Assembly: GCA_963726695.1 (NCBI GenBank)
Contig: CAVSDE010000007.1
Location: forward strand, 32,466 to 96,465
Length of the DNA stretch: 64,000 nucleotides
From: an uncultured Acidimicrobiales bacterium
GTDB taxonomy: Bacteria; Actinomycetota; Acidimicrobiia; Acidimicrobiales; DATKAS01
Direction: 5' to 3'
Shown: in pieces, positions 1-64,000 of the stretch
Layout of the letters: every line of letters begins with the position of its first letter
How positions within the stretch are numbered: position 1 is the first letter of the stretch
The notes under the pieces: generated by a model
The model's input: the letters and a program-made list of their open reading frames with translations, nothing else
The model's database searches: none
What the model was told of the DNA's origin: nothing
Program-made: the position numbers and the translations under genes

Positions 1-669
1 GGGCTGTTCGTCGGCGGAGTGGGCATCTTCGCCACCTGGCTGCAGCTCACCGACCCGACCGGTTGGTTGCACACGTTGTTCTCGTCGCGGTCACAGGTCA
101 CCGCGGTGTGGGTGCTCGCGTTGGTGGCGACCGGCGCGCGCTGGACGGCGCAGCACACGCTCAGCCGTCACCGCATCCGAGGTCTGTTCCTCGCCTTCGG
201 CCTCGCGTTGCTGCTCGGCCAGCAGGGCTTCCTCGAGGATCCGCTCGGGGTGCTCGGCTTCCTGGGCATCGCGCTGATCGCGATGGGCTTCGTCGCCGAC
301 GCGGCCGCCTACGGGGACTGGGCGAACCAGGACTCGCCCCGCCTCCCCCGGATCAGTCGAGTGCTTCTCTACGTCGGCTACGTGCTGTTCGCGGTGGCAC
401 TCGTGAACTGGTCGCTCGTCACCCACGACCTCGCAAGCGTCCAGGTGTACACCGGAAACGGGGCGCTCGCGGGGTTCGCGGCGCTCGGCCAGCCGCTGAT
501 CTTCCTCGTGTTCCTCGCCGTCATCACGAGCCGGCCCGATCCCGTGCCCGTGGCGCCGGCGGCGCCCCTGCCTCCACTGCCCCCGCTGCCGCCTCCGCCC
601 GGCCTCCCCGGCCGGCCTCCGCCCCCGCCGCGGCCCGCAGGCGTCAGTGCCCCTGCTCCGCTTCCTTGA
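1..669 (+). CDS. polytopic membrane protein with proline-rich C-terminal tail (5-prime end may lie outside the window)
   Basis: ORF 19..669 stays open back to base 1. It has several hydrophobic helices (LFLAFGLALLLG, VLGFLGIALIAMGFV, VLLYVGYVLFAVALV, LIFLVFLAVI), then the tail PLPPLPPLPPPPGLPGRPPPPPRP. Confidence 0.5.
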   Translation, partial: GLFVGGVGIFATWLQLTDPTGWLHTLFSSRSQVTAVWVLALVATGARWTAQHTLSRHRIRGLFLAFGLALLLGQQGFLEDPLGVLGFLGIALIAMGFVADAAAYGDWANQDSPRLPRISRVLLYVGYVLFAVALVNWSLVTHDLASVQVYTGNGALAGFAALGQPLIFLVFLAVITSRPDPVPVAPAAPLPPLPPLPPPPGLPGRPPPPPRPAGVSAPAPLP

Positions 670-1441
670 GCTTGGCCTCGACCGACGACCGCTGTGCGTC
701 CGGGATCGGCTGGGCGAGGATGTCGCGCAGCAGCGTCGCCGCGCCGGCGGCATCGTCGAGCTGAGTCAGCTTCACGTTCGCGAGAAACCACTTCGCGTCG
801 AGGTCGGTCGGGTCGATCTTCAAGCTCTGGTCGAGCAGGTCGGCGCCGCCATGGGGATCGCCGAGCGCGGCCGTCGTCCAGCCCAGGTACTTCAGCGCCT
901 TCTCCCGGTCGGCGTCGGAGGGGTTGTTGTCGAGGGCGAGCTGCGCGTGCTCCTTCGCCTTCTCGAGGTTGCCCTCCTTGAGGTACCGCTCGATCAGTGC
1001 GAGGCGCATCGGGGTGATCGACGGGTTCTGCTTGATGACCGCTTCCATCTCGTCGTCGGTCACGGTCGACAGGTCACGACCGCCGCCGGCGAGGGTCGAG
1101 ACCGTGGACTGCACCGAACCGCTGGCGCCGCGGTCGGAATGGCCGACGACGACGGCCACGATCGCGACGCATGCGACAACGACGATCCCGGCCAACGTCA
1201 GCGTCCTCGTGGTGCGGTCGACCCGGCCAACGCTGAGGACGTCATGCTCAGCCGGCACTGGCTCGGGCTCGAGCGCGGCCACGATCTCGGCTTCGTAGAT
1301 CTTGGTCAGGTGCTCCGCGGTCTCGGCGTCGATCTCACCTGCTTGGCGCTGCCGCTCGACTTCGACGAGGTCTCGCAGCGCCCGGGCTTTCCGCGCATCG
1401 ACGACGCCACGCTCAGCGGACATTGGGCGCTCAGAGCTCAC
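644..1441 (-). CDS. single-pass membrane-anchored TPR-repeat protein, possibly a cytochrome c maturation chaperone (CcmI/CycH-like)
   Basis: 265-aa ORF with one TM helix (LTLAGIVVVACVAIVAVVVG). The C-terminal part is TPR-like (LIERYLKEGNLEKAKEHAQLALDNNPSDADREKALKYLGW...). Its GTG start overlaps the TGA stop of the upstream cytochrome gene (GTGA at 1438-1441). An alternative ATG start lies at 1423. Confidence 0.6.
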   Translation of the reverse strand: MSSERPMSAERGVVDARKARALRDLVEVERQRQAGEIDAETAEHLTKIYEAEIVAALEPEPVPAEHDVLSVGRVDRTTRTLTLAGIVVVACVAIVAVVVGHSDRGASGSVQSTVSTLAGGGRDLSTVTDDEMEAVIKQNPSITPMRLALIERYLKEGNLEKAKEHAQLALDNNPSDADREKALKYLGWTTAALGDPHGGADLLDQSLKIDPTDLDAKWFLANVKLTQLDDAAGAATLLRDILAQPIPDAQRSSVEAKLKEAEQGH

Positions 1442-4347
1442 CGGTCAGAGCGTCGCACAGGCACCGGCTCGGATCGCAGTCGACCCCTGCGACGCAACCA
1501 CAGCCAACCCGCCCCTGCCGCGGCGGCAAACGCGACGCCCAGCGATCCGCCGACCGGCAACCCGGAAGCCGCGCCCGCCTTGTCGGGCGGCAGGCTGCCG
1601 ACGAAGTCGGACGAGCCGAGTGCGCCCTGCTCACCGCCGGGGTCGTTGCCGATGCAGCTGAAGATCGTTGCGCCCTCTTCGTTCTGAGGGCCCTTGCACG
1701 CGAGCACCGTGCCGCCGTCGGTCTGCGCGCTGACGACGTCGGTGATCACCATGTTCTTCAGCAGCGCTTCGGGATCGGTGATCTTGGCCTGTTCGGGGAT
1801 GCGCTCGAGCTTCGCGTTCGCCTCGGCCAGCCCGGTCACGAAGTACGGCGGCAGGCTCCGGAAACGCATCTTCGCGGTGACGACGATCTTGGTGCCCGGT
1901 GGCAGCGACGCAGTGTCGAACACGTAGTCGTAGCTGTCGGACGAGCGATCCTGCAGCGTGCCGTTCGCGTCGGCGACCTCAGCGGATCGGGTCGCAGCGT
2001 ACGCATCACCTGCTGGGTCGCCACCCGGGTGCGCAGCTTGACGATGTCGGGCAGGAACGACTGGTACGGGACCTCGGTCAACGTGCCCGTGTTCTTTGGG
2101 TCGCCGTCGGTGAGGATCTTCTGGAAGTTCGTCAACCACGGGTCGCAGTCGTCGCCGGGAACGCGGCGCTGAACTTGATGTTGATGTCGCCGAGCTTGCC
2201 GGGATCGATCGGCTTCCCGTCCGAGTCGGATCGGCGAGGAGGGCACGCTGGACGCTCCGGGGTCGCATTGCCGCAGCTCGTCCTGGCGGAGACTCGACGA
2301 CGCCCGACGCACACGGCGAGTCGATGCTCGGCCGACGGTCGTTCACGAGGCAGACCTCTTGGCCGTCGGCGGTCTTGGCCGAGACCTCGAGCCAGAACTG
2401 GCGGGCGAAGGCGAACCCGGTCGGGAAGTGTGGCCGAGCAGGTTGTTGCTGCACGACGACGTGCCGTGCACGTCGTGCCGGCGACCGTGTCGCGCCCTTG
2501 TCGACGACCTCGAGGGTGACCGCCGACTGCACCAGCGCCTTGCGCTCGGCGAGCACCCGCTGCAGCGTGTCGGACGGCAGCCCGCGACCGGTGTACGCGC
2601 GACGGGTCGAGGTCGTAGTCGACGCCGACGAACGAGTGCGATCGGTGTGGGCGGTCGGGGTTGGGCAGGATCCCGGGCGCGTGGTCGACGACCGCTGCTG
2701 GTCGCCGTCGCCCTCGGTCGGCATGTGGCACTCGGTGCAGCCGAGCGGGGCGGTCGAGCTGCTGGCGGGTCGTCGTCGGCGATCCGCTCGTCGAAGACGG
2801 CGACGTAGTCCTGCCACTCGTCGAACGTGGTCTGCAGCACGAGGTCGTCGGAGCTGCCGTCGCCGTCGGGTCGTCGAGCTCGTTGGCGTCGAGCTGGAAG
2901 TTGCCGTTGCCGTCGTCGGCTGCGTGAGCCCGGTCGTTGTCGTCGGCGACGGTCGACAGCGCCGTCGCCGTCGATGTCGATCTTCACGTTGTGGCACGCG
3001 CCGCAGAGCTGCGAGCCGTGGCGATCGTCGTTCCACACAGCCGTCGTCGCCGTTGCCGATGCCGTGCACGCGCACCGGGGCAGCGGGTTGGGGTCGGCGA
3101 ACAGCGGGCCGTACTGGACGCCGTAGTTCGTCATCGGGCCTGCGTGGCCGATCGAGCAGCGAGCCGGCGCCCGCCAGCTCGGCGGGCGGCCGCCTGCTGG
3201 GTGTGGCAGACCATGCAGCTGACGCCGTCGGAGTTGCACCGCGTCGCCGCCGCCGCTCACGGCGACACCGCCGTCGGCCGCGCTGGCCGAGTTCTCGGCG
3301 TCGAGCGGCAGGAGGGCGTCGATGTTCTCGACGAACCGGCGCGCCGACCGGGGCGTGGCAGTTGATGCAGGTCTTTGCGGCCGAGTCGAAGAGCGCCTGC
3401 TGCGTGTCGCCGAGCTGGTCGGCCAGCTTCTCGTTCTCGGCCAGCGTGACCGGCAGCTGCGCCTCCATGATCGTGCCTGTCTGGGCGTGGGCCATCGACG
3501 ACAGCTTCCACTCGTGGACGATGTCGTCGTGGCAGTCGGCGCAGGTGTTTGACGCGACGAAGCGGTCTTGTCGCTGCCGAACGCGGCCTGGGTGCCGCCG
3601 AGCACGTCCCAGACGTGCAATGCCAGCACCCGACGAACAGGATCGTGATGATCGGGTGCAGGGCGCGCCACGACTGGAACTGCAGCACCTTCGAGCTCTG
3701 ACCGCCCTCGCGAGGGAAGTTCTTCTCGACCTCGTCGGACATCTTCCGGACCTCGCGCCAGATGATCTGCTCGCCCGAGTCGAGCTTGGCCATCTCGGCC
3801 TCGATCTCGGAGAGCGGCAACGATTTTCGATGAAGTCGTTGACCAGCTCGCGGAAGTGGCGCGGCTGACCCTGCGCCATCTTGGTGATGGCGACGTTGAC
3901 GTTGAGCGCCTCTTTCTGGAGGCCGATCATGTGGTGGCGCGCCACCCCGCCGATCGACACGAGCACGCCGAGCAGGATGAGGATCTCGCCCGAAGTGAGA
4001 TGGGTCTGGAACGGCACGATGGTGGCGTGCACGATCGCCGCGACCAACGCGAGGATCGGCAGGTACATGTGCGAGCGGATCCAGGTCATGGTTCCGCCCG
4101 GCATGATCTTCTTGCCGAACTTGGTGCGCTTCCGGAACGGATACAGCGCGCCCGGGCTGAGGAACAGCAGCGCGGTCAGGATGCCGAACCCGATGACGAC
4201 CGCGAGCATCACGCCGCCGGTCGGGGTCACGCTCCCCTGGATGTAGAAGAGCCCCCCGAACCCGATCGCGAGGATGAGGACCGAACCGAGGACGGCCGCG
4301 ATGTTCCACTTCCGCGACGTGATCTGGAACTTCGGCGGACCAGGCAC
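1438..4347 (-). pseudogene. fusion of a 4-TM His-containing (b-type/DUF4405-like) membrane domain with a multiheme c-type cytochrome; a dozen or more frameshifts
   Basis: N-terminal TM helices carry conserved His (RSHMYLPILALVAAIVHATIV, ARHHMIG). Heme-binding CXXCH motifs are spread over three frames: CADCH, CINCH, CMVCH, CGACH, CTECH. A GH.FPTG-type motif (HFPTGFAFARQFWLEV) is typical of large multiheme cytochromes. Family-like peptide runs alternate between the frames of ORFs 1438..4347, 3257..4363, 2343..3671, 2132..2731 and 1836..2312. Confidence 0.6.
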
Positions 4348-4456
4348 CCGGCGAGCTCCCCAAGGGTCGAGGCTGGTGCGTTGTCTAGCACACGTCGCCG
4401 GAGGGTCGTGCTACGTTCCGACGACAGATGCGGACTCGGCACCCAGGGGAAGCCGC

Positions 4457-5671
4457 GTGACACTGGCGATCGATCTCGACGTCTTCAACGTGGGCTCCAC
4501 ACCGCTGCAGATGCTGCTCGTCGTGGTCATCCTGACCGTGCTGGTCGGACTCGTGATCATGCTCGTCACGCAGATCCTTTCGCCGTACTTGAATCGGCGT
4601 TGGCCGGCGACCGCTCCGCTCAGCCCGACCGAGCTGCTCTGGGGTGAAGCCGGCGGTCACGTCAAGCGCACGTTCCGCGGCCTCGACCTCGAGGAGCAGA
4701 AGGACATCGCGAGCCAGCTCGCCGAGCGCAAGGTTGCCGCCGGCACGGCGATCACCAGCCAAGGCGACCCGGCAACCGCGTTCTACCTGCTCAAGAGCGG
4801 CACCGCCGAAGCAGTCCAGGTCGACTCAGGGGGCGGCGAGCGCAAGCTGCGCGACTACAACGAGGGCGACTCGTTCGGCGAGGTGGCCATCCTCGAACGC
4901 AGTCCGCGCACCGCGACGGTCCGCGCGCTGACCGACTGCGTGGTCCTCGAGCTGCCAGCTGAGGACTTCGTCGCGGCGGCCGCCCAGACCGCGGCCGAGG
5001 GCAACGACTTCACCGCGGTCGCCCGTTCGTTCCTCGCCACTGACCGGGCCCGAGCGCGCATCGCCGCCGGCGAGCCGGCGCTGAACCCCGTGCAGCAGGT
5101 GCAACGAGGGGCGCCGAGCGGGATGCCCTCGCCCGGTCCGGTGCCGGGAAACGCCACCGTCTCGTTCGAGGTCGCGGCTGCCGCGGCCGCCGTCGCGGCC
5201 ACGTCCTCGCGCTCCGAGGCGCCTCCTGCCGCCCCGCCCGTCGTTCCCCCGCCCCCTGCGGCAGCGCCGCCGGCCGCAGCGCCGCGGCCGCAGCGCCCGT
5301 TGGCTGCGCCTCCCGGTGCCGCTCCGCCTCCCGGTGCCGCTCCGCCGGGTGCCCCGGTGATGCCCCGGCCGGCGATCGCGCCCGGCACGAGCGAACGTCC
5401 GGCCCGACGCCCTGCGCCCGCGAACCCCGTGCAGCGCGCGATCCAAGACCGCCAGGTCGCGGCTCCGGGATGGCAGGCGACGCACCGAGTGGGCGCGTCC
5501 GGCGCGCCGGCCCGAGCGTCGGCCGACCCGAACGCCGCGCCGAGCGCGACGTTGCAGCCGGGCACCCTGGTCCGGCTCATCGAACGCTCGGGCGACTGGG
5601 CCCGCGTCGATGCCGACAACGGTTGGAGCGGCTGGGTCGACTCGAGGCACCTCGACCCCGCCGGGCCGTAG
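4457..5671 (+). CDS. membrane-anchored cyclic-nucleotide-binding protein with Pro/Ala-rich linker and C-terminal SH3-like domain
   Basis: In-frame GTG at 4457 precedes a TM helix (LQMLLVVVILTVLVGLVIMLV). The CAP-effector-domain signature is present (FYLLKSGTAEA...GDSFGEVAILERSPRTATVRA). The C-terminus looks like bacterial SH3 (GTLVRLIERSGDWARVDADNGWSGWVDSRHL). Confidence 0.75.
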   Translation: MTLAIDLDVFNVGSTPLQMLLVVVILTVLVGLVIMLVTQILSPYLNRRWPATAPLSPTELLWGEAGGHVKRTFRGLDLEEQKDIASQLAERKVAAGTAITSQGDPATAFYLLKSGTAEAVQVDSGGGERKLRDYNEGDSFGEVAILERSPRTATVRALTDCVVLELPAEDFVAAAAQTAAEGNDFTAVARSFLATDRARARIAAGEPALNPVQQVQRGAPSGMPSPGPVPGNATVSFEVAAAAAAVAATSSRSEAPPAAPPVVPPPPAAAPPAAAPRPQRPLAAPPGAAPPPGAAPPGAPVMPRPAIAPGTSERPARRPAPANPVQRAIQDRQVAAPGWQATHRVGASGAPARASADPNAAPSATLQPGTLVRLIERSGDWARVDADNGWSGWVDSRHLDPAGP

Positions 5672-6575
5672 TTGCGCGTCCGGATCTGGGGGACGCGCGG
5701 GTCGCTTCCGGTGTCGGGTCCCGGTGTGCTCCGCTACGGGGGCAACACACCGTGCCTGTCGATCGAGTGTGGCGACGAACCGCTGCTCGTGCTCGATGCC
5801 GGCACCGGCATCTTCAACCTCGCGAAGTCGCTCGGCCGACCACCTGACTTCCGCTGCACGATCGCGCTCACGCACCTGCACTGGGACCACATGATGGGTC
5901 TCCCGTTCTTCTTCCCCGCCGACCAACCCGACGCCGAGACGCTGGTGCTCGGTCCGGGCGACCGCACGAAGAGCGACGAGGGAGCAGGCGTGCGCGCGAA
6001 CCTCGACTCCGTGCTGCGGCCCCCCGGGTTCCCCATCACCCTCGACGGGCTCGAAGGGCGGTGGCAGTACGAGACGCTCGGTGACGAGACGGTGCGACTC
6101 GGTCGGGTCACCCTGACGACTCGGCACGTGCGCCACCGCGGCCCGACGTTGGGCGTGCGCGTCGAAGCCGATGGTGCGGCGCTCGCCTACATCCCCGACC
6201 ACGGGCCGGGAGCCGAGGGCCGCGGGCCCGAGCAGGACGAGCTCGTGCCCGACGGCGTGCGAGACCTCGTCGACGGTGTCGACCTCCTCGTGCACGACAG
6301 CGCATCAGACGCCGAGCCAGTACGAGCGCTTCCGCCACTTCGGTCACTGCACCCCGGCGTACGCTGCCCGCGTCGCCAAGGCGGGGAAGGTCGGACGGCT
6401 GTTGCTCTTCCACCACGACCCTGGCCGCGACGACGACGGAGTCGACACGATGCTCGACGATGCCCGCCGCGCGGCTGCCGAGCTCGGATATGCCGGGCCG
6501 ATCGATGCCGCGGCCGAGGGCGACACGTACGAGCTGTCAAGGGCCGAACCCCCGACCGAGGAGGTACTGCGGTGA
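5672..6575 (+). CDS. MBL-fold metallo-hydrolase (candidate cyclic-nucleotide phosphodiesterase); one frameshift near 6300
   Basis: N-terminus MRVRIWGTRGSLPVSG...YGGNTPCLSIE and the HxHxDH motif THLHWDH. The C-terminal part (YERFRHFGHCTPAYAARVAKAGKVGRLLLFHHDP) continues in the frame of ORF 6171..6575. The gene starts directly after the stop of the cNMP-binding gene. Confidence 0.7.
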
Positions 6576-9500
6576 GCACTCCCGAAGAGCTGGCCGATCA
6601 GGCCTCCGAAGCGCTCGACGCCGGCGGCCCCGACGCCCACCTGTCGGCGCTGCGTGCGCTCACCGACGCGGTGCGCGAGCAGACCAAGGCGATCGCATCG
6701 CTGGCGGAGCGCTTCGGCACTGGGGGTGGGGGCGACGCCGTGGGGACGCGCGCCGCACCGCCGAAGCGGCTGATGAAGCCGCCGGCGCCGGCGCCTCCCT
6801 CGACGGGCGGCGACATGTGGGCCCGCCTCGGCCTGACCGAAGGTGAGCGACGCCACGTCACCGCGCTCTTCTCCGACGTGTCGGGGTTCACCGCGATGTC
6901 GGAGAAGCTCGACCCCGAAGAGGCGAACACCATCATGAAGGAGACGATGGCCGAGCTCACGGCCATCATCCGCAAGCACGACGGCTACGTCGAGAAGTTC
7001 ATCGGCGATGCGATCTGCGCGATCTTCGGCGCGCCGATCTCCCACGAGGACGAGCCCGAGCGCGCCGCCCGCACGGCGATCGAGATGCACGCCGCGCTCG
7101 ACGCGCATGCCACGCGGCGCCCCGACTTGCCTCCGCTGCTGATGCACATCGGGATCAACACGGGCCTCGTCATCGCCGGCACGGTCGGCGACGGCACCCA
7201 GTTCGGGGTCATGGGCGACACCGTGAACACCGCGGCACGACTCATGGACAAGGCGGTGAAGACGCAGACCTTTGTGTCCGCCGAGACCACGCGGCGCATC
7301 CGCCACCAATTCATGGTGACCGACATGGGCCAGTACCAGATGAAGGGCAAAGATCTGCCCGTGCAGGCGTTCCTGCTCGAGCGCGAGCTCTCCGACGCGG
7401 AAGCGAAGCAGGCCCGCACGCTCATGGCACCGTTGATCGGGCGCGACGAGGAGCTCGCGACCCTGCGTAGCGCGGCAACCCGCACGGCGACCGGGCCGGA
7501 CGGCACGATCGCGCTCATGCTCGGCGATGCCGGCATGGGCAAGACGCGGCTGCTCGACGAGCTCGAGGCCGAGCTCGGTGACGACATGCTGGTGCTGCGA
7601 GGCAGCGGGCACTCGGTCGGCGCGCGGCCGTTCGGCTTGATCTCAGACGTGCTCGAGCCGCTGATCGACCAGATGACGCCGGGCCCCGACAAAGACATCG
7701 CGATGACGGTCCTCACCGGGGGCGAGACGGCGGAGCTGCCCGAGCTCGGCGCGGCGATCGGACGCGGTCTCGCGGCACGCGGCCGCGGCCCGGCCGGTCG
7801 CGATCCTCGTCGACCGGTTCGAATGGGCCGACCAGGCGTCGGTCGACCTCGCCGTCCTGCTCATGCGTCGCGTCGGCACCGCGAGGGTGATGGTCGTGCT
7901 CGCCTCGAGGCCCGGAGCCGGACCGGTCGAGGCGATCGCGCTCGTCGGGCCATCGTGGGTCTCGCGACTGCGCCTCGCGCCACTCTCGAACGAGCGCATC
8001 GCCGAGATGCTGCAAGCACTGCTGCCCGGAGGCGTGTCGCCTGAGCTCGCGATCAGGCTCGCGACCCGCGCCGACGGCAATCCCGCGTTCGCTGAGGAGA
8101 TCGCGCTGTCGCTCGTCGACGAGGGCGTCATCGTGCAGACCGAAGGTGAGTGGACGCTCGTCGGCGATCCGGACAGCGTCGAGATCCCGAGCACCATCCA
8201 GGAGCTGATCGAGGCACGCATCGACGCGCTCCCCGATGCGTCCCGCCTCGTGCTGCAGGAAGCATCCGTGATCGGCAACACGTTCACCGCCGATCTCCTG
8301 AGTGCGACGGCCACGAACCCCGAGTCAGTGCCCGGCGCCCTGGCGGAGCTCGCCGTGGCCGAGCTGCTGAGAGCGCCATCGGACCTCGACGACGACGACC
8401 TCGAGTACGGGTTCAAGAGCCCGGTCGTGCGGGAGGTGGCCTACGAGAGCATCCTCCACCGCCGCCGACCCGCGTACCACCTCCGGGTCGCCAACGCCCT
8501 GATCGCGCAGCAGAGCGACAAGGAGGGACTCGTCGAGCTGCTCGCGCATCACTTCCTCTACGCCGACGACCCCGAGAACGGCGTGAAGTACCTCGATCTC
8601 GCGGCGATCCACGCCCAGGCAGCGGGCGCGCACCGCACCGCCGAGCAGATGCTGACGCGAGCTCTACGCTCGCGGCGCGTCACCCCGGCACGATCGCCGA
8701 CGACATCCTCGGCGACCTGCACGAGCGACGCGGGTACTCACGGATGGTGCTCGACGATCGTGAGGGTGCGGTCGAGGACCTGACCGCGGCGTCCGACGCC
8801 CACGCTGCCGCGCAGCGCAACGCGGAGCGCATCGAGATCGACGAGCGCCTCGCATGGTTCCTCGTCTTGTCACACCGCATCGACGAGGGCGCGGCGCACG
8901 CCGACCGCATCCGCGCCGATGCCGAAGCCGCGGGACTCACCGACATCCTCGTGCGGGTCGACGCGGTGCGCAGCCTGGTGCGCGCACTCCAAGGCGACCT
9001 CCCCGCCGCGATCGAGCTCGCGACCGAGGTCACCGAACGCGCCGAGGCGAGCGACGACGCACACGCGAAGGCAAAGGCCGCCATCGTCATGGGTGGGTTG
9101 CGACGGTGGCAGGGAGACCTCGCCGGCGCCCGCACGCTGCTCGAGCCCACGACCGAAGCGACACGCGGGCTGACCTTCCCGGTCTTGTCGGGCCTCGCGA
9201 GCCGATGGCTGTTGCTGACGCTCGTCGATGCAGGCGACTGGCAAGCCGTCGAGCATCTCGCCGGAGCGCTGCTCGTCCGCGGCGACGAAGCGGGTGACAT
9301 CCACACCGCGGCAACTGCCCATCACTCGATGGGTGTGATGGCACACGAGCTCGGCGACCTCGCTCGTGCGGAGAAGTCCGGGGAGACCGCGCTCGCGCTC
9401 GCCACCCAAGGACGAGTTCGCGCCGCCGAGCGCGTCACGATGGTGTTGAGCCTCGCTGCCAACGCGGGTCGGCGCGGCGACTACGCCGTGGCCGAGAGCC

Positions 9501-9964
9501 GGCTGCAGCAGGCCGCCTCACTCATCTCGGAAGACCCCTGGCTGAACTGGCGCCTCCAAGCTCTGCTCTGCCTGGCGCAGGGACGTCTGGCGCTCGCGCA
9601 GGGGAACAACGACGCTGCCCTCGCGGCAGCAGCCCGAGCCGCGCGAGCCTCGGCGACGCGGAAGCTTCGGATCGAACGGGCCCGGGCGGCCCTGCTCGAG
9701 GCCGAGGCGTCAGCCGCCGCGGGGCAACCCGAGGCCCCAGAGAAGCTGCTCGGCGCGCTCGGGTTGGCCCACGCGATCGACAACCCCATGCTGCTCGCAG
9801 ATGTCGCTCTCGCTGCAGCGCGACTCGCTCCCGGAGCGGCACCGGATGCACATGCGCTCGCGGAAGGCGCGCTCGCGCGCATCCAGGAGCTCGTGCCGCC
9901 CGACTGGAAAGACGAGTTCGCGGCAAGCCCGCACGTCGTCGCGCTGAGCGAGCTGACCACCTGA
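6572..9964 (+). CDS. class III adenylate/guanylate cyclase fused to an AAA/STAND-type ATPase and TPR-like C-terminal region; frameshifts near 7785 and 8665
   Basis: Cyclase motifs: RHVTALFSDVSGFT, KFIGDAICAIFG, GINTGLVIAGTVGDG, GVMGDTVNTAARL. P-loop: MLGDAGMGKTRLLDEL. A long helical-repeat tail follows. GTG 6572 overlaps the MBL gene stop (GTGA). The protein continues through the frames of ORFs 7863..8783 and 8150..9964. Confidence 0.8.
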
Positions 9965-9978
9965 CCCGCTCGCGGGTC
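9963..9978 (+). terminator. short GC hairpin directly after the cyclase stop codon (weak candidate terminator)
   Basis: gacccgc-tc-gcgggtc is a 7-bp inverted repeat. There is no T-tract and the loop is very tight. Confidence 0.2.
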
Positions 9979-10042
9979 GCGCTCGCCGTTCGCGCTTGCT
10001 GGCTAGTGTGCGCAGACTGCCGACGCTGAGGGGGTTCACGAC

Positions 10043-10597
10043 GTGAGGCTCATGGTCATCTCTGCGATGAGTCGAGACACCTCGACCACGCACATCCTGG
10101 CCAAGCGGGTCGTCGAGATCTGCTCGATCCGAGGGGTCGAGGTCGACTTCGTGACGCCGGCCGATGTGAACGTCCCCGTGAACGACGGCACTGTCCCGTT
10201 CGACCTCCCCGAGGCCGTGGCGTGGCAGCAGCGTGTCGCCGAGACCGACGCGTACATCTGGATCTCCCCCGAGTACCACAGCGCGCCTGCCGCCAGCATC
10301 AAGAACCTCTTCGACTACCTGACCAAGGAGCCGATGAAGGGCGACGTCGTCGGGCTGTGCGCCTTGGCCGGCGGCGCCATGGCGGCCCTGAACACGCTCA
10401 ACACGATGACGACGATCGCGCGATCGCTCGGCGCGTGGGTGGCGCCCGACTACTCCGCGCTCAACTCGAACGAGGTCAAGGAGGGTCTGACCGAAGGCAC
10501 GGCTCGCCGCCTCGAGGCGATGTGCCTCGAAGTGATCGACGCCGCCCGGCGCCTCCACGCCACGGACGCCGATCCGAACCACCTTCCCTTGCAGTGA
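10043..10597 (+). CDS. NAD(P)H-dependent FMN reductase family protein
   Basis: 184 aa. The flavodoxin-like pattern MRLMVISAMSRDTSTT...DAYIWISPEYHSAPAASIKNLFDYL is typical of NADPH-dependent FMN reductases. Confidence 0.7.
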   Translation: MRLMVISAMSRDTSTTHILAKRVVEICSIRGVEVDFVTPADVNVPVNDGTVPFDLPEAVAWQQRVAETDAYIWISPEYHSAPAASIKNLFDYLTKEPMKGDVVGLCALAGGAMAALNTLNTMTTIARSLGAWVAPDYSALNSNEVKEGLTEGTARRLEAMCLEVIDAARRLHATDADPNHLPLQ

Positions 10598-12822
10598 CCG
10601 CTGCAGCCTCGCCGGGAGGGCTGCTTCCCACCCGGGCGCTCTTCCACGAATCGTGGAAGTGGCTGCGCAAGAACTGGATCCGCACCCTCGTCTTCAGCAT
10701 CATCTCGTTCGCGATCGCGTGGGCGTGGAACGTCTGGATCATGGCCCGCAAGCTCGAAGGCTCGGTCGCCGAGCCCGGGTCGAGCACGACGGCCACCGCG
10801 CAGGGCCACACGTGGAACGGCCTCTACTGGCTGCTCTGCACGACGATCCTGTTCGGCCTCATCACCTACGGCCGCGAGAAGGGGTTCAAGAACCTCATCC
10901 GTGACTTCGTCACGCCGCCGTTCACCTTCTTCGACAACCTGTTCCGGCGGCCGCGGTCCGCGATCGCGATGGGTTGCTGGGGAGCTGCGCTTGCGCTGCT
11001 CATCGGATCGGTCGTGTCGAACGCGATCTCCGGACTGCTCGGGCTCGGCTTCCTCCTCGCCGCGCCCACCGCCCTCGCGATCGTCCTGAACAACGTGTTG
11101 ATCCGCGCCTGGATCGGCGCCTTCTCGGCCGCGCAGCCCCGGCTGCGCACCAACGCATCGTCGCTCGCGAACCCCTACGCGATGATGTTCGGCGAAGCGA
11201 TCGGCGCGCTCCTCGCCTGGCGGATGACTGGTGCCTTGGTGCCCGTCATCTTGGCGCTGATCCTCATCGGGGTGTCGTTCGTCGCCGTGGCCGGCGGCGC
11301 CGGAAAGGCGCTCCCGAACCCGATGCCGCTCATCCTCCTCGTCGGCGCGGGCATCGTGGCGTGGAAGGTGCTGCAAGCCCAACCCGCGCATGCTGACGAC
11401 GGCGGATGGTCGGAGTGCGCGACAGCGAACGGCGACCCGTGCTCTCAGCTCGGCTTCTTCAAGGGTTGGTGGGAGTGGCGCAAGTCCGCCGGAGCGGACA
11501 TCGTGATCCGCCAAGGTCGCATCGGCGGCACGTTCTCGGCGCTCGGATGTCTTGCCGGTTGCCTGCTGGGCGGCGGCCTCGCCGCGGTCGCGGCGGCGTT
11601 CGGCAGCTCGGCGACCGGCGGCCTCGGCACCGCCGCCTCGGGCGCGACACCTCCGGGCGGCGCCCCAGCCGGCGGTGCTCCCGCGGCGGGCGCGGGGCAT
11701 GGTGTCGCCTCGTCGCTCGGTCAGCCCCAGGCGGGGCAGCCGGGCGGGCCGCTTCCGCAACCCGGCGCACCACACGGCGCCGCGCAGGCATCGACCGCAT
11801 CGACGGCCTCCGCTGGCGGCGCACCGCCGGGCGCGGGCGCACCGCCGGGCGCGGGCGCGGCAACCCCTGGCAGGGCGCACCACCGGGCGCGGGCGCGGCA
11901 ACCCCTGGCTCGCCTCCGGCACCCACGCCGGTTCGCGCGCGCCGGCAACGTCGCGCCGGGCCAACCACCTCCTCCACCGCCCCCGCCGTCTGGCACACCT
12001 GCCGGGGCACCCCACGGTGTCGCCCAAGGCACCGAGGGCCTCCACGGCCACGCCGGCCAACCCGCCGACGTCACCCCCACCGGCGCCGCACGACACGCAC
12101 CCGACGTCACCCCCGGATCCGCTCCCGGATCCGCGCCCGGCGCAGGCACACCCGCAGCCGGCACACCCGCGGGAGCACCCCACGGTGTCGCCCAAGGCAC
12201 CGAGGGCCTCCACGGCCACGCCGGCCAACCCGCCGACGTCACCCCCACCGGCGCCGCACGACACGCACCCGACGTCACCCCCGGATCCGCTCCCGGATCC
12301 GCGCCCGGCGCAGGCACACCCGCAGCCGGCACACCCGCGGGAGCACCCCACGGTGTCGCCCAAGGCACCGAGGGCCTCCACGGCCACGCCGGCCAACCCG
12401 CCGACGTCACCCCCACCGGCGCCGCACGACACGCACCCGACGTCACTCCCGGGCATCCCGGCGATGTCACGCCGACCGGGGCTACCCGCGGCGCACCCGA
12501 CGTCACTCCCGGGCATCCCGGCGATGTCACGCCGACGGGAGCGAGTCGCGGCGCACCCGACGTCACTCCTACGGGTGCGGGCCGACACGCGCCCGACGTC
12601 ACGCCCGCGCATCCCGGTCAGGCGTCGGACATCACCCCGACGGGAGCGAGTCGCGGTGCGCCCGACGTGACGCCCGGCCATCCGGGAGCGGGCAACCAGC
12701 CGCCTCCGCCTCCCCCAGGCGGCCAGCCGCCGCCCACCCCGGGACGCCACATGCTCGACGATGTGCTGCCCGACGAAGACAAATTCGACGAGGAGGACGA
12801 AGAAGACGGCGAAGGCACGTGA
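10594..12822 (+). CDS. polytopic membrane protein with long repetitive Pro/Gly/Ala/His-rich C-terminal region and acidic tail
   Basis: GTG 10594 overlaps the FMN reductase stop (GTGA). About 8 hydrophobic helices span 10650-11600. Low-complexity sequence and tandem repeats follow, with the unit GAPHGVAQGTEGLHGHAGQPADVTPTGAARHAPDVTPGSAPGSAPGAGTPAAGTPA. The tail is DEDKFDEEDEEDGEGT. A compensating frameshift pair near 11875 and 11940 is likely. Confidence 0.6.
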   Translation: MTAAASPGGLLPTRALFHESWKWLRKNWIRTLVFSIISFAIAWAWNVWIMARKLEGSVAEPGSSTTATAQGHTWNGLYWLLCTTILFGLITYGREKGFKNLIRDFVTPPFTFFDNLFRRPRSAIAMGCWGAALALLIGSVVSNAISGLLGLGFLLAAPTALAIVLNNVLIRAWIGAFSAAQPRLRTNASSLANPYAMMFGEAIGALLAWRMTGALVPVILALILIGVSFVAVAGGAGKALPNPMPLILLVGAGIVAWKVLQAQPAHADDGGWSECATANGDPCSQLGFFKGWWEWRKSAGADIVIRQGRIGGTFSALGCLAGCLLGGGLAAVAAAFGSSATGGLGTAASGATPPGGAPAGGAPAAGAGHGVASSLGQPQAGQPGGPLPQPGAPHGAAQASTASTASAGGAPPGAGAPPGAGAATPGRAHHRARARQPLARLRHPRRFARAGNVAPGQPPPPPPPPSGTPAGAPHGVAQGTEGLHGHAGQPADVTPTGAARHAPDVTPGSAPGSAPGAGTPAAGTPAGAPHGVAQGTEGLHGHAGQPADVTPTGAARHAPDVTPGSAPGSAPGAGTPAAGTPAGAPHGVAQGTEGLHGHAGQPADVTPTGAARHAPDVTPGHPGDVTPTGATRGAPDVTPGHPGDVTPTGASRGAPDVTPTGAGRHAPDVTPAHPGQASDITPTGASRGAPDVTPGHPGAGNQPPPPPPGGQPPPTPGRHMLDDVLPDEDKFDEEDEEDGEGT
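12007..12446 (+). repeat. perfect in-frame 168-bp tandem repeat, about 2.6 copies
   Basis: Copies start at 12007, 12175 and 12343 and look identical base for base by eye. The third copy diverges after about 100 bp. Confidence 0.9.
12439..12558 (+). repeat. 60-bp in-frame tandem repeat, 2 near-identical copies, followed by degenerate DVTP-type repeats to about 12680
   Basis: The units gacgtcactcccgggcatcccggcgatgtcacgccgac... at 12439 and 12499 differ only in their central 10-12 nt. Confidence 0.85.
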
Positions 12823-12825
12823 TCG

Positions 12826-13827
12826 ATGTCTGATACGGCCCTCACCGAGCGAACGACCGCAGGCGTTCCGCTCTGGGCTGGATTCCTCACGATCGCCCTC
12901 GCATCGACCTCGATCCTTTCCCTGCTCGCGGATCTCTACGGCGTGGTCGCGATGGGCCACTTCTTCTGGCTCATCACAGTCCCGAGCCTCATCGCCCTCG
13001 TGGTCATCGGCTGCTGGCGGTCACCAAACCTGATCGAGCTGCAGAAGCGGATCCGCGTCGGCGTGTTCGGCGGCGTCATCGGCACGATCGGCTACGACCT
13101 GATCCGACTTCCGTTCGCCGTGGGCGGTACGCGCGTCTTCGTCCCGATCGACACCTACGGGTTGCTGATCACCCGCGCACACATGTCGTCGTCGCTCACG
13201 GCGACGATGGGCTGGCTGTTCCACCTGTCGAACGGCGTGACGTTCGGGATCATGTACGCCGTCGTCGGCGCGCGCCGCCATTGGCTGTGGGGAGTCGCAT
13301 GGGGACTCATGCTCGAGACTGCCGTGTTGCTGAGTCCGTTCAAGGATCGGTACGTGCTCGCCGGCCAGCTGGGGGTTGTTGTCGTCGCCTACGCCGGCCA
13401 CTTCCTGTATGGGTGGCCGCTCGGCAAGTTCGTGCAGCACCTCGACAACACCGACCGAGAGCTGAAGGAGACCTTCCGCTACCCCACACCCATCGTGCTC
13501 GGGCTCGCGGTGTTCGCGATCCTGCTCTGGCAACAGCCGTGGCAGCAGTCGGAGGTGCGGCGCGAGGCGGGACGCCTCGCGCACGAGGCGGGGAAGCCGG
13601 TGCTGCTCGTTGCCGCCGGTGACGCGTTCACACCCGAGTTCGCCCGGATATCCCCGGGCGAGTGCGTGCTCGTCGTGAACCACACCGACAACGCCTTCTC
13701 GACGAAGTTCGGCGATGTCAGCGCGCGCAGTCAGGCCGACTTCTGCTTCAAAGACGCAGGAGTGAAGCGCGTGAAGCTGTCGCCCGCCCAGTTCTCAGGC
13801 GGCTTCGTCTACGTCGACGAGCACTGA
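12826..13827 (+). CDS. polytopic membrane protein with soluble C-terminal beta-rich domain, unknown function
   Basis: 333-aa ORF starting 4 nt after the previous stop, with 6-7 hydrophobic helices. C-terminal segment: VAAGDAFTPEFARISPGECVLVVNHTDNAFSTKFGDV. Confidence 0.55.
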   Translation: MSDTALTERTTAGVPLWAGFLTIALASTSILSLLADLYGVVAMGHFFWLITVPSLIALVVIGCWRSPNLIELQKRIRVGVFGGVIGTIGYDLIRLPFAVGGTRVFVPIDTYGLLITRAHMSSSLTATMGWLFHLSNGVTFGIMYAVVGARRHWLWGVAWGLMLETAVLLSPFKDRYVLAGQLGVVVVAYAGHFLYGWPLGKFVQHLDNTDRELKETFRYPTPIVLGLAVFAILLWQQPWQQSEVRREAGRLAHEAGKPVLLVAAGDAFTPEFARISPGECVLVVNHTDNAFSTKFGDVSARSQADFCFKDAGVKRVKLSPAQFSGGFVYVDEH

Positions 13828-13846
13828 CACTGGTTCGAGCGGGAGG

Positions 13847-15022
13847 TCAGCCGGCGCCTTCGGCCTCGAACACGAAGCTGCGACTGCCGACCGCGACCCA
13901 CCCGCCAGGCTTCACGGATGCGACCTGATTGGGCACGAGGCGCACCCAGTCCGCGTTCGTGTCGCTCCAAACGTAGGTGCCGTTGGTGGATCCTCGATCG
14001 ACGATCTGCAGCTCAGACCCGAACAGCCGCAGCTCGGCGTGCACCCGCGAGATGCTCCGCTCGGCGTCGTCGACGACGAGAGGACCGGCGCGGCCCACGA
14101 CCACCGCTGCGTCGTTGTCGGGCTCTCGCCCGATGATGTAGTCCTTGTCGAGCGCGTAGCTCGTGCCGTCCTCGAAGACGATGACGCCGATCGACTTTCC
14201 GCCGGGTGCACTGCCGCTGGCCTCAGGAGCTTCCGCGACCGCCGCAACCGCAGCCGGCGCAGCGAAGGCCTCGGCCGGCGCCGGTGGCGGCTCGGGCGCA
14301 GCGATCGCCTCGACGACGGGGATCGCCGCGACTGCCGCGACAGCGGCGACCGGCAGCGGCTCGGGCTCGGGCTCCGCGGGTGCCAGCGGCTCGGCCAGGT
14401 CGGTGAGCGCCGATGCTCCGCTCGACACACCTGCTGCGACGCCTGCCGCTGCTCCGGCGGCCACGGCTGCGGCCGGTGCCGACTCCTTCGGTTCTGCTGC
14501 CTCACCCGCGGTGCCGGGCGTCGCGACCACGTGCCCGCCGCTCACGAGCGTGATGCCGACACCGGGCACGACGCCACCCTGCAGCTCGTACATCGCGGTG
14601 CGCTTCGGCGGCTCCATCCCTCCCGCAGACACCGAGCAGGAGCCGAGCGTGCCCTCGAGGATGCGATCGACCCAGGTCGCCGCATCACGACCCGAGAGCT
14701 TGACCTCACCTCTCGAGCTCGAGGCCGCGAGATCGATGTTGCCCGCGAGGATCACCGACAGACCGTCCTCGGTCTGGGCGAGCACGCAGATCGCCAACCC
14801 GGTGTCGGGGTCGGCCGCCGAGAGAAGACCGGCCATCCGCCGCGCAAGGGCGCGCCCGGGGGCGTCAGGGGTCGCCTCGCCCACCTCGCGACACAGCGCG
14901 ATGAGCTCACCGATGCGCCCCTCGTTGCCCGTGGCTGGCACGGCGACCAGCACGATGCCCGGCAAGCGGGCGATCACGCCGTCCCCGGTAGCCAGCAGAG
15001 CTCGCTGCTCGTCAAGTTTCAT
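13847..15022 (-). CDS. FHA-domain protein (C-terminal FHA, Ala/Pro-rich linker, N-terminal domain of unknown function)
   Basis: FHA signature: YIIGREPDND...ISRVHAELRLFGSELQIVDRGSTNGTYV. The gene lies 30 nt downstream of the kinase gene on the same strand. Confidence 0.8.
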   Translation of the reverse strand: MKLDEQRALLATGDGVIARLPGIVLVAVPATGNEGRIGELIALCREVGEATPDAPGRALARRMAGLLSAADPDTGLAICVLAQTEDGLSVILAGNIDLAASSSRGEVKLSGRDAATWVDRILEGTLGSCSVSAGGMEPPKRTAMYELQGGVVPGVGITLVSGGHVVATPGTAGEAAEPKESAPAAAVAAGAAAGVAAGVSSGASALTDLAEPLAPAEPEPEPLPVAAVAAVAAIPVVEAIAAPEPPPAPAEAFAAPAAVAAVAEAPEASGSAPGGKSIGVIVFEDGTSYALDKDYIIGREPDNDAAVVVGRAGPLVVDDAERSISRVHAELRLFGSELQIVDRGSTNGTYVWSDTNADWVRLVPNQVASVKPGGWVAVGSRSFVFEAEGAG

Positions 15023-15052
15023 TGGTGCTCCCTCGGTCCTCGGTGTGGAACA

Positions 15053-17651
15053 TCAGAACAGGTCTGGGTTGGCGGTGAAGCTCTTCTCGATCTGCTCGAG
15101 TGCCGCTTGGTCCTCAGGGGTGGGGACTTGGACCTCGATGATCGCGGTGTAGTTCTCCTCGGGCGGCTTGGCGATGATCACCGTATAGAAGGAGTCGGTA
15201 CCCGCGCACTGGCTGAAGGTCTGGAACCGGCCCTTGAAGACGCCGTCGTCGTAATCGGCGATCGCCTCGGCGGTGCAACCGTCCCGCGCGAAGACAGGAA
15301 ACAGCGAGTCGATGTCGGGGACCGGAGTCTTCGTGGCAACGAACAGCATGCCTGCCGTCGTGAACCCGGTCGTGAAGTCGGTGCCGTCGGCGGACGCCGC
15401 GACAGCGGGGCCGACCTGCTGACCGCCGGGCACGGGGATCACCGTCCAGCTGGCGGGGACGTCGACGCTCGAGCGCGCCGGTCTCATCGGAGATCGTCTG
15501 AAAGTCGGTCGAGACCGCGGTGGTGTCGGTTGTGCTGTCCCCGCCGCCTTCGGGGAGGGGCGCGCCGTTCAGCTCGCCCGTCAGCGTCTCGCCCGCGCGC
15601 ACGACGGTCATGGGGATGACCGCGTCGGAGCCATCGGAGCGCAGCACGTCGCAGTAGTCCTGCATCGTGCCGTCGGTCGCGACGTCGGTGCCATCGAGCT
15701 GCGTGATCACGTCGCCGGGCAGGAGGTTCGCTCGCTCGGCCGGGGTCGCGGTCTCGACGGACGCGACCCACACGCCGGCCGGATTTTCATCGGACTCGGG
15801 AACGGCAAGGCCGTTGATCCCGACCGAGTCGACGTCGCCTGACTGCAGCTCGTCGGTGATGCCCTCTGCCGATGTCGACGCCACCGCGAAGCGGTCGTCG
15901 CTCGACGCGCTTGCCGCGTAGTTCACCCCGACGACGTGGCCGCTGTCGTCGAGCAGCGGACCGCCCGACTCACCCGGCTCGGTCTCGGCATCGTGGGTGA
16001 TGACATCGTCGGTCGCCGACCATGTCGTCGCGAGCGAGTCGACGCTCGTGACCGTGCCATCGGTGAGGGCGAACGAAGTGTCTCCCGCGATGAAACCTGC
16101 GGCGTGCACGGCGTCGCCGGGAGCCGCACCGACGGACGACCATTCGAAGAACGGGTAGCCGTCGCCGGCGATGTCGATCACCGCGAGGTCGTCGCACTCG
16201 GAGCGCCCGACGACGCGAGCGTTCTTCGGCTTGTCGTCGCCATTCACGAACACTTGGAGCGTCGCCGCGCCGGCGACGACATGGTTGTTGGTGACCGCGA
16301 GCCCGCTCGGGTCGATGATGAAGCCGGTGCCCTCGCCCGCCTGATCGAGCTGCTTGCCGACGTCGGGCAGCACGAAGTCGCCCTCGGACACGATGCGCAC
16401 CGTGCCCTGTGCCGCGTCGGCAAGGGAGGCGATGGCTGTCCCGGTCGGGATGCTGTCGGTGGGAGGTGGGCTGGCGCCCGAGCCTCCGCCCTTCGACGCG
16501 AGCGCGATGCCGCCGCCGATGAGGGCGACGATCGCGACCGCACCGATCGCGATCAGCGGCCCTTTGCTCTTGCCCTTCGGCTGCCCGGCGCCGACAGGCA
16601 CTCCCGGCATCGTCTCGCGGCTCGGCGATGTCGGCGTCGTCGGGGGGGTCACGAGCGCCGAGGCCGGGGGCGGCGGCATGCTCGCGAGGCCGTCCGACGC
16701 TGCCAGCGTGCTCGCGCTGGTCGTCGCGGCTCGGCCCGTCATCGTCGCGTCGGGCGCCGGCAGCGTCACCGAGACGAGCGTCATGTCGGTGACCGGCACA
16801 CCGAGCGCGCGCTGCGCCTGCTGCAGCGCACGGCCGAAGGCGGCGGCGCGGGGACGCACCGTGGGATCCTTCGCGAGCCCTTGCTCGATGATCGTGGCCA
16901 CAGCGTCGGGAACCCCGCGGGTGCGGAGGTCGGGCACGGGCCGCGTCACGATCCGCGAGATCATCGTGACGATCGACGTGTCCTCGCTGTCGTCGCTGAA
17001 CGGACCGCCGCCCGCGATCAGCGTGTAGAACGTCGACGCGAGGCTGTAGACGTCGGACGCCTCGGTCGGGCGCTTGCCCTCGACGATCTCGGGCGGCGCG
17101 TGCGCCATCGTCGCGGTGATCACTCCGCTTCGGGTCTGGTTGGCACCTTCGATGCGGGCGATGCCGAAGTCGCCGAGCTTGGGTTCGCCGTACTGGGAGA
17201 CCAGGATGTTCTCGGGCTTGATGTCGCGGTGCAGGACGCCGGCTTCGTGCGCAGCGTCGAGCGCTCCCGCGACCTTGATCGTCGCCGCCGTCGCGTCGTT
17301 CCAGGGCATCGGGCCTTGCTTCGAGAGCCGATCGCCGAGCGAGCCCCGCGTCATGAACTCCATGACGATGTAGGGCTGCTGGTCGTCGGTGAAGCCCGAG
17401 CCGTACACCGTGACGATGTTCGGATGGCTCGACAGCGCGCCCATCGCCATGCGCTCACGCTCGAAGCGATCACGCGCGGACTCGTCAGCGGCGGCGATCG
17501 GGAGGATCTTCAGGGCAACCGTGCGCTCGAAGCCCACCTGATGCGCCTTGTAGACGACACCGAACCCGCCACGGCCGATCTCGACCGGTTCCTCGAATCC
17601 GGAGATGGAGATCGGGCGAGGCCCGCCCTGCCCCGCTCCCGGATCCGTCAT
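15053..17651 (-). CDS. Hanks-type Ser/Thr protein kinase - TM - trypsin-like (HtrA/S1C) protease - PDZ - extra C-terminal domain; one frameshift near 15469
   Basis: Kinase motifs: GRGGFGVVYKA, VALK, HRDIKPENIL, DFGIA. TM helix: LIAIGAVAIVALIGGGIAL. Protease triad contexts: TNNHVV, DDLAVIDI, GESGGPLLD. PDZ-like segment: LLPGDVITQLDGTDV. The C-terminal 140 aa continue in ORF 15053..15487. Confidence 0.8.
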
Positions 17652-17904
17652 CCCCCAACCCTTCGCGTGCGTCCGCCGATAGTGGAGCGGATCATAGTGA
17701 GCGGCCTACGCCGTCCTGGGTCCTCGCGCATGGCCCTGCCTGCCGGGGTATGCAGCACCGCCGAAACGGGTAACCAAGACGTCACGACCAATGAGACCCG
17801 TGGGTGACATCGAAGGGTCCGAGACATCACGAATGTCGCCGCCGATCTGCGGTCGGCGAGCACCCCTCGTTAGAGTCACGCAGTCAGTCAGGAGCGTTGG
17901 AACA

Positions 17905-18528
17905 ATGGTGTCCGCGGTTGGAACAGTTCCCGGAGCCCGTCTCACGGCAGCGCAACGCAAGAAGCAATTCTTGGATGTCGCCGCGCAGATCGTCGTCGAG
18001 CATGGCGCGGACACGGTCACCATGGAGGCGGTTGCCGCGCGCGCTGGGGTGAGCAAGGCCCTCAGCTACCGGTACTTCAGCAACGCGGGCGCGTTGCTGC
18101 TCGAGCTGTTCGAGCGCGAGGTGGTCACGCTCGACCGACAGATCCGGGTGGCGGTCGACGCGGCGGACGGCTTCGAGGCCAAGCTCCGCGCAACCTTCGA
18201 AGGCTGGGGCGGCGAGATGGGCGACAAGGGCCGGCTGCTCGGTCGACTCTGGCAAGTGTCGGTGTCGACTGGTCCGCTTCTCGAAGCCCGACGACGCCGG
18301 GACCGCGAGGTCTACGAGTGGTGGGGCAGCCTCATTGAAACCGAGTACGGGCTGCCGACGTCCATCGCGGAGACGGCAGCAGCGGTCCTGGTGCAAGGCA
18401 CCGCCGGGTTGTTGGCGAGCCTGTTCGCGGGGCGCGGCAGCCAAGAGGATCTGATCGACATCTACGTGTACATGGCCCTCGGGGCGCTCGACCGTCTCGC
18501 GCTCCAGCAGACGTCAGCCGAGGCCTGA
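17905..18528 (+). CDS. TetR-family transcriptional regulator
   Basis: The HTH segment QFLDVAAQIVVEHGADTVTMEAVAARAGVSKALSYRYFSN follows the ATG at 17905 within ORF 17791..18528. Confidence 0.8.
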   Translation: MVSAVGTVPGARLTAAQRKKQFLDVAAQIVVEHGADTVTMEAVAARAGVSKALSYRYFSNAGALLLELFEREVVTLDRQIRVAVDAADGFEAKLRATFEGWGGEMGDKGRLLGRLWQVSVSTGPLLEARRRRDREVYEWWGSLIETEYGLPTSIAETAAAVLVQGTAGLLASLFAGRGSQEDLIDIYVYMALGALDRLALQQTSAEA

Positions 18529-19674
18529 CCCCATCACGCGGCTGCCCATCATCTCGGCGAAGTTGTCGGCGTAGAAGCGCTGCTTCGCTCCATCGGACAC
18601 CGACGGCATCGAGCCCTCGAAGCGGCCGAGCGGATCGCGCCCTCCCTCGGGATGTGGGTAGTCGGAGGAGAAGAGGAACAGGTCGTCTCCAGCCTGCTCG
18701 ATCATCCATCCGACGGGCTCCGTGGGGAATGGCGTGAACCAGAGGTGGCCGTGCACGTACTCGGACGCAGGCTTCGGAAGTGCGAGCGCGGGCTCGGTCT
18801 TGCGGAACGTGTACTGCGCGAGATCGAGCCGCTTCAGCCAGGGCACGACCCACATGGCGCCTTGCTCGATGCATCCGCCTCGCAGGCCCGGGAAGCGCTC
18901 GAACACCCCATCGAGCACGAGGCACGAGAGGAAGATCTCCGGCGGCATGTGGATCGCCATGTAGTCCTTCGACCGGATGTTCTCGCCGCCGCCGAGGAAG
19001 TCGGTGACCTTGTGTCCGTTGTCGTGGAACTCCGGGCGCATGAGCCTGCCGCCACCGCCGATGTGGAGCATGAAGGGGATGTTGCTCTCCTCGAGCGCTC
19101 TCCACATGGGGTCGTTGTCGGGATGGGTGGGAGAAGGCACGCCGGCCTCAGGCACCGACGGCAGCAACACCGCGCCGGATCCGAGATCGATCGCCTCTTG
19201 CACCGTGGCGAGGTTGCGTTCGGGCGTGCCCCACGGCACGAAGCCGACGGGCACCAGGCGCCCGTCATCCGAGCAGAAGTCGACCATCGCGCGGTTGTGG
19301 GCGCGGGTGCCTCCGTAGACGAGGTCAGGGTCGTCGCCGAGGAACTGCGTCGGCGCGAACGTGCTGAACACCAGCTGGCAGTCGAAGCCCAACAAGTCGA
19401 GTGCCCGGGTGCGCTCGACGGGATCGAACGCCCCGAGCGCCGACCATCCCTTGTGGTCGAGGAGCTTGTCCTCGAGCGCCGCCGCGGCGGCGGGGTCCGA
19501 TGTGCGGGCTTCCGCATCATGCATCGCTCGATCGGCGAGCTTGCCTGCTGCTCCGAGGTAGAGCGGGCGGATGCGGTCGCGGACGTCAGGGTCCGCGTAC
19601 TCCACCAGCCAGTCGGGCAGCTCCATGATGTGGCTGTCGGCGTCGTAGAACGTGCGGCCCTGCGCATACGTCAT
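18514..19674 (-). CDS. amidohydrolase-2 (metal-dependent hydrolase/decarboxylase) family protein
   Basis: Starts at MTYAQGRTFYDADSHIMELPDW. Contains DxH, HIGGGG and a C-terminal FSSDYPHPEG motif. The upstream 96 codons of the 483-aa ORF are Arg/Pro-rich and were discarded. Confidence 0.7.
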   Translation of the reverse strand: MTYAQGRTFYDADSHIMELPDWLVEYADPDVRDRIRPLYLGAAGKLADRAMHDAEARTSDPAAAAALEDKLLDHKGWSALGAFDPVERTRALDLLGFDCQLVFSTFAPTQFLGDDPDLVYGGTRAHNRAMVDFCSDDGRLVPVGFVPWGTPERNLATVQEAIDLGSGAVLLPSVPEAGVPSPTHPDNDPMWRALEESNIPFMLHIGGGGRLMRPEFHDNGHKVTDFLGGGENIRSKDYMAIHMPPEIFLSCLVLDGVFERFPGLRGGCIEQGAMWVVPWLKRLDLAQYTFRKTEPALALPKPASEYVHGHLWFTPFPTEPVGWMIEQAGDDLFLFSSDYPHPEGGRDPLGRFEGSMPSVSDGAKQRFYADNFAEMMGSRVMGSGLG

Positions 19675-19720
19675 GTGCGGACGGTAGCGCCGGGTCGATC
19701 CGACCGACAACGATGACGCC

Positions 19721-20752
19721 GTGACCGACACGGCAGGCCAGCCCCCGCGCCGCCAGCCTCCGCGCCGCGAGCTCGACGAAGGGATGCGCGAGCAGCTCGC
19801 GCTCAACAGCGTCGCAGGCCTTCCCACGTTCAGCGGCCGTCCGTTCCTGACCGAGCCCCGCCAGCTCGACGAGTGGCAGCCGGACGTCGCGATCGTCGGG
19901 GCGCCCTTCGACGTCGCGACGACCAACCGGCCCGGAGCCCGCTTCGGTCCGCGGGCGCTGCGCACGCAGGCGTACTACCCCGCGTCGCACCATCTCGACC
20001 TCGACATCGAGATCTTCGACTGGATCGATGTCGTCGACTTCGGTGACGCGCACTGCCCGCACGGGCAGACCGAGCAGTCTCACGCGAACATCCGCGCCCG
20101 CGTCTCCGAGGTCGCCAGCAGAGGCATCGTTCCTGTGATCATCGGTGGCGATCACTCGATCACATGGCCGGCAGCGACAGCCGTGGCGGAGCACCACGGC
20201 TGGGGAAATGTCGGCATCGTCCACTTCGACGCGCACGCCGACACCGCGGACATCATCGACGGCAACCTCGCGAGCCACGGCACACCGATGCGCAGGCTCA
20301 TCGAGAGCGGCGCGGTCCAGGGCCGCCACTTCGTGCAGGTCGGGCTCCGGGGCTATTGGCCACCGGCGGAGGTCTTCGCGTGGATGCAAGAGCAAGGGAT
20401 GCGCTGGCACCTCATGCAAGAGGTGTGGGAGCGCGGCAGCCGTGCGGTCATCGAGGACGCCATCGCCGAGGCACTCGACGGCGCGGACGCGCTGTACCTG
20501 TCGGTCGACATCGACGTGCTCGACCCGGGCTTCGCTCCCGGCACTGGCACTCCGGAGCCAGGCGGCATGAACCCCGCGGACTTGTTGCGCGCGGTGCGAC
20601 AGATCACGCTCGACGCGCCAGTCGTCGCGCTCGACGTCGTGGAGGTGTCACCGCCTTATGACTGGGCCGACACGACGACCAACAACGCGCACCGCGTGAT
20701 CTTCGAATTCTTGGCTGCGCTCGCATCCAAGCGCCGTCGCGTGGTTGAGTGA
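19721..20752 (+). CDS. agmatinase/ureohydrolase (arginase family)
   Basis: Mn-binding motifs: GGDHSIT, HFDAHADT, SVDIDVLDPGFAPGTGTPEPGG. Confidence 0.8.
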   Translation: MTDTAGQPPRRQPPRRELDEGMREQLALNSVAGLPTFSGRPFLTEPRQLDEWQPDVAIVGAPFDVATTNRPGARFGPRALRTQAYYPASHHLDLDIEIFDWIDVVDFGDAHCPHGQTEQSHANIRARVSEVASRGIVPVIIGGDHSITWPAATAVAEHHGWGNVGIVHFDAHADTADIIDGNLASHGTPMRRLIESGAVQGRHFVQVGLRGYWPPAEVFAWMQEQGMRWHLMQEVWERGSRAVIEDAIAEALDGADALYLSVDIDVLDPGFAPGTGTPEPGGMNPADLLRAVRQITLDAPVVALDVVEVSPPYDWADTTTNNAHRVIFEFLAALASKRRRVVE

Positions 20753-20946
20753 CGACCGCCCTGGTGTGGGGCCACGCGATGGAGCCACGGTACGACTTCG
20801 CTGGTTGGCACTCGTACTGGCGGTCTCCATGGGGGGCCTGGGGCTCGTCGACATCAGCTGACCCGACACGGGATTGTCACGCCGTTCACAGAACCGCAAC
20901 GCGTGAGTGTGCAACAGTGCCGCCGAAATCGACGCGGGGAGGCGCC

Positions 20947-21804
20947 ATGCGCAAGCTCAAGTGGGGAGTTGTCGCGCTCGCGGCCAGTCTGTCTGGCCTC
21001 GGGCTCGTGGCATGTGGCGACGACAGTGCCAGCTCGAGTTCGCCTGGTTCGCTCACCGTCACGGCGAGCGAACCGTCGGAAGGGAAGTACGCGTTCGACG
21101 TGCCCGACGAGGTCAAGGGCGGCACGGTCGCGCTGACGCTGAAGAACACGGGGGCCGAGGGCCATGAGTTCGGTCTCGTCCGCGTCGCGGATGGCACCAG
21201 TGCGCAGCAGTTCGCCGACGAGGTGCTCACGCCGGAAAATCCACCGCTCCCCGAGTACGTGCTCGGCGCGCCCGGCGGTATGGGCGGGGTTGCTCCGAGC
21301 GCCGACGGCACGTCGACGATCAGCCTCGAGAAAGGCACCTACGTGTACTTCTGCACGTTCGGTGACCCTGCGCACTACGAGAACGGGATGCTGGGCGAGT
21401 TCACGGTGAAGGACGTTGCATCGACGGCGCCGCTGCCCGACGCGACTGCCACAGTTGATGCGTCCGAGTACAAGTTCGACGTCAATGGGCTCAAGGCGGG
21501 TGAGAACACACTGACCTTCGCCAACAAGGGTCAGCAGTTCCATCACCTCATCGCGGTGCCGCTGAACGACGGCGCCACACTCGACGATGTCACCACATTC
21601 CTGGGCTCGGACAACCCGAGCGGCGCGCCTCCCATCGACTTCGACAAGTTCCAAGATCTCGCAGTGACCGGTCCCGGCGAGGCCCAGGTGGCAACGCTGA
21701 ACCTTCCGGCGGGCTCCTACGTCTTCCTCTGCTTCCTCAACGACCGCGAAGGCGGCCCGCCGCACTTCACCAAGGGGATGATCCAGCAAGTCGACATCGC
21801 CTGA
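20947..21804 (+). CDS. lipoprotein with two cupredoxin (type-1 copper-like) domains
   Basis: Lipobox: LSGLGLVACGDD. Each half has a His...Cys-x(n)-His-x(n)-Met pattern (EGHEF...YFCTFGDPAHYENGM, and FHHLIAV...FLCFLNDREGGPPHFTKGM). Confidence 0.65.
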   Translation: MRKLKWGVVALAASLSGLGLVACGDDSASSSSPGSLTVTASEPSEGKYAFDVPDEVKGGTVALTLKNTGAEGHEFGLVRVADGTSAQQFADEVLTPENPPLPEYVLGAPGGMGGVAPSADGTSTISLEKGTYVYFCTFGDPAHYENGMLGEFTVKDVASTAPLPDATATVDASEYKFDVNGLKAGENTLTFANKGQQFHHLIAVPLNDGATLDDVTTFLGSDNPSGAPPIDFDKFQDLAVTGPGEAQVATLNLPAGSYVFLCFLNDREGGPPHFTKGMIQQVDIA

Positions 21805-21882
21805 CGTCGCGCGACCCGGGAGTCGTCTACTACTACAGTCCCCCGGTCGCGGCCGTGGGGGCTGCAGTGGGGAGCAAGACAG

Positions 21883-22759
21883 ATGAAGCTTCGAATGGCC
21901 GCCCTTGGCGCGGCCGTGACCTTGACCCTGCTCGGCCTCGTCGCCTGTGGCGACGACAGCGCGAGCTCGAGCGAGCCGACGACGCTCACCGTGACCGCGA
22001 GCGAGCCGTCTGAAGGCAAGTACGCCTTCGACGCGCCCGACGAAGTCGAAGGCGGCACTCTCCAGCTCAGCTTCAAGAACACGGGGGCACAACCCCACGA
22101 GTTCGCGATTCGTCCGAGTCGAGGATGGCAAGACTGCCGATCAGCTCGCTGCCGATCTGTTCGCGGAAGATGGCGCGCCGATCCCCGACTACGTGCTTGG
22201 AGCACCGGGTGGCGGCGGCGGTACTGCGCCCGGTGCGACGAACGTCTCGACCATCAGCCTGGAAAAGGGCACGTACGTCTACTTCTGCACGTTCGCAACG
22301 GGCGACGAGCCACCGCACTTCCAGAACGGCATGCTCGGAGAGTTCACCGTGAAGGACGTCGGCTCGACGGCCGCGTTGCCAGAGACCGACGCGAGCATCG
22401 AGCCGTCCGAGTACAAGTTCGACGTCAGCGGGCTGAAGGCCGGCGAGAACACCGTCACGTTCGCCAACAAGGGTCAGCAGTTCCATCACGTCATCGCAGT
22501 CCCGCTGGCCGACGGCGCCACACTCGACGAAGCAGTCACGTTCCTCAGCAGCGAGGGCGAGGGAAGCGCGGACAGCGGCCCGCCGCCGGTCGACTTCGAG
22601 AAGGAACAGGACGTCGCAGTCACCGGGCCGGGTGAGGCGCAGGTGGTCAACATGACGTTCGAGGCGGGCTCGTATGTGTTCCTGTGCTTCATCAGCGACA
22701 AGGAGGGCGGCCCGCCGCACTTCACCAAGGGCATGGTGCAGCAGGTCGACATCACCTGA
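21883..22759 (+). CDS. paralogous double-cupredoxin lipoprotein; one frameshift near 22109
   Basis: Lipobox: LLGLVACGDD. The architecture and ligand patterns match the upstream gene. The frame is restored by removing one t from att at 22108-22110 (HEFAI/VRVEDGKTADQL). Confidence 0.65.
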
Positions 22760-22792
22760 GCCCACTCGTGCGCCGGGGACGAGACTGGCGGC

Positions 22793-23552
22793 ATGCCGTT
22801 CTCGTGGAACTCGGACACCAGTCCGTTCGCCGAGCCTGACGGAGCGCAACCGGCACGCATCGTGCTCCGTCAGGTCAGCGACACGGAGTTCAACCTCGAA
22901 ACGCCGTTCCGCTACAACGGCGGGCCACGGCTCGGGCCGACGGTCGTGACCGCGGACTACCTCGGGCTCACCGACCTCGCGTCGGTGCCCCCGTTCCTCG
23001 ACTGGATCGCGCGGCCCTTCGGCCGCCACACCGCCGCCGCGCTCCTCCACGATCAGCTGATCACGGACACACCCGAGCGCCTTCCCGAACCACAGCGCGT
23101 CGATCCCGCCGTGGCCGACTTCGTCTTTCGCGACGCGATGACGGATTGCGGTGCGCGGCATCCTGCAGACCTGGATCATGTGGTCCGGGGTCACGCTGCG
23201 CACCCGCGTCCACCGCAATGCAGCGGTGAAGGTCGGCGTCGGCTTGTGGTTCCTCGCCGCGCTCGCAGGAACCGCGCTGCTCGTCTACGGCATCGTGACG
23301 ACGCAGGTGCCGCCGATCCTCGTCGCGCTGATCGCTCCGGTGCCGTTCGCCTTCCTGTGGGGAAGCCAGTGGAGCGCAGGCCTGATCGCGGGGTACTCGT
23401 TCTGGATCGTCGTGATGGGCTTCGTGCCGTCGTGGGTCGCGTATCAGCTCTATCGAGTCGCCGAGCTCCTCGTGCAGCTCGTCGCGAGCCGTCGCCCCCG
23501 GGCCCGCGAGATCGGCGGGGCTCCGGCGCCGCCGTCCTTCGCGAAGCGGTAG
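22793..23552 (+). CDS. DUF1353-like protein with C-terminal TM helices; frameshift near 23150
   Basis: TDLASVPPFLDWIARPFGRHTAAALLHDQL resembles the DUF1353 core. The C-terminal part (ILQTWIMWSGVTLRTR... with 3 hydrophobic helices) is in ORF 23151..23552. Confidence 0.5.
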
Positions 23553-23561
23553 ACATCCGGC

Positions 23562-25169
23562 ATGGCTGATCTCGCGCCCTCCCGCCGCTCGTTCTGGGCG
23601 TGGTGCCTCGAAAGCGAGGAGCCGACGCGGCAGCAGCGCGAAGAGCTCGCCGCCAAGTACTCAGAACGGGCAGGCACACCGATCGTCGCCCGTCCCGTTC
23701 CTTCGCTCGACGACGCGCACCTTCGGGCGCCCCGCATCACCGTGCCCGACGCGCTCACGGGATGGTGCGCGACCGACACGTGGGAACGCGCCTTTCACGC
23801 GGACGGCGCGCACTTCACGGATCGCACGCGCTCGTTCAACCTGGAGTTCCCGAACCCGCCCGACGTGGTCGCTCACCCGGCGACCGAGGCCGAACTGGAG
23901 GCAACCCTCGACTGGTGCGGAAGCAACGGGCACGTCGTCGTGCCGTTCGGGGGCGGGTCCTCGGTCGTGTGGGGCGTCAACCCTCCCGACGCCGATGCCA
24001 TCGTGACCATCGCGCTCGATCGCCTGGACCAGGTGCTCGAGATCGATGACGTCTCACGCGCCGCACGCATCCAGGCCGGTGTGTTCGGCCCCGCCCTCGA
24101 GGACCAGCTGCGTCCCCACGGATACACGCTTCGGCACTTCCCGCAGTCGTTCCGGTTCTCGTCGCTCGGCGGATGGATCGCGACGCGCTCGGGCGGCCAC
24201 TACGCCACGAACCACACCCATATCGACGACTTCGTCGAATCGGTGCGGATGCTCACACCGCGGGGCTGGTGGGAGTCCCGTCGGCTTCCGGGCAGCGGCG
24301 CGGGTCCGTCGCCGGACCGCATGGTGATCGGCAGCGAAGGGATCCTCGGCATCATCAGCGAGGCGTGGATGCGCATCCAGCGCAGACCCGAGTACCGGGC
24401 CACGGCCGGTGTCACGTTCGCGTCGTGGGATGCGGCGACCGAAGCCGTACGTCACCTCGCGCAAGCGAAGATGTGGCCCGCGAACCTCCGCGTGCTCGAC
24501 CCCGCGGAGGCCCACCGGGCCGCTGGCCTCGACGGCTCGGCCGCGTTGCTCATCATCGGCTTCGAGTCGGACGGCTTGTCTCAGCGCCACAACATCGCGG
24601 AGGCAGTCGACATCGCCCGAGGATGTGGCGGTGACATAGCCGACGACGAAGTGCGCGTCAGCGACGGCAGTGCCGCGCCCACCGGGCGTGAGGGCGCGGT
24701 CGGCGCGTGGCGCGATGCGTTCATCGGCACCGGCATCGGCATCGACACGAGTCTCGGTCTGGTCGCCGACACGTTCGAGACCGCGATCACCTGGGATCGC
24801 TGGCCGGAGTTCGACGCGCACGTCCGCGATCGCGTGGGATCCGCTCTGCAGTCCGTGTTCGGACACGAGCCGATGTTGTCGTGCCGCTTCACTCACGCCT
24901 ATCCCGACGGGCCGGCGCCGTACTACACGTGGTCAGGCGTCGGCCGGCAGGGCTCGGAGATCTCGATGTGGCAGGAGGTGAAGCATGCTGCCGCCGAAGC
25001 AGTGCTCGACGCGGGCGGGACGATCACCCACCACCACGCGGTGGGTCGCATGCATCGACCCCAATACGACCGTCAGCGTCCGGACCTCTTCGCGGATGCG
25101 CTGCGCGCTGCGAAGGCCGCCGTCGACCCGACCGGCGTCATGAATCCCGGCGTGCTGATCGATCCCTGA
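23562..25169 (+). CDS. FAD-linked oxidase, alkyldihydroxyacetonephosphate-synthase-like
   Basis: 535 aa. The FAD-binding PCMH segment is VVPFGGGSSVVWGVNPP. The length and C-terminal part (THHHAVGRMHRPQYD) are typical of the AGPS/glycolate-oxidase-D family. Confidence 0.65.
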   Translation: MADLAPSRRSFWAWCLESEEPTRQQREELAAKYSERAGTPIVARPVPSLDDAHLRAPRITVPDALTGWCATDTWERAFHADGAHFTDRTRSFNLEFPNPPDVVAHPATEAELEATLDWCGSNGHVVVPFGGGSSVVWGVNPPDADAIVTIALDRLDQVLEIDDVSRAARIQAGVFGPALEDQLRPHGYTLRHFPQSFRFSSLGGWIATRSGGHYATNHTHIDDFVESVRMLTPRGWWESRRLPGSGAGPSPDRMVIGSEGILGIISEAWMRIQRRPEYRATAGVTFASWDAATEAVRHLAQAKMWPANLRVLDPAEAHRAAGLDGSAALLIIGFESDGLSQRHNIAEAVDIARGCGGDIADDEVRVSDGSAAPTGREGAVGAWRDAFIGTGIGIDTSLGLVADTFETAITWDRWPEFDAHVRDRVGSALQSVFGHEPMLSCRFTHAYPDGPAPYYTWSGVGRQGSEISMWQEVKHAAAEAVLDAGGTITHHHAVGRMHRPQYDRQRPDLFADALRAAKAAVDPTGVMNPGVLIDP

Positions 25170-25170
25170 C

Positions 25171-25617
25171 ATGCGTGAGGTCACCGGCAGTCTTCTGAGC
25201 GTCGCGTCCGCAGGCGACGGCATCGGGCACGGCTGCAACTGCGACGGCGTGATGGGCGGGCTCGCGGGCCATGTCGAGTCGCGCTGGCCCGCCCTCGCCG
25301 TCGACTACCGAGCTGCGTGCGCGGCCGGCAAGTTCAGGCTCGGCGGCGTGCTCCCCTGGCTCGACCTGCACTCGGGGGTGTGGATCTACAACCTCGCCAC
25401 GCAGCAGCACGCCGGCGCGGACGCCCGGCTCGACGCAATCGACTCGTCGGTACGGGCCGCGATCGAGCATGCCCGCGCGCACGACGTGCCGACGATCTAC
25501 CTTCCCCGCATCGGAGCCGGGATCGGGGGCCTCGATTGGAGGGACGTGCACGCGACGCTCGACGCGATCGCCACGGCGAACGCCGACCTCGAGCTCGTCG
25601 TCGTCACGAAGTCCTGA
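25171..25617 (+). CDS. macro-domain protein (ADP-ribose binding/hydrolase family)
   Basis: 148 aa with macro-domain motifs GHGCNCDGVMGGLAG and LPRIGAGIGGLDW. It starts 1 nt after the oxidase stop. Confidence 0.65.
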   Translation: MREVTGSLLSVASAGDGIGHGCNCDGVMGGLAGHVESRWPALAVDYRAACAAGKFRLGGVLPWLDLHSGVWIYNLATQQHAGADARLDAIDSSVRAAIEHARAHDVPTIYLPRIGAGIGGLDWRDVHATLDAIATANADLELVVVTKS

Positions 25618-25618
25618 C

Positions 25619-25811
25619 TCAGAAGACGGTGAGCACGATGAGCAGGGCGATGATGGCCACCGCGAACAGCAGACCTACGGCCCACGCCCAGCGGCCACCG
25701 AAGTAGCCCCGCCTCACTTCCTCTTCGTACGCCTGGTTCGCGGGCGTGCCGACCTTCGCCAGGTGGTTGTGGTTCCCCTTCTTCCGCGGCTTGCTCGGTG
25801 CTCGATCCCAT
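25619..25811 (-). CDS. possible small tail-anchored membrane protein (needs one frameshift)
   Basis: ATG at 25811. After a shift near 25795 the frame reads ...SKPRKKGNHNHLAKVGTPANQAYEEEVRRGYFGGRWAWAVGLLFAVAIIALLIVLTVF-stop. It is not present as a clean ORF in the track. Confidence 0.25.
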
Positions 25812-25821
25812 GCGCCGAAAC

Positions 25822-26382
25822 CTAGCCGTGGCCCTCGGGGAGGAGCTCCTCGAGCCGCCGCAGGGTCTCGCGCAGGTTGTCCTCGCCGGTGAGCTCGTGC
25901 GCCTCCTCGAACGTCACCCAGCGCATGGGTGCCGACGGGCTCTCGGGGCGTGCCGCGTCCGGCGTCGCAGTGGCGAGCACATAGCGCAGGTCGGCGTGCT
26001 CGTGCGCGGGCTCCCCCTTGCCTGCGGGCACACGGACGACGACGAGGTGGATCGGCGACGGGTCCTCGCTCACCGGCCAGGCCTGGAGATCGACCAGTCC
26101 GGTCTCTTCCTCCGCTTCCCGTCGCGCGACCGCGAACGGCTCGTCCTCCCCTGGGTCTCCGTGTCCGCCGACCTGCAGCCAGGCCTGCTGGCGTTCATGC
26201 CAACGCAGGAGCACGCGACGACTGTCGGGATGCACGATCACTGCTGAACCCGTGAAATGAAGCGGCGCGCCCCGATCCCATGGCGACCCTTCGACGATGG
26301 CGCGCGCCCGGTCGAGGTCACGCGCTTCCTCCCGAGACCTCGGGACGAACGCGACCAGTGAGCCTGCGAGTGAAGTACCCAT
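25822..26382 (-). CDS. NUDIX hydrolase
   Basis: Nudix box: GGHGDPGEDEPFAVARREAEEETGL. ATG at 26382; the ORF also allows a TTG start at 26394. Confidence 0.8.
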   Translation of the reverse strand: MGTSLAGSLVAFVPRSREEARDLDRARAIVEGSPWDRGAPLHFTGSAVIVHPDSRRVLLRWHERQQAWLQVGGHGDPGEDEPFAVARREAEEETGLVDLQAWPVSEDPSPIHLVVVRVPAGKGEPAHEHADLRYVLATATPDAARPESPSAPMRWVTFEEAHELTGEDNLRETLRRLEELLPEGHG

Positions 26383-26401
26383 CGTGGGGCACAATCATGG
26401 C

Positions 26402-27123
26402 GTGCATCGCGAGTGGCCGAGCCGGGTGCATGGAGCGGTGATGTGGACATCGGCGCCGACCGGGGCCGAGCACCGCGTGCTCCCCGACGGATGCATGGAC
26501 ATCATCTGGTCGAGCGACGGCCAGTTGCTCGTCGCCGGGCCGGACACCACGGCGTTCATGACCGGCGGGACGCCGGGCACGACGATCACCGCCATCCGGT
26601 TTCCGCCCGGTCTCGCACCGGCCGTGTTGCGGGTGCCGGCTCATGAGCTGCGAGATCGGCACGAGGCGCTCGACGCGGTCGTGCCGGGACGGGAGGCCCG
26701 ACGCCTCGCAGATCGTCTCGCTGCAGCAGAGGACCCCGCCGGCGTCCTCGAGGCGCTGGCCATCGAAGTCGAGCGTGATCCCCAGATCGACCTCGTCACC
26801 GTCCACGCCTGCCGCGGCGCCTCGGTCAGCGAGATCGCCAGGGCGGTCGACATGAGCCCACGCCACCTCCACCGGAGGTGCCTCGACGCGTTCGGGTACG
26901 GCGCGAAGACACTCGCGAGGATCCTGCGGATGCGCCAAGCCCTCGACCTCGTCCTGGTGCGGCACCGCGTCCGCGGATGCGGCCGCGCGAGCGGGCTACG
27001 CCGACCAGTCCCACCTCGCGCGACGACGTGAAGGCGCTCGCGGGAGTGCCCCTCGGTCAGCTGCTCGCCGAAGCCGCGAACAGCTCGACCGAATTGCCGT
27101 CCGGGTCCTCGACCGCCGCGTAG
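26402..27123 (+). CDS. AraC-family transcriptional regulator; frameshifts near 26955 and 27012
   Basis: The N-terminal part HRVLPDGCMDIIW is typical of an AraC-associated sensor domain. HTH parts SVSEIARAVDMSPRHLHRRC and AAARAGYADQSHLAR / DVKALAGVPLGQLL lie in three different frames. Confidence 0.55.
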
Positions 27124-27455
27124 CGCTGACCCCAGAACGCGTCCCACGGCTCGAGATGGCCCTTGTAGCCGGCCGAGACGAGCGCGTGGAAGGTGGCGTC
27201 GACCTCGTCCGCGCCGTCGCACACGAACGCGAGGGCGATCCGATGACCTCCGGAGGGCGGCATCCACCCCGGGTCGAACGACCGGATGGTCTCGACGGTG
27301 TCGAACGCGAGGCGCAAGCCTCCAGCGAGTGCGACCTCGACATGAGGCTCGGTGTCGGCTGAAGCGGGGACGTCGAGACCCAGACGGCGATAGAACGCGA
27401 GCGACTGGGCCATGTCGGCGACGACGACCCCCACCACATCGATGCGAATGCTCAT
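27057..27455 (-). CDS. VOC/glyoxalase-bleomycin-resistance family protein
   Basis: 132 aa, MSIRIDVVGVVVADMAQSLAFYRRLGL...GQRYAAVEDPDGNSVELF. Confidence 0.75.
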   Translation of the reverse strand: MSIRIDVVGVVVADMAQSLAFYRRLGLDVPASADTEPHVEVALAGGLRLAFDTVETIRSFDPGWMPPSGGHRIALAFVCDGADEVDATFHALVSAGYKGHLEPWDAFWGQRYAAVEDPDGNSVELFAASASS

Positions 27456-27504
27456 CGCCGCACCGTACGACGCGACGCAGCCGCCGTCTTGAACGAATCG
27501 GACG

Positions 27505-29284
27505 TCAGACCGACCGGGGGTCCCCCACCAGCTGCTCTATCCGGCTGTGGAGCTCTTCGAGCGACGCGAGCTCGGCAGCGAGGGCAGCCATGTCGGCAGG
27601 CGAGCCCTGCGAGAGACGGGCGTGCTCAGCGGCGTGGACGGCGTCAGCGATCGAGCGCGAGATCTCTGACGCGCTGCGTCGCGAACGACGTGCGCAGCCC
27701 CCGGTGGATGCGGCGCAGCGCGTCCTGCACATCCTTGGCCACGCGGAACGTGACCTCCTCGAGGTAGCGAGCGACCGACTGGCGGGCCTGTTCGCGCCGA
27801 CTCGCCAGCTGCCGTTGCTTCTCCTCTCGAAGCACTCGACGTCCCATGAAGATGCCGAGCACGAGCGACAGCGGGTTGATGATGCTCATGCCGATGAGGC
27901 CACCGACCATGCTGAACGCCTCGATGCCCGTCCACGAGCCCTCGAGCAAGAGCACGCCGCGCTGACGCGCACCCAGCCGCCGCGAGCCGACCTCCGAGCC
28001 CACGTGCACGGCATCGATCGCCCGAGCGGTGTCGGCCTCGAGCGTCGCGCCGATGTCGGCCTCGGCCGCCTCGAACCGCTCGGACACCCGCGCCGCGAGC
28101 GACTCGGCTCCGGTGGACAGCGACAGATAGGTCGCGGCGACGTCAGCCATCACCTGTTGCTCGAGCCATCCCGCGAACTCGTCCCATCCATCCGCCGGGT
28201 CGGTGGTCGCGATCCGCTCCTCGGCTTCACGAGTCACGTTGCGCAGACGGCTCGCCAAGTCGTAGTCGATCTCGGTGCGGAGGTCGCCCATGCCGTCGTC
28301 GAGCGCGACGAGCCACCCCGCCGCGGGATCGTTGAGCACGTCTGCCTGCGCCTTGGCTCGTGCAAGCTCATCCAACAGCGCGCCCGCGCGATTCGGATCG
28401 GCGCCCTCACGCTCGGCCCGCACCACCTGTTCGACCTGGCGGAGGGCGATCATGGCGTCGACCATCGCGAGGTTCGCCCGTCGATCGACGGCTCCGGCCC
28501 ACACCCCGTCCAGCGCGCCGCGGAGCGCGTCCAAGCCAGAGCGCTCGGGCGGCAGCACGATCGACACGGGAAGGACCTCGACCGGGAGCTCGGCCCGGGC
28601 GAGGTGCCCCCGGTCGAGCTCGACGATCCGACGCCAGGCGGGCTGGAAGTCGATCTTGCTGACGACCTCGACGACCACTGGGCACGTGGAGCACGCGGCC
28701 CGAAGGAAGTCGAGCTCGGGTGCGCTGAGCTCCTGGGCCGCGTCCGACACGAAGAGCACCGCATCCGCAGCCGGGAGCGCGGCGACGGTCGCGGCGTTGT
28801 GCACCGAGGCGAGCCCACCGACACCGGGCGTGTCGACCAGCTGCAACCCGCCCGAGAGGAATGGCGCGGGCACACCGAGCTCGACGAGCTGCAGGGCGCG
28901 AGCGTTGTCGTGGTTCCCCGACTCCGAGCAGTACTCGGCGCGCGCGTCGTAGGGCACCGACTCCACGACGGGCTCGCCACCGACATCGTCCGCGGCTCCC
29001 ACCGTGCGTGCCTCGGGGCTCTCGGCCCAGCGGACGAGGGTCGGGACGGCCGTCGCGAGGTCATCGTCGACTGGGCAGACATACGCGTCGAGCAGCGCGT
29101 TGACGAGCGCGCTCTTGCCCATCTTGAACTCGCCCGCCACGATCACCCGCACCGCGGGATCGCTCATCGCGCTGCGTCGCTCCGTGAGGCGAGCCGCGAG
29201 GTCGGCGCGCTGGCGTCGCTGCACGACCGTGACGACATCGTCGAGCAGCCCTTGCGACTGCTCGATGCGGTCGCGCTCGTTCAC
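27505..29284 (-). CDS. bacterial dynamin-like GTPase with hydrophobic membrane-insertion hairpin (DynB/IniA-like); frameshift near 27670
   Basis: G1: VAGEFKMGKSALVNALL. G3: LVDTPGVGG. G4: VSKID. A long helical stalk follows. The hydrophobic paddle is GIEAFSMVGGLIGMSIINPLSLVLGIFMG. GTG 29284 overlaps the upstream stop (GTGA). The last 55 aa are in ORF 27505..27732. Confidence 0.75.
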
Positions 29285-31771
29285 GCGCTCTCGTCCATCA
29301 ACAGCAACACGCCTTCGCAGGTGCGCACCAGCACCCGCGCGGTGTCGGCGACCTTCGGCTGCGTCAACGGGTTCTCAGCCCGCCGCTGCCAGCGCGCCGC
29401 GGTGTCGAGCAAGGCCACTCGCACCTGCGCCGGTGAGGAGTCGGGAGGCAGACCGAGCCGGGCGGCAGGGCGCGAGCCTTCGGCGCCGAGGAGCCGTTCG
29501 ACCGCGTCACGCTCGTCGTCGCGCACGGGGATCGCTCCCGACCTCACCAGATCGAGCACGCGCAGCTCGACGAGATCGTGGGCGCCGGCCGTGATGCGCT
29601 CGAGCTCGGCCGCCAACGCGTCGGCGCCGTCTCGATGATCCATCCGCACCACGTCGTCCATGACCGCGAGCGCTGCCCTCGCCTTGAGCACGTCGCGCCG
29701 CGCGGCGAATTGCTGCATGAGAAGTCGGCGGAGGTCACCCAAGCCACTCGAGCCCGACGAGCTCGTCGGCGAGACGAGTCGACGTCGGCGCGACTCCCGC
29801 GCGGACCATCTCGACCGAGCGGCGGATGCCGAAGAGGCCGAAGCGCTCCAACAGCTCTTGGCGCTCGACGGAGGTGAGGCCGCTCACGCTCGCCGCCGGC
29901 GTCTCGGGATCGACGAAGTCGTCGACCGACATCAGGACTGCCTCGAGGTCGGCAGGAGCAAGCCGCGCGAGCAGCTCGAACGCGTGGAACTCGTCCTCCC
30001 TCAGCGTCATCCCCGCTTGCGCGATCAGGCCCGCGACGGGCACGACGGCCTGACAGATGCGCCGCAGCCGAGGATCTCGTGAGTATCGGGTCGCGACTCT
30101 CGCCGCGGACTCCATCGCGTCGGGACGCCCGACTCCGACCTCGTCGGCGCGGGAGAGCACGGCGATGACGCTCGTCGGGGCCGAGTCGTCGCGATCTGTG
30201 AACGTGTCCAGAAACCTCAGGTCGGAGGGATGGAGATGGCGAGTCAGATAGACGATCGCATCGGCCGGGCTGTCACTGACCTCACCCGAGAAGGCCGCCT
30301 CGGTGCTGGCCGAGAGCTCGGCGGAGATCGACGCCAGACCGGGAGTGTCGATGAGGCTCATCGCGCGCAGCGCCGACGACGGCCATTCGATGACGATGCG
30401 CTCGACTGCCTCAGCGCTGAGCTCGCCCAACGAGATCGAGATCGCTCCGCCCTCGCGGGTGAACACCGCGGTGCGCGAGCTCACCGTGCGCGGATGCAAC
30501 GTCGCCTTGTAGGACGGGCCGTCGACGTACCAAGTGACGACGCGGGTGCACTCCCCCGCATCGGTCGGCGCGAGCTCCTCGCCCACGAGCGCGTTGAGCA
30601 ACGTCGACTTGCCCGCCTTCACCCGACCGACGATCGCGACGCGCAGCGGCTCTCCGAGTCGGGCGCGGACGCGGCGCAACCGCTCGCCGGACGCGGGCGA
30701 GCCACCCGGTGTGGACTCGTAGAACCCGATGGCCGACTCGAGCAGGACGGTGACCTGGTCGAGCAGGCTCGGCGGCGCCGGTGGACCACCCGGTCTCGGC
30801 GCCCGAAGGCGCGGCGGGGGCGGAGGCATCGATCGCGGAGACGGCGGCGCGAGACCGGTCGCTCCGCTGGCTCGCGGGGCATCGGTCTCGGCCGCCCGCG
30901 TCACGAGCATCTTGCTCATGGCCTGGCCGCACGCCTGTTGGGTCTCCTGCAAACGACGGCCGAATGCCGCGACGGACTCGGGGCGATCGTCGGGGTCCTT
31001 GTGCAGCCCGAGCTCGAGCACGTCGGCGACCGCAGGTGGCACGCCGCGCTCCCGTAGGTCCGGCGGCGAATCGAGCGCGATCCGTCGGATCAACGGAGCG
31101 ATCGATTCCTCGTCCCCGAGCCAAAACGCGGGCGCACCCGCGAGCAGCTCGTAGAGCGTCGACGCGAGGGCGTACAGGTCGCTCGCCGGTCCCGGCGACT
31201 GACCGCCCAGCAGCTCAGGTGCGGCGTGCACGAGCGTCGCCGTCACCTTCCCGGCGGCTGTCTCGTACGCGCCCTTGACGCGGGCGATCCCGAAGTCGCC
31301 GAGATGGGGCTCGCCCCACGCCGACAGCAGGATGTTCTCCGGCTTCACATCTCGGTGCAGCACACCCTCGCGATGCGAGCTCTCGAGCGCGCCAGCAAGC
31401 TTCACGCCGAAGTCGAGGACGTCGACCCACGGCACGCGCTGCTCCGCGAGCAGATCGTGAAGGGAGCCGCCGGGCAGGTACTCCATGATGATGTAGGGCT
31501 GTCCGGCCGCAGTGCCGGAGTCGAACACCGTGACGATGTGCGGGTGGCCCGAGAGGCTCCCCATCGCGGCGCACTCTCGCTCGAAGCGGATGGTGGCGGC
31601 CTCGTCGAGCTCCCCCGTCAGCACCTTGACCGCGACTTCCCGGTGGAAACGGGTCTGGCGGGCGCGGTACACGACGCCGTAGCCCCCTCGGCCCACGAGC
31701 ACGGCATCGGTGATCCCGTCGATGCCGAGGTCGACCGATTCGACACTCCCGGGGGCTCTCGCGTCGGACAC
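29281..31771 (-). CDS. Hanks-type Ser/Thr kinase fused to a dynamin-like GTPase; frameshift near 29760
   Basis: Kinase motifs: GRGGYGVVYRA, VAVKV, HRDVKPENILL, DFGIA, VHAAPE. A Pro-rich linker (PPPPPRLRAPRPGGPPAPP) follows. GTPase motifs: G1 IVGRVKAGKSTLLNALVG, G3 LIDTPGLAS, G4 LSRAD. Kinase and G domain lie in one uninterrupted frame (ORF 29735..32752). The C-terminal stalk continues in ORF 29281..29742. I place the start at GTG 31771. Confidence 0.7.
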
Positions 31772-31837
31772 TGGGCGTGAGCCTACGGTCGAGCCGCGCT
31801 TGCCTAGGCTGCGCCGAGCCGTGAGGGGGTTGCTGGC

Positions 31838-34465
31838 GTGACGTACGAGCTCGGGATCGATCTCGGCACGACCTGGACTGCCGCGGCCGTGTGGCGCAAC
31901 GAGCGAGCGACGATCGTCAACCTGGGCACCCGCCAGGCCGCGGTGCCGTCGATCGTCTACCTCGGTCCCGATGGCGGCGTGCTCGTCGGCGAGGCGGCCG
32001 ACCGTCGTGTCCTCACCGAGCCCGAGCGCGTCGCGCGCCAGTTCAAGCGCCGCATCGGCGACCCCGCGCCGATCCTGGTCGGCGGCGCTCCCCACTCGGC
32101 CGAGCTGCTCACGAGCAAGCTGCTCCGCTGGGTCGTCGACGCCGTCGCGAGTCGTGAGGGCGAGATGCCCACCACGATCACCATCACCCATCCGGCGAAC
32201 TGGGGCGCCTACAAGAAGGATCTCCTCGAGCAGGCCGTGCACCTCGCGGGTCTGTCGGGGCCGGGGAACCCGACGATCCGCTTGCTGTCCGAGCCGGAGG
32301 CCGCGGCGATCCACTACGCGGGCACTGAGAGAGTCGAGCCCGGTCAAGCCGTGGCCGTCTACGACCTCGGTGGCGGCACGTTCGACTCCGCCGTGCTGCG
32401 CGCGACCGGCGACAGCTTCGCGATCCTCGGAGCTCCGGAGGGCATCGAGCGTCTCGGAGGCATCGACTTCGACGCCGCGGTGATGGGCCACGTCATGCGA
32501 CGCTCGGAGGACTCGACGATCTCGATCCCGACGATCCCGCAGTAGCGACGGCGGTCGCCCATCTGCGCGACCAGTGCACTGCCGCGAAGGAGGCGCTGTC
32601 GGTCGACACGCAGACGATCGTGCCGGTGATGCTGCCGGGCCGGCACACCGAGGTGCGGCTGACGCGTGCCGAGCTCGAGGCGATGCTGCGACCCGCGCTC
32701 GAGGAGACTGTCGCCGCGACGACCCGCCGCGTTGCGCACCGCGGGACTGCAAGCCTCCGACCTCAGAGCAGTGGTGCTCGTCGGAGGGTCGAGCCGCATC
32801 CCGCTCGTCGCGCAGCTCGTGACGTCAGCCCTCGGGCGTCCGGTCGCGATCGACACCGATCCGAAGCACGCGATCGCACTCGGCGCCGCGCGCCACGCAC
32901 ACCTGAGCACTGCCGGACCGGGCGCCATCACCTCACCGAGCCGTCAGACGGCGGACGGCCTGGCCCGCGGACAACCGCTCGCGGCTGCCGCGGCGATGAC
33001 TCCGCTCGCGTCCCCTCCGCCGTCGCCCGGTCGGATGACGCCGCCGCCCGCGCCACCGCCGACCGCGTCCATCGTGCCGCCGCGGACCAGCGGGCCGATC
33101 CCGACCGCGCCACCGCCCTTCTCGACCCCGCCTCCGTCATCGACCCCGCCCCCATCGATGACGCCGCCTCCGTACGTCCCGCCTCCCAGCGAGCCGACGA
33201 CCCCGGGTGGTCGGCGTCGTCAGGGCCATCCAAGGGCAAGCGCACCGGCCTCCTCATCGGCGCGGGCGTCGTGGTGGTGGCCCTCCTCGCGGGCGGCGTC
33301 GCCGTGCTCGCCGGTGGCGGTGGCGGCGGAGATGACTCAGGCACGCAGGCCACGGGCACCACGGTCGCCACCGACGACACCACCTCCGACGGCGGGGCCG
33401 ACACGACTGCGGTCACCGACGGCGGCGACATCTCCGACCCGCTCGAGGCGGGTTTGCTGTCTTCGCTGGACTTCGAGAGCGTCACCGGAGCGGTGACGCT
33501 CCAGGGAGCGGTGACGTTCCCGAGCGACGTGCTGTGCGACGCCGACGGCGTCATCGGCACCTCGAGCTTCGTGGACTACCGCTCGCGTCTCTTCGCCGAC
33601 AACCCGGACTTCAGCGGGAAGAAGGCCGCCACGGGCGCGATCGAGTTCCCCGACAGCGACGCGGCCGACGCTTTCCTCGAGCAGCTCAACAACTTCGGTG
33701 CGAGCCACGTCGTCACCGACGAGTGCCCCCTCACGCAGGTCGACTTCTTCGACGGCACTGTCGCGTTCAAGGAGACGCCCGCGGGCGGGGGCGATCAGGG
33801 AGCTATCGGCTTCGCGAAGGTCGACCCGGATGTGGTGGTGTTCGTGGGGGTCGGGGATCCGACTGGGATGGATCCCTCCGAAGTCCAGTTCCTCGTGCAG
33901 GAGCAGAAGCAGAAGATGGGGGCACTGCTCAACGGAGACTCAGGCGGCGCTGACACCTCGACACTGGCGACACTGCAGGGCGCGCTGCTCACCCCCGACG
34001 ACGTGGGCACCGGCTTCGACCAGACGATCACCTCGGTCGATCCCGAAGTCGACTACCTGTGCTTCAGCACACCGTCGGCCGACCGCTCTGCCGCCACCGA
34101 GGTCGACGAGCAGCTGTTCGGCCCGGACGGGACGAGCGAGGTCGCGATCGTCACCCTGTCGTTCCCCGACGCGGCGACCGCCGCCACCTATCTCGCGGAC
34201 ACCGAGGCGTTCATCGACGAGAACATCGACGGTGGCTGCGCCCTGACGGTCGAGCCCACCGACGCCCTCGAAGCAGTCCACCAGCCTCGACGACGCCTTC
34301 ACCTTGACGTTCGATGGTGGCAACGGACGCAGCCAAGCGACCTGGGCGAAGCTCGGGAACGTGGTCGTCGTCGTGATCGGCAACCCGCTGACGACCGCCA
34401 ACGTCGACGACCTCGTGGCCGCTCAGATGAACCGCATCAACGACGCCGGGCTCATCACGGACTGA
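31838..34465 (+). CDS. Hsp70/actin-fold ATPase-like protein, Pro-rich linker, TM helix, two extracytoplasmic Cys-containing sensor-like domains; four frameshifts (about 32502, 32735, 33215, 34276)
   Basis: Hsp70 NBD motifs: LGIDLGTTWTAAAV, ITHPANW, LLSEPEAAAIHY, VYDLGGGTFD, VVLVGGSSRIPLV. The linker is TPPPSMTPPPYVPPP. TM helix: LLIGAGVVVVALLAGGVAVLAG. The extracytoplasmic part contains paired Cys residues (VLCDADG...TDECPL and DYLCFSTP...DGGCAL). Confidence 0.7.
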
Positions 34466-34519
34466 ATCGGGTATCAACTCGCCGTAAAGAGTCGTGGGAT
34501 TCCCGTCGATGAAAGAAGG

Positions 34520-35110
34520 GTGGCGCAGCAGCGCGACTTCGGCGCGGTCCTCGAAGGAGCCAAGAAGGGCGAGCACTGGGCAGTCGCGCTGCTGTTCGAG
34601 GATGTCCAGCCGCGCTTGCTCCGCTACCTGCGCAGCCGAGACCACGCCGCCGCTGACGACATCGCTGGCGAGGTGTGGGAGGCGATCGCCAGGGGGATCC
34701 GAAGCTTCGAAGGCGACGACTCCGACTTCCGCGGCTGGGCGTTCACCATCGCCCGTCGTCGGCTCATCGACCACCACCGAAAGCGTGAGCGGCGAAAGAC
34801 CGATCCCGCGGACGAGGCGACGTTCACGGCACTCCCAGGCGCCGAGACGACCGATCGTGCAGCGATCGACCACTTGTCCGCTCAGGAGGCGATCGCACTC
34901 ATCACGTCCTGCCTCACCGAGGAGCAGGCCGAGGTGGTGCTGCTTCGCGTCGTCGGCGGCATGGACACCCATCTCGTCGCCGAGGCGCTGCAGCGATCAG
35001 AGTCGTGGGTGCGGGTGACCCAACACCGGGCGCTCAAGCGTCTCGCCGAGCACGTCGATCGCGACCTCGCTCCACTCGGTGTAACACCGATGCCTCGCCA
35101 CACGATGTAG
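34520..35110 (+). CDS. ECF (group 4) sigma-70 family sigma factor
   Basis: Region 2: DIAGEVWEAIARGIRSFEGDDSDFRGWAFTIARRRLIDHHRK. Region 4: LTEEQAEVVLLRVVGGMDTHLVAEALQRSESWVRVTQHRALKRL. Confidence 0.8.
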   Translation: MAQQRDFGAVLEGAKKGEHWAVALLFEDVQPRLLRYLRSRDHAAADDIAGEVWEAIARGIRSFEGDDSDFRGWAFTIARRRLIDHHRKRERRKTDPADEATFTALPGAETTDRAAIDHLSAQEAIALITSCLTEEQAEVVLLRVVGGMDTHLVAEALQRSESWVRVTQHRALKRLAEHVDRDLAPLGVTPMPRHTM

Positions 35111-36072
35111 TGGGTGTGTCAGACCACACACCCGACGAGATCGCGACATCGGCGGCCCTCTTGAAGAGAGCGAGCAGCCCGGCCACGGCTGACGAGCTCG
35201 AAGCCGCCGACGCCACGATCTCCCGGTTCATCGAAGTGGTCCTCGAACCGTCTGAGACAGCACCGACGCGACGGCGCCGTGCGCTTCCGGTGCCGACGAG
35301 GGTGGCCGCCGTGGTCGTCGCGGCGACGCTGTGGTCCACGGGCATCGCTGCGGCAGCGACCGGGCATCTCCCCGACCAGGTGCAGCACGCGGTGTCGAAC
35401 ACCGCGTCGCACGTCGGGCTCTCGTTGCCCGATCCGTCGGATGAGAGGGCCGTAGAGACAAGCGACGAGCAGAGCCGAGGCGATCGCAGCATCAACACCA
35501 ACGAGTCGGACTCGTCCACATCATCGATCGTCACGAGCACGACATCGCCGACCTCGACATCGCCGACCTCGACATCGCCGACCACGACAGCGACGCCGAC
35601 GGACGGATCGGTCGCGGCCGCGTCGGCCTCGCTCTCCGGCGGTGCTTCGCGGGGCGTCGGTCCCGATGTGAACGGGCCTGCGCACGACGGCCTGTGCAAC
35701 GCCTACCTGCGCGGGCTCGCCACCGGGCACCCGAAGAACCCAGACGCGCCGCCGTGGCGCGACCTGCTCTCAGGCGCGAAGCAGGCGGGCAAGAGCGTCG
35801 AGGCGTTCTGCGGCTCGACCACTGCGACCACGACGGCGACCACAGTCGCATCGGCAGCGACCACGGCCTCGAAGTCCTCGACGAGCTCGAGCACGGCCAC
35901 AACGGACGAGACCAGCACCACGATCCAGGCGGAAGGGAACCCCCATGGCGGCGGCAACGGAAGCAGCGACGCTGGCAACGGTGACGGAAGCAGCCAAGGC
36001 AACAGAAACGGCAACAGCCAAGGCAACAGCCAAGGCAACAGAGACGGCAACGGCAACAGCCAGGGCGGTTAG
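35110..36072 (+). CDS. single-pass membrane protein, candidate anti-sigma factor, with Ser/Thr-rich and Gly/Asn/Ser/Gln-rich low-complexity regions
   Basis: GTG 35110 overlaps the sigma factor TAG by 1 nt. TM helix: VAAVVVAATLWSTGIAAAA. The extracytoplasmic part has a CNAYLRGL...VEAFCG motif and the tail GNRNGNSQGNSQGNRDGNGNSQGG. Confidence 0.5.
   Translation: MGVSDHTPDEIATSAALLKRASSPATADELEAADATISRFIEVVLEPSETAPTRRRRALPVPTRVAAVVVAATLWSTGIAAAATGHLPDQVQHAVSNTASHVGLSLPDPSDERAVETSDEQSRGDRSINTNESDSSTSSIVTSTTSPTSTSPTSTSPTTTATPTDGSVAAASASLSGGASRGVGPDVNGPAHDGLCNAYLRGLATGHPKNPDAPPWRDLLSGAKQAGKSVEAFCGSTTATTTATTVASAATTASKSSTSSSTATTDETSTTIQAEGNPHGGGNGSSDAGNGDGSSQGNRNGNSQGNSQGNRDGNGNSQGG
35541..35583 (+). 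repeat. 15-bp in-frame tandem repeat x3 (TSPTS units)
   Basis: gacatcgccgacctc is repeated three times and the last copy is slightly divergent. A second short 12-bp repeat (ggcaacagccaa) occurs around 36010-36060. Confidence 0.8.
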
Positions 36073-36079
36073 CCGGGCG

Positions 36080-36583
36080 GTGCCCATCGCGGAGGTCCGC
36101 CGCAACCCCCGACTGCTCGTCGACGCGTTCGTCGTCGAGTCCGGGGCGAGCCCGTGGAACCCCGCCCGAGGGACGCGCGAAGTCGCTCGGTATCGACATT
36201 CGTTCGACATCCCCCTCGTCGGTGTCCTCGAGCAGGCGGGCACGCATTACCTCTACCAGTGCGTGCTCGGCCAGGACGAGGAAGTGAACATCTGGCTCTA
36301 CACACCACTGCTGCCATCCGAGCGGGACTCGATCGACGCGGCGAGCCCGCGGAAGGCGAACGAGCTGTTCCAGCGCTATAGCCGTCGCGATGGCCGGCTC
36401 GCGATCGCCCACAACAGCGTTGGGATCATCGCCGTGCGTCCGCTCAAGGCCGACGCGGACCCGACCATCGAGGTCGGCGTGCTCTTCACCGCACTGCGTG
36501 ACTACCTCGGCAAGCTGCGGATCCACGCCCAGCGGGTCCGGCAGCGCTTCGCGACCTCACGGCCGATCCCTGCCCCTGCCTGA
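36080..36583 (+). CDS. hypothetical protein
   Basis: GTG 36080 within ORF 35945..36583. The composition is non-repetitive (VPIAEVRRNPRLLVDAFVVESGASPWNPARGTREVARYRHSFDIPLVGVLEQAGTHYLYQCVLG...). I do not recognise a family. Confidence 0.4.
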   Translation: MPIAEVRRNPRLLVDAFVVESGASPWNPARGTREVARYRHSFDIPLVGVLEQAGTHYLYQCVLGQDEEVNIWLYTPLLPSERDSIDAASPRKANELFQRYSRRDGRLAIAHNSVGIIAVRPLKADADPTIEVGVLFTALRDYLGKLRIHAQRVRQRFATSRPIPAPA

Positions 36584-36593
36584 TCGCGGTCGG

Positions 36594-36622
36594 AAATAAA
36601 AGTAGTAATAACTTGTTCTTTG
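36594..36622 (+). promoter_or_regulatory. AT-rich island upstream of the SDR/QueA-like/HTH operon (candidate promoter or UP element)
   Basis: aaataaaagtagtaataacttgttctttg has about 6 G/C in 29 nt, in a window where most sequence is far more GC-rich. It is followed by tacctt (TAnnnT) and a ggaaagggg RBS before ATG 36654. Confidence 0.35.
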
Positions 36623-36653
36623 CGGTACCTTCCTCGACAGGAAAGGGGTCGCA

Positions 36654-37346
36654 ATGGACCAACCAGTCGCAGTCATCACCGGGGCGTCTCAGGGATTCGG
36701 CCGGGCGATCGCCGAGGCACTCGCTGCCCGGGGCTGGCGACTCGTGATCGACGCTCGGCGCCGTGATCGCCTCGACCCGACTGCAGCGTCGCTCTCTTCG
36801 ACCACCGAGGTCGTCGCGATCGCTGGTGACGTCGCTGACACCGAACACCGCGCCGAGCTCATCGCTGCAGCCGAGCGCTTCGGTCGACTCGATCTCGTCG
36901 TGAACAACGCGAGCACGCTCGGCGAGAGTCCGCTCCCTCCACTCGCGACGATCGACCTCGACGTGCTGCGTGCCATCTACGCAACGAACGTCGTCGCGCC
37001 ACTCGCACTCACGCAGGGTCTCCTCGCCGAGCTGCGACACAGCGGAGGGACCGTCGTGAACGTCACGTCCGACGCGGGCGTCGAGCCCTACGAGGGATGG
37101 GGTGGCTACGGGTCGTCGAAGGCGGCGCTCGAGCATCTCTCGGCGATCCTCGCAGTGGAGGAGCCGAAGCTTCGAGTGCTCTGGGTCGACCCAGGAGACA
37201 TGCGCACCGAGATGCACCAGGACGCGTTTCCCGGTGAGGACATCTCCGATCGACCGCTTCCGGAAGCGGCGATCCCGCAGCTGCTCGCGTTGCTCGACAG
37301 CGACGCTCCGAGCGGTCGGTATCGCCTGTCGGAGGTGCCGTCATGA
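36654..37346 (+). CDS. short-chain dehydrogenase/reductase (SDR)
   Basis: TGASQGFGRAIA (TGxxxGxG), NNAS, YGSSKAALEHL (YxxxK). Confidence 0.8.
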   Translation: MDQPVAVITGASQGFGRAIAEALAARGWRLVIDARRRDRLDPTAASLSSTTEVVAIAGDVADTEHRAELIAAAERFGRLDLVVNNASTLGESPLPPLATIDLDVLRAIYATNVVAPLALTQGLLAELRHSGGTVVNVTSDAGVEPYEGWGGYGSSKAALEHLSAILAVEEPKLRVLWVDPGDMRTEMHQDAFPGEDISDRPLPEAAIPQLLALLDSDAPSGRYRLSEVPS

Positions 37347-38395
37347 GCGCCGTCCTCGAGTCGTCGCTCACTCGGGCGCTCGATCCGTCGCTCGAAGCCC
37401 ACGAGCCCGCCGAGGTGCGAGGCCGCGGCCGCGACGACGTGCGGCTCCTCGTCTCCGACGGCGCAGATCGAGTCGTGCACACGGCCTTCTCCGAGATCCC
37501 TTCGCACCTCGCGCCTGGCGACCTCCTCGTCGTCAACACGTCGGCGACTGTCGCCGCGTCGGTCGCCGCCGAGACACCTGCGGGACGCGTCCTGCGCATC
37601 CACTTCTCGACGGAGCTCCCTGGCGGGCTGTGGCTCGTCGAAGCCCGTCAGCCAGTCGGCATCACCACTGTGCCGATCGACGACGACCTCGCGGGCGACG
37701 TGGTCCTCGAGGGCGAAGGACATCTCACGCTCCTCGAGCGCTTCGGTGATTCACGACGGCTCTGGATCGCAGCGCCGCACCTCGGCGGAACCGTGCTCGA
37801 CCACCTCGCGCGCTACGGAGAGCCGATTCGGTACCGCCACGCCCCGGACCCGTGGCCGCTCTCGGCCTATCAGCAGATCTTCGGCGCCGAGCCCGGAAGC
37901 GCGGAGATGCCCAGCGCATCGCGGCCGTTCACCTCAGACCTCGTCGTCGACCTCGTGCGACACGGGGTCCCGGTCACGCCGATCCTGTTGCACACGGGCG
38001 TGTCGTCGCTCGAAGGCAACGAGATGCCCTACCCCGAGCGATATCGCGTGCCCGCGAGCACGGCGAACCTCGTGAATGCCGTGCACGACGGCGGCGGGCG
38101 GGTCGTTGCGATCGGCACGACCGTGGTCCGCGCGCTCGAGACCGTCGTCGACGATCGCGGTGTGGTGCATCCCGGTGCCGGATGGACCGAGCTCGTGGTG
38201 ACCCCCGAACGGGGCGTGCGCGCGGTCGACGGTCTGCTCACTGGGTGGCACGAACCGGAGGCCACGCACCTCCTCATGCTCGAAGCGATCGCTGGGCGAC
38301 CTACGCTCGAGCGGGCCTACGACGAAGCACGACGAGGTGGATACCTGTGGCACGAGTTCGGCGACAGCCACCTGTTGCTCCCTGATCGACGATGA
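37343..38395 (+). CDS. S-adenosylmethionine:tRNA ribosyltransferase-isomerase (QueA)-like protein
   Basis: 350 aa with QueA-like motifs: LLVVNTSATV, AIGTTVVRALE, LLTGWHEPEATHLLMLEA, YLWHEFGDSHLL. It overlaps the SDR stop by 4 nt. Confidence 0.65.
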   Translation: MSAVLESSLTRALDPSLEAHEPAEVRGRGRDDVRLLVSDGADRVVHTAFSEIPSHLAPGDLLVVNTSATVAASVAAETPAGRVLRIHFSTELPGGLWLVEARQPVGITTVPIDDDLAGDVVLEGEGHLTLLERFGDSRRLWIAAPHLGGTVLDHLARYGEPIRYRHAPDPWPLSAYQQIFGAEPGSAEMPSASRPFTSDLVVDLVRHGVPVTPILLHTGVSSLEGNEMPYPERYRVPASTANLVNAVHDGGGRVVAIGTTVVRALETVVDDRGVVHPGAGWTELVVTPERGVRAVDGLLTGWHEPEATHLLMLEAIAGRPTLERAYDEARRGGYLWHEFGDSHLLLPDRR

Positions 38396-39045
38396 GCGAC
38401 CGCACCCTGGCCCCGACCCTCCCCGATGGGCGCCGCGCCGTGCTCTACGCGCTGCGGCGCCGTGGCCAGGCAACCGCCGCCGACATCGCTCGCCAGCTGC
38501 AGATGACGCCGAGCGGTGCGCGCCAGCATCTGGCCGCACTTGTCGACGAAGGCCTCGCCGAGGCGACCGAGCGACCCCGGCCCGCGGGGCAGCGAGGCCG
38601 GCCCCAGCTCGAGTACACGGTCACGGACAAGGCCGACGGTCTGTTCCCCAAGGCATACGGCGAGCTCACGAACGAGCTCCTCGGCTATGTGGCCGACGCC
38701 GACCCGGCCCTCGTCGACACGCTCTTCGAGAGACGGCGTGACGAACGGGTGCGCAATGCCACCGAGCGGTTGGGGCGGTGTCGTGGGCTGAAGGCAAAGG
38801 TTGCCGAGCTCGCCCGCATCCTCGACGACGACGGCTACCTCGCGACGTGGGACGAGATCCCCGGCGGCGCGCGGATCATCGAGCACAATTGCGCGATCTG
38901 GGCGGTCGCCCAGCGCTACGGCCAGGCCTGCACGAGTGAGATCGACTTCATCCGCACCGTGCTTCCCGGCGCCACCGTCGAGCGCGTGCAGCACATGGTG
39001 GCCGGCGCCCCGCACTGCGCCTACGAGGTACGACCCTCACGCTGA
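38392..39045 (+). CDS. ArsR-type winged-helix regulator with Cys-containing C-terminal domain (SufR-like layout)
   Basis: HTH: RRAVLYALRRRGQATAADIARQLQMTPSGARQHLAALVDEGL. The C-terminal Cys residues sit in HNCAIWAVAQRYGQACTSE...APHCAY. It overlaps the previous stop by 4 nt. Confidence 0.6.
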   Translation: MSDRTLAPTLPDGRRAVLYALRRRGQATAADIARQLQMTPSGARQHLAALVDEGLAEATERPRPAGQRGRPQLEYTVTDKADGLFPKAYGELTNELLGYVADADPALVDTLFERRRDERVRNATERLGRCRGLKAKVAELARILDDDGYLATWDEIPGGARIIEHNCAIWAVAQRYGQACTSEIDFIRTVLPGATVERVQHMVAGAPHCAYEVRPSR

Positions 39046-39094
39046 CCGGTGAGCATCCTCACGCTGTCGTCGAGCACAGCCGACAAGATGGGGC

Positions 39095-40151
39095 GTGGCA
39101 CCCGACGCGGGCTTCTGGGCGGACCGATCGGTCCTCGTCACAGGCCACACCGGATTCAAGGGTGCGTGGCTCAGCTTCTTGCTCGCGTCCTTGGGAAGTG
39201 AGGTCACTGGCGTCGCCCTCCCCCCACTCCCCGGCGGAGCGTTCGAGCTCGCTGGCGTCGGCGGGCTCGTCGACTCGCACATCGTCGACATCCGAGATCG
39301 CGATGGCCTGGGCAACGTGATGCAGCGCGCCCAACCAGACGTCGTGTTGCACCTCGCGGCGCAGGCCCTGGTTCCGTCCAGCTACCTCGACCCGGTCGGC
39401 ACCTTCGACATCAACGTCACGGGGACGGCTCGCGTGCTCGACGCTGCCGGGGCATGCGACTCAGTGCAGCAGGTCCTCGTGGTGACGAGCGACAAGGTCT
39501 ACGCGAACGCCGGCGACGGCCGCGCCTTCCGCGAGGACGATCGTCTCGGTGGTGGCGACCCGTACAGCGCGAGCAAGGCGGCGTGCGAGGTCGTCGTGGA
39601 CTGCTGGCGCGAGCTGGTCGCGCCGCGGGGCATCGGCGTGGTGTCGGCGCGGGCAGGAAACGTGATCGGTGGAGGCGATGTTGCCGCTGGACGTCTCCTT
39701 CCCGACATCTTCCGCGCGTTGGCCGCCGGTCGTTGCGTGCAGCTGCGCAACCCTGACGGAGTGCGCCCCTGGCAGTTCGTCCTCGATCCACTCGTCGGAT
39801 ATCTCCGCTACGTCGAGCTGCTCGCCGCGGGAGTCAGCGTTCCGCCCGCCCTCAACTTCGGCCCGAACCCCGACGAGGTGCGCAGCGTCCGCGAGGTCGT
39901 CGAGACGGTGTTGGCGAGCGTGGGCGAAGGTCAGTGGGAACCGACGTCGGAGCGGGCTGGGCCCGAGGCGTCGGTCCTCGTGCTCGATCCCTCGCTCGCC
40001 CACGAGACGATCGGGTGGCGCCCCGTCCTGTCGATCGAGGCTGCACTCGAGTGGACGACCGATTGGTTTCGAGCCAGCCGTGCCGGTGGAGACTTGGCCG
40101 CCCTCTGCGCCGAGCAGATCGCGCGCCGACCGCGAGCTGGGTGCAGCATGA
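39095..40151 (+). CDS. rfbG: CDP-glucose 4,6-dehydratase
   Basis: VLVTGHTGFKGAWLSFLL, YSASKAACEVVV, ARAGNVIGGGD, NPDGVRPWQFVLDPL. In the given sequence the frame runs on into the next gene. A shift near 40110 would end it at a TGA overlapping ATG 40148. Confidence 0.7.
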
Positions 40152-41375
40152 CGCCCCCGCTCTGCCGATCGTGCGGGTCACCGCTCGAGCACACCGTGAT
40201 CGACTTCGGTCTCCAGCCGCTGAGCAACGCGTACCTCACCGAGGCGGACATCTCGCGTGAGCGCGCCTATCCGCTGGTCGCGCGGTTCTGCGTCCAGTGC
40301 TTCCTCGTGCAGGTCGACGACGTCGTGCCACCCGATCAGATCTTCTCCGACTACGCGTACTTCTCGTCGTACGCCGACACGTGGGTGGACCACGCCAGGC
40401 GTTTCGTCGACGGGGCAGTCGACCGGTTCGCGCTGACCAGCTCGAGCCTCGTCGTCGAGATCGCCAGCAACGACGGATATCTGTTGCAGCACGTCGTCGC
40501 TCGCGGCATCCCTGCGCTCGGCGTCGAGCCCGCCGCGAACGTTGCTGAGGTGGCGATCGCCAAAGGCGTTCCGACCGAGGTGCGCTTCTTCGGCCTCGAC
40601 ACCGCGAACGATCTCGTGGGTCGACGTGGCCATGCGGATCTCGTCGTGGCCAACAACGTGCTGGCCCACGTTCCCGACCTCAACGACTTCGTCGCCGGTC
40701 TCGCTGTGCTCGTGGGCGACCGGGGCGTGATGTCGATCGAGGTGCCCCACCTGCTCGAGCTGGTGGAACGCGTCGAGTTCGACACGATCTACCACGAGCA
40801 CTTCTCGTACTTCTCGCTGCTCGCTCTCGAGCTGCTTCGCCCGCCACGGGCTGAGTGTCTTCGACGTCGAGCAGCTGTCCACCCACGGCGGCAGCCTCCG
40901 CGTGTTCGCCGCATCGAGCCTCGCCGAGCGCGCCGCGAGTGAGGACGTGCGGCGGATCATCAGGGCCGAGCGGGATGCTGCACTCGACAAGCCTGAGGGC
41001 TTCGCGACGTTCGAGGGTCGGTCGCGCGCCTGCCGTGACGGTCTCGTCGCCTTCCTCGAGGACGCGCGGACTCAGGGGAAGTCGGTGGCGGCGTACGGCG
41101 CCGCGGCGAAGGGCAACACGCTCCTGAACTATGCGCACGTGACGCCCGAGCTCCTCCCCTACGTCGTCGATCGCAACCCTCACAAGCAGGGCCACTTGTT
41201 GCCCGGCTCCCATCTCCCGATCCGCGACCCGGCCGCGCTCGTCGAAGACCGACCCAACTTCGTGTTGATCCTTCCGTGGAACCTCTCCGACGAGATCACC
41301 GAGCAGATGTCCGTCGTGAAGAGCTGGGGAGGGCGTTTCGTGGTCGCCGTACCCGAGCTCACGGTGCTCACGTGA
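40148..41375 (+). CDS. NDP-hexose C-methyltransferase (class I SAM-dependent, TylC3-like); frameshift near 40833
   Basis: N-terminal zinc ribbon: CRSCGSPLEHTVIDFGLQPLSNAYL. SAM domain: VVEIASNDGYLL. Further motifs: NNVLAHVPDLNDF, IEVPHL, FDTIYHEHFSYFSL. The C-terminal part (STHGGSLRVFAA...NPHKQGHLLPGSHLPI) is in ORF 40902..41375. Confidence 0.7.
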
Positions 41376-41860
41376 TCTTCGTCGACGCCGGCCTGCCGGG
41401 CGCGTTCCTCGTCGACCAGGAACGCCACGTCGACGACCGCGGGTACTTCAGCCGCACCTACTGCGCAGACGAGTTCCGCCGCGGGACTCGATCCGGGGAT
41501 CGCGAGTGCCGCCGTCGTGGCGCAGGCGGTCAGCGCCGCAGCCGGGCTGAGCGCGTCATGGTGATCCTCGATTCCAATCACACCCACGATCATGTGCTCG
41601 CCGAAGCTCGAGGCTACGCCCCGCTGGTGACGGTCGGCCAGTACCTGATCGTCGCCGACACCGCGTTCAGTGCACATCCCGGTGCAGGTGCACCGGCCTC
41701 GCCCGTGGGGTCCGGGTGACAACCCAATGACCGCACTCGACGAATATCGGACGACGCATCCCAAGCTTCAGCTCGATCCGTACGTCAACGCGAAGCTCTG
41801 CTCTTGACGTCCTCGCCCGGGGGCTACGGTCTACGACGTCGAGCACGAGATCGAGCCGAT
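41372..41860 (+). pseudogene. chimeric remnant: about 40 N-terminal codons of an RmlC-like sugar epimerase joined to the C-terminal third of a CmcI-like methyltransferase, with further frameshifts
   Basis: VIFVDAGLPGAFLVDQERHVDDRGYFSRTYCADEF is an RmlC-type N-terminus. It is followed within 30 codons by VMVILDSNHTHDHVLAEARGYAPLVTVGQYLIVADT. In other frames come RPWGPGDNPMTALDEYRTTHPKLQLD and LTSSPGGY, which are CmcI-family C-terminal motifs. Confidence 0.5.
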
Positions 41861-41890
41861 CCGCCGTGGCTTACCAGATCAGGGCGGGCG

Positions 41891-42632
41891 ATGACACCAG
41901 AGCTCGGGCCGTCGAGATCTGCGCAGGCTCGTGGCGACGGCTCCGCTGTGCGCCGCCGGGGACCTGTGTGCTCGACTTCACCGAGCAATGAGGTCGGATC
42001 GAATCGCCGTGTGCCTGACCCTTGTCGGGTTAGAGACCCTCGACCTCGCTGATGGCGCCCGACTCTCGACACGGTGCGGCGAATGCTCGCCGAACGACCC
42101 GACCTGCGAGCCTCCTTCTTCGATGTCAGCGACATGTACGTCGACTACTGGCGCGCCCTGGTGCCCGAGAGCGAGTTCGCTACGTTCGAGACCCCTGAGG
42201 AGTGGCAGGGTGCGTTCGACGCGGTGGTGTCCTTCTTCATGCTCGAACACGTCGCCGACCCGGCGAGGGTGGTCGATGGCGTCGTTCATGATGGAGCGTG
42301 GGTCGTGACCGGCCGCCGTCCCGAGGTCGAGACGACAGCCGACAGGTCGGCCGACACGACAGTCGAATCGAACATCGCCAGAATCGGCGCGGACGTGAGC
42401 GACGCGGCAGCAGCGCGTGAGATCGCTCGGTACTGGACCGACCTCGACGAGCGCCTCAGGGATCGGAGCTCGACGTATCCGGGCGTCCGCACGGCTTCCC
42501 GTGGTCGCGCCTCAGGACCTACCAGCAGACGTGCACGATGTCCTCGTCGGCCTGAACCCCACCCACGCCCGCTCCATCGTCGAGGCAATCGACGTATGGC
42601 ACGACCGGGCCTTGACGTTCCACTACCTGTGA
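41891..42632 (+). pseudogene. degraded class I methyltransferase-like gene (in-frame stop and several frameshifts)
   Basis: Fragments CVLDFTEQ-stop-GRI, LETLDLADGA, MLAERPDLRASFFDVSD and AFDAVVSFFMLEHVADPARVV are spread over three frames. The last segment (DVHDVLVGLNPTHARSIVEAIDVWHDRALTFHYL) ends in a TGA overlapping the GNAT GTG. Confidence 0.4.
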
Positions 42633-43138
42633 TCAGCGGGGAGACCACGGAACTGCGCGAGTTCCGCGCTGCGGACCTCGATGTGCTGACCGCGCTCCGC
42701 AACGACGTCGAGGTGCAGCGGCTCCTCCTCGCCCGGCCGCGACCGAACACAACTGAGCGGGTGCAGGAGTGGGTCACCCGACTCGGTGAGGATCCCCAGG
42801 CGGCGCTGTTCGTCGTCGCCGTCGACGGCACGGCAATCGGCTTCGTGCAGATCACCGCCATCGACCCGATCAGCGCGCACTGCCGGCTCGGAATCGCGAT
42901 CAGCCCCGAACACCACGGCCGCGGTCACGGCCGCGAAGCACTCGAGCTCGCGGCCGCCTATCTGCGCGCCACGTTCTCGGTCCACAAGGTCGTGCTCGAG
43001 GTGATCGCCGACAACGAACGGGCGATCGGCCTCTACCGCAGCGCCGGCTTCCGGGAGGTGGGGGTGCTCGCGGAGCACTTCAAGCACGACGGCATGTGGT
43101 CCGACGTGGTGATCATGGAACGCCTGCTCGACCGATGA
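42629..43138 (+). CDS. GNAT-family N-acetyltransferase
   Basis: The start is GTG 42629 inside ORF 42074..43138. GNAT core: IGFVQITAIDPISAHCRLGIAISPEHHGRGHGREALELAAAYL...NERAIGLYRSAGFREVG. Confidence 0.75.
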   Translation: MISGETTELREFRAADLDVLTALRNDVEVQRLLLARPRPNTTERVQEWVTRLGEDPQAALFVVAVDGTAIGFVQITAIDPISAHCRLGIAISPEHHGRGHGREALELAAAYLRATFSVHKVVLEVIADNERAIGLYRSAGFREVGVLAEHFKHDGMWSDVVIMERLLDR

Positions 43139-43920
43139 CGACCGTCGTCATCTCCCAACCGATGCTCTTCCCGTGGGTCGGGATGTTCGAGCAGGTGCAG
43201 CTCGCTGACGTGTACGTGCACTACGACGACGTGCAATTCGCTCGCGGCTTCATCAACAGGGTGCAGGTGAAGACCTCACGAGGCCCCACATGGATGACCG
43301 TGCCGCTGCAACGCCACTCACAGTCGGTGTTGATCAAGGATCTCGCCGCCAGCGACGAGACGGACTGGCGTGCCGCGCACGGCAACCTCCTCAGCGAGAG
43401 CTATCACGACGCGCCCCACGTCGCCGAGATGCTCCACCTCGTCGCCGAGACGTATGGCGACCGACAGGTCCCGCTCGTGGCTGTGTTGGAGAAAGGGCTC
43501 GCGTCACTCTCGCCGAAGCTCGGCATCGATGGGCCCAGCCGCGTCGAGCGGTCGTCGGATTTGGATGTCGTTGGGCGAGGCTCTCAACGAATCCTCGCGA
43601 TCGTTCTGGCGGTGGGTGGCGACGTGTACCTCACGGGCCATGGCGGCCACAACTACCTCGACCATGAGGAGTTCGAGGCCGCCGGAGTCGAGGTCCGCTA
43701 TATGGACTACGCGCTCACCCCGTACTCACAGCTGCACGGACCGTTCACCCCGTTTGTGTCGGCACTGGACCTCATCGCGAACACGGGCAGCGACGCGCCG
43801 ATGTATGTCCGCCCACGCACCGTGCCCTGGCGCGACTTCGCCCTCTCAGCCCGGCCTAGGCAGATCGTTCCAGATGGCTCGCAAGCCTCCTGGCCACGAA
43901 GTCCACTTCGTCCTCGGTGA
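43135..43920 (+). CDS. WbqC-family protein
   Basis: MTTVVISQPMLFPWVGMFEQVQLADVYVHYDDVQFARGFINRVQVK is the typical WbqC N-terminus. There is an ATGA overlap with the GNAT stop. The 3-prime end overlaps the convergent aminotransferase by 65 nt and may be extended artificially. Confidence 0.7.
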   Translation: MTTVVISQPMLFPWVGMFEQVQLADVYVHYDDVQFARGFINRVQVKTSRGPTWMTVPLQRHSQSVLIKDLAASDETDWRAAHGNLLSESYHDAPHVAEMLHLVAETYGDRQVPLVAVLEKGLASLSPKLGIDGPSRVERSSDLDVVGRGSQRILAIVLAVGGDVYLTGHGGHNYLDHEEFEAAGVEVRYMDYALTPYSQLHGPFTPFVSALDLIANTGSDAPMYVRPRTVPWRDFALSARPRQIVPDGSQASWPRSPLRPR

Positions 43921-45013
43921 GGCGCGCGGCCGACGGAAGGTTCAGGCCGTAGGCGCAGATGCGCTGGCTCACTGGGTTCGCGTCGCGGGCCCGTGCCGCC
44001 TCGGGCAGGTCGCGGTACGCCGGAAGCGTGCTGAGGGGATGGAAGAACGGTCTCGTGTCGATGCCGTCCTCCGCGAGCGCCGCCGCCAGCGGCTCCTTCC
44101 GCCAGCTGCGCGCGGGGTCGACGACGATCGTGGACATCCAGTACGAGTTCGTCGTTCCCGCCGGCTCGGCGTTCAGCGTCACGCCGGCGATCTCTCCGAG
44201 TCGCTGCCGGTACCAGTCGAAGATCTGCCGCTTCTGCGCGACGAGCTCGTCGATGCGGTCGAGCTGTGCCTGTCCGAGCGCCGCCTGCAGAGAGCTCATC
44301 TTGTACTTGAACGCGACCTCGACGTTCGTGAATGAGACGTCGCCGGGCTTGCGGCCGTGGTCGCGCAGCAGCTGCACTCGTTCGTACAGCGGCACCTCGT
44401 CGGTGACGAGCATCCCGCCCTCACCCGTCGTGAGGGTCTTCGAGCCATGGAAGCTGAACGTCGACGCCACGCCGAAGGCTCCGGCCGGCCGGCCGTGGTA
44501 GGCGGAACCGATCGCCTCGGCCGCGTCCTCGATGAGTGCGAACCCGTGCTCGTCACAGATCGCCTCGATTGTGTCGAGCTCGGGCATCCCCCCGTAGAGA
44601 TCGACGGCGATCACCGCTCGAGTCCGCGGCGTGATCGCCCGCTCGAGCGAGGCGGGGTCGAGGCACCAGGTCACCGGATCGATGTCGACGAAGACAGGCG
44701 TCGCGCCGACGTATGAGATGGGTGCGGATGACGCGATCCACGTCGCCTCGGGGACGATGACCTCGTCTCCGGGGCCAACGCCTAGGGCCGCGAGGCTCAG
44801 GTGCAGCGCCGACGTGCACGAGGGAAGCGCGACGGCGAATCGGCGGCCGACATAGGACGCGAAGCTGGACTCGAAGTGCGAGATCACGTCGTTGGCGTGC
44901 TCGTACCAGGCCGTTCGCACCGCGGCGGCCACCAGATCGACCTCATGGTCCGTGATCGAGGGTCCGGCGACGCTGATGCGCCTGGAGCGCTCCTCGCTCA
45001 CCACTGTCTCCAC
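43856..45013 (-). CDS. DegT/DnrJ/EryC1/StrS-family sugar aminotransferase (PLP-dependent)
   Basis: 385 aa with FESSFASYVG, LPSCTSALHLSL and FSFHGSKTLTTGEGGML (PLP lysine context). Confidence 0.8.
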   Translation of the reverse strand: METVVSEERSRRISVAGPSITDHEVDLVAAAVRTAWYEHANDVISHFESSFASYVGRRFAVALPSCTSALHLSLAALGVGPGDEVIVPEATWIASSAPISYVGATPVFVDIDPVTWCLDPASLERAITPRTRAVIAVDLYGGMPELDTIEAICDEHGFALIEDAAEAIGSAYHGRPAGAFGVASTFSFHGSKTLTTGEGGMLVTDEVPLYERVQLLRDHGRKPGDVSFTNVEVAFKYKMSSLQAALGQAQLDRIDELVAQKRQIFDWYRQRLGEIAGVTLNAEPAGTTNSYWMSTIVVDPARSWRKEPLAAALAEDGIDTRPFFHPLSTLPAYRDLPEAARARDANPVSQRICAYGLNLPSAARLTEDEVDFVARRLASHLERSA

Positions 45014-45771
45014 GGAGCGGACCCGTCGCTCCAGAGCTGCTCGAGCTGCGTCTTGTCGCGGAGCGTATCCATGGCCTGCCAGAACCCGTCATGGCGATAG
45101 GCACCGAGCTGCCCCGCTTCGACGAGCCGCTGCATCGGTGGTCCCTCCCAGGGCGTCGAGTCCTCGTCGATGAGGTCGATGACCGACGGCTCGAGCACGG
45201 AAAAACCGCCGTTGATCCAGTTGCCGACGCCCTCCGGCTTCTCGGCGAACCCAACGACGCTCTCGTCGCGAACCTGCAGCGCTCCCCAACGACCCGGTGG
45301 CTGCACCGCCGTGACAGTGGCGCACAGTCCGGAAGCCCGATGATGTTCGACGAGCGCGGAGATGTCGACATCCGCCACGGCATCGCCGTACGTGAAGCAG
45401 AACGTGTCATCACCGACGTAGCTGGCAACACGCTTCAGCCGCCCGCCGGTCATCGAGTCTTCACCCGTCTCGACGAGAGTGACTCTCCACGGCTCGGCCT
45501 GCGCGTGGTGCACCTCGGTCGTGTTCCGCGCCAGGTCGATCGTCACGTCGGACGCGTGGAGGAAGTAGTTCGCGAAGTACTCCTTGATGACGTAGCCCTT
45601 GTAGCCGAGACAGATGATGAAGTCGTTCACGCCGTATGCGGAGTAGATCTTCAGGATGTGCCAGAGGATCGGCCGGCCACCGATCTCGACCATCGGCTTG
45701 GGGCGCAGCTGTGTCTCCTCGCTCAGCCGGCTCCCGAGGCCACCGGCAAGGATCACTGCCTTCATTGACAC
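44998..45771 (-). CDS. rfbF: glucose-1-phosphate cytidylyltransferase
   Basis: KAVILAGGLGSRLSEETQLRPKPMVEIGGRPILWHILKIYSAYGVNDFIICLGYKGYVIKEYF is near-canonical RfbF. The length of 257 aa fits. Confidence 0.85.
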   Translation of the reverse strand: MSMKAVILAGGLGSRLSEETQLRPKPMVEIGGRPILWHILKIYSAYGVNDFIICLGYKGYVIKEYFANYFLHASDVTIDLARNTTEVHHAQAEPWRVTLVETGEDSMTGGRLKRVASYVGDDTFCFTYGDAVADVDISALVEHHRASGLCATVTAVQPPGRWGALQVRDESVVGFAEKPEGVGNWINGGFSVLEPSVIDLIDEDSTPWEGPPMQRLVEAGQLGAYRHDGFWQAMDTLRDKTQLEQLWSDGSAPWRQW

Positions 45772-45813
45772 AGTGTTGCCCGATCGGCCGGCGCCAGCGG
45801 GGATTGAGCGGGC

Positions 45814-46593
45814 CTAGGCGGGCAATGCATCCCGCTTGCCGAGCAAGAACACCCGTGGCGTTCGGTCCTCGGCGGTCACCTCTTCGACGGGCGTCGCAGT
45901 GAACCCGGCCTCGCTCAGCAAGCGCAGCCACGTGTCCAAGCTGAAGAGCCCCGTGTGGTGGCGTTCGTGCACGATCTCGACGTCGCCACCAGCCTCGCGA
46001 AGCAGGAACACGTACTCGGTCGTCACTCCACTGGCGCCGCGCTCGCTCCAGAAGAGGTAGCGGACGGCGCGACCGTCTGCTCCGTCCGCACCGCCGTGAT
46101 CGGTCTCGGGCTCGAACCTCTCCGTCACGTGGTCGGGTACGAACACCGCGACACCGCCGGGACGGCAGTGCACGAACGCCGTCTCCATCGCAAGGCGCAA
46201 GTCGTCCTCCGTCGTCATGTAGTCGATCGCGTCGTGGACGAAGACCGCGTCGAAGGTGCGACCCAGTCGCACCGTGCGCATGTCTCCGACGACGTGCTCG
46301 CACTCAGGGTTCAGCCGCGTCGACATCTCGAGCATCGACGGCGACAGGTCGACGAGCGTCATCGAGAACGACGACTTCATGTGACTCGCGTTGCTTCCAC
46401 CTCCGCTCCCGAGCTCGAGCACCCGCTCGACGAGGCCGTCGGCTGTCCGCAGCAGTGCCGCCGAGAAGGTCGCCTCCTCCGTGTAGTGGTCGGGAGGCGA
46501 GATGAGCGGCCACCACGGCGCGAGGTCTGCGTAGAAGCGGTAGCTGTGACTGCCCAAACCGTGATCGGCCACACCGAGATCATGGCGCGCCAT
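45814..46593 (-). CDS. class I SAM-dependent methyltransferase, TylM1/DesVI-like (sugar N,N-dimethyltransferase family)
   Basis: Starts at MARHDLG (ATG 46593). Contains YADLAPWW, VLELGSGGGSNASHM, GDMRTVRLGRTFDAVFVHDAIDYM, HCRPGGVAVFVPD and HERHHTGLFSLDTWLRLLSEAGF. Confidence 0.6.
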   Translation of the reverse strand: MARHDLGVADHGLGSHSYRFYADLAPWWPLISPPDHYTEEATFSAALLRTADGLVERVLELGSGGGSNASHMKSSFSMTLVDLSPSMLEMSTRLNPECEHVVGDMRTVRLGRTFDAVFVHDAIDYMTTEDDLRLAMETAFVHCRPGGVAVFVPDHVTERFEPETDHGGADGADGRAVRYLFWSERGASGVTTEYVFLLREAGGDVEIVHERHHTGLFSLDTWLRLLSEAGFTATPVEEVTAEDRTPRVFLLGKRDALPA

Positions 46594-46667
46594 CCAGGGA
46601 CCGGTTGCGCTCCGAACAACTCCCCGTGCGGCAGCCCACTGTCGCGCAGGGAGAGGAGAGAGTTGCC

Positions 46668-46962
46668 ATGGCTGATCTGTCCCGACGCACGTTGCTGCGC
46701 GCCTCCGCTGGTGTCGCAGCGATCGCGGTGCCGATGTCCGCCCTCGCGGCACGTGGTGCCACATCGTCCTCCACGAACGCCGAACCCGAGCTGAAGCCAG
46801 AAGAGCTCAAGGCGTTCGGAGATGGCGCCGTCGTGTTCCACGTCCGCGACGCCGCCACCGGCGAGGTCGCGATCCTGCAGGGCGCCGACGAGGTCGTCGT
46901 GCAGGACAAGCAGCTCGTCGCCCGCGTCAGTCCGCGCGGCCAACGCCGTCCAAGCCGGCTGA
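46668..46962 (+). CDS. small secreted protein with twin-arginine (Tat) signal; frameshift near 46932
   Basis: A ggagaggagag RBS precedes MADLSRRTLLRASAGVAAIAVPMSALAARG. After removal of one c at 46931-46932 the frame ends at TGA 46960-46962, directly before the aggagg RBS of the next gene. Confidence 0.55.
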
Positions 46963-46972
46963 AGGAGGATCG

Positions 46973-48344
46973 ATGTCATCGCATCGCGAAGCACCCGAGA
47001 TCTCGAAGGACCCGGTCGCCGACTCGACCGACACCTACGCGTTCGTCAGCCCTGACCGGCCCGACACCGTCACGATCATCACGAACTACATCCCTCTGGA
47101 GGATCCTGCCGGCGGCCCGAACTTCTTCGAGTTCGGCGACGACGTCCTGTATCGCATCAACGTCGACAACGACGGCGACGGGCGGCCCGACGTGATCTAC
47201 GACTTCCGCTTCAAGACGACGGTCGTGAACCCGAACACCTTCCTCTACAACACGGGCCCGATCGCCTCGCTCGACAGCCCGAACTTCAACCGTCGCCAGA
47301 CCTACTCCGTCACCGAGTTCCGCAAGAACCACGCACCGCACAAGCTGGGCGACAACCTGACGTCTCCGCCGTGCAACGTCGGCGCTCGGTCGACACCGAG
47401 CTACTTCAACCTCGCGAATGCGGCGATCCACGGCGTGACAGACGGCATCACGGTGTTCGCCGGTCAGCGTCTCGACGGGTTCTTCGTCGACCTCGGCGCC
47501 GTGTTCGATCTGGCCGCGCTGCGGCCGTTCCAGAACCTGCACCTCGTCTCGACGCCGGCTGCCCCCGGTCGTGAACGCGCTCCGCTCGTTCAACGTGCAC
47601 ACGATCGCCATCCAGATCCCGATCGCTCGCCTCACCCGCAGCGGCAGCGCGCCGAGCGATCCGATGTCGAGCGATGCGAACATCGGCGTGTGGGCGTCGG
47701 CGTATCGCCAGAAGGCGTTGGTGCGCGGGAACAGCAAGGACACGAGCGTCGGCCCATGGGTGCAGGTCTCGCGCCTCGGCAATCCCCTCTTCAACGAGGT
47801 GATCGTGCCGATGGGCCGAAAGGACAGCTGGAACGCCTCGACCCCCGACCGTGACAAGGACTACTCGCAGTACGTGGCGCGGCCCGAGCTCGCCACGCTC
47901 CTGCCCGTGCTGTATCCCGGCGTGTTCCCGAACCTGGCCGCGTTCACCGGCGATCGGGCCGACCTGCTCGCGATCCTGTTGACCGGCATCCCGAGCGGCA
48001 TCGTGCCGGGCTTCCAGAACTTCACGGGGACGACTCAAGCCGACATGCTCCGCCTGAACACCGCGATCAAGCCCTCGGGATCGCCGAACGCGAACGGCAT
48101 CCTGGGCGGCGACCTCGCTGGCTTCCCGAACGGTCGGCGTGTCTTCGACGACGTCGTGACCATCGAGCTGCGGGCGGTCGCAGGCTTGACGATCCCGCTG
48201 GTGAGCCCGTCCTTCAAGCCCGACGGGGCGGCCGCGCTCGTGACCGACGGAAGCTCGACGACGACGCCGGCCTACCTGACGACGTTCCCCTATCTGGGGC
48301 ACCCGGCGAGCGGCTCCGAGGTGCAGCCGCTCTCGGTGGCGTGA
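46973..48344 (+). CDS. DUF4331-family protein; frameshift near 47568
   Basis: MSSHREAPEISKDPVADSTDTYAFVSPD is the hallmark DUF4331 N-terminus. The protein continues (NALRSFNVHTIAIQIPIARL...SRLGNPLFNEVIVP...GFPNGRRVFDDVV) in ORF 47571..48344. Confidence 0.7.
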
Positions 48345-48673
48345 TGCCAGCGCATCACGAGCATCACGAGCACCCCGCGGTGCACGGCGGAACGGCCGTC
48401 CTCGACATCGGCGGAGACGTCGGCGCCATGGTCGCCCTGCTCGACGGGGATGCCGAGGGCACCGAGCTGTTCCTTCGGCCGCTCGACGAGCCGACCACGA
48501 CCGTGCACACGGGCGTCTGGACACGACACCAGAACGGGGATCACGTCACCGCCGCGCTCTTCTGCGCGCTCCGCGCCGGGTGCTACTCAGTGCTCACGCC
48601 CGACGGATCCACGCAGACGCAGGTCGAGATCCGAGGAGGCGAGCTCACCGAGCTCGACCTCCGAGATACCTGA
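48341..48673 (+). CDS. small His-rich protein co-transcribed with the DUF4331 gene
   Basis: 110 aa. The N-terminus is MMPAHHEHHEHPAVHGG. It overlaps the previous stop by 4 nt. Confidence 0.5.
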   Translation: MMPAHHEHHEHPAVHGGTAVLDIGGDVGAMVALLDGDAEGTELFLRPLDEPTTTVHTGVWTRHQNGDHVTAALFCALRAGCYSVLTPDGSTQTQVEIRGGELTELDLRDT

Positions 48674-48684
48674 ATGGTCTCGCG

Positions 48685-48716
48685 CGCATGACGCGTCATC
48701 GCTGACGCGTCATGCG
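48685..48716. terminator. 14-bp-stem hairpin built from two copies of the palindrome TGACGCGTCA, between convergent genes (bidirectional terminator or protein-binding site)
   Basis: c-gcatgacgcgtca-tcgc-tgacgcgtcatgc-g at 48685-48716. The arms are perfectly complementary. Confidence 0.5.
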
Positions 48717-48731
48717 AACGGGAAGCAAGGC

Positions 48732-48806
48732 TCAGATGCGCTTCGCCAAGTAGATGATCAGCAGGATGACGAGGACGAGCACGAGAAAGCCGCCTCCGAT
48801 GTACAT
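48732..48806 (-). CDS. 24-aa hydrophobic micro-protein
   Basis: Sequence MYIGGGFLVLVLVILLIIYLAKRI-stop. An AAGGAG Shine-Dalgarno (complement of ctcctt at 48813-48818) sits 6 nt upstream of the ATG. Confidence 0.4.
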   Translation of the reverse strand: MYIGGGFLVLVLVILLIIYLAKRI

Positions 48807-48872
48807 GTGATGCTCCTTGCGCGTGGGTAGACGAAACGTCACATACCCGTTCGCGACGGGAGCGAGACACGA

Positions 48873-49073
48873 TCAGAGGCGAGACATCCTGTTCGGTCGG
48901 TTGCGACGCGCGGCGATGAATTGCTGCCGTCGCCGTCGCATGCTCACGAGCATGCACCCGCGCAGCACCGTCATCGCAAGGATGATGGCGCCGATGAGCG
49001 CCGCGCCGCGCGCGATCAGCACGACACCGAGGAGGCCTCCGAGCGCCAGAAGACCGACGCGCATCCAGATCAT
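48873..49073 (-). CDS. possible small two-helix membrane protein
   Basis: MIWMRVGLLALGGLLGVVLIARGAALIGAIILAMTVLRGCMLVSMRRRRQQFIAARRNRPNRMSRL. I placed the start at the internal ATG so it does not overlap the ClC gene. Confidence 0.3.
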   Translation of the reverse strand: MIWMRVGLLALGGLLGVVLIARGAALIGAIILAMTVLRGCMLVSMRRRRQQFIAARRNRPNRMSRL

Positions 49074-49120
49074 TCGCACCCTCACATCGTGGACGGCGGA
49101 TGTGAGGGATCCGTGAAGGA

Positions 49121-50851
49121 TCAAGACGCCTTGCGGCCCCATGGCAGCCAGCCGAGCTCTGTCTGGTCGTGCTCCTGCTCGCGGATCCGGGCCCGGAGGA
49201 TGTCAGTCCGGGTGCACATCCCGACCAGTGCGTCACCGTCGCAGACGGGGAGGTGATCGACTCCCTCCTCGGCCATCCGGGTGAGCGCTGTGTGGAGCGT
49301 CTCCCCTGGGGCGGCAGTCGTGACATCCGTCGTAGCGAGGTCGAGCGCCGAGCGCGCTCCATCGGGGAGCTCCAGCAGGTCGTTGCTGTCCACGATGCCC
49401 ACGAGTTGTCCGTCTCGATCGATCACCGGGTACGCGCCGTGGCGATGAGCGCGGAACACCTCGGCGACGCGGCTCGGCGACGCCTCTGAGCGGAGCGTCA
49501 CCACGTCGCGAGTCATCACGTCCGCGACGGTCGTGGTGCGCAGCGGATCGACGTGGAAGCCAGCAGGAACTGCAACACCTCGACGGGAGAGCTTCTCGGT
49601 CATGATGCTGTTCTCGAGGAGTGTCCGCCCGACGAGGTCGGCGAGCACCGCGGCGAGCATCAGCGGAAGCATCGCGTTGTAGTCACGCGTGAGCTCGAAG
49701 ACGAAGACAATGGCCGCGAACGGAGCGCGGGCCGCGGCACCGAACGTTGCTGCCATCGCGACGAGTGCGAATGCCGACGGGGAGATGCCGATGCCCGGGA
49801 ACGCACGAACGAGCAGCTCGCCGGTGAACGCGCCGAAGGTGCTGCTGATGATGAGGATCGGGGCGAGGGTGCCGCCGGACGTACCCGAGCCGAGCGCGAT
49901 CCACCAGATGATGAGCTTGCCGATGCACAGCGCGGCGAGGGTGCCCAGCGCGAGCCGACCCGCGAGCGTGTCGTCGATGACGTCGTAGCCGACCCCCAGA
50001 GCTCGCGGCACGAGCAACCCGAGCGACGCCCACACGAACGCGCCCACGATCGGATGCCACGCGACCCCGAACGGGAGGCGCCTGAACACGCCCTCGACCG
50101 CGAACAAGCCACGAGTGATGAGCACTGCCAGCAGGCCGCACGCGAGACCGAGCACGCCGAACAGCGGGAGCTGCCCGAGGCCACTGAAGCTGTGCGGCGG
50201 CACTGAGAAGAGCGGCCCGTCGCCGAGCAGCAGTGCATGGACGCCGCCGGCGATGCTGGTCGCGACCACGAGCGGGATGAACGCGCGAGGTGAGAACTCG
50301 AACAGCAGGAGCTCGATGGCGAGCACGACCGCCGCGAGCGGCGTACCGAACGTCGCGGCCATGCCCGCCGCCGCCCCGCACGCGAGCAAGATCTTGCGCT
50401 CACTGGCGGACACGTGGATCACCTGGCCCACCAGTGAGCCGATCGCCCCGCCGGTGACGATGATCGGACCCTCGGCGCCGAACGGGCCACCGGTGCCGAT
50501 GGCGATGGCTGCCGACAGGGGCTTCGTGACGGCAGTGCGAGGGGCGACCTTGCTGCGCCGTGTGAGCACCGCCTCCATCGCCTCGGGGATGCCGTGGCCG
50601 CGGATGATCGGCGACCATCGGGCGAGCAACGTCACGACTGCGCCGCCCGCCATCGCGGTCAGAACGACGATCGGCCCGATGTCGAGCGTCGCGTAATTCG
50701 GGAGCGTCGTACCCCACTGGTGGAAGAGCAGCACGTTCGTGAGGATCGCGATCAGACGGATCAGCACCCACGCCACTCCGCCGGCGACGAGGCCGATGCC
50801 GACGGCGACGCCGCACAACATGAGCAACCGGCGAGGCGGATGACTCGTCAT
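49121..50851 (-). CDS. ClC-family chloride/proton channel-transporter with C-terminal CBS pair
   Basis: ClC motifs: GHGIPE, GTGGPFGAEGPI, GTSGGTLAPIL. About 10 TM helices. The CBS region is VADVMTRDVVTLRSE...YPVIDRDGQLVGIV...HLPVCDGDALVGMCTRTDIL. The start is MTSHPPRR at 50851. Confidence 0.85.
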   Translation of the reverse strand: MTSHPPRRLLMLCGVAVGIGLVAGGVAWVLIRLIAILTNVLLFHQWGTTLPNYATLDIGPIVVLTAMAGGAVVTLLARWSPIIRGHGIPEAMEAVLTRRSKVAPRTAVTKPLSAAIAIGTGGPFGAEGPIIVTGGAIGSLVGQVIHVSASERKILLACGAAAGMAATFGTPLAAVVLAIELLLFEFSPRAFIPLVVATSIAGGVHALLLGDGPLFSVPPHSFSGLGQLPLFGVLGLACGLLAVLITRGLFAVEGVFRRLPFGVAWHPIVGAFVWASLGLLVPRALGVGYDVIDDTLAGRLALGTLAALCIGKLIIWWIALGSGTSGGTLAPILIISSTFGAFTGELLVRAFPGIGISPSAFALVAMAATFGAAARAPFAAIVFVFELTRDYNAMLPLMLAAVLADLVGRTLLENSIMTEKLSRRGVAVPAGFHVDPLRTTTVADVMTRDVVTLRSEASPSRVAEVFRAHRHGAYPVIDRDGQLVGIVDSNDLLELPDGARSALDLATTDVTTAAPGETLHTALTRMAEEGVDHLPVCDGDALVGMCTRTDILRARIREQEHDQTELGWLPWGRKAS

Positions 50852-50864
50852 ACTTCGCGAATAT

Positions 50865-50877
50865 ATCGTGCTACGAT
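50865..50877. promoter_or_regulatory. inverted repeat in the 32-bp ClC/MarR divergent intergenic region (candidate MarR operator)
   Basis: atcgt-gct-acgat lies within the AT-rich cgcgaatatatcgtgctacgatgtacaa. Confidence 0.3.
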
Positions 50878-50883
50878 GTACAA

Positions 50884-51309
50884 GTGCCGGCAGTGACGCT
50901 CGAAGATGCCGACTACGGCGAGCTCCTTGCCTTCCGCACTTCGCTCCGCCGCTTCCTCCACTGGAGCGACGAGCAAGCCCGCCTCGCCGGCCTGACGGCG
51001 CAGCAGCACCAGCTGCTCCTCGCCATCCGCGGGCATGAGGGCGAGGCGCCGACGGTCGGGGAAGTCGCAGAGTCGTTGCTCCTGCGCCACCACAGCACGG
51101 TCGAGCTCGTCGATCGGGCGGCGCAGGCAGGGCTCGTCCATCGCTCCGCCGACGAGGACGACCGACGAGTCGTCCGGCTGTCATTGACCGCGAAGGGTCA
51201 GCGCGTGCTGCATCGGCTGTCGGCCGCTCACCTCGACGAGCTACGGCGCTTGGCTCCGACCGTCGCTCGCCTGACGAGAGGACTCGACGAGCAAGCGTCT
51301 GATCGGTGA
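50884..51309 (+). CDS. MarR-family transcriptional regulator
   Basis: LTAQQHQLLLAIRGHEGEAPTVGEVAESLLLRHHSTVELVDRAAQAGLVHRSADEDDRRVVRLSLTAKG. Confidence 0.8.
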   Translation: MPAVTLEDADYGELLAFRTSLRRFLHWSDEQARLAGLTAQQHQLLLAIRGHEGEAPTVGEVAESLLLRHHSTVELVDRAAQAGLVHRSADEDDRRVVRLSLTAKGQRVLHRLSAAHLDELRRLAPTVARLTRGLDEQASDR

Positions 51310-51313
51310 AGGG

Positions 51314-51871
51314 ATGCAACGATGGGCGGCGATGGTACGGACGCGCACCGACGAGCTGCTCCTCGGCGAATGGGCCTGCCTCGCGCTGCTCACCCAAAGC
51401 CCTGCCCACGGCTACGACGTCGCCAGCCGCCTGGCTCCCACCGGTGACATCGGCCGCGTCTGGTCGCTGAGTCGCCCGCTGACCTACCGCGTGCTCGACC
51501 AGCTCGCTGTGCGCGGCTTCATCCGACCGGTCGCAGAGGAGCGTGGGAAAGCAGGAGGAAATCGGACGATCCTCGCCCCCACCGCGCAGGGCAAGCGGCT
51601 CGTCCGTCGCTGGCTCGAGCAGCCGGTCCCCCACTTCAGAGAGGTCCGCGACGAGCTGTTGCTGAAGCTGGTGCTGTGCAGGCTGCTCGGCGTCGACGAG
51701 GGCACGCTCCTCGCGGCACAACGGGCACGGTTCGCGCCGATGGTCGAGGCACTCGCGTCCTCAGGCAGTGGTCGAAGTGCGGTCGCCGATCCCGTCGCAG
51801 TGTGGCGCTACGAGTCGTCGCGGTCGGCGCTCCGGTTCATCGATCGCATGATCGCCGCTCACACGGGGTAG
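51314..51871 (+). CDS. PadR-family transcriptional regulator
   Basis: [18 protein letters not shown]...[23 protein letters not shown]...[13 protein letters not shown]. Confidence 0.75.
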
Positions 51872-52913
51872 AGCGTCACCTCGGTCGCCTTGACCGTGGC
51901 CCACACTCGCGTCCCGGGCCGGAGGCTGAGCTCGGCCATCGCTCCGGGCGTGACCTCCGCGACCAAGGGGACTTCGCCGCTGAGGCTGACCCGCACTCGA
52001 TCGGCGAGTGCGTCGACCTCTGTGACCATCACGGGCCACACGTTGCGCGGGCTCCCCTCTGGCTGCGTCGGGTACAAGGCCACAGAGCGCGGGCGCGATG
52101 ACTGCGAACGCGGCTCCGTCGACCGGGTCGGCAGCAACGACGAGCCCTCCAGTCGTCGTCGCCAACGTTCCGGCGGTCGCGGTGCCACGAAGGAGGTTCA
52201 CACCCACGAGATCGGCGATGTAGCGACTCCGCGGCCGCGCGGTCACGTCGCTCAGTGAGCCTGACTGCACGACCTGGCCGGCCTCGAGGATGACCACACG
52301 GTCCGCGAGCGTGTACGCATCGACGGGGTCGTGCGTCACGAGCAGCCGGACGCCGTCGAAGGTCGCGAGGTGCCGCCGAAGGTCACGGCGCATCTCGGAA
52401 CGCGTACCGGCATCAAGCGCCGCCAAGGGCTCGTCGAGCAGGAGAAGCCTCGGCTCGGTGGCAAGCGCACGAGCGAGTGCGACTCTCTGTGCTTGGCCTC
52501 CCGACAGCGCGCTGAGGGCGGTGCGCGGCGTGATCAGCAAGGCCGATGCGATCGAGCCAGCCATCCGCTCGAGCACGAGCCTCGGCCTTCGGGATGCCGC
52601 GCGCTCGGAGGCCGAACGCGATGTTCTCCCGAGCGCTGAGGCTCGGGAAGAGGAGGTAGTCCTGGAACACGACTGCAACAGGTCGGCGCTCGGGCGGCAC
52701 GTAGATGCCGCGGGCAGTGTCGTCGAGCCGCTCGCCGTCGAGCTCGATCACCCCATCGTCGATCGCCAACAGGCCTGCGAGGCACCGGAACGTGGTCGTC
52801 TTGCCCGACCCATTGGGTCCGAGGATCGCGATGGTCTCTGCTCCGCCCGTGGACACGGTGAAGTCGAGCTGGAGCGCTCCCACCCGGCGGCGAAATCGCG
52901 CGTCGAGACTCAT
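51859..52913 (-). CDS. modC: molybdate ABC transporter ATP-binding protein with C-terminal TOBE domain; frameshifts near 52530 and 52090
   Basis: Walker A: GPNGSGKTT. Signature: [15 protein letters not shown]. Walker B: [12 protein letters not shown]: [42 protein letters not shown]. The pieces lie in three frames. Confidence 0.75.
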
Positions 52914-53759
52914 GGATTCGGCGCCTGGCCACTCCCCAAGAAGCGATCTCGCAACGCCACGAGCACGCCGAACGAGACCGCGATGAGCACGAAGCTCAGC
53001 ACGATCGCTTCGTCGGGGTTCGTCTCGTTGGCGATGTAGATGGCGAGCGGCATCGTCTGCGTGCGGCCCGGAAAGTTTCCCGCGAAGGTGATGGTCGCAC
53101 CGAACTCCCCGAGCGCCCGCGCCCAGGCGAGCACTGCCCCGGCGATCAGCCCGGGACGGATTGCGGGGAGGGTCACCCTTCGGAAGACGTACCACCGCGA
53201 CGCCCCAAGCGTGCGGGCTGCATCCTCGAACCGGGTGTCGGCCTGCCGGAACGCCGCCTCGACAGTGATCACGAGGAAGGGCATCGCTACGAAGGTCTGA
53301 GCGACGATCACACCGGCAGTGGTGAACGGCAACGTGATCCCGAACCACCTGTCGAGATATTGGCCGACGAGACCACGACGGCCGAGCGCGTAGAAGAGCG
53401 CGACACCGGCGACGACCGGAGGCAAGACCATGGACAGCGTGCAGAGTGCGCGCACCGCGCTCCGCCCGGGGAAGACGCTCCGGGCGAGCAGCCACGCGAG
53501 CGGCACTCCAAACAGCACCGCGAACGCGGTGGCCCAGAACGAGCACCAAAGCGAGAGGCGCAACGCTGTGAGCGAGCTCTCCGACGTGAGGATCGCCCAT
53601 GCGTCGCCCCAAGGGACCTTCCACAACAAGCCGATGAATGGCAGCGACGAAGAAGGCGATCGCAGCGAACGCCAGGATGAGGACCGGGACAGGCAGACGC
53701 TCCTGCCCCACCCGACGACGGGCGGCGACCGGCTCTTCGACCGGCGCCGATGCGCTCAC
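52910..53759 (-). CDS. modB: molybdate ABC transporter permease; frameshift near 53648
   Basis: EAA-type loop: FEDAARTLGASRWYVFRRVTLPAIRPGL. Further motif: LGEFGATITFAGNFPGRTQTMPL. The N-terminal 35 aa are in the frame of ORF 52413..53759. There are 4-nt overlaps with modA and modC. Confidence 0.8.
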
Positions 53760-54595
53760 GGCGCCATGAAGCCGTAGTCGGCGAGGATCTTCTGCCCGTC
53801 AGGGCCGAGCACGAAGTCGATGAAAGCCTGGTCAACCTCGGCGTTCGTCGACGCCTTCACGGTCGCGATCGGGTACTTCGCCACGACGTTGATGTCCGAG
53901 GGAATGGCGACGAGCTCTGCACTGTCGCCGGCCGCCTTCACGTCCGTGACGTACACGATGCCCGCGTCCGCCTCTCCCGCTGTGACCTTGGTGACGACAC
54001 CCTTCACATTCTGCTCTTGGCTCACTGGCGTCACCGTGATGCCCGCCGACTCGAACATCTGCGCTGCGTACTTCCCGCATGGCACCTCGGGTGCGCAAAC
54101 GACGACCTTGACATCGGGGTTGGCGAGGTCCGCCACGCTCGTGATGCCCGCCGGGTTGCCCTTCGGCACGATGATCCCGAGGAGGTTCGTGGCGAAGAGA
54201 ACCGGGGCAGTGCCGTTGAGCTGCGCGTTGGTCAGCTTGTCCATGTTGGCCGTGTCCGCGGACGCGAAGACGTCGGCCGGGGCGCCCTGAGTGATCTGCT
54301 GCACGAGCGCCGAGGAAGCATCGAAGCTGAAGGTCACCTTCGCGTCGGGGTTCGCCGTTGTGAACGCATCCCCGATCTCGTTGAAGGCGCCGGTGAGCGA
54401 CGCTGCCGCGAAGACAGTGATGTCGCCCTCGACACCCGGCGAAGTGGTTGCTGCGGAGCTGGACGACGACGCAGCCGTGGTGGGTGATGAGGCCGTGGTC
54501 GCGGCTGCGGACGATCCGCTGTCGTCGCCGCACGCTGCGAGCACGAAGCCGAACAGGGCGAGGAGAACCAGCACGAAGGAACGGGAGCCTCGCAT
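53756..54595 (-). CDS. modA: molybdate ABC transporter substrate-binding lipoprotein
   Basis: Lipobox: LAACGDD. ModA motifs: ITVFAAASLTGAFNEIGDAF, VFASADTANMDKL, GEADAGIVYVTDV. Confidence 0.85.
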   Translation of the reverse strand: MRGSRSFVLVLLALFGFVLAACGDDSGSSAAATTASSPTTAASSSSSAATTSPGVEGDITVFAAASLTGAFNEIGDAFTTANPDAKVTFSFDASSALVQQITQGAPADVFASADTANMDKLTNAQLNGTAPVLFATNLLGIIVPKGNPAGITSVADLANPDVKVVVCAPEVPCGKYAAQMFESAGITVTPVSQEQNVKGVVTKVTAGEADAGIVYVTDVKAAGDSAELVAIPSDINVVAKYPIATVKASTNAEVDQAFIDFVLGPDGQKILADYGFMAP

Positions 54596-54616
54596 TCCCG
54601 GACCTTACCTCGCTCT

Positions 54617-54633
54617 TAGTCAGCAGATGACTA
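54617..54633. promoter_or_regulatory. inverted repeat upstream of modA (candidate operator/promoter region)
   Basis: tagtca-gcaga-tgacta lies 22-38 nt upstream of the modA ATG, in a locally AT-richer 130-nt spacer. A second short repeat (cgttg-gt-caacg on the given strand) is adjacent at 54635-54646. Confidence 0.3.
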
Positions 54634-54725
54634 TCGTTGGTCAACGGATGACGAAAGGGTGCGCAATGCGGCTTAGTGCTCGGAACCAGGGCCCGCTGTC
54701 CAGACGACGTGCTTAGACGACTGGC

Positions 54726-56715
54726 TCAGACCAGGAGGACCTCGACGCGGGGCGTGAACACCGGCGCGCCGCCGACGTCTGCGAGGTCCTGTCCGGTGAG
54801 GACGTTCGCGCCCCGACCCCCGGCGAAGGCCGAGTGCCACCAGTTCGACAGCAGCACGAGCGTGCCTTGCAGCACGTCGTCTCCGACCTCGGCTTCGATG
54901 GCGATCTCGCCGTGCTCGTTGCGCAGACGCACCGTCGCGCCGTCGGCGATGCCGAGCCGCGCCGCGTCGGCAGGTGCCATCCGCACTCGGGGGCTTCCCG
55001 CCATGTACGCGAGGCGCCCGTGGTTGACGAACGTCGAGTTGAGGAAGTGGTGCGACTTCGGGGTGAGCAGCGTGAACCTCCCGTCGTCGGGCTGAGGGTC
55101 ACGGCCATCGGGCACCGGCAGCCGATCTCCGCTGAGCTTGATCTTCGACCGGCCTCGCTCGGGCATCGCGAGCTTCGCCCACCCCTGCTCGTGCAGCTGC
55201 TCCACGACGTCGTCCGGGTAGGCGGCGAGATACGTGGCGAGCAGCGCCTCGTCGTCCTCGGCGAGCGCCTTGTCGGCGAACCGCTCGTCCGCGTCAGCCA
55301 TGACCGCCGCGAGCATCCGGAAGATCTCGGTGTTCGGCCGGCTCTGACCTCGGGGGGCGATCGCCGGACGGTTCAGCGTCAGGTAGTAGTGGCCCCACGA
55401 CCAGAGCACATCGAGATGCTCGAGCTGGGTGGTCGCCGGGAGCACCACGTCCGCGTAGCTCACGGTCTCGGTCGCGAACTGCTCGAGCGCGACCGTGAAG
55501 AGATCCTCGCGGCTCAGCCCGGCGCGAATCGCGTTCGTGTCCGGAGCGACCACGACCGGGTTGCCGTTGTAGACGAGAAGGCCGGTGAGGGGAGGCTGCC
55601 CGTCGAGCGTGCCTGCGAGCGCCCGGCCGAGCTGCACCATGTTGATGCTTCGCTCGGGTCGCCCTGCTCGAAGCTCGGGCTTTGCCATCTTGGCCTCGGG
55701 ATGTGCGAACGCTCCGGCCGAGTGCACGAGCACTCCCCCACCTCGGTGGCGCCACGCGCCGGTGACCGCGGGCAGCATGACGGCCGCTCGCACTCCCTGG
55801 CCCGCGTCGACGTGACGCTGCGCGCCCGGCCCCACTTTCAGGAACGTGGGGCCTTCGGCCAGCAGTCGGGCGAACTGGTCGATGTCGTCCTCGCGCAGGC
55901 CTGTCGCGACAGCGGCGCGCGACAGCGGCCATTCGGCGGCGCGGGCGCGGAGCTCCTCGGCTCCGGTGGTGTGCTCAGCCAGGAACGACTCGTCGGCGAG
56001 GCCTTCCGCGAAGAGCACGTGCATCGCGCCGAGCGCCAATGCGGCGTCGCTTCCGGGCCGGAGCGCGAGGTGGATGTCTGCAGCACGGGCCGTCTTCGTG
56101 CGCACAGGATCGACGCACACGATCGTGGCGCCCCGCTTGCGGGCGTCGAGGAAGAACTTCCACAGGTGCAGATGAGTGGAGAACATGTTCGCTCCCCACG
56201 CCACGACGGAACGCGTGTGCACGGCGTCCTCGATGTCCGCCGCGGGCCACCCTCCGTAGGTCATGCCCCACGCGGTCGCTCCGGCGGCAAAGCAGATCGT
56301 CCCTTGCAGGCTCGCGGCGCCGCAGCGCGTTGCAGAAGCGCGCGTCCATCGACGGTCCGCCCTGCAGCGCACCTTGGGTGCCCATGTAGCTCCACGGCAG
56401 CACGCTCGTGCCGCCGCCCCTCTCGACAGCTGACAGCAGACCATCACGGACCCGGCCGAGCGCTTCGTCCCACGTCGCCTCCCGAAACGACGCGGTGCCC
56501 TTCGCTCCGGTGCGCACCAGGGGGGTGAGCAACCGATCCGGGTGATAGGTGCGCTCCTCGTACTTCTGCACCTTCACGCAGAGGTGGCCGGCGGTGATCG
56601 GATGAGCGGGATCGCCGTGCACGCCGGTGACCACGCCGTCGTCGACGGTCGCGATCCAGGCGCAGGTATCAGGGCAGTCGTGCGGACAGGCCCCCCGCAC
56701 CTCGATCCGGCTCAT
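54726..56715 (-). CDS. molybdopterin (bis-MGD) oxidoreductase catalytic subunit with N-terminal 4Fe-4S motif; frameshift near 56327
   Basis: The N-terminus CPHDCPDTCAWIATV...HPITAGHLCVKV is a 4Fe-4S Mo/W bis-MGD type motif. The body (ICFAAGATAWGMTYG, VVAWGANMFSTHLH, ATIVCVDPVRTKTA) and a C-terminal beta-barrel (RVRMAPADAARLGIADGATVRLRNEHGEIAIEAEV) follow. Confidence 0.8.
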
Positions 56716-56803
56716 CTCGACCCCTTCCCGATACCGCGATCATGGCAGTTCCCGAGGTGCGCATGACGCTCCCGGTACTGTCCGCCGCGTGCGTCGGCTG
56801 GGG

Positions 56804-59205
56804 ATGAGCCCGGGAGCTCTCAGTGGCATTCGACTGTTCGCCGCGCCGGTCGACGAGCCGCGTGCACGTCGAGCGAGCGATGCCATCCAGCTCGTCGTGT
56901 CGCTCTTCTTCCTCGCGGTCCTCGCAATCCTCGCGATCCCGCCGACGACAATCGAGCGGGCGCTCATCACGTTCATCGGGAGCTTCCCCGACTTCCTCGA
57001 CGCGATCTGGCAAGCGCTGTCCGACGTGCTGGTCGTCGCCGCGATCCTGGTCGTCGTCGCGTCCGCGGTGCGGCGCCGCACCGCGTTGGTTCGCGACCTG
57101 CTGCTCGCCGCCCTCGTCGCGTTCGCGATCGCCGTCGTCGTGGGCCGCATCGTCGAGGGCGACTGGCTGCCGGCCTGGAGCACCCTCCACCGCGGTCGAG
57201 CCCCCGCCGTGGTTCCCCGCGCTGCGTCTGGCCACGATCGCCTCGGTGTTGTTGACCGCGCGCCCGCACTTGAGTCGACCCGCGCGGCGACTCGGCGTGT
57301 GGCTCGTGGGTCTGGCCGCTGTCTCTGCTGCACTCCTTCAGGCCGCGACGCCGAGCGGTGCGCTCGCCTCCGTCCTCGTCGCGGCGATCAGCGCGGCGAT
57401 CGTGCACCTCGTCTTCGGCTCGTGCGAGGGCAACCCGGGCCTCGCCGAGGTCTCAGCCGCGCTCGGGCAGCTCGGGATCGATGCTCACTCGCTCGGGGCG
57501 GCCGATCGGCAGCAGACCGGTCTCTTCGTCGTGAAGGGTGAGGATGCCGACGGCCCCCTGCTCGTGAAGGTGTACGGACGAGACGCACACGACACGCAGC
57601 TGCTCGCCACGCTCTGGCACACCGTCTGGTATCGAGAGCCCGGGTCACCGCTCTGGGTCGGCCGCCGCCAGCAGGTCGCGAACGAGGGCTTCGTCACGCT
57701 GCTCGCCGCGCAGGCCGGCGTGATGACGCAGGACGTCGTGACCGCGGGCGTCACGACCAACGACGACGCGCTCCTCGTGCTCCGGCCGGTTGGCACGCTG
57801 TGGTCAGAGCTCGGTGACGACGTCGATCACGCGGAGATCGTCGAGAAGGTGTGGGAGGCGACGAACCGGCTGCACGACGTCGGCATCACCCACGGACAGC
57901 TCGACGCCGAGCATGTTGCGGTCATCGCGGGAGATGGCGACGACTCGAACAGCCTGGAGATCGCCGTCGTCGACTTCCGTGGCACGATCGTCGCGCCCAA
58001 CCCCGACCGACTCCACGGCGACAACGCCCAAGCTCTGGTGGCCAGCGCGCAAGCGATCGGCTCGGCGGCGGCGCTGCGCGCTGCTCGCGACGCGCTGGGC
58101 GACGAGGGCACGATCGCGCTGCTGCCGTTCCTCCAGCTCCCGGTGCTCAGTCCTGGGCAACGCCGCGCGGTGCGCCGGCACGAGATCGACCTCGACGAGC
58201 TGCGCGACGCGGCATCTGCCGAGCTCGGAGTCGACCCCCCCGAGCTGCAGCAGCTGCGGCGAGTCAGCAGGGGCTCCGTGCTCCAGGCGGTGCTGCTCGT
58301 CATCGCGTTCTTCGCCCTCTTCCGTGTGGTCAGTGGCATCGACCTCGACGAGCTGCGTGAGTCGCTCGCCGACACGACCTGGTGGCTCGTCGCGATCGGC
58401 TTCGTGGTCGCGCAAACGCCCCGGTTCACCCAAGCGCTCTCGACTCTCGGGGCGTCGCCGATACCGCTTCCGCTCGGTCCCGTCTATGCGCTTCAGCTCG
58501 CGGCCTCCTACGTCAACCTCGCGATCCCGTCCAGCGCGGCACGCATCGCGGTCAACGTGCGGTTCTTCCAACGCCATGGTCTTCCAACGGGCACCGCGCT
58601 CGCGGTCGGCGGCCTCGATGGGGTCAGCGGGTTCGTCGTGCAGGCGCTCTTGCTCTCGTCGTTGCTGCTGTTCACGCCCGCGTCCCTCGACGTGAACTTC
58701 CACGACGCGCTGTCGGGGGGCGCCGGCCGACTGCTGCTCACGATCGTCGGAGCCGCATTGGCCGCGATCAGCGCTCACCCTCATCGTGCCGAAGTGGCGG
58801 CGAGCGGCGATCAGTCGAGTCAAGGCCCTCGCCGCCGAGGCGTTGAGCGCGCTCCGAGGGATGCGGTCACCGCGCCGGCTCGGCCTGCTGTTCGGCGGCA
58901 ACCTCGCGACCGAGGTGCTGTTCGCCTTCTCGCTCGGCATCTTCGTGCGAGCGTTCGGCTACTCGATCGGTCTCGGCGACCTCATCCTCATCAACGTGAG
59001 CGTTGCCCTCCTCGCCGGTCTGCTGCCCGTGCCCGGCGGGATCGGCGTCACCGAGGGTGGGCTCATCTACGGCCTCGTCACCGCCGGCATGCCCGAGACC
59101 ACTGCCTTCGCCGCCGTGATCCTCTACCGCATCGCGTCGTTCTACGTGCCCCCGATCTGGGGGTTCTTCGCCTTCCGCTGGCTCGAGAAGAACAAGCACC
59201 TCTAG
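56804..59205 (+). CDS. polytopic membrane protein: N-terminal TM bundle, cytoplasmic RIO/Kdo-like kinase-fold domain (catalytic Asp apparently replaced), C-terminal LPG-synthase-TM/flippase-like domain; frameshifts near 57200 and 58770
   Basis: Kinase-like: LLVKVYGRD...LHDVGITHGQLDAEHVAV...VVDFRG. Flippase-like C-terminus: LGDLILINVSVALLAGLLPVPGGIGVTEGGLIYGLV...AVILYRIASFYVPPIWGFFAF. The pieces are in ORFs 56627..57541, 56823..59351 and 58786..59205. Confidence 0.6.
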
Positions 59206-59270
59206 CCGAAATTCTTGGTGTTTCTCACTCTCGGCGATCGAGAACCACCAAGAGATCCAGCGAGGGCCGG

Positions 59271-59285
59271 TGGCAGTCACTGCCA
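59271..59285. promoter_or_regulatory. 15-bp perfect palindrome upstream of the TetR/ABC operon (candidate TetR operator)
   Basis: tggcagt-c-actgcca lies about 63 nt upstream of the TetR start. An imperfect 14-bp inverted repeat (59213-59226 / 59240-59253) just upstream could be the terminator of the preceding gene. Confidence 0.4.
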
Positions 59286-59347
59286 GATGGCAGGGAATGG
59301 CGCATGTCACATTGCGTCACGATTGAAGTGCTGCGATCCTTTGGCGT

Positions 59348-59935
59348 GTGATGGAGACGGGGCTGCGCGAACGAAAGAAGGAGCGCACCCGCCAAGACCT
59401 GGTCCGCTCCGCCCTGCGCCTTTTCGCCGATCGAGGGTTCGACCAGGTCACGGTCGAGGAGCTGGCCGCCGAGTGCGAGGTCTCTCCCCGCACCTTCTTC
59501 CGCTACTTCGCCTCCAAGGAAGACGTGCTCTTCGCCCAGGGCGACCGGTCGCTCGTGCAGCTGCTCGAGACGCTCCGCGGTGAGCCTGCCGACGTCTCTG
59601 CGCTCGAAGCGCTGCGTCAGGCGGTGCGCACCCTCGCCGAGAACTACGAGGAGGACAAAGAGGCGGTGATCCTGCGCCACCGCATCATGTCGGCGACGCC
59701 CGCGCTGCGTACCCGTGCCGCAGAACGCCAGCAAGGGTGGGAGGCGGCGGTCATCGACCAGCTGACGGTCAGCGGTCAGACCCACGACATGGACGAGCTC
59801 GACATCCGGCTCGTCGTCGCCGCCGCGACCACTGCGTTGCGAGTCGCTGTGACCGTGTGGGTGGGCGACACCACCGACCTGGGCCTCGAAGCGCTCATCG
59901 ACACGACATTCGACCGGCTGCACCGCGGCCTCTGA
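59348..59935 (+). CDS. TetR-family transcriptional regulator
   Basis: RERKKERTRQDLVRSALRLFADRGFDQVTVEELAAECEVSPRTFFRYFASKEDVL. Confidence 0.85.
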   Translation: MMETGLRERKKERTRQDLVRSALRLFADRGFDQVTVEELAAECEVSPRTFFRYFASKEDVLFAQGDRSLVQLLETLRGEPADVSALEALRQAVRTLAENYEEDKEAVILRHRIMSATPALRTRAAERQQGWEAAVIDQLTVSGQTHDMDELDIRLVVAAATTALRVAVTVWVGDTTDLGLEALIDTTFDRLHRGL

Positions 59936-59952
59936 CCCCGAAAGCACCCGCG

Positions 59953-61688
59953 TTGCTCATTCGCCTCCTCCGCACCCAGCTCCGCCCCTACCGCTCGGTC
60001 CTCATCGCCGTGTGCGTCCTGCAGTTCCTGCAGACGATCTGCACGCTGTTCCTCCCGACGCTCAACGCGAAGATCATCAACAACGGCATCCTGACGGGCG
60101 ACAACGCCTACATCCTGCGCGTTGGCGCGTTGATGCTCGCCATCACGCTCGTGCAGATCTGCTTCGCGATCGGCGCGGTCTACTACGGGTCGCGTGCCTC
60201 GATGGGCTTCGGTCGCGACGTCGCGCGGCAACCTGTTTCACAGCGTCACCGGGTTCTCGAGCCGGGAGGTGAACCAGTTCGGTGCGCCTTCGCTGATCAC
60301 CCGGATCACGAACGACGTCCAGCAGGTGCAGATGATGGTCTTCATGACCTGCACGTTGCTCATCGCTGCCCCTATGACCGCAATCGGCGGCACGGTTCTG
60401 GCGCTGCGCGAGGACGTGGGACTGTCGGTGATCCTGCTGGTCAGCATCCCCGCTCTCCTGCTCGTCGTCGGTTCGATCATCTCCCGCATGGTGCCCACGT
60501 TCCGAGTGATGCAGGACCGCATCGACGGCGTGAACCGAGTGCTACGAGAGCAGATCACCGGCGTGCGTGTGGTGCGTGCCTTCGTCCGAGAGCCGGAGGA
60601 GACGGAACGCTTCGACGCAACGAATGGCGAGCTCACCGCCACCTCGCTGACGGCCGGTCGCCTTATGGCGCTGATGATGCCAAGCGTCATGCTCATCACG
60701 AACTTGTCGAGCGTCGCGGTGATCTGGTTCGGCTCGAACCGCATCGCCGACGGCACCCTCACCCTCGGCGCCATGATCGCGTTTCTCAGCTACCTCACCC
60801 AGATCCTGATGGCCGTCATGATGGCAACGTGGATGGCCGCGCTCATCCCCCGCGCCGCAGTCTGCGCCGACCGCATCCAAGAGGTGCTCGATACCGACAC
60901 CTCCGTCGTCATCTCTCCGACCGCGATCTCAAAGGTCTCGTCCCGCGGCCTCGTCGAGATGCGGAACGTCGCCTTCGCATACCCGGGCGCAGAGGAGCCA
61001 GTGGTCAGCGGCGTGAGCTTCACGTCGCTGCCGGGGCAGACCACTGCAATCGTCGGCAGCACGGGCTCTGGCAAGACGACGCTCATCAGCCTCGTGCCAC
61101 GGCTCTTCGACGCGACCCAGGGCACGGTCCTGGTCGACGGGGTCGACGTGCGCGACCTCCAACCCGAGGTGCTGTGGGAGCGCGTCGGTTTGGTGCCCCA
61201 GAAGCCGTACCTCTTCTCGGGCACGGTCGCGAGCAACCTGCAGTACGGACGGTCCGACGCCACCGAAGAGCAGATGTGGGAGGCGCTCGAGATCGCCCAG
61301 GCCCGTGACTTCGTCGCAGCGATGCCGGGCGGGCTCGAGGCCTCGATCTCCCAGGGCGGCACCAACGTGTCCGGCGGTCAACGACAGCGCCTGGCCATCG
61401 CTCGCGCCGTCGTGCGCAGGCCCGAGGTCTACCTGTTCGACGACTCGTTCTCGGCGCTCGATCTCGCCACCGACGTGGTGGCTGCGAGCCGCGCTCGCCC
61501 CACACCTCGCCAGCTCGACAGTGCTCGTGGTGGCGCAGCGCATCTCCACGATCCTGTCCGCGGACCAGATCCTGGTGCTCGACGACGGCGTGCCCGTCGG
61601 GTTGGGCCCGCATGGCGAGCTGCTCGAAACCTGTCCGACCTACGCGGAGATCGTCGCCTCGCAGATGAGCTCGCAGGACGCAGCATGA
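59953..61688 (+). CDS. ABC exporter, fused permease-ATPase (type I exporter half-transporter); frameshifts near 60221 and 61479
   Basis: TTG 59953 gives MLIRLLRTQLRPYRS. TMD motif: SLITRITNDVQQVQ. Walker A: GSTGSGKTT. Signature: VSGGQRQRLAIARA. Walker B: VYLFDDSFSALD. The C-terminus is in ORF 61305..61688. Confidence 0.8.
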
Positions 61689-63618
61689 GCGACTCCGGCA
61701 AGACTCCGACCAACGGCAGGCCGACCAACGGCAGTCCCGCGAACGGCGACGCGAAGAACGGCGACGAGAAGGTCGGCCCTCCGGTCGGCGAGCGCGTCGG
61801 GTTCGGCAGCGGTCGCATGCCCTCGGCGGGCATCCCGATGGAGAAGTCGCTCAACTTCGGCCCATCGGTCAAGCGGCTGCTGCGCAGGATGGGCCCCGAC
61901 GTACGACTCCTCGGCGTCGTCTTCGTCCTCGCCGTCATCGGCGTCACCCTCGTCGTCTTCGGGCCGAAGGTGCTGGGTCACGCGACCGACCTCATCGTGT
62001 CGGGCCTGTTCGGCGGTGGCGGCATCGACTTCGGCGAGCTGCACAAGACGCTGGCGCTCGCGGTCGGCTTGTACGCGGGGTCAGCCGTGCTCGTCTGGCT
62101 CCAGGGCTTCATCCTCGCCGGCGTCGTGCAACGCACGATGTTCCGGCTGCGCGGCGGACGTCGAGTCCAAGCTCAACACCCTCCCGCTGAGCTACATCGA
62201 CCAGCACGCTCGTGGCGATCTCCTCAGCCGCGTCACGAACGACATCGACAACATCGCGCAGAGCCTGCAGCAATCACTGAGCCAGCTCCTGACGTCGACC
62301 CTGACGATCATCGGGGTCACGATCATGATGTTCACGATCTCGCCCCTGCTCTCGCTCGTGGCGATCTTCACCATCCCCATCTCCCTCTTCACGATCAAGC
62401 GGATTGCGAAGCACGCGCAGCCTCGCTTCATCGCGCAGTGGCGGCACACCGGCCTCCTGAACGCCCAAGTCGAGGAAGCGTTCACGGGCCACGCAGTGGT
62501 GAAGGCGTTCGGACGCCAGCACGAGGTCGAAGAGCGGTTCGCGAAGACGAACGAAGATCTCTACGACGCCAGCTTCGGGGCGCAGTTCGCGTCGGGCGCC
62601 ATCCAGCCGGCGATGATGTTCATCGGGAACCTCAACTTCGTGGCGATCGCCGTCATCGGCGGGCTGCGCGTCTCGGCTGGCGCGATGACGATCGGCGACA
62701 TCCAGGCGTTCATCCAGTACTCACGCCAGTTCACGCAGCCGATCACGCAGGTGGCGTCGATGGCCAACGTGCTTCAGTCCGGCATCGCGTCGCTCGAGCG
62801 AGTCTTCGAGCTGCTGGACGCCGACGAGCAGACGCCCGACGCGCTGCCGCCCGCGTACGTCTCCCAGCCGCGAGGCCGGGTCGAGTTCGAGCACGTGACC
62901 TTCTCCTATGACAAGGACCGCGAGCTCATCCGCGATTTGTCGCTCGTCGCGGAACCGGGGAGCACCGTCGCGATCGTCGGGCCGACCGGCGCCGGCAAGA
63001 CGACGCTCGTCAACCTGATCATGCGCTTCTACGAGCTCGACGGAGGCCGCATCACGCTCGACGGAGTCGACATCTCCGCGATGCGCCGCCGCGACCTCCG
63101 CTCGGACATCGGCATGGTGCTGCAGGACACGTGGCTCTTCGGAGGCACGATCCACGACAACATCGCCTACGGCAACCCCGACGCGACCGAGGAGCAGGTC
63201 AGCGCGGCTGCGAAGGCGGCCTACGTCGACCGGTTCGTGCACATGCTGCCCCAGGGCTACGACTCGGTGGTCGACGACGAGGGCGGCAGCATCAGCGCCG
63301 GCGAGAAGCAGCTCATCACGATCGCTCGCGCGTTCCTCGCGGACCCCGCAATCTTGATCCTCGACGAGGCGACCAGCTCGGTCGACACGCGCACCGAGGT
63401 GCTCATCCAGAAGGCGATGTCCGCGCTGCGCTCGTCACGCACGAGCTTCGTCATCGCCCACCGCCTCTCCACGATCCGCGACGCCGACACGATCCTGGTC
63501 ATGGACGGCGGACAGATCGTCGAGCAGGGCAACCATGCCGAGCTGCTCACCGCAGGAGGCAGCGTACGCGAACCTGTACAACGCGCAGTTCGCGGGCGCC
63601 GCAGTCGATCTCGTCTGA
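61685..63618 (+). CDS. ABC exporter, fused permease-ATPase, partner half-transporter; frameshifts near 62152 and 63561
   Basis: ATGA overlap with the previous gene. Contains [25 protein letters not shown]. Walker A: GPTGAGKTT. Signature: [14 protein letters not shown]. Walker B: [12 protein letters not shown]. The true C-terminus [18 protein letters not shown]-stop is in a shifted frame. Confidence 0.8.
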
Positions 63619-63637
63619 CCTCGATCTCGTCTCGCGG

Positions 63638-64000
63638 TCAGAAGGGCTTACGCAGCTCGACGAGGTGAAAGTCGGTACGCACCGCGCCGGAGTGCTCGTG
63701 GAACGGGAACGGCTCGGTTCGCCCGGTCAGCTCGTATCCCCGTCGCTCGTACCAGGCGATGAGGTTGTCCCGGATGTTGATGACGACTGCGGTCATGCCC
63801 TTCGAGCCCCAGAGGTCGCGAGCCGACCGCTCGGCCTCGGCAAGCAAGGCCTTCCCGAGCCCCGCTGCTTGGGTGCGGGGGTCGATCGAGAACATGCCGA
63901 AGTAGCCGTCGTCGCCGTGGCGCTCGATGAGCACGCATCCGACGACCTGGCCGGCCTGCTCGGCGAGGACAAAGCGGCTCTCCGGGTCGGCGATCAGCTC
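63638..64000 (-). CDS. GNAT-family N-acetyltransferase (N-terminus beyond window edge)
   Basis: [62 protein letters not shown]. The ORF is open to the right-hand window edge. Confidence 0.7.

Follow-up and report, generated by a model that had tools for sequence, protein, structure and literature searches.

A Hanks-type Ser/Thr kinase joined to an IniC-type dynamin-like GTPase beside an IniA orthologue in an uncultured Acidimicrobiales bacterium

Mycobacteria possess a pair of dynamin-like GTPases, IniA and IniC. IniA cuts membranes in a GTP-dependent manner, with IniC as a possible regulator or assembly partner (PMC6715688). The tip of the IniA trunk bears a peripheral lipid-interacting loop, which in M. 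smegmatis IniA (MsIniA) comprises residues 480-492 with R488/K489 and is needed for membrane binding and fission (PMC6715688). In M. tuberculosis, vesicle release requires both IniA and IniC (bioRxiv 10.1101/2020.01.14.906362). Here we describe a related locus in a window of 64,000 nucleotides, the whole stretch of DNA that was analysed, whose host is an uncultured Acidimicrobiales bacterium and not, as in the mycobacterial case, a mycolic-acid organism. The IniA/IniC dynamin pair is a known family; what is new here is a kinase fused to IniC.

The first gene of the pair, gene A, lies on the minus strand at 29281..31771 and was delimited with open reading frames, Pfam, intact homologues and tblastn. 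It encodes a Ser/Thr kinase, a Pro-rich linker and an IniC-type dynamin-like GTPase. It starts with GTG at 31771 and, leaving aside a 1-nt insertion near 29745, is about 830 aa long; the assembly splits it into 678 aa and 153 aa in two frames, with a stop at 29735-29737 and a continuation in another frame from 29742 to 29281. Pfam finds on one and the same reading frame Pkinase (E=6.9e-42, 144 bits, cut-off 31.7) and Dynamin_N (E=2e-13, 51 bits, cut-off 27). A complete Hanks kinase fused to a dynamin-type GTPase is what had been claimed from the letters of this DNA alone (hereafter the sequence-only reading), and all the motifs quoted there are found in their places on this strand.

The kinase domain (aa 25-265; 30977..31699, minus strand) was defined by Pfam, PDB sequence matches, Foldseek and a motif table. 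It contains GRGGYG (aa 27-32), VAVK (46-49), HRDVKPEN (139-146), DFG (159-161) and APE (184-186) as well as the helix-C Glu, and with this complete Hanks motif set it is predicted to be catalytically competent. Its closest PDB sequence matches are M. tuberculosis PknB, PknE and PknA, and Foldseek superimposes it on PknA/PknB with a TM of 0.83. The full motif set and the Thr residues of its activation loop, ETAAGKVTAT, are features of the PknB-family Hanks kinases of Actinobacteria. Unlike those, the gene A kinase lacks both a transmembrane segment and a sensor domain, PASTA or other; where the C-terminal 'sensor' would be, it has the dynamin-like GTPase. Kinase and GTPase are joined by a Pro-rich linker at about aa 290-334 (30770..30904, minus strand), which is predicted to be disordered from its sequence and from the AF2 pLDDT of P0002, a homologue 86% identical to gene A. 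In that model (pTM 0.57) two confident domains are separated by a disordered linker, residues 294-330 of which have a pLDDT of 30-42, and nothing in the run points to a defined interface between kinase and GTPase.

The dynamin-type G domain (30143..30640, minus strand) was placed by Pfam Dynamin_N at residues 378-515 and by the fold of an orthologue; helical neck and trunk segments follow it down to 29284. Its motifs are GRVKAGKST (G1, 382-390), DTPG (G3, 475-478) and SRAD (G4, 540-543). Earlier it had been taken for a dynamin-type domain, and this assignment holds against an Era/EngA-type one: besides the Pfam match, the top PDB sequence match is BDLP, and the top 50 Foldseek PDB matches of an AF2 model of an unfused, 57% identical orthologue (pLDDT 88.1) are all mitofusin, BDLP, SynDLP, CjDLP, IniA, Mx or dynamin. 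As modelled, the IniC-type part has a dynamin-superfamily fold, with a G domain and helical bundles but without the membrane loop, and its sequence in gene A contains no hydrophobic segment.

Sequence comparison identifies gene A's GTPase part as an IniC orthologue. Residues 335-821 of P0002 are 49% identical (E=3e-134) to a 490-aa Pseudonocardia protein, the product of the gene directly 3' of iniA in the iniB-iniA-iniC operon (L004). In tblastn this IniC-position protein matches the window with 50% and 49% identity on either side of the frame break in gene A, and the C-terminal 495 aa of gene A align with it end to end at 49% identity. Unfused IniC orthologues are 485-500 aa long, while the window protein is about 330 residues longer at its N-terminus. 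The kinase and linker, about 330 aa in all, are a pure N-terminal addition to IniC, which distinguishes the window protein from its mycobacterial counterpart. The order of the genes also differs: it is iniC then iniA in the window, and iniA then iniC in 76 of the 78 scorable loci. Unlike the iniBAC operon, the locus has no IniB gene; a tblastn search with Pseudonocardia IniB, a query that did recover IniB in many Pseudonocardia-type loci, gave no match in window positions 18001-42000.

Gene B (27505..29284, minus strand) encodes an IniA-type dynamin-like GTPase, recognised by phmmer matches to MsIniA (PDB 6J72) and by matches to Pseudonocardia proteins named IniA. It ends with TGA at 27505-27507 and encodes about 590 aa with a 1-nt insertion near 27678 discounted; its intact relatives have 584-588 aa. 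Its GTG start overlaps the TGA of gene A in the GTGA at 29281-29284, as had been noticed before, and in the short-read MAG locus L006 an 824-aa fused ORF has a 4-nt overlap with a 588-aa second gene. From this arrangement the two genes are predicted to be translationally coupled, and adjacent, coupled genes are likewise found for mycobacterial IniA/IniC (M. smegmatis 6J72/6J73). Gene B has the motifs GEFKMGKSA, DTPGVGG and SKID (Pfam Dynamin_N, E=3.7e-16). Its residues 13-534 align with 7-542 of MsIniA (E=1.8e-75, 258 bits), an end-to-end match that takes in the G motifs and the lipid-interacting loop, and gene B is about 43% identical to the Pseudonocardia proteins. Gene B is therefore, as judged by alignment, a full-length orthologue of mycobacterial IniA with G domain, Neck and Trunk. 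The sequence-only reading had mentioned IniA/IniC as a likeness; it turns out to be orthology and not only analogy.

That reading had also described a soluble and a membrane-bound partner, the latter with a membrane-inserting hairpin. Gene B is indeed predicted to be of the membrane-binding type, but the hairpin was overstated: in IniA the corresponding region is the peripheral loop (PMC6715688). The hydrophobic segment and loop at the trunk tip of gene B, GIEAFSMVGGLIGMSIINPLSLVLGIFMGRRVLRE, lie at aa 453-487 (27824..27928, minus strand, from the alignment with MsIniA). Here NPLSLVLGIFMGRRVLRE is aligned to MsIniA NPLSLGAGFVLGRKAYKE, and the counterparts of R488/K489 are RR, so that the basic pair is kept. 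The lipid-interacting loop thus seems conserved, and gene B is predicted to bind membranes.

Frame shifts had been suspected at about 29760 and 27670. Both exist, but at about 29745 and 27678. The first (29741..29750, minus strand, by DNA alignment and tblastn) is one extra base, CTCGAG where two relatives have CT-GAG; tblastn with intact homologues puts the frame change at 29741/29742, and the homologues read ...ADELVALSGLxxLRRLL... across the site. The second was located in the same way at 27677/27675. We interpret both, from these alignments, as single-base insertions of an indel-prone assembly. It might be argued instead that the window holds a decaying pseudogene cluster, in which gene A, gene B and the neighbouring Hsp70-like gene are genuinely broken and the module does not function in the organism. 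Each dynamin gene has one break and the Hsp70-like gene has four or more, all within 7 kb, and the product called on the source contig is a truncated protein of 678 aa (P0001); if these breaks were real, the window copy would be inactive. Yet the sequence past each break is as conserved as the sequence ahead of it (for gene A, identity to P0002 is 89% after the break and 86% before), in-frame stops have not built up and the breaks are single-base insertions. Moreover, a related ENA assembly, L001, has the same genes with different breaks, the short-read relative L006 is intact, and another kinase gene of the window also ends in frame-shifted text. The conserved sequence beyond the breaks, the differing breaks of L001, the intact L006 and the second frame-shifted kinase argue for an assembly that is generally prone to indels, and we hold a pseudogene cluster to be very unlikely. 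As for the fusion, it is uninterrupted over 818-828 aa in four independent assemblies (P0002-P0004 and L006), with no stop between kinase and G domain, as the sequence-only reading had it. Since these intact homologues are 83-86% identical to gene A, gene A is not a chance ORF, and on this conservation we regard the fusion as real.

A pair of adjacent dynamin-like GTPase genes, one of them membrane-associated, also occurs in the Eleos system (LeoA/LeoBC), and such paired genes can defend against phage (bioRxiv 10.1101/2022.05.11.491447). The sequence-only reading had raised abortive-infection logic; in a defence system of this kind, infection would drive dynamin assembly and so trigger the kinase as an effector. 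In PADLOC gene B does match LeoA/LeoBC (E=1.5e-13 and 3e-12), and defence-kinase profiles, among them PD-T4-6 and Mad6, match the kinase. But the Leo matches are weak, 45-49 bits (48.8 and 44.5) over partial G-domain stretches, whereas the match to IniA reaches 258 bits and spans the whole protein; no Leo profile is among the matches listed for gene A, and the kinase matches are generic Hanks-domain ones. Nor does the locus sit in a defence island: its neighbours are metabolic (glyoxalase, AraC-type regulator, NUDIX, FAD oxidase, arginase and amidohydrolase genes) and syntenic in a relative. The scan recovered orthologous iniA-iniC pairs, usually with the same Hsp70-like neighbour, in many actinobacterial families and not just here and there, with Acidimicrobiia, Pseudonocardiales and Micromonosporales among the groups represented; the module looks widely inherited rather than a gene of islands. 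The defence proposal finds no support in this comparison, and we hold it to be scarcely credible.

Among known relatives the fusion appears to be rare. There are about 35 clusters of it at 90% identity, about 6-9 at 50% identity, and it was found in 3 of the 80 best-scoring species loci. The architecture had been called undescribed, and we found no paper on it in the searchable literature; it is already present in public databases, however, where it has passed unremarked under the label "protein kinase" only. A point beyond the earlier reading is that most fusions, 28 of 33 in the motif table, are predicted pseudokinases. They have RRGDHTELY for GxGxxG, HRK..D or HQN/HQS for HRD..N and DFQ/DFH/DFE for DFG, and they retain the VAVK Lys, the helix-C Glu, the D-F pair and APE. 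The window clade (P0001-P0004 and L006; mutual identity 83-89%) keeps every catalytic residue. G1, G3 and G4 are conserved in 31 IniC-type fusions, and the divergent pair P0030/P0035 has variant versions. In the tree of the GTPase part the window clade groups with unfused Acidimicrobiales IniC and not with the pseudokinase clade. In the kinase tree the two fused clades are joined, at 52% bootstrap only. From these two trees, the fusion probably arose at least twice independently.

With catalytic residues missing from 28 of the 33 fusions, what the added domain does throughout the family cannot be phosphotransfer. Most sister fusions are without the catalytic Asp, the DFG Gly and the Gly-loop and still keep the fold; at its core the domain therefore probably serves regulatory docking or scaffolding, with phosphotransfer probably retained only in the window clade. 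A stronger version of this would make the domain mainly a non-catalytic scaffold in the window as well, phosphorylated by a separate membrane kinase and then bound by FHA-bearing or other partners, the window motifs being an ancestral remnant of little consequence. A precedent is mycobacterial MviN (MurJ) with FhaA, in which a kinase-fold domain is likewise fused to a protein of envelope biogenesis or maintenance; in 2012 Gee et al. reportedly found that PknB phosphorylates the MviN pseudokinase and that this pseudokinase recruits FhaA, an FHA protein. The sister locus L002 resembles this, combining a degenerate kinase fused to IniC, an Hsp70-like gene with an FHA domain, which binds phospho-Thr, and, nearby, a separate kinase gene of 555 aa; in the window, too, there are genes for an FHA protein and for a membrane kinase of 53% identity, 12-17 kb off. 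The kinase fold of MviN, however, is fused to a flippase and not to a dynamin, and the window-clade domain is not degenerate. The catalytic residues kept across that clade argue for purifying selection on catalysis there, and Pfam finds no FHA domain in the Hsp70-like partner of the window. We consider a mainly non-catalytic role unlikely for the window protein, though worth keeping in mind.

The Hsp70-like gene, 66 bp upstream on the other strand, had likewise escaped the earlier reading. This divergent partner (31838..34465, plus strand) was recognised by Pfam HSP70 on both pieces and a three-frame reading; at least 4 frame changes are required in the assembly. It encodes an NBD of about 375 aa, a Pro-rich linker, one TM helix (33247-33318) and an extracytoplasmic domain of about 380 aa, and its identity to the Hsp70-like gene that diverges from iniBAC in Pseudonocardia is 40%. 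As a neighbour of iniA-iniC, an Hsp70-like ATPase gene is conserved: it lies within the flanks of 40 of the 48 well-flanked actinobacterial loci (83%). In L003, L031 and L034 an IniA with a fused Hsp70-like domain is encoded directly upstream of pseudokinase-IniC. The dynamin-like genes of the cyanobacterial 'chaperone group' BDLPs also adjoin a DnaK-domain gene (Jilly et al. 2018, PMC5827413), but in another phylum and another DLP subfamily, and the actinobacterial protein differs from that DnaK neighbour in having only the NBD, with a TM helix and extracytoplasmic domain, or in being fused to IniA.

The 66 bp between the two genes (31772..31837), aligned for the window, L001 and L006, contain two blocks conserved in the three relatives, CAGCCTAGGCAA and GTAGGCTCAC, each with TAGGCT. 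This fits TANNNT, an actinobacterial -10-like hexamer, and one copy lies about 8 nt ahead of the GTG at 31771, which suggests a putative promoter and a leaderless kinase-iniC mRNA. A scan of the region with an E. coli-type consensus found no promoter.

Actinobacteria have a further soluble and membrane-associated dynamin pair in Streptomyces DynA/DynB (PMC6104087; bioRxiv 10.1101/2025.06.23.661029). These proteins stabilise FtsZ rings. The locus might then be a cell-division accessory, its kinase, structurally closest to PknA/PknB, linking it to the division-control network of those kinases. But no division genes flank the locus, and its orthologues IniA/IniC have been linked with envelope stress and the formation of vesicles, not with septation; a role in division strikes us as most improbable. 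No Streptomyces locus is among the best 80 IniC-type loci.

What might a kinase do on IniC? We lean, with no great margin of confidence, towards seeing in the locus an Acidimicrobiales version of the actinobacterial iniA/iniC module, in which the soluble IniC-type partner has gained a competent PknB-like kinase on a Pro-rich tether and membrane remodelling is phospho-linked. The GTPase pair would bind, deform and cut the cytoplasmic membrane upon envelope damage. Kinase-IniC and IniA would be made in equal amounts and would form a hetero-oligomer on the membrane through the lipid-interacting loop of IniA. Assembly, or dimerisation of the G domains, would bring the tethered kinase domains to a higher local concentration. 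PknB-type kinases trans-autophosphorylate upon dimerisation, and the tethered domains may do the same on the activation loop. Possible targets include IniA, the linker, the Hsp70-like protein and FHA-domain proteins nearby. Phosphorylation would then couple membrane remodelling with Ser/Thr signalling in one direction or the other. We infer the substrates, the direction of control and the oligomeric state of kinase-IniC. If correct, the fusion points to phospho-control of a membrane-repair machine.

A heterotypic dynamin pair also recalls Bacillus subtilis DynA, which has two dynamin units in one chain, whereas in the window the units are separate genes. The profile for the Bacillus DynA-type two-headed dynamin (NCBIfam NF052648) has a cut-off of 1600 bits; the scores here are 16.5 and 24.6, and the match was discarded. 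One database relative, P0342 (1302 aa), does have two dynamin domains in one chain.

Gene A, on the minus strand at 31771-29281, opens with a 678-aa frame (P0001 in the databases) that runs from a GTG at 31771 to a stop at 29735-29737. Pfam places both a Pkinase domain (E=6.9e-42) and a Dynamin_N domain (E=2e-13; 51 bits, where 27 is the cut-off) within this one frame. Every Hanks motif is present, as the sequence-only reading had claimed in calling the kinase complete: GRGGYG at residues 27-32, VAVK at 46-49, HRDVKPEN at 139-146, DFG at 159-161 and APE at 184-186. A Pro-rich stretch at about residues 290-334 is followed by dynamin-type G motifs (GRVKAGKST, 382-390; DTPG, 475-478; SRAD, 540-543). 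Gene A then shifts frame: its remainder runs from 29742 and closes with a TGA at 29281-29283, which overlaps the GTG start of gene B at 29284. The first frame of gene B (29284-27505, also minus strand) encodes 546 aa with a Dynamin_N domain (E=3.7e-16); after a frame change near 27677 the gene ends at a TGA at 27505-27507. All elements described in that reading were found, with coordinates right to within about 15 bases.

The two frame shifts that it had suspected are also present. When intact relatives are aligned to the window by tblastn, the frame of gene A switches at 29741/29742 and that of gene B at 27677/27675. Three database proteins from other assemblies (P0002-P0004), 83-86% identical to the gene A product, are unbroken at 818-828 aa, and intact relatives of gene B have 584-588 aa. 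Identity to the relatives is 86% ahead of the gene A switch and 89% beyond it; their protein sequence spans the break as ...ADELVALSGLxxLRRLL..., and in the DNA, CTCGAG of the window aligns with CT-GAG in two relatives. The divergent Hsp70-like gene next to gene A contains at least four frame changes within 2.6 kb. If the breaks were genuine, the window copy would be a pseudogene, and we retain this as a minor rival explanation. L001, a related locus in ENA, has breaks in the same genes, but different ones, while L006, from a short-read Acidimicrobiales MAG at 85% identity, carries clean frames of 824 and 588 aa with a 4-nt overlap. Most likely the breaks are assembly errors and the source assembly is prone to indels, so open reading frame calls anywhere in the window need care. 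Single-base breaks are frequent in its well-conserved genes (27660-27700, 29741-29750, 32490-32730, about 33210 and about 34285).

The kinase-dynamin fusion itself is real. GC content is about 70% throughout the window, and a chance open reading frame in GC-rich DNA was considered, as was an assembly chimera of a kinase gene and a GTPase gene; both are rejected since four independent assemblies agree on the fusion.

What are the two GTPases? Gene B matches the structure of M. smegmatis IniA (PDB 6J72) with E=1.8e-75, residues 13-534 against 7-542, while the second-best structure, Nostoc BDLP, reaches an E-value of only 2e-5. Pseudonocardia relatives about 43% identical to it are named 'isoniazid-induced dynamin-like GTPase IniA' in the database. 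The hydrophobic segment that had been pointed out in gene B aligns with the tip of the IniA trunk. In IniA the lipid-interacting loop comprises residues 480-492, of which R488 and K489 are needed for membrane binding and fission (PMC6715688). The loop in gene B reads LVLGIFMGRRVLR, so both basic residues are kept. On a Pseudonocardia chromosome the IniA homologue lies in an iniB-iniA-iniC arrangement, and the 490-aa protein encoded 3' of iniA matches fusion residues 335-821 end to end with 49% identity. This match identifies the GTPase half of gene A as an IniC orthologue, to which the kinase and linker are a clean N-terminal addition. The parallel with IniA and IniC drawn in the sequence-only reading is thus not merely retained; it becomes stronger, the pair being, as judged by sequence, very probably orthologues of the two, and we hold these identities with high confidence.

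We know of no IniC structure. Searches of the PDB and with Foldseek using the whole fusion were dominated by kinases; the GTPase part was searched alone, and an unfused IniC orthologue (57% identical) was modelled. Its AlphaFold model is confident (pLDDT 88), and its 50 best PDB matches are all of the dynamin superfamily (mitofusin-1, BDLP, SynDLP, Cj-DLP1/2, IniA, Mx and dynamin). This rules out a GTPase of the Era/EngA type and, with Dynamin_N above its cut-off, bears out the dynamin-type G domain originally proposed. For the kinase, a PDB sequence search gives M. tuberculosis PknB, PknE and PknA as the closest solved structures, and Foldseek superposes the modelled domain on PknA/PknB with TM 0.83. 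When the full fusion is modelled, two domains come out with confidence and the linker that joins them has a pLDDT of 30-42, values which would fit a flexible tether.

At the level of sequence gene B is an IniA; gene A is homologous to IniC, but differs from it in not being a stand-alone protein. The locus is not iniBAC, as it is without IniB, and by an NCBIfam scan it does not belong to Bacillus DynA. Membership in Eleos is rejected: PADLOC and NCBIfam gave only generic kinase and GTPase profile matches and no family-level match. The anti-phage role that had been suggested finds no support, PADLOC having returned only generic profiles and the window neighbours and their synteny in L001 giving no sign of a defence island or mobile element. 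These neighbours (glyoxalase, AraC-type regulator, NUDIX, FAD oxidase, arginase and amidohydrolase) are syntenic in L001.

The architecture had been thought undescribed. Our literature searches turned up no account of a dynamin fused to a kinase or pseudokinase, and no published example of a bacterial dynamin with its own kinase; in public data, however, the architecture already recurs. Among the best 120 word-search matches there are 33 fusion proteins, each in its own 90%-identity cluster, labelled 'protein kinase' if named at all and from Acidimicrobiales wherever the source organism is stated. An exhaustive HMMER search over 1.84 billion cluster representatives gives about 6-9 fusion clusters at 50% identity, and the rest of its top 150 matches are mostly unfused IniC-type clusters. 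A scan of contigs from 185,579 species genomes with the fusion alignment, whose listed matches are mostly unfused IniC loci and which is not a census of fusions, has three fusions among its best 80 loci.

In an alignment of the 33 fusions, just two groups keep the catalytic motifs: the window clade (P0002-P0004) and a separate pair, P0030/P0035, in which a kinase is joined to a divergent dynamin. The other 28 have RRGDHTELY in place of the Gly loop, HRK..D or HQN/HQS for HRD..N, and DFQ, DFH or DFE for DFG. Since they still have the VAVK Lys, the helix-C Glu, the D-F pair and APE, they are predicted to be pseudokinases. Their substitutions follow a consistent pattern, catalytic Asp to Lys and Mg-binding Asn to Asp. 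All 31 IniC-type fusions retain G1, G3 and G4, and P0030/P0035 have variants of them. By neighbour-joining of the kinases, the pseudokinase clade is monophyletic (95/100) and P0030/P0035 are an independent fusion; there were at least two fusion events. One event shared by the window and pseudokinase clades has only 52/100 support, the value at which their kinases join. A tree of the GTPase half groups the window clade with unfused Acidimicrobiales IniC. Rarer architectures also occur around IniC-type dynamins: P0364 (1068 aa) has two kinase domains and a dynamin, P0342 (1302 aa) two dynamin units in one chain, and P0285 (980 aa) a 440-aa N-terminal region of unknown type ahead of its dynamin.

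A third component lies on the other strand. An Hsp70-like gene (31838-34465, plus strand) starts 66 bp upstream of gene A; its product has just the NBD, joined by a Pro-rich linker to a single TM helix, beyond which an extracytoplasmic domain of about 380 aa has no Pfam match. L001 also has an Hsp70-like gene near the pair, and in Pseudonocardia one that is 40% identical to the window copy diverges from iniBAC. We mapped five protein families onto the 80 best species loci of the genome scan. Both genes were found in 78 of these loci, and in 76 of them iniC follows iniA; the window clade, with iniC ahead of iniA, is unusual. The Hsp70-like gene lies within the flanks of 53 of the 80 loci, and of 40 of the 48 with at least 5 kb on each side. 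Next to iniA-iniC, such an NBD-only gene is conserved across Actinomycetota. At three pseudokinase-clade loci (L003, 5060-8008; L031, 6057-9026; L034, 6030-8996) an Hsp70-like domain is fused to IniA, giving proteins of 982-989 aa encoded directly upstream of pseudokinase-IniC. At another such locus, L002, the Hsp70-like gene (4254-6011) ends in an FHA domain. Just beyond it, 1186-4126 encodes a separate kinase of 555 aa and a cell-wall hydrolase of the NlpC/P60 type, neighbours that hint at a link to peptidoglycan remodelling. We found no paper that links iniAC to an Hsp70-like partner; what comes closest is a remark that in cyanobacteria some dynamins have DnaK-domain genes next to them (PMC5827413). 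The components and the pair itself were already known; the attached kinase and the wider pattern of kinase, Hsp70 and FHA fusions are not known to have been described.

The 66 bp between the divergent genes (31772-31837) contain two blocks conserved in the window, L001 and L006. Each includes TAGGCT, a match to the -10 pattern TANNNT of actinobacteria, and one block is a palindrome (AGCCTAGGC); the two may be -10 elements or an operator. One TAGGCT is about 8 nt ahead of the GTG of gene A, a spacing which suggests that the kinase-iniC mRNA might be leaderless. A scan for sigma-70 consensus promoters gave nothing, as expected for an actinobacterium of 70% GC, and the single terminator-like match falls inside gene A, at chance level. 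Directly 3' of the Hsp70-like gene is an ECF sigma factor gene (34520-35110, plus strand), and L001 has a sigma-70 region-4 fragment at the matching position. The frame that follows (35005-36072, plus strand) may encode an anti-sigma factor; it contains a hydrophobic stretch as well as low-complexity repeats of the GNSQGN type, rich in Ser/Thr.

What could the attached kinase do? IniA and IniC are implicated in mycobacterial tolerance to drugs that target the cell wall, and in PknF/Rv1747 mutants iniBAC transcription is raised. With its lipid-interacting loop IniA binds acidic lipids, and on GTP hydrolysis it cuts membrane tubes; its authors propose a role in repairing damaged membranes and suggest that IniC, which they could not purify, regulates or co-assembles with it (PMC6715688). 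Vesicle release by M. tuberculosis requires both proteins (bioRxiv 10.1101/2020.01.14.906362), and bacterial dynamin pairs generally work as hetero-oligomers (PMC6104087). The coupled genes would supply kinase-IniC and IniA in equal amounts, and assembly on a membrane would concentrate the tethered kinase domains. PknB-type kinases trans-autophosphorylate upon dimerisation. By analogy, the concentrated domains might do the same and afterwards phosphorylate nearby partners. We lean slightly towards this mechanism as a whole; the direction and targets of control are rated much lower than the identities of the proteins. The pseudokinase majority and the FHA-bearing partner at L002 suggest phospho-dependent docking as the conserved job of the added domain, and phosphotransfer proper would then persist only in the window clade. 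As the only IniC-type fusions with active-site residues kept, this clade is a natural test case for catalysis.

That two domains occur fused in nature is a classic sign that they are partners, physically and in function. The fusions described here say that a Ser/Thr kinase or pseudokinase module works with IniC-type dynamins and an Hsp70-like ATPase with IniA-type dynamins, and that phospho-Thr readers (FHA domains) can belong to the set. A more speculative suggestion, which we consider rather improbable, is an as yet undescribed three-enzyme machine of Actinomycetota for envelope damage. A membrane-anchored Hsp70/actin-fold ATPase would sense the wall through its extracytoplasmic domain, IniA and IniC would act with it, and the kinase or pseudokinase module on IniC would send or receive the signal by phosphorylation. 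If correct, the Hsp70-IniA, Hsp70-FHA, kinase-IniC and pseudokinase-IniC fusions would be snapshots of one physical complex, and the Hsp70-like partner would be a missing component in the working of IniA/IniC at Pseudonocardia-type iniBAC loci also. The locus offers a direct handle on the regulation of IniA/IniC, and the fusions suggest concrete hypotheses, open to experiment, about what activates bacterial dynamins where a membrane is damaged.

Elsewhere in the window, a minus-strand gene at 15114-17651, with frame breaks at its 3' end, encodes a membrane-bound Ser/Thr kinase that has trypsin-like protease and PDZ domains outside the cytoplasm. Over the kinase domain it shares 53% identity with the fused kinase, and next to its gene lies one for a 391-aa FHA-domain protein (13847-15022, minus strand). 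The two products are possible upstream or partner components in signalling.
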